DNA of 64,000 nucleotides from Gammaproteobacteria bacterium (GTDB lineage Bacteria; Pseudomonadota; Gammaproteobacteria; JAGOUN01): assembly GCA_046290385.1 (NCBI GenBank), contig JBKAGM010000004.1, positions 9,010-73,009 on the forward strand, given 5' to 3'. Each line of letters starts with the position of its first letter. Position 1 is the first letter of the stretch. The position numbers and the translations under genes are program-made. The notes under the pieces were generated by a model that ran no database searches, was not told the origin of the DNA, and saw only the letters and a list, made by a program, of their open reading frames with translations. Shown piece by piece: positions 1 through 64,000 of this stretch.

Positions 1-355
1 TTAACCCCTCGTAAAAACGTTGCATTACTTTCGACGAAACACCAGGCCAGCCTTTACCTTCAATAAACCTTGGTGTTGTGCCTATGGTAATACATTGGTT
101 AAATCGTTTAGGGTACTGTGATTGTAATTGCATCGCAACAAGTCCACCGAGAGACCAACCAACTAAAATAGATTCTTTAGGAATCAAAGCATAAAAATGT
201 TCTGCTAATGATTCAATTTCAACAACAGTTATATTCGGCAAATCACACGCGATAACATCATAATTTGATTGTAATGAAGCAACTTGCTCATCCCAGATAC
301 TTGCGCTAAATCCCCAACCTGGAAAAAATACTAATGGTTGTTTAAACACAGGCAT
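1..355 (-). CDS. bioH: BioH-like alpha/beta hydrolase (pimeloyl-ACP methyl ester esterase); the C-terminal part lies beyond the window edge
   Basis: Minus-strand translation from the ATG at 355-353 gives [25 protein letters not shown]..., an alpha/beta-hydrolase N-terminus resembling BioH. Its start overlaps the bioF stop, and it closes the bioB-bioF-bioH run. Confidence 0.6.
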   Translation of the reverse strand, partial: MPVFKQPLVFFPGWGFSASIWDEQVASLQSNYDVIACDLPNITVVEIESLAEHFYALIPKESILVGWSLGGLVAMQLQSQYPKRFNQCITIGTTPRFIEGKGWPGVSSKVMQRFYEGL

Positions 356-1526
356 CTAAACACTCCTTGATTTGTGCTTCTGTGTGAAAACAGTTGAGTG
401 AAAATCGTATCCTTGCTGTATTTGGTGGAACTGTGGGTGTCCGTATTGCGGAAGCTAAAAAACCCTTAGATTTTAAGTGCGCCTGTAATCGTAGTACACT
501 ATCATTACCACCAATCAATATAGATTTAATAGGCGTCAAATCATCACTAATCAACGGCAGGTTTAAGGATTTGGCATAATCAATAAAAAAACGTATGCGC
601 GCATGTAACTGTTCACGGCGCCATGTATCTTGGGATAACAACTTTAATGACTTCATGGTCGCATGTGCTATAGCAGGTGGAAATGCCGTAGAATACATAT
701 GTGATCGTGCAAATTGTCGTAGCATTTCAATCATCACAGCATCGCCTACAACAACGGCACCAAAACTTCCTATTGCCTTACCAAAAGGCAGCACCAACAA
801 CGGCACTTGTTCTGGAGATAATTTATAGTGTTCTACAATTCCCTTACCTTGTTTTCCTAAAACACCTATACCATGCGCATCATCGATCACGATTGTTGCT
901 TTTTGTTCTAACGCAACATCTATAATCTCCCTTGAAACGACATCACCCTCCATACTAAACACACCCTCAGTAATGAGAAGCTTTTCACGAGGATCTATTT
1001 CCATTCGCGTCATTAAGTGCACTTTATCATTATGAGCATAACGAAATCGTTCAGCTCGAGACAATAAAATGGCATCTATAATTGAGGCATGAGAAAGTTT
1101 ATCATAATAAATAGAAATTTCTTTTGATCCAAGTGTTGTGATAACACCCAAATTTGCATGATATCCTGAGTTAAATAATAATGCGTCCTCATAACCCAAA
1201 AAACCTGCAAATGCTTTTTCTAAAGCATAGTGTGCATCATAAAATCCAGACAAGTGAGGGGCAGATCCACTGCCCAGACCATATTTATCAATACCTTCTA
1301 CAAAGGATTTTTTCACTTCGGGATCGATGGATAAACCAAGATAATCATTATTAGAGAAATTAACAAAGCTATGTTGAGCATCAAATGCAACAGAAGTATT
1401 ATCACGTGAAAAAACAGGTGTTTTAACGCGTGTTAATCCTTTCGTTTTGTTTTCAGCTAAACGTGATCGGCATTGATCAAGAAGCATGGCAAGCGTCTTC
1501 TTGTCGGCATTGCTTTTTGATACCAA
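342..1526 (-). CDS. bioF: 8-amino-7-oxononanoate synthase (PLP-dependent)
   Basis: 394 aa ORF with class-II aminotransferase/BioF-like sequence. It sits between bioB and bioH. The likely true start is the internal Met at about 1487, which would leave only an 11-nt overlap with bioB. Confidence 0.8.
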
Positions 1527-2448
1527 GACGCTCTAACATTTGTGCATCCTGGTCTTCCTCAGGATTCGCAGCAGTCAATAGTTTTTCCCCATAAAAAATC
1601 GAATTCGCTCCTGCCATAAAACATAAGCACTGCATGGTTTCACTCATGGTTTCTCGCCCAGCCGACAAACGCACAACCGTTTTAGGCATCATAATACGCG
1701 CTACAGCAATTGTTTTAATAAACTCTAGATCATCTATTTTATCTGCATCACCCTGCGGCGTTCCTTTAATAGGAATTAATCGATTGATAGGAACACTTTC
1801 AGGATACTGAGGCAAATTAGCTAACTGCAATAATAAACCAATGCGATCTTCACGTGTTTCATTTTTAAAACCAACGATACCACCGCAGCATACTTTAATG
1901 TCTGATTTTCTAAGGTTTGCCAATGTGTCCAAACGATCTTGATAAGAGCGTGTTGTGATAATTTTTTCATACATTTCTGGTGAAGTATCAAGGTTATGGT
2001 TATAATAATCTAATCCTGCATCTTTCAACATTTGACTTTGTTCTTCATCAAGCATGCCTAAGGTCACACAACTTTCTAAACCTAAGTCTTTAACGCCTTT
2101 AATCATAGCGATAACTTTAGGAAACTCTTTTTTAGGTGGACTTCTCCATGCAGCGCCCATACAAAAACGCGTCGCCCCCTTTTCTTTTGCTGCTCTTGCT
2201 CGCGTTAATACATCCTCGACATCCATCAATCTTTCTTTTTCCAAACCGGTATTATAATGGCCGCTTTGCGGGCAATATTCACAATCTTCAGGACACGTTC
2301 CTGTCTTGATACTTAAGAGTGTGCTAATCTGCACTTCATTGCTATTAAAATGTTCACGATGCACAGTTTGTGCTTGGTAGACTAAGTCAATAAGTGGCAT
2401 TTCATAAAGTTTTTCGACTTCTTGATGCGTCCAAGTTTTTTGATCCAT
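1477..2448 (-). CDS. bioB: biotin synthase (radical SAM)
   Basis: [11 protein letters not shown] radical-SAM cysteine motif. There is near-collinear identity in pattern to E. coli BioB, including [10 protein letters not shown] and SGGIVG. Confidence 0.92.
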
Positions 2449-2534
2449 TGTGTAAGCCTTTCTAATTTGTAACGCGCCAAACTATATGATATTTTCCCTA
2501 CCTCGTCAACCAGATAAAAATTTGAGGTTTACTG

Positions 2535-3860
2535 ATGGTAGAGAAATCGATTATCGACATTGACTTAAAGCACATTTGGCACCCTTGCTCACAAATGAAA
2601 GATTACGAAACCTTCAAACCATTAGTCGTACAAAATGCGAAAGGTAGCGAAATTTTTCTAAAGAACGGCCAACCCATCATCGATGCTATCGCGAGCTGGT
2701 GGTGTAAATCACTCGGTCATCATCACCCCAGGTTAAAGCATGCACTACTCAAACAAGCAGAGCATTTTGAACATGTGATTTTAGCAAATACCACGAATGA
2801 GACAATCACAAAACTTTCACAGCGATTGGCAAGTTTAACAAAAACACTCGATAAAATAAGTTTTGCAAGCGATGGTTCTTGTGCTATCGAAATGGCACTA
2901 AAAATGAGTATTCATTCGCGTAAAATTTTAAACCAACAACACAAAAAAGCTTTTTTATCGCTACAAAACAGTTATCATGGCGAAACTATTGGGACACTTG
3001 CTGTAAGTGATTTAGGAATTTACAAGGCTCCTTATCAATCACTTTACTTTAAAGATGTTCAGTTCGTAAAAAACATCCCTTATGTCTCTGGGAAAGAAGA
3101 CCCTCTTTGGTCAGATTGCTCTGAAATTTGGCCTACAATCGAAAAACAGCTAGCACCATTTTCAGACGCAACGACAGCACTTATTGTAGAACCAATTATT
3201 CAAGGTGCTGGAGGCATGAAAATATATAGCCAGGACTTTTTAAAACGCTTGCGATGCTGGACAGAGCAACACGATATTCACCTTATCACGGATGAAATAT
3301 TGACAGGCATGGGGCGCACGGGAACGATGCTGGCTTGCGAGCATGCAAACATTGAGCCTGATTTTTTATGTTTATCGAAGGGTTTGACCGCTGGCTACTT
3401 ACCATTAAGCGTGATGCTTACAAATAAAAATATCTACAATTATTTTTATCATGACTATGACCCTGCAAAATCTTTTCTACATTCCCACACGCATTCTGGA
3501 AATGCGCTTGCTGCTGCTTGCGCTTTAGAAGTATTTAAAATTATAGATGATGAAAATATACTCGACCGTGCTCAAGAATTAGAAAATAAAATGAAACGTG
3601 CCTTTACAAATATTGCCAACAAAACAAGAAAACTTAAAAATATTCGAGGTATTGGTGGCATGGTAGCAGCAGATCTCATTACTGATCATCCAAATCGCCG
3701 TATTGGTTATGAAATATTTCAAAAAGCCGTTGAATACGGAGCTCTTCTACGCCCTTTGGGAAATACCGTTTATTGGCTACCTCCATTAAACATAGACGAT
3801 AAAACCCTAATACGTTTGGAAGACATTACCGTTAAAGCAATAAATGCGATTGATTTTTAG
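2535..3860 (+). CDS. bioA: adenosylmethionine-8-amino-7-oxononanoate aminotransferase
   Basis: 441 aa class-III aminotransferase with a BioA-like N-terminus (HIWHPCSQM). It is divergent from bioBFH. Confidence 0.88.
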   Translation: MVEKSIIDIDLKHIWHPCSQMKDYETFKPLVVQNAKGSEIFLKNGQPIIDAIASWWCKSLGHHHPRLKHALLKQAEHFEHVILANTTNETITKLSQRLASLTKTLDKISFASDGSCAIEMALKMSIHSRKILNQQHKKAFLSLQNSYHGETIGTLAVSDLGIYKAPYQSLYFKDVQFVKNIPYVSGKEDPLWSDCSEIWPTIEKQLAPFSDATTALIVEPIIQGAGGMKIYSQDFLKRLRCWTEQHDIHLITDEILTGMGRTGTMLACEHANIEPDFLCLSKGLTAGYLPLSVMLTNKNIYNYFYHDYDPAKSFLHSHTHSGNALAAACALEVFKIIDDENILDRAQELENKMKRAFTNIANKTRKLKNIRGIGGMVAADLITDHPNRRIGYEIFQKAVEYGALLRPLGNTVYWLPPLNIDDKTLIRLEDITVKAINAIDF

Positions 3861-3885
3861 TTATAATTTTTTGTAAACTGAAGGC

Positions 3886-4341
3886 ATGGATATCATTACT
3901 CAATTACATATCTGTGCCGAATTATTCTTAGCTTTTATTCTTGGTGGATTAATCGGTTTCGAACGTGAACGTGCAGGCATTCCTGCTGGTGTGCGCACGT
4001 TTAGTGCAGTAGCGGTAGGCGCTTGCCTGTTTAGCATAGTTTCATCGCATGCTCTCGGTCACTATGATTCTACTCGCATCGCAGCTCAAGTTGCATCGGG
4101 TATGGGTTTTCTTGGCGCTGGTGTTATTTTCAAACATGGTGATTTAATTCGCGGCCTTACTACCGCTGGCGTATTGTGGGCATCTTCTGCAGTCGGTATT
4201 TCAGTTGGTTTTCAACTATATATTGTTGCGGTGTTCACTACTTTTTTATTAGTCTTCATGTTGCATGTCTCAAAATATAAAGCGTGGCGACGTATGATGA
4301 AAAAATCTTATAGAACCACTTCAACCAAGAATGAATTTTAA
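3886..4341 (+). CDS. MgtC/SapB family membrane protein
   Basis: 151 aa, GFERERAG...AGVRTF N-terminal MgtC signature, 4-5 TM helices. Confidence 0.7.
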   Translation: MDIITQLHICAELFLAFILGGLIGFERERAGIPAGVRTFSAVAVGACLFSIVSSHALGHYDSTRIAAQVASGMGFLGAGVIFKHGDLIRGLTTAGVLWASSAVGISVGFQLYIVAVFTTFLLVFMLHVSKYKAWRRMMKKSYRTTSTKNEF

Positions 4342-4569
4342 TTTTGTTCTCTTTCTTCTAACTTAAACCTTCTCTTGCATTTGTAAGTAAATGCTCAACC
4401 TGGTGTAAGTTCTTCCAGATTTATTAAAAATAATGCAATAGGCCTAATATATCTAACCTCATGTTTACATTAGAAAAACTACTTGAATTGCTCGAAATGT
4501 TACAAATCTGTTTTTTAAGGGCACAAAAACCTTATTGAAACCTTAAGAGCTGCATTATAAAATAGCCAC

Positions 4570-4693
4570 ACGTGTTAAGGATAACACTTAGGAAAAGAAT
4601 CAAGGATGATTCGACAAGGACGTCACAAAGCAGGACGCGAATTTTGGGCAAGATGCCCGGGGTAGGGAAAGGAGCAGTTTTACTGCTCCTTTC
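4570..4693 (+). ncRNA. candidate Csr/Rsm-family (CsrB/RsmY/RsmZ-like) CsrA-sequestering small RNA
   Basis: TTGAAA (4535-4540) then N15-17 then TATAAA/TAAAAT (4556-4563) promoter-like hexamers. About 120 nt contain seven GGA motifs, several in ACAAGGAYG context (aaGGAt, taGGAa, caaGGAtg, acaaGGAcg, gcaGGAcg, gGGAaaGGAg). A 7-bp GC hairpin ggagcag-tttta-ctgctcc at 4671-4689 is followed by TTTC. No long ORF. csrA lies about 0.9 kb downstream. Confidence 0.4.
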
Positions 4694-4801
4694 AATAATC
4701 GAAGCAACTTTCAGCAAGTAAGACTGCTACAACTCTAAAATCCTTTCTTTCTCAACAACGCCGCACTATAATGGCTTTTTTAATTATTATAGGGCGCCTA
4801 C

Positions 4802-5410
4802 ATGTCAAGCTTGGTCGATCAGTTTAATAGTTTCGTACAATCCGTGCAAGACAATTTGCACTACTCACTAGGATTCATTGCTATTCTTTTTGCTGTACAA
4901 ATTGTTAATGTCATTTTAAATTATCGACTCAATATTTTTGGAATTTACCCAAGAAAAGTGCCTGGGCTCATCGGCATTCCCGCCTCTCCTTTTTTACATG
5001 GTAGTTTTTCACATTTAATATTTAACTCTATTCCTTTATTTATTCTCTCAACTTTTTTATTAACACGCGGATTTTTAGATTTTCTTTATATAACCGCGTT
5101 AATTATTGTTATTAGCGGTGCTGCCGTATGGCTTTTTGGACGCAAAGCATTACACGTTGGTGCAAGTGGCTTAATCATGGGTTACTGGGGTTATTTAGTC
5201 GTTGATGGAATCATGCATCCTTCATTACTGACTATCTTTTTGATTGTGATCTGCTTTTACTATTTCGGAGGATTTGTCACCAGCTTACTCCCTACGGAAG
5301 AAAAAACTTCTTGGGAAGGACATATCTTTGGACTACTCGCTGGAATCGCAGTAAACTTATACAACCTCGATGCTTGGCTTTATAGCGTAATAGGGAATGT
5401 GCTGAATTAA
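4802..5410 (+). CDS. rhomboid family intramembrane serine protease
   Basis: 202 aa polytopic protein with the GASG catalytic-serine motif (HVGASGLIMGYWGY) and a downstream His in a TM helix (HIFGLLAG). Confidence 0.7.
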   Translation: MSSLVDQFNSFVQSVQDNLHYSLGFIAILFAVQIVNVILNYRLNIFGIYPRKVPGLIGIPASPFLHGSFSHLIFNSIPLFILSTFLLTRGFLDFLYITALIIVISGAAVWLFGRKALHVGASGLIMGYWGYLVVDGIMHPSLLTIFLIVICFYYFGGFVTSLLPTEEKTSWEGHIFGLLAGIAVNLYNLDAWLYSVIGNVLN

Positions 5411-5524
5411 AAACGGTGTGTCGTTGTTGCGAAATTTACAAAAACCCCGCAACAACACAACACCTATCATCAGACTCATGTAGCAAACAACAAGTGATGA
5501 CATCAAAATGAAGTGCGCGATTTA

Positions 5525-5548
5525 AAGCAATTGGAAACTTTCCAATTG
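5525..5548 (-). terminator. hairpin downstream of csrA (possible terminator)
   Basis: Perfect inverted repeat gcaattggaaa/tttccaattgc about 30 nt past the csrA stop. The trailing T-run on the minus strand is weak (TTTAAAT). Confidence 0.35.
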
Positions 5549-5579
5549 CGGCCCGCCGGCACACTTCGCTTTGGCGAGT

Positions 5580-5774
5580 CTATTCTATTACAACCTTTTC
5601 TTTTTTTTCTTTTGGTAGTCGTTGCAATATTTCTTTTCTGAAGATAGGGATATTTCTTGGTGCCTGAATACCAATTTTTACCCATCCTCTTGATATACTC
5701 AATATTTTAATTTCTAAGTCGGCGCTTTCACCGCATACGATGGCTTCGCCGGTCTGTCTTGAGAGTACTAACAT
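5580..5774 (-). CDS. csrA: carbon storage regulator CsrA (RNA-binding post-transcriptional regulator)
   Basis: MLVLSRQTGEAIVCG...RGWVKIGIQAPRNIPIFRKEI matches the CsrA fold consensus. The ORF call 5580..5822 starts upstream; the internal Met at 5774 is taken as the true start. It has a Lys/Glu-rich C-terminal tail. Confidence 0.85.
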   Translation of the reverse strand: MLVLSRQTGEAIVCGESADLEIKILSISRGWVKIGIQAPRNIPIFRKEILQRLPKEKKEKVVIE

Positions 5775-5977
5775 CTTGTTCTCCTGAATTATATTTCTCT
5801 CTATTTCCCAGACAGATTTCAAATGACAACCAACAGCAGAATGTTAGGTTTTAAAGGAAGAATTTAGAATTATTATTTTTGTTACTTCCGTTTATGTTTC
5901 CTATGATCGCTCATTTTAATGTCACTTGTAAGATCTCATTTACTATGGTAATTTACTGGGGTAATTTACATTTTTTT

Positions 5978-7312
5978 ATGGAAAAAATCATGGAAAAAGT
6001 TATTTTTCAACAAGTTACATGGGAATCTGTAGCCAAGCGTGTTCGCACCGTCAACCCAGAACTCCATAAAATTATTTGCGACTTAAGCCCAGATGATAGC
6101 TACCGTCTATATACTGGTGAGTATCCTTTTGGCTGTGAGTTTGTGAAAGAAGGAAGATTTCAATTGCCTACAAAAGGTGATGAATTAAGACCGCTCACGG
6201 ATCCAAACATTCCAAAACAAATCCAAGAAGATTTAAGTTATAACGAGGGTACCAATCCTGCGTGTTTACTCTTGAAAAATAGCATTGAAATTTATATGCT
6301 TTCATCTTTATTTCACGTTATTGGTTGGACTATTCCAGAAGGAGGCATTCTTGGAATCTCTCGCGTGTTAGCTGAAAATCCTCAGCATCCACCATTTCTT
6401 TGGAACATCAGCTCTGGAGCACGTTCTTTAATCATGTTGCCAAAAATATCTCGTGCTCGGAATCATCAGCGATTGCGTTCTGAACTAGGTATCAACATTG
6501 AAAAACCTGATTCGATATTTAAACACTGGGAAGTATTTAAAAGTATCGCAAACTGTGGAAAATTTAAACCTTGGTCTTCTAAAATATTATTTTTTTCTAA
6601 AAAATGGTTTGAACGTTTAAAAGATCCCGCGTTTCAAAGTTTTAGATGTTACTTATTAGAAAATAACAGAAAAAGATTTGACTATATCGGCAATATGTAC
6701 ATTTGGGAAATGGTCTTTAGTTTAATATTAAAAAATCGTGATATCAGACCAAGTCTATATACAAACAACTGCGCCAAATATCTTTTTCAGCTTGCAATGG
6801 GAATGACACCAGGATTAGCGCCAGCAGTCAATAATGTTTCTGCCCCTATCAAGATGTTACAAAAAGCATATATAGATATTTACGGGCTGAAAGACTACGT
6901 GCCAACTATTATGCAACCTAATTATTTCAACCCTTATGAACCCTGTGATTCAATATATCATTCTTTACAAACTCCAACATTTTTTGATACTCCTAAAAAG
7001 CGGGACAACAGCAGTTTGATATCCGACCTTTATGACATATATGCTCTATTTAATAAGTATATTTCATACATTAGAACAATGAAACTGAATATTGAAGGAA
7101 GCGCATTACATCAATCAGCACTTAACACACAAGTTGATGCATTACATCCAAGTCCAGAACGATATACCCCCATTAAATCATCTAAAACTATATTAGCAAA
7201 TGATAAAAGATTTAGTCAGTGTCTTTATCCAACAAAATATAATGAAGTTGCTATTAACAGCACCTTACTCAAAGGGTGCTTTCGGTTTTGTTATTATGAA
7301 AACAAAAAATGA
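5978..7312 (+). CDS. hypothetical protein (about 440 aa, no recognisable domain)
   Basis: Long ORF 5879..7312. The start is probably MEKIMEKV at about 5978-5990. No motifs identified by eye. Confidence 0.45.
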   Translation: MEKIMEKVIFQQVTWESVAKRVRTVNPELHKIICDLSPDDSYRLYTGEYPFGCEFVKEGRFQLPTKGDELRPLTDPNIPKQIQEDLSYNEGTNPACLLLKNSIEIYMLSSLFHVIGWTIPEGGILGISRVLAENPQHPPFLWNISSGARSLIMLPKISRARNHQRLRSELGINIEKPDSIFKHWEVFKSIANCGKFKPWSSKILFFSKKWFERLKDPAFQSFRCYLLENNRKRFDYIGNMYIWEMVFSLILKNRDIRPSLYTNNCAKYLFQLAMGMTPGLAPAVNNVSAPIKMLQKAYIDIYGLKDYVPTIMQPNYFNPYEPCDSIYHSLQTPTFFDTPKKRDNSSLISDLYDIYALFNKYISYIRTMKLNIEGSALHQSALNTQVDALHPSPERYTPIKSSKTILANDKRFSQCLYPTKYNEVAINSTLLKGCFRFCYYENKK

Positions 7313-7976
7313 CGCGTTCTTCATTAGTGGAATTCTTGTAATTTATCGTTTTTAATGATATTAAATTTTTTCTTGCAAAAGTAATTAGTTCTTTTTTTCT
7401 GGGAATATACACATAATGATTTCCATATACTGACTTATACTCAACATTATTTTCAATAACTTTATTTGCATATACATGCTTACTCATTGGTTTCCATAGC
7501 TCTATAAAAATAACGCCCTTTGGTGTAATCTGACTTAATAAATAATTTAATAGCTTTCCTTGTTCATTCCTAGAAAACTCTCCGAACGTCGACCACATCA
7601 ACAAAATAACATCGTATTTTTGAGTAAAAGTAACGTTAAATATATTTTCATTGACTACATTAACCTCTGGATAAGTCTGTTTTAAATAATCAGCGTATTT
7701 AGTGATTCGTTCGATAGCAGTTATATTAGCTCTTGGATAATCAGCTAATAACTTTCGAATAACTCTCCCATACCCAGCACCAATTTCCAAAATGTTTTTC
7801 GCAGAATATAAATATCTCTGTATTTGATCGATATCCTCACCATGAGCTATACCAACTAGATGAGCACAATGCTCCAGATCATCGAGCGGCATATTTTCAT
7901 ATATAGTTTGATTATCTTCGTTGCACCAACATTTATTGATTGCAATATCTTCGAGAGATGACATGTGACTATCCAT
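7269..7976 (-). CDS. class I SAM-dependent methyltransferase
   Basis: 235 aa with an LEIGAGYGRV motif-I glycine-rich loop and a Rossmann-fold MTase layout. Confidence 0.7.
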   Translation of the reverse strand: MDSHMSSLEDIAINKCWCNEDNQTIYENMPLDDLEHCAHLVGIAHGEDIDQIQRYLYSAKNILEIGAGYGRVIRKLLADYPRANITAIERITKYADYLKQTYPEVNVVNENIFNVTFTQKYDVILLMWSTFGEFSRNEQGKLLNYLLSQITPKGVIFIELWKPMSKHVYANKVIENNVEYKSVYGNHYVYIPRKKELITFARKNLISLKTINYKNSTNEERVIFCFHNNKTESTL

Positions 7977-8169
7977 TGATTTAAATAGGTTTACAATCCG
8001 TAGGGAATTAGAGAAGTCCGTTGCGGTAATTTTTACTAGTCCTTATTTTAATGCAATATTGCCACTATCGCTATGTTTTTCTTAGCCATATCGGTATATT
8101 TTCAGTCATTTTGATCTTATTATGGACACAATTCTCGCTATTTCTCTCATATGTGCTAAATATTAATAT

Positions 8170-9483
8170 ATGGATACTATTGATACAATAATCAAAGGTC
8201 GCTGGCTGGCTACCTGCAATAAGGCGTTTGACGTTTTAGATCGTCATGCGCTCGCAATCAACCATGGCCAAATTATTGATATATTACCTAATGATAAAAT
8301 TGAAGATCTCTATCATGCGCATACGGTTGAAACATTAGATAATCATTGTATCTTGCCAGGTTTTATAAATGCGCATACACACGTTGGTATGAATTATTTG
8401 TGTGGTTTTGCCGATGATCTGCCACTTGATGAGTGGTTAACAAAACATATATGGCCTCTTGAAAAGAAATGGGTAAGCGAAGAATTCGTCCATGATAATG
8501 CCACACATGCTATCGCAGAAATGATTCGTAGTGGAATCACTTGCTTCAACGACATGTATTTTTTTCCAAATGCCACGATCAATGCTGTTGATACATCAGG
8601 TATGCGCGCCATTATTGGATTTGGATTAGTAAACTTTGCTACACGATGGGCAAATAATGTTAACGAAGCAATAGAAGATGGTGTGATGCTCGCAGAAAAA
8701 TACCATGATCATCCACGAATAGATGTTTCTATTGCGCCACATTCTGTCTACTTACTTACACATAAAGAACTTGAGAGAACACATGAAATCGCACTTAAGT
8801 ATAAGTTGAATGTTCATATACATGTTCAAGAAACGAAAAAAGAATTGTATGACCTGTTAGGTAAATATGGAAAAAGTGCGGTTCAAATTTTATATGAAAT
8901 CGGTTTTGGCGAATGTCATTTGCAAGCTGTACATGTCACACATTTGCTAGAAGAAGATTTTGATTTATTAAAAAAGATGAACGCACACATCATTCACTGC
9001 CCAGAGTCCAATATGAAACTCGCCAGTGGATATTGCCCTACTCAAGCGTTCCTCAAAAAAGGCATTAATGTTGGTTTAGGAACAGATTCAACAGCGAGCA
9101 ATAATAATCTTGATATGATGGAAGAAATGCGTTTTGCAAGTCTGTTGGCAAAACTCGAAGATATGAATCCCGTGGCACTAACAGCAAATGATACGCTAAA
9201 GATGGCGACTATAAATGGCGCGAAAGCATTGGGTTTAGAAAAACATATAGGGTCATTAGAAGTTGGGAAACAAGCTGATTTTATTGGCATCCATCTCAAC
9301 GACATCGAAACAACGCCATGCTATAATCCTATTTCACATATTGTTTACGCCGCATCAACAGAGCAGATTTCTGAAGTTTATGTGTCGGGAAAAGCATTAA
9401 TGAAACAACGAAAACTCACCACACTTGATGAAGAAAGCATAATAAAAAAAGCGCTCAACTGGCAAAAGAAACTGAAAAAATAA
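8170..9483 (+). CDS. amidohydrolase of the TRZ/ATZ / MTA-SAH deaminase (MtaD-like) family
   Basis: 437 aa; GFINAHTHVGMN metal-binding HxH motif; HxH...H...H...D amidohydrolase architecture similar to 5-methylthioadenosine/S-adenosylhomocysteine deaminases. Confidence 0.7.
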   Translation: MDTIDTIIKGRWLATCNKAFDVLDRHALAINHGQIIDILPNDKIEDLYHAHTVETLDNHCILPGFINAHTHVGMNYLCGFADDLPLDEWLTKHIWPLEKKWVSEEFVHDNATHAIAEMIRSGITCFNDMYFFPNATINAVDTSGMRAIIGFGLVNFATRWANNVNEAIEDGVMLAEKYHDHPRIDVSIAPHSVYLLTHKELERTHEIALKYKLNVHIHVQETKKELYDLLGKYGKSAVQILYEIGFGECHLQAVHVTHLLEEDFDLLKKMNAHIIHCPESNMKLASGYCPTQAFLKKGINVGLGTDSTASNNNLDMMEEMRFASLLAKLEDMNPVALTANDTLKMATINGAKALGLEKHIGSLEVGKQADFIGIHLNDIETTPCYNPISHIVYAASTEQISEVYVSGKALMKQRKLTTLDEESIIKKALNWQKKLKK

Positions 9484-9514
9484 TTTTTTCAGTTTCACCA
9501 AAAAAAACTGTGAG

Positions 9515-10435
9515 TTATCCAAAAACCGCTTCCAAATTCTTTTGCATCTTAACGTATTTTTCGGATGACATTTTTTGAATATTTTTTATTTTCCAAGATA
9601 AAGCTGGGAAATTTTTCAAATCGAAATCCATAAACTCCCAATCAGGCTGGCTTGCATTAACAGATAATAAAAATTCTTTATCTTTTCTAGAAATTTTTGT
9701 TTTAACTAAATTTACCAATGTCTTTCTCGTGGTATCCAAATCATGATAAGTTATCTCCATATTCGTCATTCCTGAAAACTCCTTAGCATAAGTTTTCGAC
9801 AAATCTAAAAAATTAGGATTAAGCAACTCATGTATGGGTCTTCCGCCACACGCAATATAAACAACAATGGCGCTTAACAAATCGGTACTAACTCCTTCAT
9901 TCTCTAACAGTAATTTAACATCAAATAAATCTCTTGGATGTTGCCTATCGAGTGCTGCGCATATTTTTCCAGCATATAGATCCTCATGCGAAACCACAGG
10001 CATATCTAACACGCTTAATCCAAATAAATTTTCAGCAGAAGAGCATAGTCGTTTATACTCAACTGGAATTAAAACACCACGTACAACATCATTAACCTCA
10101 ATCTTAATTTGCACATGATTAGCGATGATAAATAATTTAATAGCTGTCTTATGGTGTCGATGCTCTTGTATAAGAACTCTTACATTCGGTATATATTTTT
10201 CGACATCATGTTTTATAAGAAAAAGTGATTTTTCAATATTTAGCATTGCCTCTTCTCTTGACTTTTTTTCTAGATATACTAAATCAATATCGACAGACAA
10301 TCGTGGCATTTCTCTAACAAATAAATTAATCGCTGTACCGCCTTTTAAAGCAAAACAAGACTGTTTCGCTACAAATGGCAAGACGCGCAATAGTAACCTG
10401 ACTTGTTGGTAATAATATTCTTCAAATTCATGCAT
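9515..10435 (-). CDS. AbiEii/AbiGii-family nucleotidyltransferase toxin (type IV TA / abortive infection)
   Basis: LKGGTAINLF...RLSVDIDLV (GGTAL NTase motif I) and KICAALDRQHPRDLFDV (RDLYD motif III). The ORF call 9515..10501 begins upstream. The start taken here is the ATG at 10435, which overlaps the upstream gene stop as ATGCATGA. Confidence 0.75.
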   Translation of the reverse strand: MHEFEEYYYQQVRLLLRVLPFVAKQSCFALKGGTAINLFVREMPRLSVDIDLVYLEKKSREEAMLNIEKSLFLIKHDVEKYIPNVRVLIQEHRHHKTAIKLFIIANHVQIKIEVNDVVRGVLIPVEYKRLCSSAENLFGLSVLDMPVVSHEDLYAGKICAALDRQHPRDLFDVKLLLENEGVSTDLLSAIVVYIACGGRPIHELLNPNFLDLSKTYAKEFSGMTNMEITYHDLDTTRKTLVNLVKTKISRKDKEFLLSVNASQPDWEFMDFDLKNFPALSWKIKNIQKMSSEKYVKMQKNLEAVFG

Positions 10436-11234
10436 GAGACTCATCCTTAAATACATCTTCCGGCAAAGATAATTCATGTTTTGGATAATAAACTCCTCCA
10501 CCTGAGATCACGCGCTTTCCTTTGCCAAAGTTTATTTTTTCTAAATTTAAATACTTAAACCAATTATGTCGCTCATGCTCTGAAAAAAGTAAAAATAAAC
10601 GTTTTACTTTGACAGAAGTGCAATGCTCTAATAAATATTGAAAAACGTCAGATCGACAAGAATGTAATCCCTCAAATAATAATTTTGTTTGAGATAATGA
10701 AATTTCCTCAGGAACTAATGCCAATGTTTCTAAGATGGCCCGCTCAACACATGACATCTTGACATGGTATTCGCCGATGGCATGTCCAATCAATGTGTCA
10801 GATAAATACGAAGAAAATAATTTTTTATGCGTCACATAAATAGATGCGTTTTTTGAAAACATTTTTTTAAACCACTTAGGTAAGGTCATACCAACCTGTG
10901 GATGTTGAAAAAGATATAATGGCTCCTTCGCCTGCATCGGCACAAAGTGAGCAAAACCCAAACGCTCTAATGCAGACCGACCTCCTATATGTATAGGTAG
11001 TTGTAAATGCTGTTGTAGTGCATATAACGCACCTTCTGGGCGTATTTCATCACCTTCTCTGGCATAAACACCAGGCGCCAAACGCATTAGCCAGTGGTGC
11101 TTCACATAACTATCAGCAAGTTGACGATAAATACCTTGTTGATTTAATGCGTTTTGCACGGCAATTGTTCCTTTTGGCCAGTGTTTTAATAGATAGTTTA
11201 ATTTTCCATTTTTTTGTCTACTCATACTTGTCAT
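10428..11234 (-). CDS. AbiEi-family antitoxin/transcriptional regulator (type IV TA system)
   Basis: 268 aa; an N-terminal AbiEi_4-like segment (GIYRQL...WLMRLAPGVYA) sits immediately upstream of the AbiEii gene, which is the canonical order. The two genes are translationally coupled. Confidence 0.6.
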   Translation of the reverse strand: MTSMSRQKNGKLNYLLKHWPKGTIAVQNALNQQGIYRQLADSYVKHHWLMRLAPGVYAREGDEIRPEGALYALQQHLQLPIHIGGRSALERLGFAHFVPMQAKEPLYLFQHPQVGMTLPKWFKKMFSKNASIYVTHKKLFSSYLSDTLIGHAIGEYHVKMSCVERAILETLALVPEEISLSQTKLLFEGLHSCRSDVFQYLLEHCTSVKVKRLFLLFSEHERHNWFKYLNLEKINFGKGKRVISGGGVYYPKHELSLPEDVFKDESHA

Positions 11235-11247
11235 ATCTCATTTTAAA

Positions 11248-11270
11248 TAAACTACTTGATAGCAATAGTT
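11248..11270. promoter_or_regulatory. inverted repeat in abiEi promoter region (candidate autoregulatory operator)
   Basis: aaactacttgatagcaatagttt with outer arms aaacta/tagttt, 14-36 nt upstream of the abiEi start. AbiEi proteins are known to bind inverted repeats in their own promoters. Confidence 0.3.
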
Positions 11271-11652
11271 TATTATAATACTTTTTTGACAAGCATTAAT
11301 AGTCAAATTAAATGTTTTTTAAACTATGTCTTGGACTGTTGTTACAAGTATATTTATACCCTTTTTGTTCCCAATTGTCTAGTGATTTTTGTAAGGGTAT
11401 TGCTAAATGAAGGGATTAGAACTGGCCTATTGATTTTTAAAAGCCCCCCCCCGGATAAACAAAGTTTTAATGCAACAGACCCAAAATCGTTTTTTTCAGG
11501 TCCCACGTATAAAAGCAAAAAATAGGCTTGAGAATGAAAAAATCTAAATGATTTTTAATGCATCATTATTATTCTTTTAAACATCTCGCTATCAATATAT
11601 TGATATCTAAGATAGTATAAATATAAGAAAAATCGAATAGAGCTCTACCATA

Positions 11653-13188
11653 ATGGCCAATGCATTTACAGAAACAGTCATCACACCTATCAAAGCCATG
11701 CGACTACGCTATGTGCCATTATTAATGATTTATTTTGCATATGGCGCTTCTGTCTTTTCAGGTATAGCTGAAAGCTTTTTTATTAAGGAACGTTTAAATC
11801 TACCCGCACACGCACTTATGATGATTGCTGTTTGGATAAGTATTCCTTGGTCGATAAAAATGGTCTTTGGTCAATTTGTCGATTCCGTGCCTTTTTTAAA
11901 ATCCACACGACGAAGTTATGTGTTTTTTGCTGCAGGCTTGATGGCAATCGGAAGTCTATTGATGGCGGGATTAGCAGGAGAATGGACGTGGATCCTGGCA
12001 ATGGGTTCAGCCAATGCTATATTCATCGTTGCGAGTTTAATTACTGTTTTTGGCGCCGTATTACAAGATGTCGTCGCAGATGCGATCTCTGTCGAAGTCG
12101 TCGATCGTGAAAACCGTAGTGAAGAAGAGATTCGTCATGAACTCGCAATGGTGCAATTATTAGGACGTTTGTCGTTAAGCATCGCTATTTTTTTAGTATC
12201 GGGTCTTGGTGGATGGCTCGCTCAAATTTATTCTTATCAAACAATATTTTTACTGACGCTCATTGTGCCAATCATCTCTGTGACTGGGGCTCTATTCATC
12301 CAAATTGATATCCCACAAATCAAACCCATTAATCGTAAGGTGTTTTTAGGTGGTCTCGCATATGCTGCTTTCGTGACAAGCATGGCTTTTTCACAATTCC
12401 CTGGGCATCAAGAAATTATTCTTGTTGTAAGCTTAATTATCGTGAGCATTTTATTATTCTCAATTTTAGGTGATGTCGATCATGACACACTGAAGAAAAT
12501 CCTTTTTGCAGCTCTCGTAATCTTTATCTATCGAGCTATGCCACCTGTAGGACCTGGATTACAATGGTGGGAAATTGATGTGCTTGGTTTTAATAAGGCT
12601 TTTTTCGGAACGCTTGCGCAAATAGGCTCAGGACTTGCCATTGCTGGAATGTGGTTTTTTGCGAAATGGCTAACAGAAAAGCCTATCGGGTGGATTCTAT
12701 TAATTTTAACACTTGTTAGTTTTATTTTAAGTTTACCTGTGATTGGCATGTATTACGGTTTACACGAGTGGACACAGGCAAATTTCGGATTTGGAGCACA
12801 TACTATTGCACTAGTGGACACTGCGCTCGCTTCACCTTTCGCACAAATGAGCATGGTGCCTATGTTAACGCTTATTGCTATCCATGCACCTCGCGGAAAC
12901 GCAGCAACGTGGTTTGCCTTGATGGCCTCACTCATGAATTTAGCACTCACGACAGGCAACTTAGTTAGCAAATGGTTAAATCATATCTGGGTAGTCACAC
13001 GTGAAGTTAAGGACTCCGCTGGAAATATTGTCACACAAGCAGATTACACGTCCTTAGGTCATTTATTATGGAGTACAACTCTTGTTGGTTTAATTCTTCC
13101 TCTGATCGCTACTTTTCTTTTTCTCCGGCAGGATGTTTTCTCGATTCGCCAACAAACTTCTACGACGACGCCAGCGAATAACAGTTGA
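11653..13188 (+). CDS. BT1/folate-biopterin transporter family MFS membrane protein
   Basis: 511 aa, about 12 TM. IPWSIKMVFGQFVDS matches the PWxIKPxxGxxSD motif of the FBT/BT1 family. Confidence 0.55.
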   Translation: MANAFTETVITPIKAMRLRYVPLLMIYFAYGASVFSGIAESFFIKERLNLPAHALMMIAVWISIPWSIKMVFGQFVDSVPFLKSTRRSYVFFAAGLMAIGSLLMAGLAGEWTWILAMGSANAIFIVASLITVFGAVLQDVVADAISVEVVDRENRSEEEIRHELAMVQLLGRLSLSIAIFLVSGLGGWLAQIYSYQTIFLLTLIVPIISVTGALFIQIDIPQIKPINRKVFLGGLAYAAFVTSMAFSQFPGHQEIILVVSLIIVSILLFSILGDVDHDTLKKILFAALVIFIYRAMPPVGPGLQWWEIDVLGFNKAFFGTLAQIGSGLAIAGMWFFAKWLTEKPIGWILLILTLVSFILSLPVIGMYYGLHEWTQANFGFGAHTIALVDTALASPFAQMSMVPMLTLIAIHAPRGNAATWFALMASLMNLALTTGNLVSKWLNHIWVVTREVKDSAGNIVTQADYTSLGHLLWSTTLVGLILPLIATFLFLRQDVFSIRQQTSTTTPANNS

Positions 13189-13653
13189 AAGATACCACAC
13201 TATTCTCACCAACACATACCCTAATGCACCAGAAATAGCACCTACAACAAAACAGCCTAACAAAAATGGCATGGCAATATTACTAAAATTATTTGAAAAC
13301 CAACCAATCGTACCATCAAACGGGGTTGGTTGAATCTCCAAAAGAAAGCTTCCCACCTTATAAGCAAAGTAAAATAATGGCGCCGCCGTCAGTGGATTCG
13401 TTAATAAGGAGACAATAAAAGTCAATGGCAGATTACTATTAAAAATAATAGCGCATATCGAAGAAAGAACAATCTGTGGCGGAATAGGAATAAACGCGCA
13501 AAATAGCCCAATACCTATCGCTCGAGACACAGAAGCGCGATTTAGACGCCACAAATTAGGCTGATGCAAAGCACGTCCAAAAAACTTCATAAAAGGTTTT
13601 TGATTTATGGACTTATGATCTGGCAAGTATTTTTTTAAAAACTTAATTAACAT
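13090..13653 (-). CDS. DUF2062-family membrane protein
   Basis: RAIGIGLFCAFIPIPPQIVLSSICAIIF resembles the DUF2062 core. The start is taken at the ATG overlapping the upstream stop (TAATG); the ORF call extends to 13728. Its 3' end overlaps the convergent BT1 gene by about 99 nt. Confidence 0.5.
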   Translation of the reverse strand: MLIKFLKKYLPDHKSINQKPFMKFFGRALHQPNLWRLNRASVSRAIGIGLFCAFIPIPPQIVLSSICAIIFNSNLPLTFIVSLLTNPLTAAPLFYFAYKVGSFLLEIQPTPFDGTIGWFSNNFSNIAMPFLLGCFVVGAISGALGYVLVRIVWYLSTVIRWRRRRSLLANRENILPEKKKSSDQRKN

Positions 13654-15002
13654 TAAATGATTTCCAAGCCTCGAAGAAAAATAAATAAAATAGCTAGCGG
13701 CGCTAAAATTCTTATCAGCCAATACCACGTACGAAATTTCAGTGTTTTGGAAGAAAATTTTAGTTCATGAGCAATCAAACTCTTGGTCATAAACCAACCC
13801 ACCAACAACGCCAACAAAAAACCACTAATTGGTAATAAAATGCTAGATGTCACAAAATCTAGTGCTTCAAAAAAATTCTTCCCAAACCATTTCTCTTGTG
13901 CCCAGATATTAAAAGATAAGATTGTGCCCGTGCTTAAGAATAAAATCACAACGCCACAAATAATAGCAGCATGCATTTTTTTTATATGTAATGTTTCTTT
14001 TAGCCAGACAACTGGTGCTTCTAAGAAACCTAAACATGAAGTAAAAGCAGCAAAACCTAGCATGACAAAAAAAAGCGTCGCAAAAAAAGTACCAGAAGGC
14101 ATATGGCTAAAGGATAAAGGCAGTGCTTCAAAAATTAAACCCGCACCTGCCGCTGGTGAAATCCCTTGAGCGAAAACAATGGGAAAAATGATCATTCCTG
14201 CACATAGCGCAATAGTAGTATCCAACAAACAAATTATCACAGACGTACGTGTAATCGAAATATTTTCAGGAAGATAAGCCCCGTACATCGCTACAACACC
14301 TAATGCGATACCTAAACTAAAAAAAGCCTGTCCTAAGGCAACTAAAACTGTCTTACCTGAAACGTGCTGTAACGATGGTTTAAACAAATAGGCCAAGGCA
14401 TGAGAAAATTGACCCGTATGTCCCGCATAAAATAACAACAACAGCAATAACATCACAAAGACTGGAAAAATGAAGACAACAGCACGTTCTAACCCTTTTT
14501 TTACGCCTGCGCCAACGACAATAACCATCCCAATAACAACACAAAAATTAAAAATAAACATTAATCCAGGATGCTGCATTAACGTTTGATAATATCCCCG
14601 GGATTGCGCTTCGGTGATATGTTCAAAATGTCCTGCTGCTGCCAAGTATATATATTCCAATAACCAACCACTGATAACACTGTAGTACGACAAGATGAGA
14701 AAACCGGTTAATATGCCTAGAGCACCTGCACAATACCATAGAGGTCGCATCGGCTTTTTTGAGGCAAATGCGAATGATTTTGCAGGATTATGCCGACCAT
14801 ATCGTCCAACTAAGACTTCACCCATCATTAAAGGAATACCAAGCACTATGACACAAAGTAGATAAAAAAAGACAAAAGTACCGCCTCCATTGGTACCTGT
14901 GATATATGGAAATCGCCAAATATTACCAAGACCAACAGCAGCGCTACCAGCTGCCATAATATAACTTAGTTGAGATTTCCACTGTGGTTTCGTTCGTTCC
15001 AT
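13653..15002 (-). CDS. neurotransmitter:sodium symporter (NSS/SNF) family Na+-dependent transporter
   Basis: GLGNIWRFPY NSS signature near the N-terminus; 449 aa, about 12 TM. Confidence 0.85.
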   Translation of the reverse strand: MERTKPQWKSQLSYIMAAGSAAVGLGNIWRFPYITGTNGGGTFVFFYLLCVIVLGIPLMMGEVLVGRYGRHNPAKSFAFASKKPMRPLWYCAGALGILTGFLILSYYSVISGWLLEYIYLAAAGHFEHITEAQSRGYYQTLMQHPGLMFIFNFCVVIGMVIVVGAGVKKGLERAVVFIFPVFVMLLLLLLFYAGHTGQFSHALAYLFKPSLQHVSGKTVLVALGQAFFSLGIALGVVAMYGAYLPENISITRTSVIICLLDTTIALCAGMIIFPIVFAQGISPAAGAGLIFEALPLSFSHMPSGTFFATLFFVMLGFAAFTSCLGFLEAPVVWLKETLHIKKMHAAIICGVVILFLSTGTILSFNIWAQEKWFGKNFFEALDFVTSSILLPISGFLLALLVGWFMTKSLIAHELKFSSKTLKFRTWYWLIRILAPLAILFIFLRGLEII

Positions 15003-15014
15003 GATCGTCTATTT

Positions 15015-16412
15015 TTAAATATCCCTTTTTAGTCTAACCCCATGATAAATATAAAACAATATAACAGGTGCGATCATAATGACAATGCCACTAGTAAACG
15101 CGATAATGTAATGCATATGTCCACCAACATCTATGGAATCTGGAGGGAAAAATCCAACAATAAGTGTGACAACACAACCGAACAAACCTAACAAACCAAC
15201 CACACATGTTCCAAATTTCCCAAATGGTATAGCAAATGGGCGTTCTTGATCAGGATATTTAAACCGCAGACGAATCGCGCTAACGAACATTAAGAGATAC
15301 ATCAGCATGTATAACTGCGTGCTCAAGTCTGTAAGCAGCCAATATGATGCATTCACCGTTGGCATAAACAAAAAGGCAACACAAATTAAACTCACTAACA
15401 AAGCTTGTATAATAAGGACGTGGGCTGCGACACCATAACTATTTTCTTTGGCAAAATAGTCTGGCATGAAATGATATTTCGCCGCACGTAACAAACCTTT
15501 AGCTGGCGAAATAACCCAGTTAATCATTTCCCCAAAGCTACCTATTAATATCATTATCATTAAAACAGGTAATAAAAATTTCAAATGATATCCAGAGAAA
15601 AACACCCCAAAGGCTTGCATTACACCATCAACGATATTAATTTGATCACGAGGAATAACTATTGCAATAGCGAAAGCGCCCATAATCATGGTGATCAAAA
15701 TAATTAACACAGAATAGAACATTGCCTTTGGAAATGTTTTTTGAGGATTCTCAACCTGCCTTACATGAACGGTTGCCAACTCCATTCCTAAGAATGCTGT
15801 CATAATAGCCGTCAATGAAATCCAGCTTTCCGAATGGCCCATTTTTGGCAGTAATGTATCTAGTTGAAAATGTAAATGTATAGGTTTTCCCATGACTAAC
15901 CACGTCATTGAGAACCCAATAATCAGCAGAACGGGAATAATAAACCCTAAGACACAGCAAATACTGGCAAAGCGTGCCGAAGTCTTTATGCCATACAAAT
16001 TAATGATGGTGATAGCCCAAAATGAAATCAAAATGATGGACACTAGATAAACTCTATTCTCTACCAACGCAGGATCTATCAAAAAGGCAATAGTCCCTGC
16101 AATAAACGATAATATAGTAGGAAACCATACCATCGTATTGATCCACTGCAACCATATTGCTAAAAATCCCACCTTATTGCCAAAGGCCATACGCGTCCAA
16201 TCAAACACGCCGCCGTATTCTGTCCATGCAGAAGAAAGTTCTGCTGAGATAAGCGCAGCGGGAATAAGAAAAACAACCGATGCAAAAATAAAAAAGAAAA
16301 TTAATGTGTCGCCAAACAACGCCGTCGCCGGCAAATTACGAATACTATCGATGGAGACAACGATTAACATCACCAACGCGAATGTAGAGATTTTTTTGGT
16401 AGCAGTTGTCAT
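15015..16412 (-). CDS. APC-superfamily amino acid permease
   Basis: 465 aa, 12 TM, typical APC permease layout. Confidence 0.75.
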   Translation of the reverse strand: MTTATKKISTFALVMLIVVSIDSIRNLPATALFGDTLIFFFIFASVVFLIPAALISAELSSAWTEYGGVFDWTRMAFGNKVGFLAIWLQWINTMVWFPTILSFIAGTIAFLIDPALVENRVYLVSIILISFWAITIINLYGIKTSARFASICCVLGFIIPVLLIIGFSMTWLVMGKPIHLHFQLDTLLPKMGHSESWISLTAIMTAFLGMELATVHVRQVENPQKTFPKAMFYSVLIILITMIMGAFAIAIVIPRDQINIVDGVMQAFGVFFSGYHLKFLLPVLMIMILIGSFGEMINWVISPAKGLLRAAKYHFMPDYFAKENSYGVAAHVLIIQALLVSLICVAFLFMPTVNASYWLLTDLSTQLYMLMYLLMFVSAIRLRFKYPDQERPFAIPFGKFGTCVVGLLGLFGCVVTLIVGFFPPDSIDVGGHMHYIIAFTSGIVIMIAPVILFYIYHGVRLKRDI

Positions 16413-17581
16413 TCCCTTTCCTTTTTCATTGACGGCTTTTTAGGACTGTATGCAAAAGCTGGACTTTGCATAGCATAAAAACGCCGATATTCCTCGCCGA
16501 GCGGTCCCGACAAAAATGCTTGGCTGTTAACTAATTGTATAATACCTTTCGTTGTTAAATCTACATGATACGTATTACGAAAATCATACTCTAGCTGCCA
16601 ATGAGCCGCACTTCCTTTATGCAAAGGCAAATAATATACGCGAAAATCCTCAAGCACACCCGTAACCGGTTCGTAATCGTAAACTTTTATTCCTGGATTA
16701 TTTCTTACAACGGGACTAATTGATGGCGATGTAAATACAACTGATTGATGATTGTTTGGAAGTGATAAAATTGAAAATCCATCGGTATGCACGTGGCCAG
16801 CAAAAAGAGCCTGGATGTTATTTCTATGTTTTTCAATAATACGGAAAAATTCGCGCAAATAATCCTTTTGCCAAAACGTCTCTTTAATTGAGTATTTCGC
16901 ACGTTTGTATTCATTGATTGTTGGCGGAATATGCATAGCAACCCACGCAACTCGATGCAACTTTTTTGCTTCATCAAGAACTTCATTCAACCATTGCAAT
17001 TGGGCCTTTGCGTCTGTTACATGTTGCCTACGATCTGGATCTCTTATGCTAAATAAATTGGCATTCAGCGTGATTAATCTAATATTTGAATTTGGCAAGT
17101 CTCTGTAATAATATCCTGCGTGTTTAAAAGTTTCTATACTATCATGATCAAGAACATGATGTTTTATTTTTGCAGCATTTGATAAAAAATCACCATCAAC
17201 AACTGTCAATGTATTGCCGCCGTAATTATCATGATTACCCATAGTGATATAAATTGGCGTCTCCGGAAAAATGTTTTGAACCGAATTTATTAGTGATTTT
17301 AAAAGGTCATTTATGTAGGCTTTCGATTGATGAATGCCATGAGGATAATAATCACCCAATAATAAAATTTCACTTGGATGTAACTCTCCAGAAGTTTTTA
17401 AATGCCTTAACTCATTTAGTGTCGATTGCCATAAAAAGTTATTTGTTTCATAACGGTATCCTGGATAATGTTTTTCTAGATTAAGCGCATCATAATGAAT
17501 ATCTGTTAACGTTAATAATTGTGAGGCAGAAAATACTTGCGAAAAACAGAAAAAGCATATTATAAATATTATTTTTTTCAT
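16409..17581 (-). CDS. secreted calcineurin-like metallophosphoesterase, acid-sphingomyelinase-like phosphodiesterase type
   Basis: Signal peptide MKKIIFIICFFCFSQVFSAS. Metallophosphoesterase motifs DIHYD, GDYYPHG, GNHDNYG, HIPP and GHVHTDGF, the last resembling the GHTHxDEF of the ASM/SMPDL3 family. Confidence 0.65.
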   Translation of the reverse strand: MKKIIFIICFFCFSQVFSASQLLTLTDIHYDALNLEKHYPGYRYETNNFLWQSTLNELRHLKTSGELHPSEILLLGDYYPHGIHQSKAYINDLLKSLINSVQNIFPETPIYITMGNHDNYGGNTLTVVDGDFLSNAAKIKHHVLDHDSIETFKHAGYYYRDLPNSNIRLITLNANLFSIRDPDRRQHVTDAKAQLQWLNEVLDEAKKLHRVAWVAMHIPPTINEYKRAKYSIKETFWQKDYLREFFRIIEKHRNNIQALFAGHVHTDGFSILSLPNNHQSVVFTSPSISPVVRNNPGIKVYDYEPVTGVLEDFRVYYLPLHKGSAAHWQLEYDFRNTYHVDLTTKGIIQLVNSQAFLSGPLGEEYRRFYAMQSPAFAYSPKKPSMKKERE

Positions 17582-18711
17582 AAAATTTTAAACTCTATGG
17601 TTTCTTCAACATGCTTACGCAAGTATTCAATAAAAGGCGTTCCGCCAGTACCAACGCCAGTAGGATTAGCATCGGATGCTTGACTTTGTTTATGGATATA
17701 CTCGATAGCATAACTTAAATGCGTTTTTCGGAATCTTGCCAAAAGATCAATACAATCATTATAAATTTTTTTTAGCTTCAAATCTCCAGAAAGCACTTGT
17801 TCTCGTACATTCGTATTTTTTTCCACATACTCTAGTAACATTCGATGATTCTTTGGCATGTAACCACGCATTTCCTGCAAATATTTTTGCAACATATCTT
17901 TCTTATGCTCGATACCCAATAGCGCATCACACATAGGAATGATAGTACTTTGCGCGCCAGTTTCACCACGAAATTTTTGAGGCTTCCCTTGATATTCTTC
18001 AACTCCCTCATAAATTAAGCCTTCGGGTAATACGGGATTATTCAACCAACCATGAATATAAGGACGAACACGTTGATAATAAATATATGGGTCACAACGC
18101 TCGGGTATACGATCGAGCGCTTCACAAATAGCGTTAAGGGCGTTTACTATTGGTTGAAGTGCCTCTCCTAATCCTATTTTATTTTCAACAATGATCAATA
18201 CATTCTTTACCAAAGCTTCGGCTTTAGCTTCGATATCGACATGCACCAAAACAAACCATTCCTCATCCTGTCCACCTAAAAAATTTTGCAATAATGCGAT
18301 GTTGCCTAATTCAATTGGTCCTTGTGGGTTTAAGCGCATCCAATTATAAAGTGCGTAAGATGCATAAGATAACACAGGGGGACGCTCTAAATATTTCGCT
18401 ACTTGATACCAAGGCTGTGCTAACACTTTAGGTAGTACATCAACAGCCGGATTTTCACCCCAAACATATGCGTGCCCCAAATACGACAAAATTAGCATTG
18501 CGCGTTGATAATGAGATTTATCATTTAATTGATTAATAGGAAATTCTGGTAACGATTTTATCTTGTTACGTAAAGTCGTGCTCATTAACCATTTTGGTAA
18601 TGTGCGCGCAATATCTTCCCAGGGTTGAAAAATAGAAGGAAGTATTGGAATTGGATCTTGTTTTGGTAGGAATCCACGTGTTAATTCTTCGAATGCCATA
18701 TTGAGCTCCAT
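17578..18711 (-). CDS. indoleamine 2,3-dioxygenase (IDO) family haem dioxygenase homologue
   Basis: Collinear blocks match human IDO1: AYVWGE, PPVLSYASYALYNW, GLIYEG...GETGAQS (vs GGSAGQSS), YLQEMRGYMPKNHR (vs FLQDMRRYMPPAHR), VREQVL, a conserved proximal His in RFRKTHLSYAIEYI, and GTGGT near the C-terminus. Confidence 0.8.
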   Translation of the reverse strand: MELNMAFEELTRGFLPKQDPIPILPSIFQPWEDIARTLPKWLMSTTLRNKIKSLPEFPINQLNDKSHYQRAMLILSYLGHAYVWGENPAVDVLPKVLAQPWYQVAKYLERPPVLSYASYALYNWMRLNPQGPIELGNIALLQNFLGGQDEEWFVLVHVDIEAKAEALVKNVLIIVENKIGLGEALQPIVNALNAICEALDRIPERCDPYIYYQRVRPYIHGWLNNPVLPEGLIYEGVEEYQGKPQKFRGETGAQSTIIPMCDALLGIEHKKDMLQKYLQEMRGYMPKNHRMLLEYVEKNTNVREQVLSGDLKLKKIYNDCIDLLARFRKTHLSYAIEYIHKQSQASDANPTGVGTGGTPFIEYLRKHVEETIEFKIL

Positions 18712-18756
18712 CTTAGCCGATATTATAATACCCTTTTAGGCGCACAAGGAAAAGAC

Positions 18757-19275
18757 ATGCCCACAGAAATTACGATTAGCCAATCCGTTGCCATACTCGT
18801 CGATGGAAACAACTTAGAACGCAGTATTCATGATGAATGTGGTGATGAAAGTGCCATGCTAAATTTCGACACACTCATTCCAAAATTGCTCGATAATCGA
18901 TCGCTCAATCGCCTAGTATATTTCCGTGAAGGAAAACACATTTCATCCAAACTTGCTGAGCGTCTACATCAAAATTATCACGGCTCCGTCAGGCCTTGTC
19001 ACAAAAGCGCGGATATTCCATTAACTATTAAAGCCATGCAACTGTCGAGCAAAGTAGACACCATCATCATCATGTCCGGTGATTCCGATTATATTGAATT
19101 AGTGCGGCACTTAAAATCTGAGGGCGTACGTGTCGAAATCGCAGCGGTTGCGGCAACAACTTCAAATCTTCTGCTTAAAGACGCGGATTTTTTTCACAAA
19201 ATCACTTCGGAAGATTGGTTTACGTTACAACCAAAACACAAAACAACTCGACGCAAACGTTCTAGTTCAAATTAA
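18757..19275 (+). CDS. NYN/LabA-like domain protein (predicted RNase-fold protein)
   Basis: ILVDGNNL...MSGDSDY...G motif pattern of NYN/DUF88 domains. Confidence 0.6.
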   Translation: MPTEITISQSVAILVDGNNLERSIHDECGDESAMLNFDTLIPKLLDNRSLNRLVYFREGKHISSKLAERLHQNYHGSVRPCHKSADIPLTIKAMQLSSKVDTIIIMSGDSDYIELVRHLKSEGVRVEIAAVAATTSNLLLKDADFFHKITSEDWFTLQPKHKTTRRKRSSSN

Positions 19276-19451
19276 CTCAATTGCCAATATTGCTAATGGA
19301 TGATCTATCCCAGAACTTTCATATCGCTTCTAATGTAGAAAGCAAAATTGTTTTTGCCACGTTGTTTAACAGATGTATTCAACTAACACTGTTTAAATTT
19401 GAGTCTTTATCTATTCTCGGGTATGATATGCGTTTACTGTGAGGATGGGTT

Positions 19452-20072
19452 ATGGCCACTATTACTAAAGAACTTGATAAAATCATTAAAAAACAACCGG
19501 TTAACCGCCCGAGTCGTGAAGAGGCAAAAGCGGCCGTAAGAACATTGCTTGCCTACGTCGGCGATGATCCTAATCGTGAAGGTCTACTGGATACTCCCAA
19601 ACGCGTAATCGACGCTTACAGTGAATTATTCAAGGGTTATGACGAAGACCCTGAAGCAATTTTAAGCCGCACATTCGAAGAAATTCATAATTACGACGAG
19701 ATGGTGCTGCTCAAAAATATGCGTCTAGAATCGCATTGTGAGCACCACATGCTGCCGATTATCGGCGTGGCTCATGTGGCCTACATGCCTAGAAAACGCA
19801 TTGTGGGTATTAGCAAATTGGCACGTCTGGTAGACACATTCTCAAAACGCTTACAAACTCAGGAAATTATGACAGCTCAAATCGCCGATACAATTCAAAG
19901 CGTGCTTGATCCTATCGGTGTAGCAGTCGTTATTGAGGCTGACCATCAATGCATGACGATGCGCGGCGTTCACAAACATGAAACAACGACGGTAACGAGT
20001 CGAATGCTAGGCTTGTTCCGAGAAAACGCTAAAACACGTATGGAATTTTTGACGCTTATTGGTAAGGGTTAA
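19452..20072 (+). CDS. folE: GTP cyclohydrolase I
   Basis: [18 protein letters not shown] catalytic region; 206 aa. Confidence 0.9.
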
Positions 20073-20073
20073 A

Positions 20074-20484
20074 TTAGTTCTCTCTAAACTCTTTTTCCTT
20101 AATTTCCATAAACGTTTTGCTATCGACAGAAAAGCGCGCGGTCGGGCGTAGCAACAATCGTTCTATGCCGATCGGCTCACCTGTTTCCTCACAATAGCCA
20201 TAGTTTTCTTCACTAATTTGTTTCAAGGAATAACGTATTTTAGGAAGTAACTTCGTTTCACGTTCGATAATACGCAGTTTAATCATACGCTCTTCTTCAC
20301 GAGATGCTAAATCAACTTCATCAGCGGGTTCATTCGACAGCTCGCTCAATTCTTTGCGTACAACATCGATGTGTGCCATTGTTTCTTTTTCTAGCTCAAG
20401 CAATAGCGTCTTAAAGAACTCCAGTTGTTCTTTATTCATATATTTGCTCTTTGGCATTCTTTTTAATTTGGATATTGTTAACAT
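20074..20484 (-). CDS. DksA/TraR-family RNA-polymerase-binding regulator, cysteine-free variant
   Basis: Coiled-coil tip ADEVDLAS (DxxDxA) and a C-terminal ...IGIERLLLRPTARFSVDSK aligning to the DksA zinc ribbon, with the four Cys replaced. Confidence 0.65.
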   Translation of the reverse strand: MLTISKLKRMPKSKYMNKEQLEFFKTLLLELEKETMAHIDVVRKELSELSNEPADEVDLASREEERMIKLRIIERETKLLPKIRYSLKQISEENYGYCEETGEPIGIERLLLRPTARFSVDSKTFMEIKEKEFREN

Positions 20485-20660
20485 GACTAAACCCCTTTTG
20501 TAAGCCCCCTTTGCAGGGAATGCACTTTATCAATTCCCGGCATGCTATTCAATAGTATAGCACGTAATTTCTATTCGTATGGATCTTTTTAATACAAAAT
20601 GGGCTAGCCATTATCTTCTTGATTAATTTATAATAATGTGACGCAAAGGAGAAACCCACA

Positions 20661-21050
20661 ATGGAATATCTACATTATTTATTTTTAGGCCCCTGGCAAA
20701 GTATCGCATCAATACTTCTTATTATTATCGGCCTAATAGTCGTGACTCTTCCCTACCTCGTGCATCCAGTACATGGTTTTAAATTTAGAACATTATTTGG
20801 TTTAACATTGATTCTTGCTGGTGCTATCGGCATAGGCTGCGTTTTTATCTTGGGACATCAGGAAATTACACCAGAGCAGTATCATGTTTTAATTCAGGAA
20901 GCACGAACATCAGATGCCGCAAAAAAATTAATCGCATCACACGTAGAAAAACAACAAAAAATACGTCAACTTGATTTTTTTCTTCTACAAAAAAAATTAG
21001 CCAAGCAACGACATCAACAACTGATTAAAGAATTAAAGGATTCTGAATAA
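20661..21050 (+). CDS. hypothetical small membrane protein
   Basis: Two predicted TM helices then a charged coiled tail. Sits immediately upstream of the RND operon. Confidence 0.4.
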   Translation: MEYLHYLFLGPWQSIASILLIIIGLIVVTLPYLVHPVHGFKFRTLFGLTLILAGAIGIGCVFILGHQEITPEQYHVLIQEARTSDAAKKLIASHVEKQQKIRQLDFFLLQKKLAKQRHQQLIKELKDSE

Positions 21051-21060
21051 GGATATTAGC

Positions 21061-22311
21061 ATGTTAAGGCACACTCAAAAACGCAATGCGTTTATTATCC
21101 TCCTCATTGCTACTCTTCTTATAATATCGATACTCTTTATCACAAGTCCCTCGCAAAAAACACCAAAAGTGACTGAAAAAAGTTGGCGCGTTTCTGCTTA
21201 TACAATCAAACAAAATAGTTATCAACCTTCTGTGATGTTGTATGGCGAAATAACCTCACCTTATCATACCACTATCGAAGCAGCTATTACTGCTGATGTT
21301 AAAGCAACACCTGTACTGGATGGTGATCGAGTCAAGCATAATGAAGTGCTTGTCAAGCTTGATGATCGCGAAGCAAAAATTGTTTATCAACGCAATGCAT
21401 CTATTGCCAAGCAAATTGAAAATGAAATCAATATCGAAATTCAACAATATGAATCTGATAAAAATATTTACGAACATGAAGAGGAACTATTTGAAATTAA
21501 CAAACGTGATTTAGAACGTCTGAAAAAGCTCGGTCAAAAAAATTATGCCTCAAAATCAGAAATCGACAACAAAACAATTGAATTAAAGAAAAATGCGATT
21601 GACTTGAGGAAATTTGAATTTTCTGTTCAAAAACATGAGCACCAAATTGCGTTACTCAGGGCGAAGCTATCCGAAGCAAAAGCGAATTTGGATCAATCAG
21701 AATTAGACTTAAGTCGAACTGAAATACGCGCGCCTTTTGATGGGATTATCACAAAATTGCATGTGGCTGTAGGCAACCGCGTCAATATTGGCGAGCCTAT
21801 CATTACACTCTACGATCCAGCTAAAATCGAAATTAGCGCAGAAATCCCTGAAAAATACGTTAGTATTATCACTTCTGCTTTTGAGAAAAAGCAAAAAATT
21901 GTGGCAGAACTTGTCAAAGACAACTACCCCATGAAATTCAATTTAAATCGACTATCTAGCCAAGTAATCGAAGGACATAGTGGGTTAAATGCTTTCTTTA
22001 AACCCTTTGACAATACTTATGTTTTACCGTTTGGACTTAACGTTAAATTTACCATGTATCTCCCAGTACAAAGAAAAACTTATTTAATCCCTTTTGCTTC
22101 TTTATATGGGAAAAACACTATATACAAAATCGTTGATAATCACCTAGAACGAATTCCGGTAGAAAATTTCGGCAACTATACCGATAAAAATCAAAAAACA
22201 TTTATTATCATCAAAAGCGATCACTTAAAAACCGGGGATGAAATACTGTCAACTCATTTGCCAAATGCTATCCATGGATTATCAGTAACTATCGTAAAGG
22301 ATACAAATTGA
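21061..22311 (+). CDS. RND efflux periplasmic adaptor (HlyD/membrane fusion protein family)
   Basis: N-terminal TM anchor, long coiled-coil hairpin, beta-barrel C-terminus. Abuts the RND pump gene. Confidence 0.7.
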   Translation: MLRHTQKRNAFIILLIATLLIISILFITSPSQKTPKVTEKSWRVSAYTIKQNSYQPSVMLYGEITSPYHTTIEAAITADVKATPVLDGDRVKHNEVLVKLDDREAKIVYQRNASIAKQIENEINIEIQQYESDKNIYEHEEELFEINKRDLERLKKLGQKNYASKSEIDNKTIELKKNAIDLRKFEFSVQKHEHQIALLRAKLSEAKANLDQSELDLSRTEIRAPFDGIITKLHVAVGNRVNIGEPIITLYDPAKIEISAEIPEKYVSIITSAFEKKQKIVAELVKDNYPMKFNLNRLSSQVIEGHSGLNAFFKPFDNTYVLPFGLNVKFTMYLPVQRKTYLIPFASLYGKNTIYKIVDNHLERIPVENFGNYTDKNQKTFIIIKSDHLKTGDEILSTHLPNAIHGLSVTIVKDTN

Positions 22312-22312
22312 C

Positions 22313-25300
22313 GTGCATAAAAGTTTTATTCACTACTTTGTCAAACACCGTATTGTAGCAGATCTTTTAATGTTAATAATGGTACTAGGTGGTGTTTATT
22401 CTCTTAACGTTATTGATGTTAAATTTTTTCCTAGAATACAGCCCAAAATTATTAATATCACTATCAAATGGCCTGGATCAACTTCAGAAGATGTTGAAGA
22501 ACTGGTTACTACGCCAATTGAATCTAAACTTAAACAGCTCAATGATGTAAAACGCATTAAATCTACTTCCTCTGATGGCTACTCTCGAATTAGTATCAAT
22601 TTTAAATATGAAGCAGATATGTCAGAAGCTTTTGAACAAGTACGACAAGATATTAATCTTGTGAGAAATCTGCCAGCAGGTACAGAAAAACCTATTATCG
22701 AACGTATACATGCAAATGAGATGCTGTGTAAAATTATCGTTTGGTCAACAGAGGGAATTGAAGTCTTACGGCCATATGTAAAAAAGATAGAGGGTGATTT
22801 ATTACAATATGGAATCCCTAAAATTAAAATTTTTGGACTACCACGGAGAGAGCTGAATGTAGAAATTCCCAGCAAAACTTTGTTTTCTGAAGAACTCTCA
22901 CTCGCGGACATTGCGAACTTGTTAAAAAACAAAAGCTTTAATCAACCTATCGGCACATTGGGTGAAAATACTTTTGGGAAATCCTTAAGAATATATAACC
23001 AAAGTAAAGAAATAAAAACTTTAGCTGATATTCCTCTTATACACAACAAAAAAGCCCGTGTCGTTACTTTAGGAAATATTGCCTCTATTACCATGGGCTA
23101 TGCACCTAACGAAACACTCGTCTATTACAATACTCAACCTGCTGTAGAGCTAGAGCTTCTTGAAACAAAAACAGCAAATACATTCGAATCAGCTAAAAAA
23201 CTTCAAAGCTGGATTGAAAAAGAAGCCAAACAGTTTCCATCAACAATAAACATCAAAATATATAGCGAATTTTGGAAGTTTATTCAAGAACGTGTAAATC
23301 TATTAGTGAAAAACGGGTTGATAGGTATCATTCTCATTGCTGCCACATTAATCTTAATTCTTAACTGGCGAGCCACTATTTGGGTTGTTATAGGCATTCC
23401 TGTTGCTGTGCTTGCTTCATTTATTGCTCTATACCTTCTGGGTGGTACCATTGATATGGTGAGTCTCTTCGCCGTTGTTATGATGTTAGGAATTATTGTT
23501 GACGATAACGTGGTAGTTGCTGAGGAAATTGTTTCACTAGTAGAATCTGGTAAGCCTCCTGAATTTGCAGCAACCTATGGTGCCAAGCGTATGTTTACAC
23601 CAGTACTAGTTTCTTCGATCACAACTATTGCTGCATTTTGTCCATTATTGCTTTTAAAAACGGATTTAGGTGATACGTTAATTGAAATTCCACAAATGGC
23701 TGTTTGTATCGTCATTGCATCATTGATAGAGTGTTTTTTAGTCATGCCCGCTCATATTCATCATGCACTAAAAGGTAAAAAGCATAGCCGTCCATTGTTA
23801 GAAAAGCAATTTAATTATTTTGTTAAAGAAAAATTCGCTCCTTTGATCAAAGTGGCAATGCATTATCGTGAAGTTGTATTAGCAAGTGCAATCGCTATAT
23901 TTATTATCAGTCTCTCTTTAATATATACAAATCACGTTAAATTTGTTTTTTTTCCTTCTCCAGAAAGCCAATTACTTGTTGGTGAAGCCGCTTTTATTTC
24001 TGGCATATCAGACGCCGAAAAAATTTCCTTCATACACATGCTAAATCATTCTTTAAAAGAAACAGAAAAATATTTTTCAAAAGAAAAAAAATTAGTTGTA
24101 GCGAACGTTAATTATCTTAATCAATCAGGATATAACTTTATTACTCGAAACTTTAGCGACAATCTCGTTGGTTTCAACGTCGAATTAATCTCCTCGAATG
24201 AGCGCGAGGTAAGAAATTCTGAATTTATTAATGCTTGGAAAAAAAGAATCAAACTCCCAGCAGGCATTAGAAAATTTTCTATTACTGAAGAACGTACTAG
24301 TACTCCTGGAGAAGATATTGATATTCGTGTTTACGGTGACCAGCTAAACCAACTAAAAAAAATAGCGGAACATATTAAAAATTACCTCTCGAATATTGAT
24401 GGCGTTACTGATATTAAAGATAATTTGCCTTATAGTGGAGAACAGTTAATTTTTACCCTTACAGAAAAATCACACGCCCTTAATCTAACACTACGTGATA
24501 TTGGCGATCAAATTCTTCATGCATTTACTGGCTTTTTAACTCAAATTCACTATGATAATGACGATGAGGTTGAAGTGCGTGTGCGACTACCCGAGTCAGA
24601 ACGTAATAACTATAACTTATTGAATTATTATCCAATCAAAACTCCAACAGGAAAAACGTTACCACTTCAAGATCTAGTTAATATCAGACATACTCATGGA
24701 TATGATAATGTCCCTCATACCAGTGGAAAGCGTGCAGTTAACATCACAGCCTATGTGAACTACGATATTAACAACCCAAACTTAATTATTAAACAATTAA
24801 AATTAGACATACTAGATCGTTTATCTAGCGCAGGAATAAAATATGAAATTGCTGGCAAGCATGAAGAACAGGGTGAGATGTTCGCAGAAATGAAGCTTGG
24901 CTCAATACTCGCAATATTGATTATTTACATTGCTCTAGCATGGGTTTTTCATTCCTATATCTGGCCATTAGTTGTCTTAGCAATAGTGCCCATTGCTCTT
25001 TCTGGCGCTATTTTTGGTCATTTTATTATGGGCATGAACCTCAGCACGGTCTCTATTTTTGGATTCTTTGGTTTAGCAGGTATTATTATTAATGACAGCA
25101 TCATTCTTCTTAAACGCTTTCAAGAACTGTTACCAGAATACCACCACCATGCACAAGAAGCTATTTTACAAGCAGCTTGTCAACGTATTAGACCTATTTT
25201 AATTACAACTATCACCACTGTCATTGGTTTGATGCCTATGTTGTTTGAGCAGTCGACACAAACAAAATTTATAGTCCCTATGGCAGTTTCTATTAGTTTC

Positions 25301-25411
25301 GGCTTATTATTAGGCTCTGTTTTCTTGTTGATATTATTACCTTGTTTAATAAGTTATGTTGAGTCTATCAAATTGAAAATAAATACTGTAAGTATATTTA
25401 AGGGAGAGTAA
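22313..25411 (+). CDS. RND superfamily efflux transporter permease (AcrB-like)
   Basis: 1032 aa, 12 TM with two large periplasmic loops. Conserved AcrB-family TM4 region (GLIVDDNVVV). Confidence 0.85.
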   Translation: MHKSFIHYFVKHRIVADLLMLIMVLGGVYSLNVIDVKFFPRIQPKIINITIKWPGSTSEDVEELVTTPIESKLKQLNDVKRIKSTSSDGYSRISINFKYEADMSEAFEQVRQDINLVRNLPAGTEKPIIERIHANEMLCKIIVWSTEGIEVLRPYVKKIEGDLLQYGIPKIKIFGLPRRELNVEIPSKTLFSEELSLADIANLLKNKSFNQPIGTLGENTFGKSLRIYNQSKEIKTLADIPLIHNKKARVVTLGNIASITMGYAPNETLVYYNTQPAVELELLETKTANTFESAKKLQSWIEKEAKQFPSTINIKIYSEFWKFIQERVNLLVKNGLIGIILIAATLILILNWRATIWVVIGIPVAVLASFIALYLLGGTIDMVSLFAVVMMLGIIVDDNVVVAEEIVSLVESGKPPEFAATYGAKRMFTPVLVSSITTIAAFCPLLLLKTDLGDTLIEIPQMAVCIVIASLIECFLVMPAHIHHALKGKKHSRPLLEKQFNYFVKEKFAPLIKVAMHYREVVLASAIAIFIISLSLIYTNHVKFVFFPSPESQLLVGEAAFISGISDAEKISFIHMLNHSLKETEKYFSKEKKLVVANVNYLNQSGYNFITRNFSDNLVGFNVELISSNEREVRNSEFINAWKKRIKLPAGIRKFSITEERTSTPGEDIDIRVYGDQLNQLKKIAEHIKNYLSNIDGVTDIKDNLPYSGEQLIFTLTEKSHALNLTLRDIGDQILHAFTGFLTQIHYDNDDEVEVRVRLPESERNNYNLLNYYPIKTPTGKTLPLQDLVNIRHTHGYDNVPHTSGKRAVNITAYVNYDINNPNLIIKQLKLDILDRLSSAGIKYEIAGKHEEQGEMFAEMKLGSILAILIIYIALAWVFHSYIWPLVVLAIVPIALSGAIFGHFIMGMNLSTVSIFGFFGLAGIIINDSIILLKRFQELLPEYHHHAQEAILQAACQRIRPILITTITTVIGLMPMLFEQSTQTKFIVPMAVSISFGLLLGSVFLLILLPCLISYVESIKLKINTVSIFKGE

Positions 25412-25414
25412 AAT

Positions 25415-26119
25415 ATGCAACTTGATATTGATGATGTGCATGTATGGCATATTGAAAAAAAGCGTCACTTAGACGAAGTTGATTCTTTAAAAACACTTTT
25501 ATCTTCTGATGAAATAGAACGTGCTCAACGTTTTAAATTTGAACGCGATCAAACAGGCTTCATAATATTCCGTGGATATTTGCGAAAAATTCTTGCCCAT
25601 TACGAGAAATGCTATCCTGATCAATTGCGTTTTAAGTACAACACTCACGGAAAACCTATTATCGCAAACCCAAACGTTACAATTGAGTTTAACATATCAC
25701 ATACTAAAGAGCATGCTCTTCTAGCTGTAGCTTTGCATGCGCCTATAGGAATTGACATTGAAAAAATGGAAGATAAACATAATTACTATGGTATTGCAAA
25801 ACGCTTTTTTTCAGAAGAGGAGTATGATTATATTGTTGCGCAAAAAGAAAATGCTCTCCATTGCTTTTATCGTTATTGGACTTGCAAAGAAGCTTTTGTC
25901 AAAGCGCTTGGCGAAGGCATACATTATGGTTTAAATCGTTTCGCAATTGAGTTTGTTGACCATCAGGCTGCTAATTTGGTAAAAACTGATGACGACACAA
26001 TAGACATGGACCATTGGTTATTAATGACTTTAGAGGCTATTCCTGACCATGTCGCAAGCATTGCTTTAAGCCGACGTTTATTAAATATTAAATATTTTGG
26101 TGTCGATGACCTAAGCTAG
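25415..26119 (+). CDS. 4'-phosphopantetheinyl transferase (Sfp/EntD type)
   Basis: FNISHT...IGIDIE...W..KEA motifs of PPTases. Starts 3 nt after the RND permease stop. Confidence 0.75.
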   Translation: MQLDIDDVHVWHIEKKRHLDEVDSLKTLLSSDEIERAQRFKFERDQTGFIIFRGYLRKILAHYEKCYPDQLRFKYNTHGKPIIANPNVTIEFNISHTKEHALLAVALHAPIGIDIEKMEDKHNYYGIAKRFFSEEEYDYIVAQKENALHCFYRYWTCKEAFVKALGEGIHYGLNRFAIEFVDHQAANLVKTDDDTIDMDHWLLMTLEAIPDHVASIALSRRLLNIKYFGVDDLS

Positions 26120-26307
26120 CTGTAAAAGCAACTATTGCAATCTAAAATCTACGTCGCGCGTTTTACACGCGGGACCTATAAAAATTAATAACCTAGACCA
26201 ATTGATTTTTAGCAAAAACCCCGCTCGTAACACTCCCTAAAAGTGCCAATAAAAAAGCACTCATTTATCTTGCGGGATTTATATTTGGAGAACACTCAAA
26301 GAAACTA

Positions 26308-26327
26308 CCCCGCGGACGAACCGCGGG
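26308..26327. terminator. GC-rich hairpin between convergent PPTase and fis genes
   Basis: ccccgcgg-acgaa-ccgcggg perfect 7-8 bp stem. Confidence 0.35.
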
Positions 26328-26375
26328 ATAACAAACCCGATTGGATGGGGAATTAGAATTGTTTAACGACACATT

Positions 26376-26639
26376 TTAAAGCATGCCGTATTTTTTCATT
26401 TTCTTACGTAACGTACCGCGAGAAATACCAAGTAATTTAGCTGCGCGCACTTGGTTGTTACGCACAAATCGTAACACGCGACGTAACATTGGTTCTTCGA
26501 CTTCATCTAACACCAATTCATAGATATTCGCCGTCTCAGGGTTGCCTAAAATTTTTAAATATTGATCGACAGACTGTTCGACGCTTTCCATGAGATTGGA
26601 TGTTGCTTGCTGTTTTTCTTGCGTTTGAACATTTTCCAT
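26376..26639 (-). CDS. fis: DNA-binding protein Fis
   Basis: C-terminal HTH ...NQVRAAKLLGISRGTLRKKMKKYGM matches Fis. The ORF call 26376..26678 starts upstream; the start is taken at the internal Met at 26639. Confidence 0.8.
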   Translation of the reverse strand: MENVQTQEKQQATSNLMESVEQSVDQYLKILGNPETANIYELVLDEVEEPMLRRVLRFVRNNQVRAAKLLGISRGTLRKKMKKYGML

Positions 26640-26870
26640 TGTGAGTATTACTCCTTCTGTTGAATTAAAGTTCCTCATTCCTAACTAACATTAAGCCAGC
26701 CTGTAAGGAATCATCGCTAAGTTTCTTCTTCTCAGCATTGTCTTAATATCGAGCAACATTAGTCACAATACTGATACCGAGGTTATATTATTCACAAATT
26801 TCGACAAAAGTAAATGCATCAAGTACATTTTTTGGAAAAATAAATTCCTTGTTATCTAAATACATTTATG

Positions 26871-27476
26871 TTACGCCTGCTGAATTGGCGTGATTGTCAT
26901 CGATTTTAACCGCCCTTTTACAGCCTCATCCACCACAGATGAATTTTTGAGTATTTGAATACACTCTGATAAAGTAAACAATGAAATCACCTGCATATCA
27001 TGTTTTTCTAAATTTTCTTTACCACCCTGCTGACGATCTACAATAACACAAACATGCTTGACGACTAAGCCTTCCTCTTCCAAATATGACTTAGTTGTTA
27101 ACACACTACCTCCTGTAGTAATTACATCTTCAATAATGAGACATACATCGTTTTTACTAAAATGGCCTTCTATGCGTTTTTTAGTCCCATAATCTTTGAC
27201 TTCTTTGCGCTGCACCAACATAGGAATATCATATTGCAAAGAAATCCCTGTAGCTATCGGTAATGCGGTATAAGGCACGCCACAAATGACATCGCATTTC
27301 CCACCTTCAATTTTTTTCCATAAAAGTTCCACGATAGTTTTCAAAATATTTGGATGTGAAACAATACCTCGTAGGTCCATATATATAGGTGAAATTTCTC
27401 CGCTTTTTAATTTAAACTCTCCCAATTTAATCGCACTAATTTTATAAAGTTCCTCAACCAATTCATGAATTGTCAT
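26871..27476 (-). CDS. pyrE: orotate phosphoribosyltransferase
   Basis: PRPP-binding motif VCLIIEDVITTGGS; 201 aa. Confidence 0.85.
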   Translation of the reverse strand: MTIHELVEELYKISAIKLGEFKLKSGEISPIYMDLRGIVSHPNILKTIVELLWKKIEGGKCDVICGVPYTALPIATGISLQYDIPMLVQRKEVKDYGTKKRIEGHFSKNDVCLIIEDVITTGGSVLTTKSYLEEEGLVVKHVCVIVDRQQGGKENLEKHDMQVISLFTLSECIQILKNSSVVDEAVKGRLKSMTITPIQQA

Positions 27477-28699
27477 TATAATTTCTCCAAATCAAAAAGC
27501 TGTTCTTTTAAAAATGTGTATTTTGGCTTTCCTGTGAAAGTTTGGCCAACAAATGGCGACCAACCACACTTTGTCTGCAAGCTATCTTCAGAAAGTGTGT
27601 ATTTTTCATTTAGGTCGACAAGCACAAAATCGTTTTCCTCTTCAAGCCCAAACATGTTTCTAGCATTAAGTGAAGTTAATTTTACAATGTCCTCTAAAGA
27701 TAATAGTCCTTCATGACATGCTGTGAGCAACAATGGTAAAGTTGTCTCAATGCCTGGCACACCTGAAGGCGATTTCCCATAGGGTTGATCCTTTTCTTGA
27801 GGCGTGTGTGGCGCATGATCGGATCCCATAGTATCGATAACCCCTTTTTTTATAGCTTCGAAAAGCGCCTTATGATTGATTTTATCGCGCAGTGGGGGAT
27901 TCATTTGAGCGCGACCATGCAGTCGTTCATAGTCATCAATACTTAAAAACAAATGATGTGGGGTAGTTTCAGCGTAAACACGGACACCTCGACTTTTGGC
28001 GGCCTCTATTAAGTTGAGTTCCTCAATACAACTTACGTGTAAAATATATACGGCGGTATCGTACATTTCTGATAGGAAAATAGCTTTTTCGACCGCCTTG
28101 GCTGCCACCTCTGGGGTTCTTATACAAGAGTGAACAGCATGGTTCGTTTCATTCTTATATTGCCGAGCACGCTCTTGAATCATCTCTTCATCTTCAGCGT
28201 GTACCGCCACTAATAAATTATGTGAGTGCGCCAATGAAAAGATAGCATGCAAACTACTATCATCATCCATCATCAAATCACCAGTGCTCGATCCCATAAA
28301 GACTTTAATACCAACAACTTCATTACTGATTCTATGAATCTGTTCAAAATGATTTTTGTCTGCACCGAAATATAATTGATATCGTAGAGGAACGCCTGTT
28401 TCTTTTAATTGATTATCGATCAATGTTTTCTTTTCTATCAATCGCTCTTTTGTCACACACGGAGGAAATGTATTAGGCATATCGAAAACCGTGGTATACC
28501 CTCCTTTTATTGCAGCTCGCGCAGCACATTTCCAGTCTTCTTTATACTCATGTCCCGGCGTCCTAAAATGTACATGTGGATCAATTAACCCTGGCAGCAA
28601 CGTTAACTTCGTTGCATCGACTGTAATATTTTGAGAACTAGGTAATTCCATATTCGTACGTGATCCATCAAGTAAAGCAACATTTTCTATAGTAATCAT
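27476..28699 (-). CDS. pyrC: dihydroorotase (long, active type)
   Basis: DPHVHFRTPG metal-binding motif plus downstream His/Asp ligands; 407 aa. Confidence 0.85.
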   Translation of the reverse strand: MITIENVALLDGSRTNMELPSSQNITVDATKLTLLPGLIDPHVHFRTPGHEYKEDWKCAARAAIKGGYTTVFDMPNTFPPCVTKERLIEKKTLIDNQLKETGVPLRYQLYFGADKNHFEQIHRISNEVVGIKVFMGSSTGDLMMDDDSSLHAIFSLAHSHNLLVAVHAEDEEMIQERARQYKNETNHAVHSCIRTPEVAAKAVEKAIFLSEMYDTAVYILHVSCIEELNLIEAAKSRGVRVYAETTPHHLFLSIDDYERLHGRAQMNPPLRDKINHKALFEAIKKGVIDTMGSDHAPHTPQEKDQPYGKSPSGVPGIETTLPLLLTACHEGLLSLEDIVKLTSLNARNMFGLEEENDFVLVDLNEKYTLSEDSLQTKCGWSPFVGQTFTGKPKYTFLKEQLFDLEKL

Positions 28700-29652
28700 T
28701 CTGGCACCTTGACTGTTTCATTCAACAACAATGCTAATATCGCCTGGCGGACATACAAACCATTAGCTGCTTGTTGAAAATAATACGCATGTTTTGTTTC
28801 GTCAATGACCGTATCTATTTCGTCAACACGTGGCAATGGATGCATAATTTTAAGCTCTGGTTTAGCTCGTGCTAAATCATTTAATGTTAGTCTATAAGGA
28901 GCCTGCGAGTAACTTTCAGTCATACGCTCTCTTTGCAAGCGCGTCATATATAAAATATCTGCTACTTCAATTACCTCATCAAGTGACTTATGAAGGCTAT
29001 ATTCGATTTTTTTCTGCTGAAGAAATGCTAACAGCGACTCAGGTAATGCCAATGAATCATCTGAAACAAAATATAATCTCGCTCTCAATATACGTAATGC
29101 ATGCACTAATGAGTGTACCGTTCGACCGTAACGCAGATCACCCATAAAAACGATATTAATATTATCGCTGTCAGCATAACATTCACGAATCGTGAATAAA
29201 TCTAACAAGGCCTGTGTTGGGTGCTGATTGGCGCCGTCTCCAGCATTGACCACAGGAATATTCACAGCCTCTGAAACATTTTTTGCCGATCCTTCCTCAG
29301 GGTGCCTTAGTACAATTAAATCTGCGTAACCCTCTATAACTCTCATAGCATCTACAAGGCTTTCACCTTTTTTATGCGATACGGTATTTGCATCAGAAAA
29401 ACCAATAACCTTTGCGCCTAGACGAAGCGCTGCGGATTCAAACGATAGTCGTGTGCGCGTGGATGGTTCGTAGAAGCAATTCGCTGTGATTTTATTTTTT
29501 AATAACTCTGGTGCCGATTCTTGCTTAAACTGTTTTGCTAACTGAATAATTCGGCAAATTTCTTGATCAGATAAGTCGTTTATAGAAATCAAATGGCGTC
29601 GATAAAGTGTATTACTACCTGTTATTTTCAAGCCATTTGTTCGAGTTGCCAT
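28696..29652 (-). CDS. pyrB: aspartate carbamoyltransferase catalytic subunit
   Basis: STRTR carbamoyl-phosphate-binding motif, HPTQ, and LRYGRTVHS. No pyrI follows. Confidence 0.9.
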   Translation of the reverse strand: MATRTNGLKITGSNTLYRRHLISINDLSDQEICRIIQLAKQFKQESAPELLKNKITANCFYEPSTRTRLSFESAALRLGAKVIGFSDANTVSHKKGESLVDAMRVIEGYADLIVLRHPEEGSAKNVSEAVNIPVVNAGDGANQHPTQALLDLFTIRECYADSDNINIVFMGDLRYGRTVHSLVHALRILRARLYFVSDDSLALPESLLAFLQQKKIEYSLHKSLDEVIEVADILYMTRLQRERMTESYSQAPYRLTLNDLARAKPELKIMHPLPRVDEIDTVIDETKHAYYFQQAANGLYVRQAILALLLNETVKVPE

Positions 29653-32600
29653 TCTGCAATCCTCTTTTCTATGCGCTTCGCTTCATTCTGCTTGGCTTGT
29701 ATAAAATCACGATAAGATTTAACTGGAATACGTTTTTTATCAAATCCAGATAATGCTTTCAACATTATACTAGCTAATTGTATGTTAGTAATGAGAGGAA
29801 TATGATGATCAACAGCCAAACGACGCATGACGTAACCATCCGTAATATATTGCTCACTATAATCTGGTGAGGGTATTGTAACAATTAAATCAAGCTTTTG
29901 TTCCAAAATATGCGTACGAATATTAGGTTCTTCTTCATCGCTAGATTTATAAAGTAATGTGGAAGGGATGCCATGGCGTTCTAAAAAAGCATGTGTTTTT
30001 TCTGTAGCAAAAAACTTGAATCCCAAAAGGTTCAGTTTTTTAATAGGTTCTAAGAGTTTTACTTTGCTATTTTCGCCACCCAGGCTTAAAAACAAATTTT
30101 TCCCGCGAACAATTTGATCAGTCGCACGCCAAGATTGGTAAAAAGCTGCTGTCAAATCATCTCCGATCACACCGACTTCACCAGTTGAGGCCATTTCTAC
30201 GTGCGCAACAGGATCTGCGCCTTTTAAGCGATTATATGAAAACTGAGGCGTTTTAACACCGACGTAATCCAATTCTAGCGTTTCTACATCTTTGGATGCA
30301 TGTTGATTTAAAATAACCGCGGTTGCAGATTTGATAAAATTATGCTGTGTAACTTTTGAAACAAATGGAAATGATCGTGATGCGCGGACATTACATTCAA
30401 TCACGCGAATTGCATTATTCTTTGCAATAAATTGAATATTAAAAGGTCCTGTAATTTTGAGTGCTTTAACGACTTGCCGTGTAATTTTTTTTGTTCGACG
30501 AATGGTTTCTAAATACAATTGCTGTGGAGGCAATACGATAGTCGCATCCCCAGAGTGTACACCTGCGTTTTCAACGTGCTCCGATATAGCCTCAACTACG
30601 ATTTCACCATCATCTGCAACACCATCGATTTCTAGTTCTTTTGCGCCTTCTATAAAGTCAGATAAGACAACTGGATGATCAGGAGAAACAATGGATGCTT
30701 CTTTTAAGTAATGCTCTAATTCTGATTCATTACGAACAACCTTCATTGCGGCCCCGGAGAGAACATACGAAGGGCGAATTAATACTGGATAACCTACTTT
30801 TTTTGCAAACCTTTTTGCATGCGCGATCGTTGTAACTTCTGTCCATGCCGGCTGATCAATATCCAGCTGGTTAAGTAGCGTTGAAAACGTTTTTCTGTTT
30901 TCAGCCATATCAATATTGGCCGGTTTTGTACCAAGGATAGGATAACCAGCCTGATGTAATGGCATAACAAGGTTGTTTGCGATCTGGCCACCAACACCAA
31001 CAACAATACCTTTTGGATTTTCAAAGTCAGCAATATCTTGTGTGCGCTCTAAACTAAGTTGCTCGAAGTATAAACGATCAGACTCATCATAATCTGTCGA
31101 TACTGTCTCAGGATTCGAATTAATAATAATCGACTTTTCACCAAACTCTCGCAAAGTTCTGGATGTGATGACACCACACCAATCAAATTCTACCGAGGAA
31201 CCAATACTATAAGGACCGGATCCTAGTACAATCACAGGTGATTGCTCAGAGGGCTCAACATCGTGAGAAACACCATGATAGGTCATATACAAATAATTGG
31301 TTTGGGCATCAAATTCGCCAGCTAATGTATCAATTTGTTTTACAAAAGGAGTAATCCCCCATTCTTTACGCTGTTTTCGAATAGCTTGCTCATCTGTCTC
31401 ACGCAATGTTGCAATACGTTTATCAGAAAAACCATTTTTCTTAGCACGCAAGAGTAATTCTTCTGTTAATTCTTTGCGTTTTAATTGATTTTCTAACATG
31501 ACAATTTGATATATATGATTTAAAAACCATGGGTGAATGTTCGAAAGTGCCTGTGCTTTTTCAACGTTACCACCCTGTTTGAAAAATTCTGCAATAGCAA
31601 ATAATCGTCTATCCGTAGGAAAGTGAATTTCATGTTCTGGATTCTCAATCGTATAAGGATAATCACAGATACTACTCGCGCCAATATTAAGCATAGCAGC
31701 CGCTTTTTGTAAGGCCTCTGGAAAACTGCGCCCAATGGACATAACTTCGCCCACACTTTTCATTTCTGTACCAATGCTGCGATCAGAATTTTTTAACTTT
31801 TGCGTATCCCAGCGAGGAATTTTAACCACAACATAATCGAGTGCTGGCTCGAAAAATGCGCAAGTTTTTTGTGTAATACTATTTTTAATCTCATGTAATG
31901 GATAACGTAATGCCAGTTTTGCTGCAACAAATGCTAGTGGATAACCTGTCGCCTTAGATGCTAAGGCACTCGAGCGTGACAAACGCGCATTCATTTCAAT
32001 AACACGATAATCGCCGTTTTCGGGGTTTAGTGCATACTGAATATTACATTCGCCTAATATTTTAAAATGCCTTGCCGCTTTAATAGCAATACGCCGTAGG
32101 AAGTGATATTCGTTATTCGTTAAGGTTTGTGACGGCGCAACGACAATGCTCTCACCTGTATGAACACCCATGGGGTCCATATTTTCCATGTTACAAATAG
32201 TTAATGCACTATCATTACAATCACGCACGATCTCATATTCCAACTCTTTCCAACCGATGAGATATTCTTCAATTAAAACATGCGGTGCGACAGCAAGAAT
32301 TTCTGTAGCGCGTTCTCGTAGTTGCGCCTCAGATTCAATTTTACCCGAGCCAAGACCGCCCAAAGTAAAACCGGAACGCATCATTACAGGATAGCCTATA
32401 CTTTCTGCAGCTTCTAATACCTCTTCAAGCGTACTGCAGCAATAGCTTTCTGGTGTTTTAACACCTATTTTTAGCAATTCTGATTTAAACGCATTACGAT
32501 CTTCAGTCAAACGGATAGCATCTAATGATGTTCCGAGAACTTCTATATTGTGTTTTTCCAATATGCCCTGATCAGATAATTCCAACCCTAAATTTAAAGC

Positions 32601-32906
32601 GGTTTGACCGCCAAAACCGAGCATGATGCCATCAGGTTTTTCTCTTTCGATAATTTGTTTGACTGTTTCGACATTTAAAGGTTGTAAGTAAAGCTCATCG
32701 ACTAATCCGGGTTCGGTCTGGACGGTAGCAATATTAGGATTAACTAAAACAACACGGATTCCTTCCTCTTTCAATGCCTTAATGGCTTGTGAACCAGAGT
32801 AATCAAACTCTCCAGCTTGCCCAATACGCAATCCTCCTGATCCAAGCAGTAAAACTTTTTTATTCTTAAACCCTTTTTTATCAAAGAAGCTCATAAAATC
32901 TCTCAA
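29628..32906 (-). CDS. carB: carbamoyl-phosphate synthase large subunit
   Basis: 1092 aa with duplicated ATP-grasp halves. The GQAGEFDYSG N-terminal motif occurs twice. Confidence 0.95.
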   Translation of the reverse strand: MRDFMSFFDKKGFKNKKVLLLGSGGLRIGQAGEFDYSGSQAIKALKEEGIRVVLVNPNIATVQTEPGLVDELYLQPLNVETVKQIIEREKPDGIMLGFGGQTALNLGLELSDQGILEKHNIEVLGTSLDAIRLTEDRNAFKSELLKIGVKTPESYCCSTLEEVLEAAESIGYPVMMRSGFTLGGLGSGKIESEAQLRERATEILAVAPHVLIEEYLIGWKELEYEIVRDCNDSALTICNMENMDPMGVHTGESIVVAPSQTLTNNEYHFLRRIAIKAARHFKILGECNIQYALNPENGDYRVIEMNARLSRSSALASKATGYPLAFVAAKLALRYPLHEIKNSITQKTCAFFEPALDYVVVKIPRWDTQKLKNSDRSIGTEMKSVGEVMSIGRSFPEALQKAAAMLNIGASSICDYPYTIENPEHEIHFPTDRRLFAIAEFFKQGGNVEKAQALSNIHPWFLNHIYQIVMLENQLKRKELTEELLLRAKKNGFSDKRIATLRETDEQAIRKQRKEWGITPFVKQIDTLAGEFDAQTNYLYMTYHGVSHDVEPSEQSPVIVLGSGPYSIGSSVEFDWCGVITSRTLREFGEKSIIINSNPETVSTDYDESDRLYFEQLSLERTQDIADFENPKGIVVGVGGQIANNLVMPLHQAGYPILGTKPANIDMAENRKTFSTLLNQLDIDQPAWTEVTTIAHAKRFAKKVGYPVLIRPSYVLSGAAMKVVRNESELEHYLKEASIVSPDHPVVLSDFIEGAKELEIDGVADDGEIVVEAISEHVENAGVHSGDATIVLPPQQLYLETIRRTKKITRQVVKALKITGPFNIQFIAKNNAIRVIECNVRASRSFPFVSKVTQHNFIKSATAVILNQHASKDVETLELDYVGVKTPQFSYNRLKGADPVAHVEMASTGEVGVIGDDLTAAFYQSWRATDQIVRGKNLFLSLGGENSKVKLLEPIKKLNLLGFKFFATEKTHAFLERHGIPSTLLYKSSDEEEPNIRTHILEQKLDLIVTIPSPDYSEQYITDGYVMRRLAVDHHIPLITNIQLASIMLKALSGFDKKRIPVKSYRDFIQAKQNEAKRIEKRIAEWQLEQMA

Positions 32907-33924
32907 ATAGTTGCTCTGTATCTATTGGACCTGGTGATGCTTCTGGGTGAAATTGCACAGCAAAAAATGGCTTTTCTGTATGCGCAATGCCCTGTACTGT
33001 ACCATCGTTTAAATTTTTATAGGTGACTTTCCAACCTTTTGGTAAACTTTTTTCATCAACCGCATAACCGTGATTTTGAGATGTTAAAAAACACTTATTT
33101 GTCTCTAATTCAATACAAGGATGATTTTGAGCACGATGACCAAAAGGCAATTTATATGTTTTTGCGCCAACTGCAAGCGCCAAAATTTGAGAACCCAAGC
33201 ATATACCAAACATAGGTTTATTTTGTTTTAATACCTTCTTTAATATAGAAATTGTCTTGGTACATTGAGCAGGATCGCCGGGACCATTTGAAATAAAAAC
33301 TCCGTCGAAATTGTCTTGGCTATAGTCATAGTCGTAAGGCACACGGATAATTTCAACGGGCAACTTCTGTAAATGGCGTAATATATTTTGCTTGATACCA
33401 CAATCGACAACCACAACTTTTTTGTTACCCTTCCCAAGCTTTTCTACTTCTGAGCAGGTCACTTGGCCTACCAAGTCTTCCTGGTTGACATCCAAAAATT
33501 GTTTCGGTCTTTTGGGTGTTGAGGTAATAGCGCCTAGAACAACTCCTTTAGAACGTAAAGTTTTGACAAGAGCTCGAGTATCGACACCTGTTAACATAGG
33601 TATATTTTGTGTTTTTAGCCAATTGCTTAGCGACTGCTCTGCCTCGTGATGATAATAAAAATCTGCTAACTCAGAGCAGATCATTCCAGCAGCTTGGACT
33701 TGTCGAGATTCCCAATGTTCCGGAGCAGGAACGCCATAATTACCGATAAGTGGGTAGCTAAACGTTAAGATTTGTCCTTTGTAAGAAGGATCGGTAAGTG
33801 ATTCAACATAACCGACCATGCCTGTATTAAAAACTATTTCGCCAGAAAAGGTATCATCTTGCCACTCTGGAGAGCGGCCCTCGAAAATTTCCCCTGTTTC
33901 AAGCACCAAATACGACGGTTTCAT
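32881..33924 (-). CDS. carA: carbamoyl-phosphate synthase small (glutaminase) subunit
   Basis: GICLGSQIL catalytic Cys motif and a class-I GATase domain. Overlaps the carB start. Confidence 0.9.
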   Translation of the reverse strand: MKPSYLVLETGEIFEGRSPEWQDDTFSGEIVFNTGMVGYVESLTDPSYKGQILTFSYPLIGNYGVPAPEHWESRQVQAAGMICSELADFYYHHEAEQSLSNWLKTQNIPMLTGVDTRALVKTLRSKGVVLGAITSTPKRPKQFLDVNQEDLVGQVTCSEVEKLGKGNKKVVVVDCGIKQNILRHLQKLPVEIIRVPYDYDYSQDNFDGVFISNGPGDPAQCTKTISILKKVLKQNKPMFGICLGSQILALAVGAKTYKLPFGHRAQNHPCIELETNKCFLTSQNHGYAVDEKSLPKGWKVTYKNLNDGTVQGIAHTEKPFFAVQFHPEASPGPIDTEQLFERFYELL

Positions 33925-34179
33925 TTACTACACATTTTGATAGACATAAACTCTTTCATCTTACCTAATAGTTTAAAGTTCTGCAAACAAAAATCACTCT
34001 CATTTTGGTGCTATTTGCTTTTCTATCTGAGAGTTCTACAAACGGTTTTTTACTAAAAATCAATACTGATAGGTTCTTGATTTTTATAGATCCCGCAAAT
34101 AAACCGAAGGATAACAGCTGCAGAATACAACAGGTCCTGTCTGTAATTCACATTTCATTCTTGCACTAATAAGCTATAA

Positions 34180-34962
34180 TTAAAGACGATGGTTATAAAG
34201 AAAATCTTCGATCAATTTTTTAGCAATGCTGGCCGAAACATCATGATATTTTGGGAAGTTATCAACCCCATACCAGTCTGCTGATTCAATTTCAGCATCA
34301 TTTAGCTGAATATGTCCCCCCTCATATTCTGCAGTAAAACCAAGCATGAGTGAGTCTGGAAATGGCCAAGGTTGTGATTCAATATAACATATATTTTTAA
34401 TTTCTATTCCTACCTCTTCCCTTACTTCACGACGGACAGTTTCTTCAATCGTTTCGCCAATTTCAACAAAGCCTGCAATAAGGCTATAAATACCCTTGGG
34501 AAAGTGAGGTGCTCGTGCTAACAGTATTTGATCTTCTTTATGTATACGCACAATAATTGAAGGTGAAATACGGGGATAAAAATGTAAATTACATACGGTG
34601 CAGTGCCTTTCCATACTGGTTTGCGTGAGCTGCGTTTTTCCGCCACAACGACCACAATATTGATGATTATTATTCCAGCGAATTATCTGGTGCGCTTTAA
34701 CAATCGCGTTAAACCAGTCTCGGGAAACAAGATGCAGCGCTGATTTTAATGGGACCCAAATGAACGGTGCATCTAGCTCAACATATTTCTGTAATTCATA
34801 ACAGAAACATTTAGACTCAGCTTGATCAAATGTAAAAAAGGTATCTACCTCTTCAACCCTTTCAACGAACCGCTGCAAAGTATTGGCTGGAGGAATATGA
34901 TAGGCATCTCCGTTTTTTTCTAGACACAAAAGCTCGTGCGAAAAAATAAAAACATGGTCCAT
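34180..34962 (-). CDS. nudC: NAD(+) diphosphatase (NADH pyrophosphatase) NudC
   Basis: Zinc ribbon CGRCGG...CTVCN plus Nudix box GFVEIGETIEETVRREVREEVGI. Confidence 0.8.
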   Translation of the reverse strand: MDHVFIFSHELLCLEKNGDAYHIPPANTLQRFVERVEEVDTFFTFDQAESKCFCYELQKYVELDAPFIWVPLKSALHLVSRDWFNAIVKAHQIIRWNNNHQYCGRCGGKTQLTQTSMERHCTVCNLHFYPRISPSIIVRIHKEDQILLARAPHFPKGIYSLIAGFVEIGETIEETVRREVREEVGIEIKNICYIESQPWPFPDSLMLGFTAEYEGGHIQLNDAEIESADWYGVDNFPKYHDVSASIAKKLIEDFLYNHRL

Positions 34963-34995
34963 ATCATTTACTATTTCACTTGAGCTATCTACTTA

Positions 34996-35796
34996 TTAAC
35001 TAAACACATAAGAAACACCAAGCAATGCTGTTGAAGAATAGCGACGTTCAACAATAGGGCTATCAGCAATCTCATCACCATATCGTGTAATCACATAACC
35101 CGCACGTGCATTCCAATGATCGGTAATACGATAAATAGCCAAGAGTGCTGCCGATAAATTAACAGTATCATCTGCACTGTATGCTGGTCGGCTCGACGTA
35201 GCCTCACTCGATTTAACTCCATAATAATAATCAACAATATTGTGATTGGCATAAACAGCCGCAAGCGTTGGTATAAAAATGAGCGTTTTTTGAAATAGCG
35301 GAAGAGCTGTAGAGACTTTCACTCCCACCGCGGAACCGTTTGTTCTTCCTGTGATGTCATGCACTGCATAAGCACCTAACACGATGGGTTTTAGTCGCAC
35401 TGCCACTTCACCACCTGCGTTGAGTGATAAATCGCGATCGTCCATACCACTCAAGTCATCACTTAAACTGGAATCAAAATGAGTAAAGTATGGTTTAACA
35501 ACCACTGCTGCATTCCAATTTTCGTGCTGTACAACTCGATAACCCGCTTCAAAACCACGCCAAAACAGACCTTTCCAATAAAGGTTAATCATTGGCATTG
35601 GTCGAATAACATTATCAACACCAGAATAAATAGATTGGCTATAGACTCCAGCGACACCAACACTATTAGGAATGGGGTCCACCATAGGAGGAGCCATCTT
35701 CGCAAGACTGTTAAGGTACGTACCATCATCCTTTGCAAAAACATTTGAAGATATAAAGAACAATAGTAAAAAAGCAATAATCCATTTAAATTTCAT
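34996..35796 (-). CDS. MipA/OmpV-family outer membrane protein
   Basis: Signal peptide, beta-strand-rich, a C-terminal aromatic residue (…YVFS), and a MipA-like conserved N-terminal segment. Confidence 0.6.
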   Translation of the reverse strand: MKFKWIIAFLLLFFISSNVFAKDDGTYLNSLAKMAPPMVDPIPNSVGVAGVYSQSIYSGVDNVIRPMPMINLYWKGLFWRGFEAGYRVVQHENWNAAVVVKPYFTHFDSSLSDDLSGMDDRDLSLNAGGEVAVRLKPIVLGAYAVHDITGRTNGSAVGVKVSTALPLFQKTLIFIPTLAAVYANHNIVDYYYGVKSSEATSSRPAYSADDTVNLSAALLAIYRITDHWNARAGYVITRYGDEIADSPIVERRYSSTALLGVSYVFS

Positions 35797-35828
35797 CTGT
35801 ATTTCCCTTAGTGTTGGACATTTACAGT

Positions 35829-36071
35829 TTAATTGATTTTATGTTGGCTGTCATTATCTTTTTTATCATCCAATAATTTCTTTAAGTTACGGAGTATTTG
35901 TTGATTTAACCTCTCATCTTCAAACATTTGTTGAGACTCTAGTAGTTCATTAATGGTGCCTACTGTTACTCCTACAGCATTGGCAATATCCAATTTCGAG
36001 TACCCCTCATCGAGTAATAAATATTGTAATACTGTATCAATACTAATTTTATTTTTTCTTGGTAATAACAT
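35829..36071 (-). CDS. small hypothetical protein with predicted HTH
   Basis: 80 aa. The SKLDIANAVGVTVGTINEL segment looks like a helix-turn-helix. Confidence 0.3.
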   Translation of the reverse strand: MLLPRKNKISIDTVLQYLLLDEGYSKLDIANAVGVTVGTINELLESQQMFEDERLNQQILRNLKKLLDDKKDNDSQHKIN

Positions 36072-36400
36072 CTGAAAACTCCTTCGTGAATTTCATTATG
36101 ATCACTTAACTTATATTTTGAGTTGGTTTGATCTGATAAGGTGATAAGAAATAGTGATTAAGGGCAGATTTCGATTCAGCATGATAACTTCTCCATTTGT
36201 TTTTGTTCTCATAAAATATTAGCTAATCTCTGAGGTTGGAAATATAATCATATCTATAATAGGCTTACAAGCACTCTAAAACGCCCTAAATTCAGCTCCC
36301 AAATTCATGACTGTAAAATTAGATATCTAATTTGAGCGCTTTATTTTACAGTGAAAATAAAGTAGGATTCGTTTTATAAAAATGCTCAGGAGAGAACTGA

Positions 36401-36802
36401 ATGTTCAAGCAAACTTTTGAAGTACGTGACAACGAAATTGATGCGCAAGGAGTAGTGAATAATGCAAATTACTTTATTTACATGGCGCATACACGGCATA
36501 AATTCTTACATAGTATAGGTGTTAATTTCGACGATTATGCTAAAAACAACCAAAACCTATTCTTGCTCTCAACACAAATCAACTTTAAAAAGGCACTGGT
36601 TGCAAACGATAATTTTTATGTAACATGCGAAATCGTACGTGAAGGTAAACTGAAAATCGCGTTTGAGCAAGAAGTAATAAGATCGTCAGACGAACAACTC
36701 ATGGCGCATGCTCGAAATATTGGCGTTTGTGTCGATGGAAATAATCGCAATCGGCCTTATATTCCTGAAGCTTTTGAACGTGTCTTTTGTGCGTCTGAAT
36801 AA
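36401..36802 (+). CDS. acyl-CoA thioesterase, hotdog fold (YbgC/FadM-like 4HBT family)
   Basis: EVRDNEIDAQGVVNNANYFIYMAHTRHKFL matches the 4HBT thioesterase N-terminal catalytic region. Confidence 0.75.
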   Translation: MFKQTFEVRDNEIDAQGVVNNANYFIYMAHTRHKFLHSIGVNFDDYAKNNQNLFLLSTQINFKKALVANDNFYVTCEIVREGKLKIAFEQEVIRSSDEQLMAHARNIGVCVDGNNRNRPYIPEAFERVFCASE

Positions 36803-37690
36803 ATTAGATGTGTATTAAAACTAAAAAAAGAACCACTGGCAGGGATGTAACAACAAGGACTCGTCATAATAACTTGACCTACATGCCCGACTTTAGCTAG
36901 GAGATGATTTGAGCCAAGCACCTCTACCTTCGCCAAATCATCGAAGAGGAAAAAGTCAGGCCTATTATTACAACGAAGTTGGCCCTGCCAATGATTCTAT
37001 ACACGATATAAAAACAGTTGAGGTGAAATTAAAACTCTAGGTCAAGAGAAGATGGTTAGGAATTTATATTAAAAAAATTTTTAATGCAAGCGGTTTTTTT
37101 AATTTTTACTAATTAAATAAATACATTATCAAAAAAGCCCCCTAAAATATCTTGCTAATTATTACCCTAAATTCTGCTGCAAAATACGAGCTTCTACTTT
37201 CAATATTGAGAATATTAGAAAACAAGCTCTTCAGCAAAGTTTTCTCAACCCTCTTTCCAATCAGATAATAGGATAAACAAGCTACGCCAAGGGCGCATCA
37301 AAAGACTATTATTTATGCATTTTTATTCTAAAAAATAAAACTCAGCCGATAATTTGTGAGATATATCTCAAAATAATGTGGCTTATATCGCTATTTTTGG
37401 GTTAAAAAAATTTACAATTCCTATGTTTATTAAGAAGTTAGCTGTTTCGGGAACAAAGAATGTATTATTTTTGTATATATTCGCTTGTTTGAGTTCATAA
37501 AAAACGCATAATAGATAGTGTTCAGGGAAGACAGCGCACAGCAAAGGATTGCCGCAAAAGGACAGGCAACAAAGGAACGGAAACTGTGCACCCCACACAG
37601 CAATGTGAGGAAAGGAAGCCGATTTATCGACAGGGATAGTCTCCTTTTTTTTGGAGGCTTATCCCCTGGGGACCAACGGTGATAATTTTT

Positions 37691-39016
37691 TCATAAACTT
37701 TCAAATTGCTCCTTGGACAATAATCCATTTACCAGCACAGGATAATGTTCCCTGATATAACCACGAAAAACACTCCGAACAATGCTATGTTCTAATCCAT
37801 TACGATGATATAAGTTCAACATCATTTGATTGTTCTTCTCTTCTAAACTTGAAATAAAACTCCTTTCCATAACTCGCTTTTCTGTATCTGGTAATAATCG
37901 ATATGCTTTCTCTATAAAATCGACAACATAATGCTGATAACGATTCTTTAATGCTTCATCATGCTTTCGTTTCTGTTGAAGCTTCAACATCTCTTTTTCT
38001 TTTTCAAGATATTGTGACTCTAAATGCTGTCGGCTCGATTTCGCTTGATAATCACCGCGTAATGCACTTAGAAAATAAGCCGCGAGATTATTGATTTCTC
38101 CCTTCTTAAAGCTTGATGATTGCTCAACAAATGAAATTTTTTCAGCAATACGCTCTTCTCCAAAGTCATTAAGAAGATCAGCAGCCTGTGTCTTGGTAAA
38201 ACCAAAGGTTTTGAGTTTTGCAATATATGCTATTTGATCTTCAGTGAGTGCGTAGCTCTCCAATTCAGTTTGTCCTATACGATTACGTTTTTCTCGAGCA
38301 CTGAGTTTAAATCGAATTTGTTTAACTTGTCGGCGCTCTTTTTTAATTTCGGGTTCAACAATCAAATCTGAAAACGCATTTACCTCCTCTATTGATTTGT
38401 CGAGAACACGTCTTTTGAAATCTCTAAAAATATCGTATTTACCGGAAGGCACTCCCATTAATTTGCGAAAAACATCGAGTTCAAACCATTTCGTTGACGA
38501 CAACCCTTTGTAGCGAACACAATTTTCATAAAGTGCGAGTCCATAACTAGATTTAAATTTAGACTGAATGATGAGATTAATTTTACCGTATACGGAAGGC
38601 GAGTAAAGCAACTCTTTCATTCTTGGACTATACGCATAATAGCAATTAGGCCCTTTTATGCTTACGCTGGCAATAATTGTACTTGCTGTCCAATCTTCTT
38701 CAGAACAATTATCATTGACTACGTTCCATTCAACAATCGTTGATACAAGCCCACGTAATGCATCTTTTATGACGCCGTGATTATTTCCTCTATACCCAAT
38801 AATCTGACATAATTCCCGGATGGTTATTTGATGCTCTTCAACGTTTTTCAATTCTGGGTAGGCATGGAACAGCAGCGCATTATTAATTTTGCGTTGTAGC
38901 AAAGTCAACATGCCAGAACTATGTATCGCAGCAGTATGTTTTTTTAACTCACCGTTCTTGCGTGCGATCTGGCCTTGCTTACTTTGTGTTGATTTTATCA
39001 TTCCTTGATCCTGCAT
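37691..39016 (-). CDS. iteron-type plasmid replication initiator protein (Rep_3-like)
   Basis: 441 aa. The N-terminal region resembles Rep_3 initiators, and the gene lies immediately downstream of five iterons. The C-terminus is a Lys/Glu-rich coiled region. Confidence 0.55.
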   Translation of the reverse strand: MQDQGMIKSTQSKQGQIARKNGELKKHTAAIHSSGMLTLLQRKINNALLFHAYPELKNVEEHQITIRELCQIIGYRGNNHGVIKDALRGLVSTIVEWNVVNDNCSEEDWTASTIIASVSIKGPNCYYAYSPRMKELLYSPSVYGKINLIIQSKFKSSYGLALYENCVRYKGLSSTKWFELDVFRKLMGVPSGKYDIFRDFKRRVLDKSIEEVNAFSDLIVEPEIKKERRQVKQIRFKLSAREKRNRIGQTELESYALTEDQIAYIAKLKTFGFTKTQAADLLNDFGEERIAEKISFVEQSSSFKKGEINNLAAYFLSALRGDYQAKSSRQHLESQYLEKEKEMLKLQQKRKHDEALKNRYQHYVVDFIEKAYRLLPDTEKRVMERSFISSLEEKNNQMMLNLYHRNGLEHSIVRSVFRGYIREHYPVLVNGLLSKEQFESL

Positions 39017-39024
39017 TGACTACT

Positions 39025-39132
39025 CCCACAAACGTCACATCTTGTCCCATAAGTGTCACACGACTATCCCATAAGTGTCACACTTTTTTCCCATAAGTGT
39101 CACAAAACATCCCACAGATGTCACACTTAACA
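39025..39132. repeat. five direct 21-22 bp iterons (candidate plasmid-type origin / Rep binding sites)
   Basis: Units start at 39025, 39046, 39068, 39090 and 39111, with core cccaYaaRtgtcaca. Three units are identical (cccataagtgtcaca). They are followed by an AT-rich stretch at 39133-39300. Confidence 0.7.
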
Positions 39133-39305
39133 TAATTTTATCTTCTATTTTCAACAGCTTAGCTTCCCTAAAACTATTAAAACATTTAAAAACATTACAC
39201 AACATCAAGTGTTGTTATTTATTTGTAATATCATTTATCATAACTTTGATTTTATTAGAATTCAAGGTATATAATATATCATGCTATATGGTAATACATT
39301 AAGGA

Positions 39306-40178
39306 TTGTGTCATATGAAAGTTATTGCTGCAGTAAGTAATAAGGGAGGCGTTGGAAAAACAAAACTCAGCGCATTATTAACAGAATATTTAGCGAAGTA
39401 TACAAAGAAAAAAGTTTTAGCTATCGATTTTGATCCGCAATGTAATTTTTCTTTGCGTTACTTGCCTATGGAGATGGATCCAGCAGCCCCGGAAGGTTTA
39501 ATGCCACCTATTCATCCCGATTACAACCCAGACGAAGATGAAGAGTGGGATGGCCGCAGCAGTATTGCAGATATTTTCTTTGGACAAGGTGTTGTTCCAT
39601 ATCCAACTTTTATCAAAAATGTAGATATTGCGCCTGGACATGCTGAACGTTTGTTAGCCGCAGAAATGGTGCGCAGAAGTGAAGTTGCTGAAAGAATTCA
39701 CAGGCAGCTTAAAATATTTTTAAATTCCCCAGATTTGCAAGAAGCGTATGATGTCGTTATTGTGGACACCGCTCCTTCAAAAGGACCATTGACTGTAAGC
39801 GTAATTAAGGCGGCCACCGATATTGTTATTCCTTCAGTAATGGAAGAACAACCTATTCAGGGGATATACGGTATGTTACAACTTTGGATGCAGGAATCAT
39901 TTAATCGAAAATCCGATAACCCATTGAATTTAGTAGGAATATTGCCAAACATGTTTAAAAACACAACGCTACATCGCGATATGTATGAGTCGTTGTTGAG
40001 TAATGAGGGTATTGGTAAGTATATGATGCCAATGAAAATAAGCCAGCGGATTGTATATGCTGAAATTGATTCAGAGGATGCAAGCCCAAGAACGATTTTT
40101 GATTTACCTGATAATCACATTGCGAAACGTGAAGCGGTAACTGTTTGTGAATACATCATGAAGGAGGTGTTTGGATGA
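39306..40178 (+). CDS. parA: ParA/Soj-family partition ATPase (plasmid type)
   Basis: Deviant Walker A KGGVGKT; the start is probably MKVIAAV at 39318; insertion-bearing relative to chromosomal Soj. Confidence 0.85.
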   Translation: MCHMKVIAAVSNKGGVGKTKLSALLTEYLAKYTKKKVLAIDFDPQCNFSLRYLPMEMDPAAPEGLMPPIHPDYNPDEDEEWDGRSSIADIFFGQGVVPYPTFIKNVDIAPGHAERLLAAEMVRRSEVAERIHRQLKIFLNSPDLQEAYDVVIVDTAPSKGPLTVSVIKAATDIVIPSVMEEQPIQGIYGMLQLWMQESFNRKSDNPLNLVGILPNMFKNTTLHRDMYESLLSNEGIGKYMMPMKISQRIVYAEIDSEDASPRTIFDLPDNHIAKREAVTVCEYIMKEVFG

Positions 40179-41194
40179 GTAAGAAAAAACGTTTTGGAAT
40201 TTCCCAAGCAATGGGACGAGGGCTGACGGATACCGTTAATCTGGTTGAACGTAATCCTGGAAAATTTAGAAGCGGCATGATTCCGATGTCGCGCATTGAG
40301 ACAGATCCTGACAACCCAAGGCAACTATCATTAAATATTCATGATATTCAGCAGGGCCTTAATAAAAATGATCCGGATTATGAGCGCAAACGAACAGAAT
40401 TTGAAATGTTAGAGGAGCTTGCCGAGACCATTAGAAAAAGTGGCATCATTAATCCTATTGTTGTATATAAGCGCGATCAAAATTATCGAATTGTTGCTGG
40501 TGAAAGGCGTTTCTTAGCTTCAATGATTGCCGGAAAAACAGAGATTGATGCCAGAATTTATAATGAAAAACCAATTGGATTAGACTTAAAGTTAGTGCAA
40601 TGGTATGAAAATACTGCAAGGGCAGACTTGTCATTACATGAGCGTGTGCAGAATGTAGAGGAGCTTATCAAGGCCTATGTTAAACGTTTTTCAGATCAAT
40701 CTATTAATGACGCGAAAGATTTAAAAGAACTCGTTGGGCTTTCACTAAACCAAGCACGCTATTACCTTAACGTCATAAAAGCTCCAGAAGATGTAAAGAA
40801 CGCAATCGCGAATGGACAAATCAATAGCCTGGACAAGGCGGCTGCCATAGCGAATGTGGGATCAAATGATATTCGCACGAAAGCATTATTCGCTTGTCTC
40901 AATGGTGCTTCTTTGAAAGACATTCGGGCAGTTATTGCTAGAGAGAAGGAAAATCAATCAAGTTTAGCCACATCGCTCAAGTCTGAGTCTCGTGGACGAG
41001 CACCCCAATATATTCAGTTGGGAAAAACGAAACACTTCGCGGTAGTGAGGGAGATTATTGAGGCAGTTTTGCGCGATGCAAAATATTCACATCATTCTAA
41101 GGCTTTTGCCAATGCTGAATGGGATGATTATGCTAATGTCAGCACGACATTCAAAGAATTTCTTAAGATAGTAGAATTAGAGACAATGGAGTAA
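40175..41194 (+). CDS. parB: ParB/RepB/Spo0J-family partition protein (plasmid type)
   Basis: ParB N-domain PIVVYKRDQNYRIVAGERRFLAS; the start overlaps the parA stop by 4 nt. Confidence 0.8.
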   Translation: MSKKKRFGISQAMGRGLTDTVNLVERNPGKFRSGMIPMSRIETDPDNPRQLSLNIHDIQQGLNKNDPDYERKRTEFEMLEELAETIRKSGIINPIVVYKRDQNYRIVAGERRFLASMIAGKTEIDARIYNEKPIGLDLKLVQWYENTARADLSLHERVQNVEELIKAYVKRFSDQSINDAKDLKELVGLSLNQARYYLNVIKAPEDVKNAIANGQINSLDKAAAIANVGSNDIRTKALFACLNGASLKDIRAVIAREKENQSSLATSLKSESRGRAPQYIQLGKTKHFAVVREIIEAVLRDAKYSHHSKAFANAEWDDYANVSTTFKEFLKIVELETME

Positions 41195-41197
41195 ATA

Positions 41198-41551
41198 ATG
41201 ACTAAACAACATACCACCACAGTAAAGCTCCCTAAATCACTTCATCAGAAAATGATGGAGCAAGTGATATGTGACGGCTATGGTATGCGTGGCAAAAGTA
41301 AATGGATGGGTGAAGCCATCGAAGATTTTTTGTCTTTAAGTAATTTCCCTGAGCTAGTGGATATCGCTGATGATCTTGAAAACCTTAGTGAAATTGTGAG
41401 TTTGCGGTTGTCAGATCCTCTGGCTCGAGATTTGGACCAAGCCGTTGTTCGAGTGCGAGCAGAATATCCTGTTTTAGAGGGTGTAAAAAGCAACATTATT
41501 CGAGCAAGCATTCTCCAACGTTTAATACACCCATCTTCCACTATTTCATAG
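41198..41551 (+). CDS. hypothetical protein downstream of parB
   Basis: 117 aa ORF 4 nt after the parB stop. No recognisable motif. Confidence 0.35.
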   Translation: MTKQHTTTVKLPKSLHQKMMEQVICDGYGMRGKSKWMGEAIEDFLSLSNFPELVDIADDLENLSEIVSLRLSDPLARDLDQAVVRVRAEYPVLEGVKSNIIRASILQRLIHPSSTIS

Positions 41552-41704
41552 TCCCGACACGGGCACCGTGCACATCAGTAACGGCATGAAAATTATAGAA
41601 ATTTTTTAAAATTAATTATATTTTTTAAACAGATTTTCTTGTCGCTTGTAATGGATATAGTTTAAGTTTTATGTGACATTTATGGGAGTCACAAGATGCT
41701 TTAA

Positions 41705-41720
41705 TGTTCTACGTGGAACA
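41705..41720. promoter_or_regulatory. parS-like palindrome
   Basis: tgttctacgtggaaca matches 13 of 16 positions of the chromosomal parS consensus TGTTTCACGTGAAACA, and sits directly at the stop codon of the Spo0J-type parB. Confidence 0.4.
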
Positions 41721-42524
41721 TTATTTTCCTTTATCTTCGACATTGGCCGTGAAACCCATTTTAGAGAATACGCCATCAAGGATGTCGATATTGTGAAAGT
41801 GGATTTTAATCATACCATCGCCCTCATCGAATTCGATATCCGTTTTACAACCTATATGATCAGAAAAAGCTTTTTCCAAGTTTTTAATATCAGGGTCTTT
41901 TTTGGTGATTAGTTTTTGTTTTGCAGTTTGTATTTTCTTTATTTCTTGTTCGATTTTACGAACACTCCATCCTCGGGCAATGGCTCGTTTTGCTAAGTCT
42001 ATCTGTTGTTTATGTGCGAGCACGGCGAGTACTTTGCCGTGACCTTCGCTTAGTCGGCCCTCAATAATGAGCTCTTGTACGGAATTATCGAGTTTTAAGA
42101 GTCTTAATGAGTTGGTAATTTTAACGCGTGATTTACCTACGGCTGCAGCGACCTCGTCATGGGAGTAATCGAATTCATTGATTAATCGCTGATATGCATT
42201 GGCCACTTCAATAGGGTTTAAATCCACTCGATTGATATTCTCAATCATGGCCGCCTCAGCCGCTTGTTCATCACTATAGTGTTTAATAATGCAGTTAATA
42301 GTATCTATGCCAGCTCGTTGAGAGGCACGCCAGCGTCGCTCACCAGCAATAATTTCATAATGACCGCCCTTTATAGGTCTGACGACGATAGGTTGTAATA
42401 AACCTGCTGATTTAATAGAGGCCGCTAGCTCTTCTAGAGCTTCTTGATCAAATTCGTAACGTGGTTGATAACGGCCACGTTGAATTTGATCAATAGGGAT
42501 TTGACGTAAGTCTAGTTTTGTCAT
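41721..42524 (-). CDS. parB: chromosomal-type ParB/Spo0J partition protein (orphan, no adjacent soj)
   Basis: Canonical Spo0J motifs: GERRWRASQ, IENINRVDLNPIEVA, a SLRLLKL HTH, and LSEGHGKVL. Confidence 0.85.
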   Translation of the reverse strand: MTKLDLRQIPIDQIQRGRYQPRYEFDQEALEELAASIKSAGLLQPIVVRPIKGGHYEIIAGERRWRASQRAGIDTINCIIKHYSDEQAAEAAMIENINRVDLNPIEVANAYQRLINEFDYSHDEVAAAVGKSRVKITNSLRLLKLDNSVQELIIEGRLSEGHGKVLAVLAHKQQIDLAKRAIARGWSVRKIEQEIKKIQTAKQKLITKKDPDIKNLEKAFSDHIGCKTDIEFDEGDGMIKIHFHNIDILDGVFSKMGFTANVEDKGK

Positions 42525-42530
42525 GCTTGT

Positions 42531-43256
42531 TTATTCATCTGAAGTTGCAGGTGTCACTTTACCACGGCCATGAATAGTTTGTGAAATGTGTGGATGGCCA
42601 GCATAGCGGACGGAACCGTTACCATTTATAGTTACATTTAGTGTTTTTTTCGCATCGATATAAACATCACCATTACCGTTAATTTCGACGCGCGCGTTTT
42701 TTATAACCATATTCATAGCATTGATGCCACCTTTGCCTTTAAGTACGAATAGCGATTGATTTGCTGAACCAGTCAGTTGGCAAGAGCCTTTTCCATTGAT
42801 TTCAACGGTTAACTCTTTTATGTGCCCTTTGACATAGCAGCTGCCCGTACCGTAATGTGCAACCCGCAGTTTATTTGCTCGAATGCTGTGAATATCAACG
42901 CTGCCTTTCCCGCGGTAATTTACATCGTCGATATTCCTATGATTGATATCAATATGCATAGGTTGAGAGGGTTTTAACGTTGTTTTGTGGCGATTGCGAA
43001 TAAATAACGTATCGTGTTTTACTGTGGTATGTATGAATGGAAATAGGTTGTTATCTGCCTCAAGCTTGATTTTATCGGAATTATCATTTGCATAAATGTT
43101 AACTCTATAAAGGCCGCTGATATTTAACTTTGTGTATTGATCTTTTAATGTTCGCTTTTCTGTGGATATTCTCTCGTTACCTGATACTACTTTTTGATCA
43201 CATCCTGAAAGAAAAATGCTGAAAATAATCAGCGTTCCAATAATTGAATTGCGCAT
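42531..43256 (-). CDS. DUF2807/GIN-domain lipoprotein (putative adhesin head-like beta-helix)
   Basis: Lipobox LSGC; repeated I-x-G-x-G-x-V/C beta-helix units (INGKGSC, INGNGDV, INGNGSV). Confidence 0.55.
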   Translation of the reverse strand: MRNSIIGTLIIFSIFLSGCDQKVVSGNERISTEKRTLKDQYTKLNISGLYRVNIYANDNSDKIKLEADNNLFPFIHTTVKHDTLFIRNRHKTTLKPSQPMHIDINHRNIDDVNYRGKGSVDIHSIRANKLRVAHYGTGSCYVKGHIKELTVEINGKGSCQLTGSANQSLFVLKGKGGINAMNMVIKNARVEINGNGDVYIDAKKTLNVTINGNGSVRYAGHPHISQTIHGRGKVTPATSDE

Positions 43257-43301
43257 GTTGTTCTCCTTGAGGCAATAGGTTTATTATAGGTTTAGACTTA
43301 A

Positions 43302-43973
43302 TTGAAAGCAAAAATCATGTCAACAATACTTATTCTGGATTTTGATAGCACTTTTGTGCAAGTGGAAACGTTAGATGTTCTCGCAGAATTATCTAAAGAT
43401 GGGCGCACAGCAAAGAAAATCGCATCATTGACTAATGCTGCTATGCAAGGAGAGATATCTTTCCATGAAGCATTGTTAGCGCGGTTGACCTGTCTTTCCT
43501 TAACGCGCCAAACTATCGTGGAGGCGACTAAAGCGCTACAGTCAAAAATTACTCAGTCGTTTGAGCGTCAAAAAGCTTATATACAAAAATGCGCGAGTAG
43601 TACTTATATTATTTCCGGTGGGTTTAAAGAAATAATATTACCCATCGTTAAGCCTTTTAACATTTTTCCTGAAAATGTGTTTGCTAATACCTTATTGTAT
43701 GAAGGCGATAAAGTATGTGGCTTGGATTTAGAAAATCCTCTTGCGCATGATCATGGAAAAGTAAAGTTAGTTAAATCATTGTCATTATCCCAGCCAGTTC
43801 ATTTGATTGGAGATGGTTATACGGATTATGAGCTTAAAGCCCAAGGGCTAGTTGCAACTTTTTTTGTATTAACTGAAAATGTTAGAAGGCAAGCGGTTAT
43901 TGCTAAGGCAGATCGAGTGATTAACACCTTCGAAGAATATATTGAGATTACACATGAAAACTTCATATCCTAA
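43302..43973 (+). CDS. serB: phosphoserine phosphatase (HAD family, short form)
   Basis: DFDSTFV motif I (DxDST) and GDGYTDYE motif III, in a SerB-like arrangement. Overlaps the serA start. Confidence 0.7.
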   Translation: MKAKIMSTILILDFDSTFVQVETLDVLAELSKDGRTAKKIASLTNAAMQGEISFHEALLARLTCLSLTRQTIVEATKALQSKITQSFERQKAYIQKCASSTYIISGGFKEIILPIVKPFNIFPENVFANTLLYEGDKVCGLDLENPLAHDHGKVKLVKSLSLSQPVHLIGDGYTDYELKAQGLVATFFVLTENVRRQAVIAKADRVINTFEEYIEITHENFIS

Positions 43974-45177
43974 AAGCAAAATTAATGTATTATTGCTTGA
44001 AAATATTCACGACGAAGCGGTTAGTCAATTCAAATCTGAAAAATATAATGTCATACATTTGAGTCATAGCCTTTCTGAAGATGAGTTATGCGAAAAAATT
44101 AAAGATATACATATTCTAGGTATACGATCTAAAACGACTATTTCTGAAAAAATACTAAGATCAGCAAATCACTTGTGGGCGATCGGCGCATTTTGTGTTG
44201 GGACAAAACAAATCGATTTAATGAGCTGTTCTGATCATGGAGTGATTGTTTTTAATGCCCCATATAGTAATACACGCAGTGTTGTTGAGTTAGCAATTTC
44301 CGAAATTATATTTTTGATGCGACAAATTTTTCCAAGAAGTATGGAAATGCATCAAGGGCAATGGCGTAAAGTGGCTAGTCGAAGTTTTGAAGTTAGAGGA
44401 AAAAAGTTAGGAATTGTTGGGTATGGCAATATTGGCTCTCAACTTTCTGTCCTGGCTGAAAATTTAGGTATGGAAGTATATTATTACGATCCTGTTGAAA
44501 AACTTGCATTAGGTAATGCTAAAAAATGTAGTGCCTTAAAAGAATTGCTCAAAACGGTTGATGTGGTGAGTTTGCATGTAGATGATAATCCTTCAAATCA
44601 CGAATTAATGGGAAAGCGAGAGTTTGCTCATATGAATCAGGGCAGTTATTTTATGAATTTAAGCAGGGGCTTTGTTGTTGATGTTAATGCATTGGCAGAC
44701 GCACTGCAGTCTGGGCATCTTGCTGGCGCTGCTATCGACGTTTTTCCAGAGGAGCCTAAAGCAAACACGGATGAGTTTGATACAATACTACAAAATATAC
44801 CTAATGTGATTTTGACACCCCATGTAGGTGGTAGTACCGAAGAGGCGCAATGCAATATTGCTAAATTTGTTCCTTCCAATATTATTCATTACATTAATAT
44901 GGGTGATTCTTTTATGAGTGTGAATTTCCCCCAAATACAACTATCAAGTTTTGAGAATAGCCATCGTTTAATCCATATTCACAAAAATGCACCGGGCGTG
45001 TTAGCAAACATTAATAAATTATTTGCTAAGCATCACATTAATATTTTGGGACAGTATTTGAAAACAAATGAACGTATTGGTTATGTAATTACAGATGTAG
45101 ATAAACATTATGATGAGGGTTTGATTGCTGAGCTACGCGAAGTGCCCTACACGTTAAAATTTAGAGTTCTCTACTAA
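43942..45177 (+). CDS. serA: D-3-phosphoglycerate dehydrogenase with C-terminal ACT domain
   Basis: NAD-binding GIVGYGNIGSQ and a 2-hydroxyacid dehydrogenase catalytic region, followed by a C-terminal regulatory domain. The start is probably the Met at 43954. Confidence 0.85.
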   Translation: MRLHMKTSYPKSKINVLLLENIHDEAVSQFKSEKYNVIHLSHSLSEDELCEKIKDIHILGIRSKTTISEKILRSANHLWAIGAFCVGTKQIDLMSCSDHGVIVFNAPYSNTRSVVELAISEIIFLMRQIFPRSMEMHQGQWRKVASRSFEVRGKKLGIVGYGNIGSQLSVLAENLGMEVYYYDPVEKLALGNAKKCSALKELLKTVDVVSLHVDDNPSNHELMGKREFAHMNQGSYFMNLSRGFVVDVNALADALQSGHLAGAAIDVFPEEPKANTDEFDTILQNIPNVILTPHVGGSTEEAQCNIAKFVPSNIIHYINMGDSFMSVNFPQIQLSSFENSHRLIHIHKNAPGVLANINKLFAKHHINILGQYLKTNERIGYVITDVDKHYDEGLIAELREVPYTLKFRVLY

Positions 45178-45248
45178 TTTCAAAAAACCCTTGCATGTTA
45201 CCATTTTATACCCTATGATAAGAATATGGAGAACAAAAGGGGTCCAAA

Positions 45249-45836
45249 ATGTTAACAGAAAGCCAGTTTAAAACACTTCAGGTGATAAAACGGTTTGTCC
45301 TGGAACATGGATATGCGCCGACAATAGCTCAAATCACTTCAATATTGGGTTTAAAATCACGTAGTGCGATCCATCGTAACCTACATCGTATCGCAGAAGC
45401 TGGCCATATACGGCTTATCCCAAATAAACGACGTAATATAGAATTACTAGATGCAAATACAACATCACTGCCTTTATTGGGAAAAATTGCTGCAGGAAGA
45501 CCAATAGAAGCAGTAGAGGATCAGCGTGTATTAAACGTCGCAGATCGATTGCTTGGTGCAAATCGTTTTGTCTTAGAAGTTTGTGGCGACTCAATGATCG
45601 AAGATAATATTTGTGATGGCGATTATGTGATTTGCGAACAAGCAAACACTGCAGCGAATGGCGCTATCGTTGTCGCGCTTGTGGATAATCAGGAAGCGAC
45701 ATTAAAACGGTTCTACAATAATGCTGATGGTACGGTAACACTTATGCCAGCGAATGCATCGATGAAGCCAATGAAGTTTCCTGGAGATAACGTACAAATT
45801 CAAGGATTATTCGTAGGGCTATTAAGATTTCAATAA
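45249..45836 (+). CDS. lexA: LexA repressor
   Basis: N-terminal winged HTH; AG cleavage site in KIAAGRPI; catalytic Ser in GDSM and Lys in ATLKRF, collinear with E. coli LexA. Confidence 0.9.
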   Translation: MLTESQFKTLQVIKRFVLEHGYAPTIAQITSILGLKSRSAIHRNLHRIAEAGHIRLIPNKRRNIELLDANTTSLPLLGKIAAGRPIEAVEDQRVLNVADRLLGANRFVLEVCGDSMIEDNICDGDYVICEQANTAANGAIVVALVDNQEATLKRFYNNADGTVTLMPANASMKPMKFPGDNVQIQGLFVGLLRFQ

Positions 45837-45872
45837 AGTAATAAATGAATGATAAGTGACAAGGAGCACCTC

Positions 45873-46058
45873 ATGAAACATGTAAAACAGTCTATAACAC
45901 AAGTCGTCGAAAAGTTAAAATCATCGAGAGATCATATCTCTCCTGCTGAGCGATTAAATTTATTTAGAGGAAATTCACCACGTCAAACGCCTTCTGTTTT
46001 TTTAAAAACGATGTGTTTGAGTTCTCAAACAGGTCGAGGATTTTATCGTTCGCTGTAA
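45873..46058 (+). CDS. small hypothetical ORF downstream of lexA
   Basis: 61 aa from the MKHVKQ start. No homolog recognisable. Confidence 0.2.
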   Translation: MKHVKQSITQVVEKLKSSRDHISPAERLNLFRGNSPRQTPSVFLKTMCLSSQTGRGFYRSL

Positions 46059-46323
46059 TATCCTTTCATATTTTATAAAAATACTATAAGAAGGAATTAC
46101 TCAACGGAGCAAGGGTTTCTACTAATAAAAATTAAAAATTATGAGCTCTTTTCCAAAAAAGCTTGCTAAATCAAAAGAAAATTAAAGAAATCTGTTATTT
46201 TTTTTAATTTTTTGGCCAAAATATTTGATTAATGAATAAAAAGTATATTAATATTCATAATTGACTACTAGTATTTTTTATTAGTAGTTATTTTTATTTT
46301 TGTTAGGTTACAAGGAGAGAATC

Positions 46324-46683
46324 ATGCCAGCAAAAAAACGAGCTACAAAACGCAAAACAACGACAAAGCGTAAAACGACACGTACATTGTCTGCTAAGCA
46401 GCTTAGTACACGTTTGAAAGCTTTGGACAAAAAACTGAAGAAAGTAGAAGCAGACGCAAAGAAAAAAGTTGCGAAAGCAAAAGCAGAGCATAAGAAAAAA
46501 GTTGCTCAGCTTAAAAAGCTTGCAGCAGCTTCTGCTAAGAAAAGTACTGCGAAAAAGCGTACAACAGCTAAAAAACGTACGCCAGCTAAAAAACGCACAA
46601 CGACTAAAAAACGTGCGCCAGCTAAAAAGCGTACAACAGTTAAAAAGCGTACTACGAAACGTAGAACAGCTAAAAAAAAGTAA
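46324..46683 (+). CDS. histone H1-like / Hc1-Hq1-like lysine-rich nucleoid protein
   Basis: MPAKKRATKRKTT... with about 35% Lys/Arg. The C-terminal half is tandem (A/T)KKRTT hexapeptide repeats. A GGAGA RBS lies 8 nt upstream. Confidence 0.75.
   Translation: MPAKKRATKRKTTTKRKTTRTLSAKQLSTRLKALDKKLKKVEADAKKKVAKAKAEHKKKVAQLKKLAAASAKKSTAKKRTTAKKRTPAKKRTTTKKRAPAKKRTTVKKRTTKRRTAKKK
46546..46680 (+). repeat. tandem 18-nt (hexapeptide AKKRTT) repeats inside histone-like gene
   Basis: aaaaaacgtac[a/g]...gctaaaaaacg units recur about 7 times. This region also generates the spurious alternate-frame ORFs on both strands. Confidence 0.6.
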
Positions 46684-46691
46684 GCCTCAAA

Positions 46692-46745
46692 AGGGCGTAA
46701 CGCGTTACCCCGCAGAATGGTTTTTCTCCACTGCGGGGAGTTTTT
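46692..46745 (+). terminator. rho-independent terminator after histone-like gene
   Basis: Palindrome gtaacgcgttac followed by stem ccccgcag...ctgcgggg and then agTTTTT. Confidence 0.7.
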
Positions 46746-46755
46746 AAGGCACACC

Positions 46756-47547
46756 ATGAAACGCATAACTCTTACTCTTCTTATATTATTTTTATTACCC
46801 GCTTATAGTTTTGCAATTGAAGATGACACTTCAAAAGCACAGAAGTTGGTCCAAACTATTACCAAAGATCAGTTATCTATCGTCAAAGAATTTCCAGGGC
46901 CTGATAATTTGCAAGGTTTTGTCTTAAAGCCAAAAGTAGGTACGCCGATTATTATGTTTGCAGATAAAGAAGGTAAATATGCCATTTTTGGCAATGTATT
47001 TAATCCTAATGGTAATAGCATTACTTCACAGGCGCATGATAAATATGTGCAGCCACTTATTGCAAAAACAATATTTAATAATTTACCCAAGACCACTCAG
47101 TTTTTACAAGGTAACAACGATGCGAAATATAAAATGGTAGTTGTTGCTGATCCAAATTGTATTGCGTGTCATATGCTTTATGATGCCATGCAGACCCATA
47201 TTCAAAAAGGTGAGCTCCAAGTCAAATGGGTATTGGTTGATTATGTTAAACCTTCAAGTCCTGGAAAAGCTGCAGCAATTTTAACAGCAAAAGATCCAGC
47301 TAAGGCTATGGCAGATAATGAGGCGGGTTATCAGGCAAAAACAGAAGAAGGTGGAATTAAACCATTAAATCCAATTCCTGAAGAGATCAAAAAACAATTA
47401 AAAGCGAATATGCAATTTTTCTCAGAGAGTGGATTAAATGCAACTCCTACAATTATTTATAAAGATCAGAATGGACAGTATCAGTTTATCTCAGGTGTGC
47501 CACGAGATGTGAGTGTGTTTTTGCAGAAGGTGCGGCCAAATATTTAG
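46756..47547 (+). CDS. periplasmic thiol:disulfide interchange protein, DsbC/DsbG-like
   Basis: Signal peptide, N-terminal dimerisation region, and a thioredoxin fold with CIAC active site (ADPNCIACH). Confidence 0.65.
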   Translation: MKRITLTLLILFLLPAYSFAIEDDTSKAQKLVQTITKDQLSIVKEFPGPDNLQGFVLKPKVGTPIIMFADKEGKYAIFGNVFNPNGNSITSQAHDKYVQPLIAKTIFNNLPKTTQFLQGNNDAKYKMVVVADPNCIACHMLYDAMQTHIQKGELQVKWVLVDYVKPSSPGKAAAILTAKDPAKAMADNEAGYQAKTEEGGIKPLNPIPEEIKKQLKANMQFFSESGLNATPTIIYKDQNGQYQFISGVPRDVSVFLQKVRPNI

Positions 47548-47605
47548 ATAAACTACCGGTTGTATCTCACCATTATTGCCAATCGCTTTATATGTAAACA
47601 TTCAA

Positions 47606-49594
47606 CTAAGTAGAAAATGTGAGACTACTGTCTATTGAACCACATTCAATATCAAAGTTATTTGATCGTGATTCTTGATTGCAACATTTGATATTCGAAT
47701 ACACCTTTTTCATTGTTGATACTGAAAAATTAATTATCTCTTCTTTAGTTGATATAAAAAGAAAAGCGACCATGGAAGTAGCAAGCATAATGCCCACAGT
47801 CATACCGACAGGCATACCCCATTCATGCATTGGTTCGTAGGAGCTGATAGCGCTAAAAGCGTTGAATCCCCAAACCAAGTTATCAACGATAGTTGTAGCC
47901 CATACTATTGTATTTAACCAAGCTGGAACATCGACTTCGGTTTGGCTTTTATTTTTTTGACCCCAATTGAATCCGCCGGCACCAAAACAGGTAGGCATAT
48001 TTGGATCCCATTTTATTTTTTTCATAATATTGTAGCTGGATGTGCCTTGAGTTGCCGCTCCTAGCAGCCCATTACAAAAGCCTAAAAACCCGATCATTGG
48101 CGCAGGTATTAAATCGTCTTGTAAAGTTGTGCTGAAAAAATTATTATCGCAATAATAATACATCCCGGTCGCTAAAGCAAAAACAACCGCAAGGATGAAA
48201 GCTCCGGCATGTTCGTTACTATCACCTAATACTTCCCTCCATTTTCCTTGAGATATTAAATGAAGGTCGTCAATAAATCCATCTATTGTCTTCAAACTCT
48301 TAAGACGCCAATTGATATTAGATTTAAGGATACCAATTATAGCTGTGAGAAAGTAAACCCAGAATTTAACTGAAATACTACTGTTGGGCGTTGCGCCAAT
48401 AGAATTTTGGATAGAAGAGTATGCTTTTATCATCGAACAAACCCATGGCATATACCCGAGTGTTATAACTAAAAAAAGTGATGGAATATAATTTAATATC
48501 TTAATTCTGAGTTTATTATCCGGATTGTCGAAGCATGCTGTTGGTTTGGGTAATAAATAAAATAGCCAACTCATAAAATTATTTTCAAAATAGTGTAATT
48601 CTAGAGGAGAGTACCCTTTGTCTCGTAAGCTTTTTAATTTTCTTTCTTCTGCGCCATACGTAATGATTAATTTTCTAGTGGCGTCGCTTGTATTTTGATC
48701 GTCTTCAGAGCCTCGGAAATTCTCTTCACTTCTAGCTGGTAGAAAGGGTTCCTTCTGCTCTTCTTCTTGGTCGAATGTGTTATAATAGTAGTTGTTGGGA
48801 TGCAGTGGTAGCATATTAAACTGTTCTAGCGGCTCATAATTAAAGCAAGATGTTTCATTATCTTCTTCATCCTTGAATGAAGGAGCAGGGCTTATGAGAG
48901 TTTCATTAAGTTGTTCAATAGAAGTGATTATTCTAAGGCCTTTGTTTTTAATATTAGCATCACACTTTCTATCTCTAGCCTTCATATCCAAAATGTGCAG
49001 TTGTTCTTTAAAGAGATCGTCATTCTCAAGTGTAAGATTACGCCACACAAGAGGGTCCACATACACATTAACATAGAGTGAGTCATTTACGGGTTCATTT
49101 GACTGACGTATCTGTCTGATCGCACGTTCTATAGCATATAAAAAGTCTAATTGCTTTGAGTTTAACTCTTGGTTCCATGTGTTGAGTGTATTGTTCACCT
49201 TGGTTGTTAAATTTGAAATGCCAGTACAAATCTGAGTAATGATTTTTATTATTAGAGGAAGACAGCCAGTATTTTCTAATTCATCTGTACTTGAAATATA
49301 TGAAAGGTTTCCTAAAATATTGTAAGAGGTAAAAGCTACCCCGGGAATAAAATAAAAAATAAAAAACGCCGTCCATAAGATTTTTTCTCTGTGAATACCA
49401 ATATTTTTTTCGATATTAGTTCTTAAAGATAATGTGGTTGCTTTGGGGTGAGGGTTTGGATTGTAGTAACCGTTCTCTATATCTATACTTTCAAATGAGC
49501 AACCATCATCGAGGTTATCACTTTGTTCAGAGTGGGTGCCTGGAGTTTGTGGGTCACTTGTCCCTTGAGTTTCTAGAAAAGTTCTAGGAGTCAT
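47606..49594 (-). CDS. large hypothetical membrane protein (candidate secreted effector)
   Basis: 662 aa. Acidic N-terminal region, one early TM, an about 230 aa soluble middle, then 6 or more TM helices. No known motif. Confidence 0.5.
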   Translation of the reverse strand: MTPRTFLETQGTSDPQTPGTHSEQSDNLDDGCSFESIDIENGYYNPNPHPKATTLSLRTNIEKNIGIHREKILWTAFFIFYFIPGVAFTSYNILGNLSYISSTDELENTGCLPLIIKIITQICTGISNLTTKVNNTLNTWNQELNSKQLDFLYAIERAIRQIRQSNEPVNDSLYVNVYVDPLVWRNLTLENDDLFKEQLHILDMKARDRKCDANIKNKGLRIITSIEQLNETLISPAPSFKDEEDNETSCFNYEPLEQFNMLPLHPNNYYYNTFDQEEEQKEPFLPARSEENFRGSEDDQNTSDATRKLIITYGAEERKLKSLRDKGYSPLELHYFENNFMSWLFYLLPKPTACFDNPDNKLRIKILNYIPSLFLVITLGYMPWVCSMIKAYSSIQNSIGATPNSSISVKFWVYFLTAIIGILKSNINWRLKSLKTIDGFIDDLHLISQGKWREVLGDSNEHAGAFILAVVFALATGMYYYCDNNFFSTTLQDDLIPAPMIGFLGFCNGLLGAATQGTSSYNIMKKIKWDPNMPTCFGAGGFNWGQKNKSQTEVDVPAWLNTIVWATTIVDNLVWGFNAFSAISSYEPMHEWGMPVGMTVGIMLATSMVAFLFISTKEEIINFSVSTMKKVYSNIKCCNQESRSNNFDIECGSIDSSLTFST

Positions 49595-49825
49595 AGCAGC
49601 CTCATAATTGTTATTATGTTCGTTTCTCCGGTTATTTTTTTAAAATCACTTACTTTGGTAGAATTGATTTATAAGTTATCCGGAAGAATCAATGTCATTT
49701 TTATGATCAAATACTAACCTATTAAGCTTAAGGTAATATTAAGACGAAAGAAAAAAATAAGCGAATTTGGCAGAATTATCGTCAAAACTGGTAGTTTTGC
49801 GAGGCTTCTGTTCTTATTTTCACAC

Positions 49826-50536
49826 TCATAGTGTGACCTCTTCCAAAAAAGAGGCCATAGCACCCCAGGAGCGCTTGTCAGCAACCGCATTATATATTGT
49901 GCCAAGCTTTATATCCTTCGCTTGAGGGTTAGTAAAAGCATGTTGTGTATTACCATATGCGTGGCATTGCCAATCAGCTCCCGCTTTGGTCATCTCATCC
50001 AAAAAGGAAGTTAGTTGTTTGGGTGGTACCATAGGATCATCATAGCCGTGTAGTACGAGAATTTTCGCTTTAATGGGGTTTGCGGCTAACTCTTCAGGGG
50101 CATCCAACAAACCATGAAAACTGATAACGCCTTGAATATCTGTTCCTGAGCGCGCTAAATCGAGGGCACACAAGCCGCCGAAACAAAACCCCATGACGAC
50201 AATCTTATCTGTATCAGCGTTCTTAAGGCTTTTAGCGGCGTTTAGCGCTATTATCATTCTATCGCGCAATAGCGAGCGATCCTTCATAAAGGGACTCATA
50301 AGTGTTGAGTTTTCTTCAACGCTATTGCCCACGATACCTTTTCCATACATGTCGAGAGCAAAGCCAATATAACCTAGCTCTGCGATACTTTTTGCTTTCT
50401 CACAAGCGAAATCATCTCGACCTGCCCAGGCATGAGCGATGAGAACTACCGGTTTTTTCCCTGGATTGCCGTCATCAGCGATAAATGCTTCTAAGGTTGT
50501 TCCCTGGTGTTCGTAGTCGAGAGTATATGTCTTCAT
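49826..50536 (-). CDS. dienelactone hydrolase family protein
   Basis: alpha/beta hydrolase with nucleophile motif GFCFGG and a DLH-like N-terminus. Confidence 0.8.
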   Translation of the reverse strand: MKTYTLDYEHQGTTLEAFIADDGNPGKKPVVLIAHAWAGRDDFACEKAKSIAELGYIGFALDMYGKGIVGNSVEENSTLMSPFMKDRSLLRDRMIIALNAAKSLKNADTDKIVVMGFCFGGLCALDLARSGTDIQGVISFHGLLDAPEELAANPIKAKILVLHGYDDPMVPPKQLTSFLDEMTKAGADWQCHAYGNTQHAFTNPQAKDIKLGTIYNAVADKRSWGAMASFLEEVTL

Positions 50537-50580
50537 GATAAATTCCTTATGGCGTTTTTTGTGCTAAAATATCGCACTAT

Positions 50581-52840
50581 GAACGATGATATCCAAAACC
50601 AAATGCGACAGCAAGCGATTGAACTGGCTGCACAAATGCAACACCGTTTTGTGACGGTAGAACATTTGTTATTAACGATTGTAGAGGATGAGTATGGGGA
50701 TGCTTGCCAGGCTTTATTACATAATGCGCGTGCCGAGTTTAATGCCAATATACTAAAAACAGATTTACAGTTGTTTCTTGAGCGACAGTCACCGAAACGA
50801 AAAAATGGTGAGGCACCTAAACCCACCATGGGTTTTGAGCGTGTACTAGAGCGTGCACGACGTATCGTACGTGATCACGGACGATTACGATTAACTGCAG
50901 CAGATATGCTGATATCAATTTTTTACGAACAAGAAAGTAAGGCAACGCACTTGATGAATAAGCAAGGTGTTACACGCCACGATATTAATGATTATTTAAC
51001 CCGAACAAAACAAGAAGCTGCAGCTGAACCTCAAGCTGAATCGAAGCAACAATTTGTGGTGCAGGTTATTGAAAAAACACAAGAGCAAAAAAAGGCAACG
51101 GCACACGATAATACCTTGTTAGAAAATTTAAATGAAAAATATCGCCAAGGGCGCTTATCGCCATTAGTAGGCCGTACGCAAGAAATACAGGCAATGATGC
51201 GAGTGTTATCACAAAGCCGAAAGAGTAATCCAATATTAGTAGGAGATCCTGGGACAGGAAAAACGACGTTGGCAGCAGGGTTGGCACAAATTATTGAAGA
51301 CGGAAACGCACCGCCTTTGTTACAATCTGCTACCGTCTATGCCTTGAATGTAACAGCCTTACTAGCGGGTACTCAATATCGTGGTGATTTTGAACAGCGA
51401 TTAAAGCGCGTTATGGATATATTGCAGCGTGATCCGCATGCGATTTTATTTATTGATGAAATACATATTATCATTGGAGCGGGTAGTACAACTGGATCGA
51501 CTATGGATGTCGCAAATATGTTAAAACCTGCGCTCGCATCGGGTGAACTACGTTGTATTGGCGCAACTACCTACAAAGAGTATCGAAACATTTTTGAAAA
51601 AGATGAAGCTCTTGCTAGGCGATTTCAAAAAATTGATATTTTAGAACCAACAGAAGAAGAGGCCATACATATCATACAAGGTTTGAAATCACGTTTTGAA
51701 AACCATCATCATTTAACGATTTCTGATGAAGTCATTAAGTCAGCCGTACAACTTTCAAAGAAATACATTAAGAAACGCTGCTTGCCAGATATTGCAATAG
51801 ATTTAATTGATGAAGCAGGTGCTGAAAAAAACTTATCAAACCAACATGATACTGCATTAAGTATTTCAGATGTAGAAGCTGTAGTTGCTGCAAAAACTCG
51901 TGTTCCGATTGAAAAAATGACTCTGAATGAACAAGATGTGTTAAAACACTTAGCGCAGAACTTAAAAACCCATATTTATGGACAAGATGTGGCTGTAGAT
52001 ACACTAGTTTCAGCTGTACGTACCGCACGAGCGGGATTACGTGATCCTGATAAGCCTATAGGATCGTTTTTATTTGCAGGTCCAACTGGCGTGGGTAAAA
52101 CTGAATTAAGTAAACAGTTGGCCGAGCATTTAGGACTAAAACTTATTCGCTTTGATATGTCAGAATATAACGAAAAGCATCAAGTCTCGAAGCTGATTGG
52201 ATCACCGCCTGGCTATGTAGGGCACGAAGAGGGTGGATTATTGACGGAGGCTGTTAATAAAGACCCAAATGCGGTGGTGTTGTTAGATGAAATCGAAAAA
52301 GCACATTCTGATATTTATAATTTACTTCTGCAAGTCATGGATCATGGTACATTGACAGACAGTCATGGCCGAAAATCAGATTTTCGACATGTGATTTTGA
52401 TTATGACAACCAATGCTGGCGCAGAGTTTTTGGGAAAACGCAGCATTGGCTTTATAGAATCAGACAATAAAAATGATTCTAAATTAGAACTCGCACGTGT
52501 TTTCACACCAGAATTTCGTAATCGTTTCGATGAAATTGTATCGTTTAATTCGTTGCCTAAGGAAGTCATGCATGACATTGTGCGTAAACATGTGAAGCAG
52601 TTACAGCATATGTTAGAATCACGCGGAGTTAGCCTTTCTTTGACTGAAGACGCTTTCGTTTGGTTTGCAAATCATGGATATGATTCACAGATGGGCGCGC
52701 GTCCAATGGGCCGATTGGTTACTAACCAATTAAAAAAACCACTTGCTGAAGAACTATTATATGGAAAATTATCGCAAGGCGGCTATGTGATTGTGGATGC
52801 CATAGGTAATGAGCTGATATTTCAATACGAAGAAGGGTAG
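50581..52840 (+). CDS. clpA: ATP-dependent Clp protease ATP-binding subunit ClpA
   Basis: Clp N-domain, two AAA+ modules (GDPGTGKT and GPTGVGKT), and a C-terminal D2-small domain. The ORF call 50507..52840 begins upstream; the start is taken at MNDDIQ. Confidence 0.9.
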
Positions 52841-52901
52841 GCCGGGCATGGCGCACCACACCCGCTTTTTTTATGGCTCCCAAGGGATCAGTTGAAAAAC
52901 A

Positions 52902-54950
52902 TTATGCGGCTGTTTGTGTGATACGCTGCTCTTCTTCCGGATTCATTTCTAAAAATCTAGAAGTTTGTTGGTGTATTGATTTATACATCTCCTCGATAAT
53001 AGGGTTTCGTTTGCCACACGCTGCGGCAAGGTGAAATTGGTTCAGTCGCGAGTCAACAATGCGATGAACTTTTATTAATTTTTGAAGAATTATATCTTCA
53101 TTGTTATCTGTTTCGCTTGGTAAATCTTGTAAGACAATACGTAATTGATGACAACCCTCTGGTGTTTTGCCACTTGAATCAAAAAGTCTTAGCTTAAATC
53201 CTAGTGAATCCAACTCTTCATTATCTACACTTATTTTTGTGCTATGTAAAAACTCTAATATACCACTTGTCGAACTAGATTGAGCCTCAAAATGGAGGTC
53301 ATTTGACGCTATATCATGAGAATCATTTATTATTTCATTTGATGGAGTGAGCGATTTGAATCTAAGCATTAATTTTTCTGCCACGGAGTTTAATGTTTTT
53401 TTGTATGGTGTTGAGAATCCGTCGGTAACGGTTTCGACGTTATAAGCTTGATTTTCATCAATGAATCGAAGAATTGATGACAGGCTGGCAGTTTTTAGAA
53501 CAATAGTCCCAGCGTTTAATGGAAGTTTTAATTGTTCTGTAATTTGGAGAGCATAAAGTAGAAAAGTAGTTTTAGAAATTGAGTTGGTTTGTTCGTTATC
53601 TATTTTTAGTTTTATGTTAGAAACTAAGAGATCCAAGTCAAGATTCATTATGTTATACACGGATTTCTCATACTCATGACGAAGCTGCTCGGGTTGATTA
53701 TTATAGTATTCATCACGAGCTTCCGATGGGAATGAAAAAACCCTATTGTTCAATGTGAATTCTTGTTGAGAAATTTCAACATTTCTCTCAAGCAGTATGT
53801 TTTCAATTTGAGCAAATAAGTCGTCATTAAGTTTATTCAACATGAATGCTGCATTTGTTGCTTGTTGGTATGGGATTTGTTGCATATCAAAGAGAGAACA
53901 CACTTCAAGCTCAAGATTAACGAATAATATACTTATGTTATTTTTGATGTCAGAAAATGAGCCATTAGATAGAGCATTATAGAGTTTAATCAGCGTTTCA
54001 TTCGTTTGTTCTGTGAGGAATTGGTTCACAGCTTGTATATAAAATCGAATAATAAGTGAAAAAAAGATATCGAAGCTTTCGCTTAAAAAATATTTTTTAC
54101 GAAAACTGAGATTAATGTTGAGACTTTTTTCTATAATAAAAAGTAAATGAATTAAACTATCTAAATATTCGGGTAAATTTTGTTTGTCAATATTTGTAAT
54201 TATGCTATCAAACATTTCATTGAATTCTGTTTTATAGGTATCTATCACATATTGATAAATGAGATTGTAGTCGATAGCATTGTTTCCATCACCCGCATTT
54301 TTGGATAGCCTTTTGAGAAGCGCATCCATCATATCCACCCAGTTACGAAGTTGGTTGATATAATCTGGATCATTAACAACTTTCTTTGCTAGTCTTGGTG
54401 ACGCTGGAACATTATCTGTAGATTTTACTGCATTAACAGTTGATTGTAACGGTTCGACAAGATTGTCCATTTGTTGCGATAGGCGTCTATGAAGAGATCC
54501 TTTTCGATTTCTGGGTGTTTCAGAAGAATCAAGTTGCTTGATCAGTTCTCTGATATCTTGCAATGTTTGAGACAGTTGAAGAATATCAAAACTTGCTTTG
54601 ATATTAGGGGTTAGTGGCTCATCGCTGTTTTCCGTTTCTGTGTCATAGCTCTCGTCAAAAACTTCATAATATCCTTGATATGTTAGTTCAGCCGTCTCAT
54701 CAGATTTTGCGCTTCGTTGAGAATCAGGACATTTCTCTTCGAGTATATTTTCTTCACTAAAGGTGAACTTAAGTTTTGACATTCCTGTGGGAGTTATTTT
54801 GGGCTCACTTGTTGGTGTTGTGATGACACTCAAGTTTGGTCGCTTGCGTGGAGGCGTATGTAGCAATCGATTTTGCTCGTTATGAGCTGCTAAATTTTCA
54901 ATACTTAACGTCAATGGCAGTCTATTTTTTTCATTTCGTGATGTAGTCAT
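52902..54950 (-). CDS. large hypothetical soluble protein (candidate secreted effector)
   Basis: 682 aa, Ser/Thr/Pro-rich N-terminus, Asn/Leu-rich helical body, no TM, no recognisable enzymatic motif. Confidence 0.5.
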   Translation of the reverse strand: MTTSRNEKNRLPLTLSIENLAAHNEQNRLLHTPPRKRPNLSVITTPTSEPKITPTGMSKLKFTFSEENILEEKCPDSQRSAKSDETAELTYQGYYEVFDESYDTETENSDEPLTPNIKASFDILQLSQTLQDIRELIKQLDSSETPRNRKGSLHRRLSQQMDNLVEPLQSTVNAVKSTDNVPASPRLAKKVVNDPDYINQLRNWVDMMDALLKRLSKNAGDGNNAIDYNLIYQYVIDTYKTEFNEMFDSIITNIDKQNLPEYLDSLIHLLFIIEKSLNINLSFRKKYFLSESFDIFFSLIIRFYIQAVNQFLTEQTNETLIKLYNALSNGSFSDIKNNISILFVNLELEVCSLFDMQQIPYQQATNAAFMLNKLNDDLFAQIENILLERNVEISQQEFTLNNRVFSFPSEARDEYYNNQPEQLRHEYEKSVYNIMNLDLDLLVSNIKLKIDNEQTNSISKTTFLLYALQITEQLKLPLNAGTIVLKTASLSSILRFIDENQAYNVETVTDGFSTPYKKTLNSVAEKLMLRFKSLTPSNEIINDSHDIASNDLHFEAQSSSTSGILEFLHSTKISVDNEELDSLGFKLRLFDSSGKTPEGCHQLRIVLQDLPSETDNNEDIILQKLIKVHRIVDSRLNQFHLAAACGKRNPIIEEMYKSIHQQTSRFLEMNPEEEQRITQTAA

Positions 54951-55311
54951 TATGAATCTCCTTATACAACCGCAATACTTAATATAGTATTCAGTCTTAC
55001 TTAGCTCTATGCTCTAACTTATTAAAGCTAATGTTAAACAATACCCTGATATAACTATTCAGGATGTTCTTCCATGTTTTATGTCCAACAATACAACGTA
55101 TATACAACTCTTAAGAAAAAACAAAAATACACGCGGTACTACACAAAACAGCAGTCGTATGCCAACGAAGGCGCATACTTGGTAGGAGTATGCAGATTTC
55201 TTGTAGATCGGCTGTCGAAAGGAGATCGACTAGAAGCCAATGTCAATATTATTCTATTTGAAAATTGATAGCAAGCGGTTTTTTGAAAAAAAATTATCGT
55301 ATAATGAAGTT

Positions 55312-56481
55312 ATGCAAAAATTATTGTTACAGAATCTAAATATTCACACTCAAACGCGATCGATAAGCGATGCTGCAGTTTATATTGAAAATGGCACCAT
55401 TCGTGAAATTTGCCACATGAAGAAAGCTTCTCAATTTAAAGATTGTAAAACTGTAAATTTTCCAAGCAATTATCATATAATTCCAGGAATGATCGATATG
55501 CACATTCATGGTTGTCATGGTGTAGATGTGATGGATGCAACACCAGAGGCTATAGAGCATATAAGTCGACAATTACCTCAACAAGGCACAACAGCCTTTT
55601 TGGCGACAACGATGACGCAAACTGAGGCAAATATCGCACAAGCGATTCAGAATATTGCGAAGCATCGACGCCTACAATTTTCGGATGGTGCAGAAGTTGT
55701 TGGAATACATTTAGAAGGGCCTTTTATTTCTCCCAAAAAAGTGGGGGCTCATAAAAAAGACTTAGTGCGTCATCCAGATATTCAGTTATTTAATGAGTGG
55801 CAAACTCACGCGGAAGGTGCGATTCGATGCGTGACTGTGGCGCCCGAAGTTTCTAATGCTTTAGAGTTTATTTGTCACTTAAAAGAGCGTGGTGTTATCG
55901 CGTCTATTGGGCATACGAATGCGACGTATCAACAAACACTCGCAGGGATACGCGCGGGCGCTACACATGCAACTCATTTGTTTAATGCTATGAGCGGTTT
56001 ACATCACCGTTCACCTGGAGCAGTATTGGCGATATTAGAGCAGCAGGATATTCTTGCAGAATTGATTGCCGACGGGTTGCACGTCTCGGCCGAGATGCTG
56101 GCTTTTGCGTTGCAATGCAAATCAGTATCGCATTGCTGTTTAGTGACTGATAGTATGCGCGCAGCCTGTATGGGAGAAGGGGAGTACGAATTAAGTGGCC
56201 AAAAAGTCATTGTGAAAGAGGGTGTTCCGCGACTTGCTGATGGAACCATTGCAGGTAGTGTGCTCACCATGATCGAGGCTTTTCAAAATATCATGCGGTT
56301 AACATCTTGCTCTATACATGATGCCATCTCTTTAACGTCTTATAATCCAGCGAGACAGTTAGGTTTGCTTAATCGAAAAGGAAGCCTAGCTATAGGCAAG
56401 GAAGCAGATCTAGTCATTTTAGATAATGACTACAATGTTGTTTCTACTTATTGTTGTGGGAAACTAGCCTACCAAATGTGA
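55312..56481 (+). CDS. nagA: N-acetylglucosamine-6-phosphate deacetylase
   Basis: GMIDMHIHG metal-binding HxH motif; NagA-like amidohydrolase. The ORF call 55240..56481 starts upstream; the start is probably MQKLLLQ. Confidence 0.85.
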   Translation: MQKLLLQNLNIHTQTRSISDAAVYIENGTIREICHMKKASQFKDCKTVNFPSNYHIIPGMIDMHIHGCHGVDVMDATPEAIEHISRQLPQQGTTAFLATTMTQTEANIAQAIQNIAKHRRLQFSDGAEVVGIHLEGPFISPKKVGAHKKDLVRHPDIQLFNEWQTHAEGAIRCVTVAPEVSNALEFICHLKERGVIASIGHTNATYQQTLAGIRAGATHATHLFNAMSGLHHRSPGAVLAILEQQDILAELIADGLHVSAEMLAFALQCKSVSHCCLVTDSMRAACMGEGEYELSGQKVIVKEGVPRLADGTIAGSVLTMIEAFQNIMRLTSCSIHDAISLTSYNPARQLGLLNRKGSLAIGKEADLVILDNDYNVVSTYCCGKLAYQM

Positions 56482-56572
56482 TAAGTAGTGAGCGCAACCT
56501 TCAATTGTGCCATACACTAATAGTGCAGCAAAATATAATCCAATAAACCATAACAAGGGTTTATATTTTGAA

Positions 56573-57574
56573 TTAATACGAAATGACATCTTTCACTTTG
56601 CCTCTGAAAATATGATAAGAATAACCTGTATAAAACAATAAGACAGGCAGCATGACGCATGCTCCGATAAACATAAACTTTAATGATCCCTCTGGAGCAG
56701 CTGCCTGTAAAATAGTTAATTGATGTGGAACGATGTAAGGAAAAACGCTATAACCAAATCCTGCATAGCCAAACAAAAATAGTGCTGTTGCTAAATAAAA
56801 TGGGACTTTTTCATTTTTAAAAAATAATGCGGTGAGACACCAAAAGAAAGCTACGGTCGATAATAAAGGTAAGATAGCCAAGTAGCGAGTGTTGTCTGAC
56901 AAAAACCATTTTTCTTTGATAATGTTTGAAAGGAAGGGCATCCATAAACTAACGATCGCCATGCATACTCCAACCGTGATCAGGGCGATGATAGCAATAC
57001 GATAGAAACAATCTTGTAATTCTCTTTCTGTTTTCATGATCAAACGTGTAGAGCCAAGTAATGTATAACCAAACACGAGAGCAACACCAGTGAATAAGCT
57101 AAATGGTGATAACCAGTGATAGGCAGGGATAACAAGATCAGTGATTTTTGCATCAAACCCTATAACATATGTGCCCAATAACATTCCTTGGATAAAAACG
57201 ACAATAAAAGAGGCGACGAAAAAAAGTGTTTCCCATTTTTCGGCTTCGTTTTCAGTAGCTTTTAATCGGAATTCAAAAACGACTCCGCGAAAGAGCAGTG
57301 CTACGACCATTAATATAAGTGGAAAATAAAGTGTTGGTAGCATGATGCTAAATGCAACCGGAAATGCGCCATATAAGGAAGCCCCTGCCAATACCAACCA
57401 TGTTTGGTTTCCATCCCATGTCGGAAGAATAGCACTGAACATTATGTCACGATGTCTCCTATCCTTGATAAAAGGCAGACATAATCCTGTGCCGAGTGTA
57501 AATCCATCTAAAATGACATACATGATAATGCAGAATGCAATAATAATAGCCCAAGCTGTAGGAAAAAATTCCAT
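56573..57574 (-). CDS. cydB: cytochrome bd ubiquinol oxidase subunit II
   Basis: 333 aa, 8-9 TM, CydB-like. Immediately downstream of cydA. Confidence 0.9.
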   Translation of the reverse strand: MEFFPTAWAIIIAFCIIMYVILDGFTLGTGLCLPFIKDRRHRDIMFSAILPTWDGNQTWLVLAGASLYGAFPVAFSIMLPTLYFPLILMVVALLFRGVVFEFRLKATENEAEKWETLFFVASFIVVFIQGMLLGTYVIGFDAKITDLVIPAYHWLSPFSLFTGVALVFGYTLLGSTRLIMKTERELQDCFYRIAIIALITVGVCMAIVSLWMPFLSNIIKEKWFLSDNTRYLAILPLLSTVAFFWCLTALFFKNEKVPFYLATALFLFGYAGFGYSVFPYIVPHQLTILQAAAPEGSLKFMFIGACVMLPVLLFYTGYSYHIFRGKVKDVISY

Positions 57575-57577
57575 GTA

Positions 57578-58933
57578 TTATCCTCCCAGGTATTGGAATG
57601 GTTGATCTTGTTTTTCTGGCTCTAATGTTGGCCCCGCTTTTAAGAGTTTGAGCAGGTATTTGAAGTAGAAATATCCGAACATAATTCCATAAACAATGAC
57701 AATTAATGCAAACGACACGATGACGTGTAAGAGATTAACGTGAGACGCGGCATCCATCGTGCGAATGAAATTATATACAATCCACGGTTGGCGACCTGTT
57801 TCTGCAGTGATCCACCCGAACCATAACGCAATAAATCCAATTGGTGTTGTCAGCATGCAAAGGTTTAAAAACCATTTTGTATCAAACAAGCGTTTTCGCA
57901 ACCATAAAATCAAACCGACCAATACAACGGCTAACATGATTAGACCCATTCCGACCATGATGCGAAAGCCATAGAAAGGAAAGATAACAAAGGGTCTGTC
58001 TTGTGGTGGTACAGACGTTAATCCAACCAATTCACCGTCGAGTTTGTGTGTGTTTAATAATGACGCGCCATAGGGGATTTTCAATTCCCAATAATTACGT
58101 GCTTGTTTTTGGTCTGGAATGGCAAACAATAGCAAAGGAGCTCCTTTTGTCGTATTCCATACACCTTCCATGGCGGCAGTTTTAATCGGTTGATCTCTGT
58201 GTACCTCTAGACCGACAGTATCACCAATGTAACCCTGCAATGGGACTAAAATAATGAGCGCGCCTAATATAAAAGAAAAGCACTTTTGTGAGAATTCTAA
58301 ATGCAATTTGTTTTTCAGATAATAGGCACAAATACCTAAAATGACAAAACCAGTCGTGATCCAGGCAGCAAGAATCATATGCAAATAGCGGATGACAGTT
58401 GAATGATTCAAGATAACGTGAATCCAACTCGTTACTTGAAATTGACCATTGGTAAATGAAACGCCATCAGGTGTTTGCATCCAAGAATTGGCAGCAAGAA
58501 TCCAGAATGCTGAGAAGGTGACGCCAATAAAGACTAAACACGTAGCTAAATAATGTAGTTTGGGGCCTACTTTTTCCCAGCCAAAAAGCATGACGCCTAA
58601 AAAGCCTGCCTCGATAAAGAAAGCGGTTAAGACTTCGTAGGTAAATAGCGAACCTAATACGCCGCCGACAGCATAAGTAAATTCATTCCAGTTAGTTCCA
58701 AATTGGAATTCCATGACAATACCGGAGACAATTCCCATACCAAACGTTAGCGCAAAGACTTTTGTCCAAAATTTACATATATTGCGATAAAGCAGCTTGC
58801 CGGTTTTTAAATACATGCCTTCCATCACGGTGAGAAAAGTGACCATGCCTATGCTAAAGGCAGGAAATAAAATGTGAAAACTAATGGTAAAAGCGAATTG
58901 AATCCTAGAAATTAGCGCGGTATCGATAGTCAT
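57578..58933 (-). CDS. cydA: cytochrome bd ubiquinol oxidase subunit I
   Basis: 451 aa, CydA-like with Q-loop and conserved haem ligands region. Confidence 0.9.
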   Translation of the reverse strand: MTIDTALISRIQFAFTISFHILFPAFSIGMVTFLTVMEGMYLKTGKLLYRNICKFWTKVFALTFGMGIVSGIVMEFQFGTNWNEFTYAVGGVLGSLFTYEVLTAFFIEAGFLGVMLFGWEKVGPKLHYLATCLVFIGVTFSAFWILAANSWMQTPDGVSFTNGQFQVTSWIHVILNHSTVIRYLHMILAAWITTGFVILGICAYYLKNKLHLEFSQKCFSFILGALIILVPLQGYIGDTVGLEVHRDQPIKTAAMEGVWNTTKGAPLLLFAIPDQKQARNYWELKIPYGASLLNTHKLDGELVGLTSVPPQDRPFVIFPFYGFRIMVGMGLIMLAVVLVGLILWLRKRLFDTKWFLNLCMLTTPIGFIALWFGWITAETGRQPWIVYNFIRTMDAASHVNLLHVIVSFALIVIVYGIMFGYFYFKYLLKLLKAGPTLEPEKQDQPFQYLGG

Positions 58934-59035
58934 GGTTCCCTCTGTGCTTATCGGCCGAAAACAATTGTCATTCTAACACCCTGTTTTTTTAAGAGTAAAG
59001 GTATTTTTTTCAAAAAAAAATAGTATACTTGGCTG

Positions 59036-59680
59036 ATGAGTGAACATAATTTTGGAAATATTCGTCGAACTTATACCCATCCAGCATTATCTCTGGAAAA
59101 CATTTCCCGCAATCCGTTTGAACAATTTAATCAATGGTTTCAAGCTATTTTAAAAATCCCAGAAATTTTAGATCCTACAGCAATGGTTCTAGCTACTGTT
59201 GACAAAAACAACCAACCCGAAACTCGGATTGTGTTACTTAAAGAAATTTATGAAGAACAATTCTTGTTTTATACCAATTATCAGAGCCAGAAAGGAGACG
59301 CTTTGGCACAGCATCCAGTAGCAGCGCTTAATTTTTATTGGCCGCAGGCTTGCAGACAAGTTCGTGTTAGAGGAAAGGTGGCAAAAGCGCCTGAGCATTT
59401 GTCTGACCAGTATTTTCATGAAAGACCGCATGCGAGTCAAATTGCAGCTGTTGCTTCACCGCAAAGCACTGTCATTGAAAAAAAGACATTGATTAAACAA
59501 TTTAAAGAAATCGCAGAGAAATATAAAGGTAAAGAAGTGCCACGTCCTAAACATTGGGGAGGATATTTAGTTTCGCCTTTTGAATTCGAATTCTGGCAAG
59601 GGGGGGAAGATAGACTTCATGATCGTATTAGATATATTTTACAAAAAGGGGAATGGGGGCGTCAAAGACTAGCACCCTAG
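59036..59680 (+). CDS. pdxH: pyridoxamine 5'-phosphate oxidase
   Basis: FMN-binding split-barrel. Conserved RIVLLK and a C-terminal HWGGY...FEFWQG...RLHDR motif. Confidence 0.9.
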   Translation: MSEHNFGNIRRTYTHPALSLENISRNPFEQFNQWFQAILKIPEILDPTAMVLATVDKNNQPETRIVLLKEIYEEQFLFYTNYQSQKGDALAQHPVAALNFYWPQACRQVRVRGKVAKAPEHLSDQYFHERPHASQIAAVASPQSTVIEKKTLIKQFKEIAEKYKGKEVPRPKHWGGYLVSPFEFEFWQGGEDRLHDRIRYILQKGEWGRQRLAP

Positions 59681-59706
59681 CTTTTTTCTTATTCCTGATG
59701 ATGAGC

Positions 59707-61191
59707 CTAATCTCCACCAACATCGTGCGATAAGCGTTTAAGGAGCGGCACAAAGAATGCCATCAGAATACTCACAGCAACGGTGATCAAACCAATCTCG
59801 AGAAATAAGTGTATATAAATGGGCAGTGTTTTTAAGGGGTCAGTGATATTACGTGGAACGCTTGCCAGACTAGCAACTTTACCTGCGATGATGCCCGCGA
59901 TGGAAGTACATAAGAACCAAGCGCCCATTGTAAATCCCATTAAACGTTGCGGCACAAAGCGAGAGACCATTGCCAAACCTAAAGCACTAACAAGCAATTC
60001 ACCGAGACATTCTAAGAAGTAAAAAAGCACTAACCAGCCAGCTGACATAATGCCTTGAGGGTGATTGGTAATCATTGCCCCTAGTGGGATGGATAAGAAT
60101 CCTAACCCTGTTAATAATGTGCCTAATGTAAATTTGCTGGGCATAGATAAATCTTTGTCGTGATAGGCCAACTTGCTATACAACATGGCAAGCAGAGGAC
60201 TTAGAACGATAATCCAGAAAGGATTAAGCGATTGAAACGAGGCAGGTTCAATAGGAAGACCAATTAAGGAATGCTGTATATTTCTTAAGGTAAATAAGTT
60301 AATGGAGGTCGGCATTTGGAAATATAAAACAAAAAAGACGATCGCTTGAAACATTAATACTAGGCACAATATTAGAGATTTTCTCTCCTGGCCCTTCGTT
60401 TTCAAAATTTCATAAATGAATACACCAAATATGATGACTCCACCGATGAGAATTAACCAGCCTGAAAATTTGTAGTGCATTAATAACCAAGAGCATAGTG
60501 CAGTTAATGCGATCACGATTGCAATGACATAGAGAAAAATTCTCATATTAAAAGATAAAAAATCAGGTCGTGACCCAAATTCATCGACGGTGTGTCGCAT
60601 CGCGATATAAAATATCAACGCCAGTACTAAACCAATCGCACAGATAGCAAAGGCAAAATGCCACCCATATATCGCGCTGAAAACAGGTGTGAGCGCCATA
60701 GAAAAAAATGACCCAAGATTAACCGCCATGTAATAGAGTGTAAACCCTCCATCGATTTTTGCTTCATCACCTTCATATATTTTAGATAACAAACTGGAAG
60801 GGTTTGCCTTAAATAGACCTACCCCAACAGCGATAATGGCTAATGGGATATTGATGTCATCAACACCAGGAATAGCGAGTGCACTGTAACCTATGATTAA
60901 TATCACTGTTCCAAGAATAATAGTGCGTTTTGTTCCGAGGAGATGATCACCAACATATCCGCCAGCTGCTGGCAGCAAATAAACTAATGCAGAAAAAGCG
61001 GCAAACAGATTGTCGGCGTGTGTGTCAGAATAACCAAGGTGCTTGACGAAGAACAGCACGATCAAGGCTTGCATGCCATAATAACCAAAGCGTTCCCACA
61101 GTTCGATGAAGAAAATTAAATAAAAAGCACGTGGTTGCTTGAGCGTTGCTAGTGCCGACATTATTCCTGAACTCCTGCAGCTGTAAAGCAT
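59707..61191 (-). CDS. proton-dependent oligopeptide transporter (POT/PTR2 family)
   Basis: ELWERFGYYGMQALIVLFF PTR2 signature. The start is probably the Met at 61161. Confidence 0.85.
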   Translation of the reverse strand: MLYSCRSSGIMSALATLKQPRAFYLIFFIELWERFGYYGMQALIVLFFVKHLGYSDTHADNLFAAFSALVYLLPAAGGYVGDHLLGTKRTIILGTVILIIGYSALAIPGVDDINIPLAIIAVGVGLFKANPSSLLSKIYEGDEAKIDGGFTLYYMAVNLGSFFSMALTPVFSAIYGWHFAFAICAIGLVLALIFYIAMRHTVDEFGSRPDFLSFNMRIFLYVIAIVIALTALCSWLLMHYKFSGWLILIGGVIIFGVFIYEILKTKGQERKSLILCLVLMFQAIVFFVLYFQMPTSINLFTLRNIQHSLIGLPIEPASFQSLNPFWIIVLSPLLAMLYSKLAYHDKDLSMPSKFTLGTLLTGLGFLSIPLGAMITNHPQGIMSAGWLVLFYFLECLGELLVSALGLAMVSRFVPQRLMGFTMGAWFLCTSIAGIIAGKVASLASVPRNITDPLKTLPIYIHLFLEIGLITVAVSILMAFFVPLLKRLSHDVGGD

Positions 61192-61303
61192 TAGTTATAT
61201 TTTTGGTGCAAACTTCATAATAAGTGAATGTAGTAATTTTATCAAGCAAAAATGATTTATTAATAGCCAAAGATCTAGTACTATTAGTGTATTAGGAGTC
61301 AAA

Positions 61304-62251
61304 ATGGTCTATCTATTCGCATTGTTAGGTTTTTTATGCCTTTTTATAGGAGGCGCATGGTATGTGCGCAGTCTAATCAAATATGCAGGATTATTTCATG
61401 TTTCCACAAGTGTAACGGGCGCTGTATTAGGAGGTTTTGGAACATCTATGCCTGAGTTGCTCGTTAGTATCAGCGCGGCCATGAAACACCAAACAGGCCT
61501 AGTGCTTGGGAATGTTGTGGGCAGTAACATTACTAACATTTTATTGATAATGGGTTTGTCATCGCTTGTTGCAACATTGATTTTCAATAAAAAATCGATG
61601 ATGTTTGATACGGTATTTTTATTTTTTATTACCTTGTTTTTTTTGTTGCTAAGTTTTATTAATCAACTTAATTTTGTGACAGGTATTATTTTACTTATAT
61701 TACTTTTAGGTTACTTATATTGGTCTTTTAAAAAGCCTGTTCACGAAAATTCTGTTGAAACAATCATGAAAATTGATGATCAGCACTGGCGGAAGCAATT
61801 TTTTATCAGTGCAATATTGTTTATTTTGGGGTTAGGATTGCTGATTGTAGGAGCGGAATTAATCGTAAACAATGCAATTAAGATTGCCGCAATTTGGCAT
61901 ATTCCTCCAGCAGTTGTAGGCTTGACTCTTGTTGCTGTTGGTACATCATTACCTGAGATAGCTACTTCTGTAATGGCTGCGATAAAAGGACATGCAGAAA
62001 TCGCCATTGCTAACATTTTTGGAAGTAATATTTTTAATATGCTAGGTGTGATAGGTGTTTCTGCATTAATTAGCCCTTTGCAACCAAGTTGGAGAATTGT
62101 AGCCATCGATAATATTGTTATGATGTTTTCAACTTTAGTTTTATGCGGGCTTATTTTTCGGGGGAAATCGGTCACTTGGCGTTCCGGGCTGTTGTTATTA
62201 TTGGCGTATTCGGTATATTTGTATATCATATGGGTAACACGTGCGCTATAA
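61304..62251 (+). CDS. Ca2+/cation antiporter (CaCA, YrbG-like) family protein
   Basis: Two alpha-repeats GTSMPEL...GSNITN and GTSLPEIATS...GSNIFN. Confidence 0.8.
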   Translation: MVYLFALLGFLCLFIGGAWYVRSLIKYAGLFHVSTSVTGAVLGGFGTSMPELLVSISAAMKHQTGLVLGNVVGSNITNILLIMGLSSLVATLIFNKKSMMFDTVFLFFITLFFLLLSFINQLNFVTGIILLILLLGYLYWSFKKPVHENSVETIMKIDDQHWRKQFFISAILFILGLGLLIVGAELIVNNAIKIAAIWHIPPAVVGLTLVAVGTSLPEIATSVMAAIKGHAEIAIANIFGSNIFNMLGVIGVSALISPLQPSWRIVAIDNIVMMFSTLVLCGLIFRGKSVTWRSGLLLLLAYSVYLYIIWVTRAL

Positions 62252-62274
62252 CGTATTACACTAAGGAGAGAAAG

Positions 62275-62904
62275 ATGAAAAAAATCATGACATTGATTGT
62301 TTTATGTTGTTTACCGATAGCTGCATTTTCTATCACATTACCTGTGTCAGCATATACTGCCACGTATACCTTCGAAGGGGATGGCGCAAAAGGAACCGTA
62401 ACCCGTTCGTTGGATTTCCCAGAAAAAAACAAATATACAATACAATCTATTTTGGAAGCGCATAAGGCGATATTTTCAAATACTATCACCCGAACGGCAG
62501 ACGGAGTGGTGCAAGGTTATAAATTGCGCCCAATAAGTTTGGTAACACACAATGCAAAAACCGATCATGAAGTCACGCAAAATATTCCTAATGGAGCCGT
62601 AGATCAACTGAGTGCAATATTACAAATGCGATTGGATTTGATTCATCGTAAAACGAGTTTTACATTTAATATTATAGAAAATAATAAAGTCTTAGAAATA
62701 CCGTTTAAAGTGATTAATCGTCATGCCAATCTAAAAACACCAATGGGAGTTTTGGATACCATTCAAGTTGGTGGAAATAATAAAGGACATATTGAATTAT
62801 ATTGGTTTTCTAAAAAATATGATTATCTTATGGTGGGAGCACAAGTGTCTGAAAATCAAAAAGTTACGATGAAATCTATGCTAAGCGAATATACTGCTAA
62901 ATAA
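62275..62904 (+). CDS. hypothetical secreted protein
   Basis: The start is taken at MKKIMTLIVL (signal peptide); the ORF call 62143..62904 begins upstream. Beta-rich, no assignable family (possibly DUF3108-like). Confidence 0.4.
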   Translation: MKKIMTLIVLCCLPIAAFSITLPVSAYTATYTFEGDGAKGTVTRSLDFPEKNKYTIQSILEAHKAIFSNTITRTADGVVQGYKLRPISLVTHNAKTDHEVTQNIPNGAVDQLSAILQMRLDLIHRKTSFTFNIIENNKVLEIPFKVINRHANLKTPMGVLDTIQVGGNNKGHIELYWFSKKYDYLMVGAQVSENQKVTMKSMLSEYTAK

Positions 62905-63080
62905 TGTTTATTATTGGGTGATAGTGAGATTTTCTCTTACTATCATCCACTTAAAATTTTTTTAAAAAAACCTCTTCACATTTCAATAATTTTTGTCTAG
63001 AATACTCAAATACCGCAAGGGGCGGTATGACATCTCTTCTAGGAGATGTACCGAGACAAGGATCAGTCGGAGGTGCTATA

Positions 63081-63514
63081 TGAGCATGGAACGCGAAAAT
63101 ACTTTTCAAGGCTTTACGCCATATCAATTAAATTCTAATGAAACCTACATGAATGACTCACAGTGCGAGCATTTTCGTAGTATTCTCCTTAACTGGAAAG
63201 CAGAGCTCTTACAGAGCGTCGCAGCCACGTTAGAGGAAATTAAGCAGAATCAGCAATATTGCCCAGATGAAGCTGATATGGCAGCAAATTCAATTCTATT
63301 TAATTGGGAGATGGTTAGTCGTGATCGTGATCGTCGATTGATGAAAAAAATTGAAGAATCACTCGAGCGCATCAAACAAGGTGAATATGGTTATTGTGAG
63401 GAATGTGGGATCGAAATAGGCATTCCACGTTTGGAAGCGCGTCCAACAGCATCAAAATGCTTTGATTGCAAAACAGTTGAGGAAATAAAAGACAAGCATC
63501 GTGAGTGCGCATAG
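63081..63514 (+). CDS. dksA: RNA polymerase-binding transcription factor DksA (canonical, C4 zinc finger)
   Basis: Tip DEADMAA, then GYCEECGIEIGIPRLEARPTASKCFDCK four-Cys zinc ribbon. The ORF call 62993..63514 begins upstream; the start is probably MSMERE. Confidence 0.85.
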
Positions 63515-63538
63515 CCCACATGCATAGAAATCAAAAAC

Positions 63539-63567
63539 ACCCCTGCATAAGCGGGGGTTGTTTTTTA
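63539..63567 (+). terminator. rho-independent terminator after dksA
   Basis: cccctgc-ataa-gcggggg stem followed by ttgTTTTTT. Confidence 0.7.
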
Positions 63568-63574
63568 ACTAGAT

Positions 63575-63730
63575 CTACTTGGCTTCGTCTTCGTACCAAT
63601 CAGCAAAAAGGTCATCTTCATAGTAGCTTAAGCAAGGCTTTTTGTTAGCCTGAGTCTTAACCTTAGCACTTTGTGCTACTGTAGCATCTTGAGGACGAGA
63701 GTCTTGTTCTTGTTCGTTTCTAATAATCAT
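63575..63730 (-). CDS. small hypothetical ORF (51 aa)
   Basis: MIIRNEQEQDSRPQDATVAQSAKVKTQANKKPCLSYYEDDLFADWYEDEAK. Below the 60-aa cutoff of the ORF track. Convergent with dksA. Confidence 0.2.
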   Translation of the reverse strand: MIIRNEQEQDSRPQDATVAQSAKVKTQANKKPCLSYYEDDLFADWYEDEAK

Positions 63731-63906
63731 AATGCTCGTTTAGTTTGTTCTAGCCAATGTCCGTATTGTACAAATTTTTTACTAAAAAAGCTAGGGTTTC
63801 AAGGAAAATTAATAAAAAATAATTTTACCCAATCACTACTTGCCTGCTCATCCTGAGCATCACTATAATGGTACATGAATCTTGAAAAAAAGAAAAGGGT
63901 ATCTTA

Positions 63907-64000
63907 ATGAAAAATAGGAAGAAATTTTTCATCGGATTGGTTATTTTTTTGTTAGTAAAATTACCAGCCGCTTATGCGTTTGGCGCTAGAGAATTGTATA
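63907..64000 (+). CDS. N-terminus of a signal-peptide protein; the remainder lies beyond the window edge
   Basis: MKNRKKFFIGLVIFLLVKLPAAYAFG... is a typical Sec signal peptide. The ORF runs off the window. Confidence 0.3.
   Translation, partial: MKNRKKFFIGLVIFLLVKLPAAYAFGARELY

Follow-up and report, generated by a model that had tools for sequence, protein, structure and literature searches.

The closest tested relative of the locus described here is the minimal replicon of the Coxiella burnetii plasmid QpH1, whose initiator CBUA0039 is 44% identical to the Rep protein of the window (the whole 64,000-nucleotide stretch of DNA that was analysed). The CBUA0036-39a segment of QpH1 sustains autonomous low-copy replication, for which Rep is essential; ParA and ParB are required for stability, and CBUA0036 is dispensable for maintenance (bioRxiv 10.1101/2020.03.22.001875). 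Like the window, this segment (CBUA0036-CBUA0039a) encodes a Rep3-type initiator and a ParA/ParB pair accompanied by a Spo0J-type ParB on the opposite strand, and has an A+T-rich stretch adjoining its iterons. In the comparison with related plasmids that an earlier note on this DNA had proposed, the 21-bp iterons of QpH1 (TGCGACATTTGCAGG) proved to be of the same motif family as those of the window (TGTGACACTTATGGG). The differences lie in size, as QpH1 has only 37 kb, in gene order (tandem parA-parB-rep with iterons upstream of parA in QpH1, divergent in the window), in ParA (406 aa and SopA-like, compared with 287 aa in the window) and in iteron number (four instead of five). Homology searches reported no QpH1 homologue of ORF117, the third gene of the window's par operon.

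The best relatives in the databases are all plasmids, from C. burnetii (44%), Legionella and Aquicella. Plasmids of Aquicella lusitana (plasmid 4, 77 kb; NZ_LR699116.1, 92 kb) and of Legionella longbeachae (sizes of 74-108 kb) have the four genes of the window's set, with identities to the window proteins of 41-50% for Rep, 33-39% for ParB (39% for plasmid 4) and 35-38% for ORF117. Unlike the window replicon, they are plasmids of the ordinary kind, from species in culture. On Aquicella plasmid 4 the genes are arranged in tandem, with a group II intron breaking the series, and an AbiEi/AbiEii pair adjoins rep; such a pair also occurs in the window.

The window's origin logic is shared with the classical iteron plasmids and their Rep3-fold initiators (pSC101 RepA, F RepE, R6K pi, pPS10 RepA). 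Common elements are direct repeats spaced by two helical turns, an A+T-rich stretch as (in the window, candidate) unwinding element, an adjacent WH1-WH2 initiator gene, an IHF-like site between unwinding element and iterons, and distal iterons that could act in copy control. The window differs from these plasmids by some 200 additional residues at the Rep C-terminus, by having no detected DnaA box, and by far larger replicons.

Chromids are plasmid-type replicons that carry core genes. They are recognised by plasmid-type replication and partition, a host-like nucleotide composition, and core or essential genes that occur once per genome and lie on the chromosome in relatives. The first of these traits is present in the window: as in Vibrio chromosome 2 (RctB), alphaproteobacterial repABC replicons and Pseudoalteromonas chromosome II, a plasmid-derived initiator is combined with ParAB. 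Further shared properties are a large replicon with usually chromosomal metabolic genes, homogeneous composition, and skew centred on a plasmid-type origin. However, the window's initiator belongs to the Rep3 family and not, as in those examples, to RctB or RepC, part of the window's cargo is horizontally acquired, and the core status of that cargo is putative. A survey of gammaproteobacterial multipartite genomes places Aquicella and Legionella among the genera with some such genomes, and reports Rep_3 for 30 of the 404 replicons that it screened (PMC10272867).

Replication origin and initiator gene

The locus has the following features.

36803-37690: spacer downstream of rep, 0.9 kb, non-coding, 65% A+T
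37691-39016, minus strand: rep, Rep3-family (WH1+WH2) iteron-binding initiator, 441 aa; Pfam Rep3_N and Rep3_C
39025-39125, plus strand: five direct iterons with CCCAYARRTGTCACA core, 21-22 bp period, 8 bp upstream of the rep ATG
39126-39305: A+T-rich candidate unwinding region, 77.8% A+T, peak 82.5%
39149-39161: IHF-like site within the A+T-rich region, from consensus and conservation
about 39166-39200: three phased A/T 10-11-mers within the A+T-rich region
39246-39275: parA promoter-like site, TTGATT-18-TATAAT
39315-40178, plus strand: parA, Walker-type partition ATPase with KGGVGKT, 287 aa; Pfam AAA_31 and CbiA
40175-41194, plus strand: parB, ParB N-terminal domain, 339 aa; Pfam ParB_N
41198-41551, plus strand: ORF117, 117 aa, third gene of the par operon
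41672-41686, minus strand: distal iteron (sixth copy, by motif match), inverted relative to the origin iterons, candidate copy-control (handcuffing) site
41705-41720: parS-like 16-bp near-palindrome TGTTCTACGTGGAACA, with a counterpart in related loci
41721-42524, minus strand: orphan Spo0J-type ParB, abutting the parS-like site; Pfam ParB_N, HTH_ParB and ParB_C
Flank genes, one side: thioesterase, mipA, nudC, carA, carB, pyrB, pyrC
Flank genes, other side: serB, serA, lexA

Rep has the tandem winged-helix domains, WH1 and WH2, of Rep3 (Pfam Rep_3) initiators; its matches to Rep3_N (1.9e-17, residues 24-166) and Rep3_C (3.1e-15, residues 179-237) both pass the curated cut-offs. The earlier note's 441-aa initiator beside the iterons is thus confirmed, and the frameshift or truncation that would have undone its reading is absent: compared with 22 homologues, the protein is complete in length (94-99% coverage) and shares numerous invariant columns. 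The search for Rep homologues found 1084. An alternative start, called by NCBI, lies 5 codons downstream at 39001 and gives 436 aa. The C-terminal extension is kept across the Rep family. None of the solved Rep structures matched the window Rep at the sequence level.

The iteron copies start at 39025, 39046, 39068, 39090 and 39111. Their number and spacing agree with the earlier description, but the array ends at 39125 and not at 39132. Matches to CCCAYARRTGTCACA number six in the window against 0.46 expected, a count reached in 0 of 100 shuffles. Direct iterons next to rep with a phase of about 22 bp, adjoined by an A+T-rich element, are what is expected of a Rep3 replicon. The same iteron motif, number and spacing upstream of rep are found in 66 of 84 loci (a count that takes in L001, the window's own contig), and the possibility that the repeats are not conserved iterons can be set aside. 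The A+T-rich stretch had also been seen correctly. In an origin alignment of the related loci, its phased A/T 11-mers are kept over 20 loci, and a conserved operator-like block lies directly past the -10 hexamer of the parA promoter-like site. Unwinding element, IHF site and operator are putative labels, for which conservation and consensus are the sole basis.

DnaA boxes are present in many, though not all, Rep3 origins. Here, none (TTATCCACA, at most one mismatch) lies within 39000-39320. Over the window such boxes occur at chance level (20 found, 20 expected), and the origin alignment of related loci contains no conserved DnaA box.

Base-composition skew locates the origin. The check that had been suggested around 39.1 kb places the cumulative G-C skew minimum at 39206, in the A+T-rich spacer between iterons and parA, with a skew of -0.074 on its left side and +0.068 on its right; none of 20000 block shuffles reached the observed statistic. 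Third codon positions behave alike in plus- and minus-strand genes: their plus-strand GC3 skew is negative left of this point (-0.15/-0.19) and positive right of it (+0.22/+0.20). Since this flip at 39206 holds for both gene orientations, the site is a long-used bidirectional origin of all the visible DNA. The skew remains negative out to 8.5 kb past the left end of the window, and the two arms extend for at least 47.7 and 24.8 kb. The sign changes only at the origin, and the skew is continuous over both module borders. The G+C content is uniform (0.32-0.43 per kb over the window, 0.33-0.40 in the module). Of 43 testable related loci, 40 have negative skew upstream of rep and positive skew on the rep side. 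In 28 of the 43, the minimum is found upstream of the rep match at a distance of 180-560 bp; contigs of 750, 697 and 372 kb are among these. As indirect evidence, the skew indicates that the origin is active in vivo and that theta replication proceeds in both directions. The earlier suggestion that the iteron origin may be functional is strengthened by this minimum, by iteron conservation over the Rep family and by the proven autonomy of QpH1.

Partition genes and the parS-like site

The divergent ParA/ParB pair, its 4-nt overlap and the 117-aa ORF that follows are as first reported. ParA is a deviant Walker A ATPase (AAA_31, 4.5e-22; CbiA, 1.4e-16) that lacks an N-terminal HTH extension; parB lies directly 3' of parA, as in ParABS systems, and its product matches ParB_N (1.5e-14). 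Copies of parA that are 50-70% identical adjoin rep in 78 of 83 loci. Both parB and ORF117 were found in 75 of the 83, ORF117 also being present on the Aquicella and L. longbeachae plasmids, and Rep, ParA, ParB and ORF117 occur together in 75. The ORF117 alignment (A2) displays two strand-helix-helix units. The protein matches the ribbon-helix-helix (RHH) domain of NikR weakly (E=0.28), and its single-sequence AF2 model is of low confidence (pLDDT 62). By inference from these data, ORF117 probably encodes a DNA-binding protein with two ribbon-helix-helix repeats that acts as a regulator or a centromere accessory.

The parS-like palindrome of the window is not significant by itself. Related loci with the divergent layout have a single copy of a TGTTCYAYRTRGAACA site, usually no more than a few hundred bp 3' of the par operon, with or without a nearby Spo0J-type ParB; in tandem-layout loci the site lies elsewhere within the module. 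This conservation of a homologous site near the par operon makes the palindrome a probable centromere. Distal iterons, in one to four copies, lie at most 150 bp from 32 of 53 parS-like sites in related loci. The orphan Spo0J-type ParB is 41% identical to QpH1 CBUA0036, which occupies an equivalent position. Of the 83 loci, 8 have a homologue no more than 10 kb from rep. The gene probably has an accessory role in the backbone. This gene, the palindrome and the distal inverted iteron had all escaped the earlier note.

Cargo, flanks and competing readings

The non-coding, A+T-rich character of the 0.9-kb flank at 36803-37690 is upheld: it has no convincing ORF, no ORF homology and no Rfam match, and neither blastn nor tblastn found a match to it in related loci. 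L004, the closest relative, lacks it and has a permease gene directly 3' of rep. The spacer is only a putative part of the replicon core. Annotation likewise bears out the flank genes named earlier, with thioesterase and carAB-pyr on one side and serBA and lexA on the other. Chromosomal-type cargo comprises bioABFHCD with birA, folE, carAB-pyrBC, serAB, lexA, cydAB and dinB; the AbiE toxin-antitoxin pair and eukaryote-like IDO and ASMase-like genes are also present. Judged by sequence, part of the 'core' cargo is foreign, being xenologous or paralogous: carB shares 66-69% identity with the Chlamydiae gene as against about 41% with its gammaproteobacterial counterpart, and the divergent ClpA copy scores under the NCBIfam cut-off. 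The cargo is therefore only putatively essential. To call the module embedded among chromosomal housekeeping genes was misleading; it is the backbone of a plasmid-type replicon.

The skew, which makes the Rep/iteron site the origin of all visible DNA, would also suit a main-chromosome origin, at which a QpH1-like replicon had replaced DnaA/oriC and the window marked the origin of the principal or only chromosome. The chromosomal-looking cargo and the Spo0J-type ParB and parS-like site next to the origin point the same way, as do two large relatives whose skew minimum lies at rep, one a contig of 750 kb, the other a record of 697 kb with the title "chromosome: 1". However, the 697-kb record has plasmid-like origin flanks (AbiEii, Fic, TPR), and the parS-like site and extra ParB are plasmid-backbone traits common to QpH1. 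Neither the window nor its left extension contains a tRNA gene, and only one was found in 1.27 Mb around the 83 such origins (Poisson P <= 2e-5 against chromosomal tRNA densities); rRNA and ribosomal protein genes are absent from the 72 kb. Four metagenome-assembled genomes (MAGs) have two modules, on different contigs, the relatives' flanks lack synteny except in L004, and carB and ClpA are atypical, as described above. The annotated parts of the window and its 8.5-kb left extension contain no dnaA, dnaN, mnmG or rsmG, and a chromosomal oriC, with its DnaA-box cluster and origin-linked genes, is not found. A main-chromosome origin is accordingly unlikely. Two observations do speak against a secondary replicon, namely the absence of a DnaA box in and around the origin and the very large sequences on which some relatives are found.

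An integrated plasmid or remnant in a DnaA-driven chromosome, its Rep origin silent or only occasionally used, had been offered earlier as one of two readings. C. burnetii is described as carrying chromosomally integrated QpRS-like plasmid sequences, and housekeeping-type neighbours with uniform G+C would suit an old insertion. Yet the skew of 72 kb of flanking DNA would not have its minimum at an inert insert; here the minimum falls inside the 180-bp origin spacer, and the GC3 sign change is seen in genes of either orientation across 72 kb or more. Moreover, every gene and cis element is intact, and the search for an attachment site came back empty: no tRNA target and no direct repeats at the module borders beyond chance pairs. 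No integrase appeared among the annotated ORFs (Pfam/NCBIfam), and DnaA boxes are not enriched. L004, from a different organism (Rep 59% identical), retains the linkage of rep to mipA-carA-carB. Integration is very unlikely. The same relative, in which rep lies by homologues of gadC, BT1, mipA, carA and carB, argues against an assembly chimera, that is, a small plasmid contig wrongly joined to chromosomal contigs. Such an error is conceivable in a metagenome-assembled source with an A+T-rich 0.9-kb spacer flanking rep, but identical junctions occur in two independent assemblies (NCBI MAG contig, 96.5 kb; Logan contig, 92 kb), and the skew is unbroken over both borders, flipping only at the origin. 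A chimera is highly improbable.

Replicon identity and proposed mechanism

The region 37.7-42.5 kb very probably serves a secondary replicon of plasmid type, large and low in copy number (megaplasmid or chromid), as its backbone for replication and partition; this replicon belongs to an uncultured Coxiellaceae/Legionellales-like gammaproteobacterium and has the rest of the window as cargo. Of the alternatives raised earlier, the maintenance system of a secondary replicon is thus favoured by the skew minimum in the origin spacer and by a switch independent of gene orientation. Skew and module evidence together also favour reading the contig as a plasmid-type replicon with the module as its backbone, a case that the earlier note had foreseen as an objection.

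All module elements are present, intact and conserved across the family, and the skew gives the position of the origin. Established iteron-plasmid and ParABS biology and the QpH1 experiments suggest how they may work. Rep monomers would bind the five iterons and, probably aided by a host protein that bends DNA at the IHF-like site, would melt the A+T-rich element next to them; two forks would then depart in opposite directions, the step shown by the skew. Iteron-bound Rep would also cover the rep leader and so autoregulate rep, while the distal inverted iteron by parS may pair with the origin iterons and limit copy number by handcuffing. ParB would load at the single parS-like palindrome 3' of the operon, ParA would segregate the copies, and the 117-aa RHH-like protein may regulate the par operon or help at the centromere.

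The same module, with its iteron motif, parS and distal iterons, occurs in about 75 of 83 loci from MAGs of uncultured Coxiellaceae/Legionellales, on contigs of up to 750 kb. Given these large relatives, the module may serve a main chromosome in some lineages.

Skew and layout of the module

The cumulative G−C skew of the window drops from the left end to about 39–40 kb and then climbs; at base resolution its minimum is at position 39206, within the A+T-rich spacer of the Rep3/iteron module. On average the skew is −0.074 left of this point and +0.068 beyond it; when 1-kb blocks were shuffled 20000 times, no permutation produced a V shape as strong as the one observed. Since skew can also track transcription, third codon positions were examined as well, always read on the plus strand and separately for the genes of each strand. 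On the left side of the origin the values for the two gene strands are −0.148 and −0.192, and on the right side they are +0.223 and +0.195; the sign of the skew is therefore set by the side of the origin and not by gene orientation. Such a pattern is the mark of long-term bidirectional replication starting here, and it identifies the module as the origin used by the DNA on both sides. Negative skew persists in every 1-kb block of the left extension, which runs 8.5 kb past the left end of the window. This gives arm lengths of at least 47.7 kb (left) and at least 24.8 kb (right), and the terminus is not within the DNA covered. DnaA boxes occur in the window at chance frequency, with none inside the origin.

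Elements of the module (window coordinates)
36803–37690: non-coding spacer downstream of rep, 0.9 kb, 65% A+T
37691–39016, minus strand: rep, 441 aa, Pfam Rep3_N and Rep3_C
39025–39125: five iterons, CCCAYARRTGTCACA, in direct orientation, spaced 21–22 bp
Between iterons and parA: A+T-rich spacer, 180 bp, 77.8% A+T
39149–39161: TAAC...TTGA element, one mismatch to the IHF consensus
39246–39275: parA promoter-like site, TTGATT-18-TATAAT, the best promoter-like match of the region
39315–40178, plus strand: parA, KGGVGKT motif, Pfam AAA_31/CbiA
40175–41194, plus strand: parB, Pfam ParB_N, 4-nt overlap with parA
41198–41551, plus strand: 117-aa ORF (ORF117), without Pfam family
41672–41686: sixth CCCAYARRTGTCACA copy, inverted, 2.5 kb away from the others and beside the parS-like site
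41705–41720: parS-like palindrome, TGTTCYAYRTRGAACA, adjoining the gene for a Spo0J-type ParB
41721–42524: orphan Spo0J-type ParB

The earlier note had described an iteron origin next to rep, a divergent parA–parB pair and a 117-aa ORF, flanked by non-coding A+T-rich DNA, and this description holds in each respect. The ORF listing, direct reading and Pfam agree on the genes, and the five direct repeats do lie beside both rep and the A+T-rich stretch. The six matches to the repeat compare with 0.46 expected, and none of 100 shuffles reached six. The alignment of Rep with 22 homologues extends over the whole protein and has about 100 invariant positions, showing that Rep is neither truncated nor frameshifted; a search of PDB sequences with a Rep profile gave no match. 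The flank at 36803–37690 contains no credible ORF, has no Rfam match and shows no sequence similarity to related loci; it is missing from the closest relative (L004). The alignment of the ORF117 family displays two successive strand-helix-helix units, the first of which aligns weakly with the ribbon-helix-helix (RHH) domain of NikR (E=0.28). Because this match is weak and the single-sequence AF2 model is of low confidence (too little for a fold search), the protein is described here as putatively tandem-RHH-like.

Relatives, conserved cis-elements and a working model

The best matches of Rep in PLSDB are plasmid initiators. Identity is 44% over 96% of the protein for the Coxiella burnetii plasmids QpH1, QpRS and QpDG, 37–42% for Legionella plasmids, and 50% over 74% for Aquicella lusitana plasmid 4. 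A large protein collection yielded 1084 homologues, and the exact protein recurs in a MAG contig (96.5 kb) and in a 92-kb contig that Logan assembled from SRR22269038. With alignment A1 as profile, a scan of one genome per species found 141 relatives, almost all of them MAGs labelled uncultured Coxiellaceae, Legionellales or Gammaproteobacteria; the same kind of scan of genome contigs with a single Rep sequence as query returned no matches. Homologues of Rep, ParA (50–70% identity), ParB and the 117-aa ORF occur together in 75 of the 83 loci fetched, divergently arranged as in the window for most and in tandem in one sub-clade. Flanking genes are not conserved, except that L004, whose Rep is 59% identical, has rep linked to gadC-like, BT1, mipA, carA and carB genes as in the window.

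Four MAGs carry two different modules on separate contigs (L028 and L063, L006 and L068, L022 and L069, L016 and L065), in each case one divergent and one tandem, with different iteron variants. This suggests either compatible sister replicons in one genome or two strains binned together. Large members of the family are found on contigs of 750, 372, 320, 300 and 271 kb. The longest (ERZ26871208 contig) has 749,608 bp; another, OZ257147.1, has 697,420 bp and is titled "chromosome: 1". In these two the skew minimum is at the Rep/iteron spacer.

The partition genes can also be found without this initiator. The 329-kb plasmid CP114554.1 of "Ca. Manganitrophus sp." has a parA-parB-ORF117 cassette (ParB 36% and ORF117 43% identical), and there it adjoins another initiator, which carries the annotation replication initiator protein A; the cassette therefore moves independently of Rep. 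As this cassette is all that the two have in common, the "Ca. Manganitrophus" plasmids were rejected as relatives of the whole replicon.

The cis-elements are conserved along with the genes. At least three copies of TGTGACrnnTrTGGG, the window's iteron motif as read on the rep strand, lie upstream of rep in 66 of 84 loci (the window's own contig counted), most of which have exactly five copies spaced 21–22 bp; the tandem sub-clade has the variant TGTGACnyTTACAGG. The repeats are therefore true iterons. In 20 aligned origins the order is fixed: the parA start is followed by a conserved block directly past the parA −10 hexamer, then A/T-rich DNA containing three phased 11-mers that resemble TTTTGTTTA, the conserved TAAC...TTGA element, five iterons and rep. 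The parS-like palindrome is present as a single copy downstream of the par operon in most loci, and at 32 of 53 sites one to four extra iterons, mostly inverted, lie within 150 bp of it.

For QpH1, function has been examined by experiment. An E. coli vector with the 5.6-kb segment CBUA0036-0039a replicates stably in C. burnetii, at a low copy number like that of QpH1, which it displaces; deletion of rep (CBUA0039) leaves only transient transformants, deletion of the partition genes CBUA0037 or CBUA0038 makes the plasmids unstable, and the Spo0J-like CBUA0036 is dispensable (bioRxiv 10.1101/2020.03.22.001875). That work proposed as origin an A+T-rich region together with four iteron-like repeats of 21 bp (bioRxiv 10.1101/2020.03.22.001875). 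The window iterons and the repeats of QpH1, TGCGACATTTGCAGG and AGCGACGTTTGCGGG, share a motif family, and CBUA0036 is 41% identical to the window's Spo0J-type ParB and equivalent in position.

Element order, conservation and origin position are matters of observation; established iteron-plasmid and ParABS biology, together with the QpH1 data, suggest how the parts would work. Rep monomers would occupy the five iterons and open the phased A/T 11-mers (about 39166–39230), with bending at the IHF-like site. Host helicase and polymerase would then be recruited, possibly via the family-specific C-terminal half of Rep, and forks would leave in both directions. Repression of rep would come from iteron-bound Rep, which sits over the rep leader. 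Copy number may be limited by handcuffing, in which Rep would pair iterons at the distal inverted copy that lies 2.5 kb off beside parS. ParB would nucleate at the single parS-like site and ParA would distribute the copies, and the 117-aa protein would probably bind the block past the parA −10 hexamer, or help at the centromere.

Cargo

The cargo is a mosaic. Biosynthetic and core-type genes comprise a biotin set with birA, folE, carA-carB-pyrB-pyrC with a phosphoribosyltransferase gene, serB-serA, lexA, cydAB, nagA, dsbG, purU and dinB. The remainder includes AbiEi/AbiEii, an indoleamine 2,3-dioxygenase (IDO), an acid-sphingomyelinase-like phosphoesterase, many transporters and large orphan ORFs.

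Selected cargo (window coordinates unless stated)
342–3860, with 10962–15184 of the left extension (L086): biotin pathway and birA-like gene
9515–11234, minus strand: AbiEi/AbiEii type IV toxin-antitoxin pair (Pfam)
16409–18711, minus strand: adjacent, eukaryote-like genes for IDO and a calcineurin-like phosphoesterase with acid-sphingomyelinase C-terminal region
26871–33924: phosphoribosyltransferase gene, pyrC-like, pyrB, carB, carA
50507–52840, plus strand: ClpA-like AAA+ protein, without adjacent clpS

The biotin pathway is complete: bioA, bioB and bioF are identified by NCBIfam, and bioH-, bioC- and bioD-like genes by Pfam domains and gene order. birA usually resides on the chromosome as a single, essential copy. 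The carB protein is 66–69% identical to carB proteins whose named sources are mostly Chlamydiae (Simkaniaceae, Rhabdochlamydiaceae) or Verrucomicrobia, and only about 41% identical to those of Legionella, Acinetobacter and E. coli. Judged from carB alone, the pyrimidine operon was probably acquired from PVC bacteria. The ClpA homologue scores below the NCBIfam ClpA cut-off (940.7 vs 993.15), its best matches are only 50–55% identical, and there are no Legionellales in the top 120; it is probably a divergent extra copy. IDO is assigned by Pfam (1e-96), and in 10 related loci homologues of the neighbouring phosphoesterase are encoded less than 10 kb from the Rep module. The AbiEi/AbiEii pair directly adjoins rep on A. 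lusitana plasmid 4 and in OZ257147.1, and may recur in this plasmid family as a module that confers stability.

Nature and significance of the replicon

The earlier note left a choice between an integrated plasmid (or remnant) and the maintenance system of a secondary replicon or chromid. The former is rejected: tRNA genes, border direct repeats beyond chance pairs and, among the annotated ORFs, an integrase are all lacking, the features tested for oriC are lacking too, and the skew minimum inside the spacer marks the module as origin of the DNA around it. A secondary replicon with a functional iteron origin is supported by the skew minimum, the conserved iterons and the autonomous relative QpH1. 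The module shows the tested defining features of ParABS systems and of Rep3 iteron replicons, apart from a DnaA box, which is not universal, and its replication system is of the kind that defines chromids. In function and descent the replicon belongs with the Rep3 iteron replicons of QpH1/Legionella/Aquicella type and has a ParABS cassette; it resembles chromids in size and cargo.

The favoured reading is that the window is part of a secondary, plasmid-like replicon and not a piece of chromosome. That the replicon might serve as a main chromosome is a minor rival, to which the size of some family members (up to the 750-kb contig and the 697-kb "chromosome: 1") and the skew minimum at rep in all large members tested lend some weight. 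However, the origin-proximal sequence from 83 loci (1.27 Mb) holds a single tRNA gene, where a chromosomal density of one per 50–100 kb predicts 13–27 (P ≤ 2e-5); the window and left extension hold none, and tRNA and Rfam searches of the window gave no matches. The MAGs with two modules each, flanks that are not conserved except in L004, the mosaic cargo with its Chlamydiae-like carB and divergent ClpA, and the origin flanks of OZ257147.1 (AbiEii, Fic, TPR and orphan genes) likewise favour a secondary replicon. That the Spo0J-type ParB and the parS-like site point to a genuine chromosomal origin was considered and rejected, because the site is conserved in the module with or without that ParB and QpH1 has the same extra ParB. 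A more far-reaching proposal, which we regard as improbable, is that the Rep3/iteron-ParABS-RHH module marks a widespread, undescribed lineage of replicons of 0.2 to at least 0.75 Mb in uncultured Coxiellaceae, where in at least some members (e.g. OZ257147.1) it starts replication of the main or sole chromosome, and that the window belongs to such a chromosome or to an essential chromid on which pyrimidine, biotin and serine synthesis have come to reside.

Reading the contig as a secondary replicon bears on MAG binning, completeness estimates and metabolic reconstruction of uncultured Coxiella and Legionella relatives. A plasmid-type replicon with metabolic genes will not surprise the specialist; the family is notable for its range of sizes and its wide distribution, and what is added is the family-level picture of one backbone in about 75 of 83 loci, a defined cis-architecture, sizes to at least 0.75 Mb and cargo that is partly Chlamydiae-derived. 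Literature searches found no description of Coxiellaceae chromids or Legionellales megaplasmids in MAGs, nor a paper on a conserved Rep/Par backbone recurring across uncultured Coxiellaceae/Legionellales MAGs. The architecture of five iterons, unwinding element, IHF-like site, distal iterons and parS could guide the design of Legionellales shuttle vectors. The medically relevant QpH1 replicon of C. burnetii now falls within a much larger environmental family, whose replicons can reach hundreds of kb and gather whole biosynthetic operons; the Chlamydiae-like carB fits gene exchange among intracellular bacteria. It is possible, with low probability, that some members are sole chromosomes. Any such member would offer a natural system for testing chromosome replication without DnaA, in a bacterial chromosome started by a plasmid Rep and not by DnaA/oriC.
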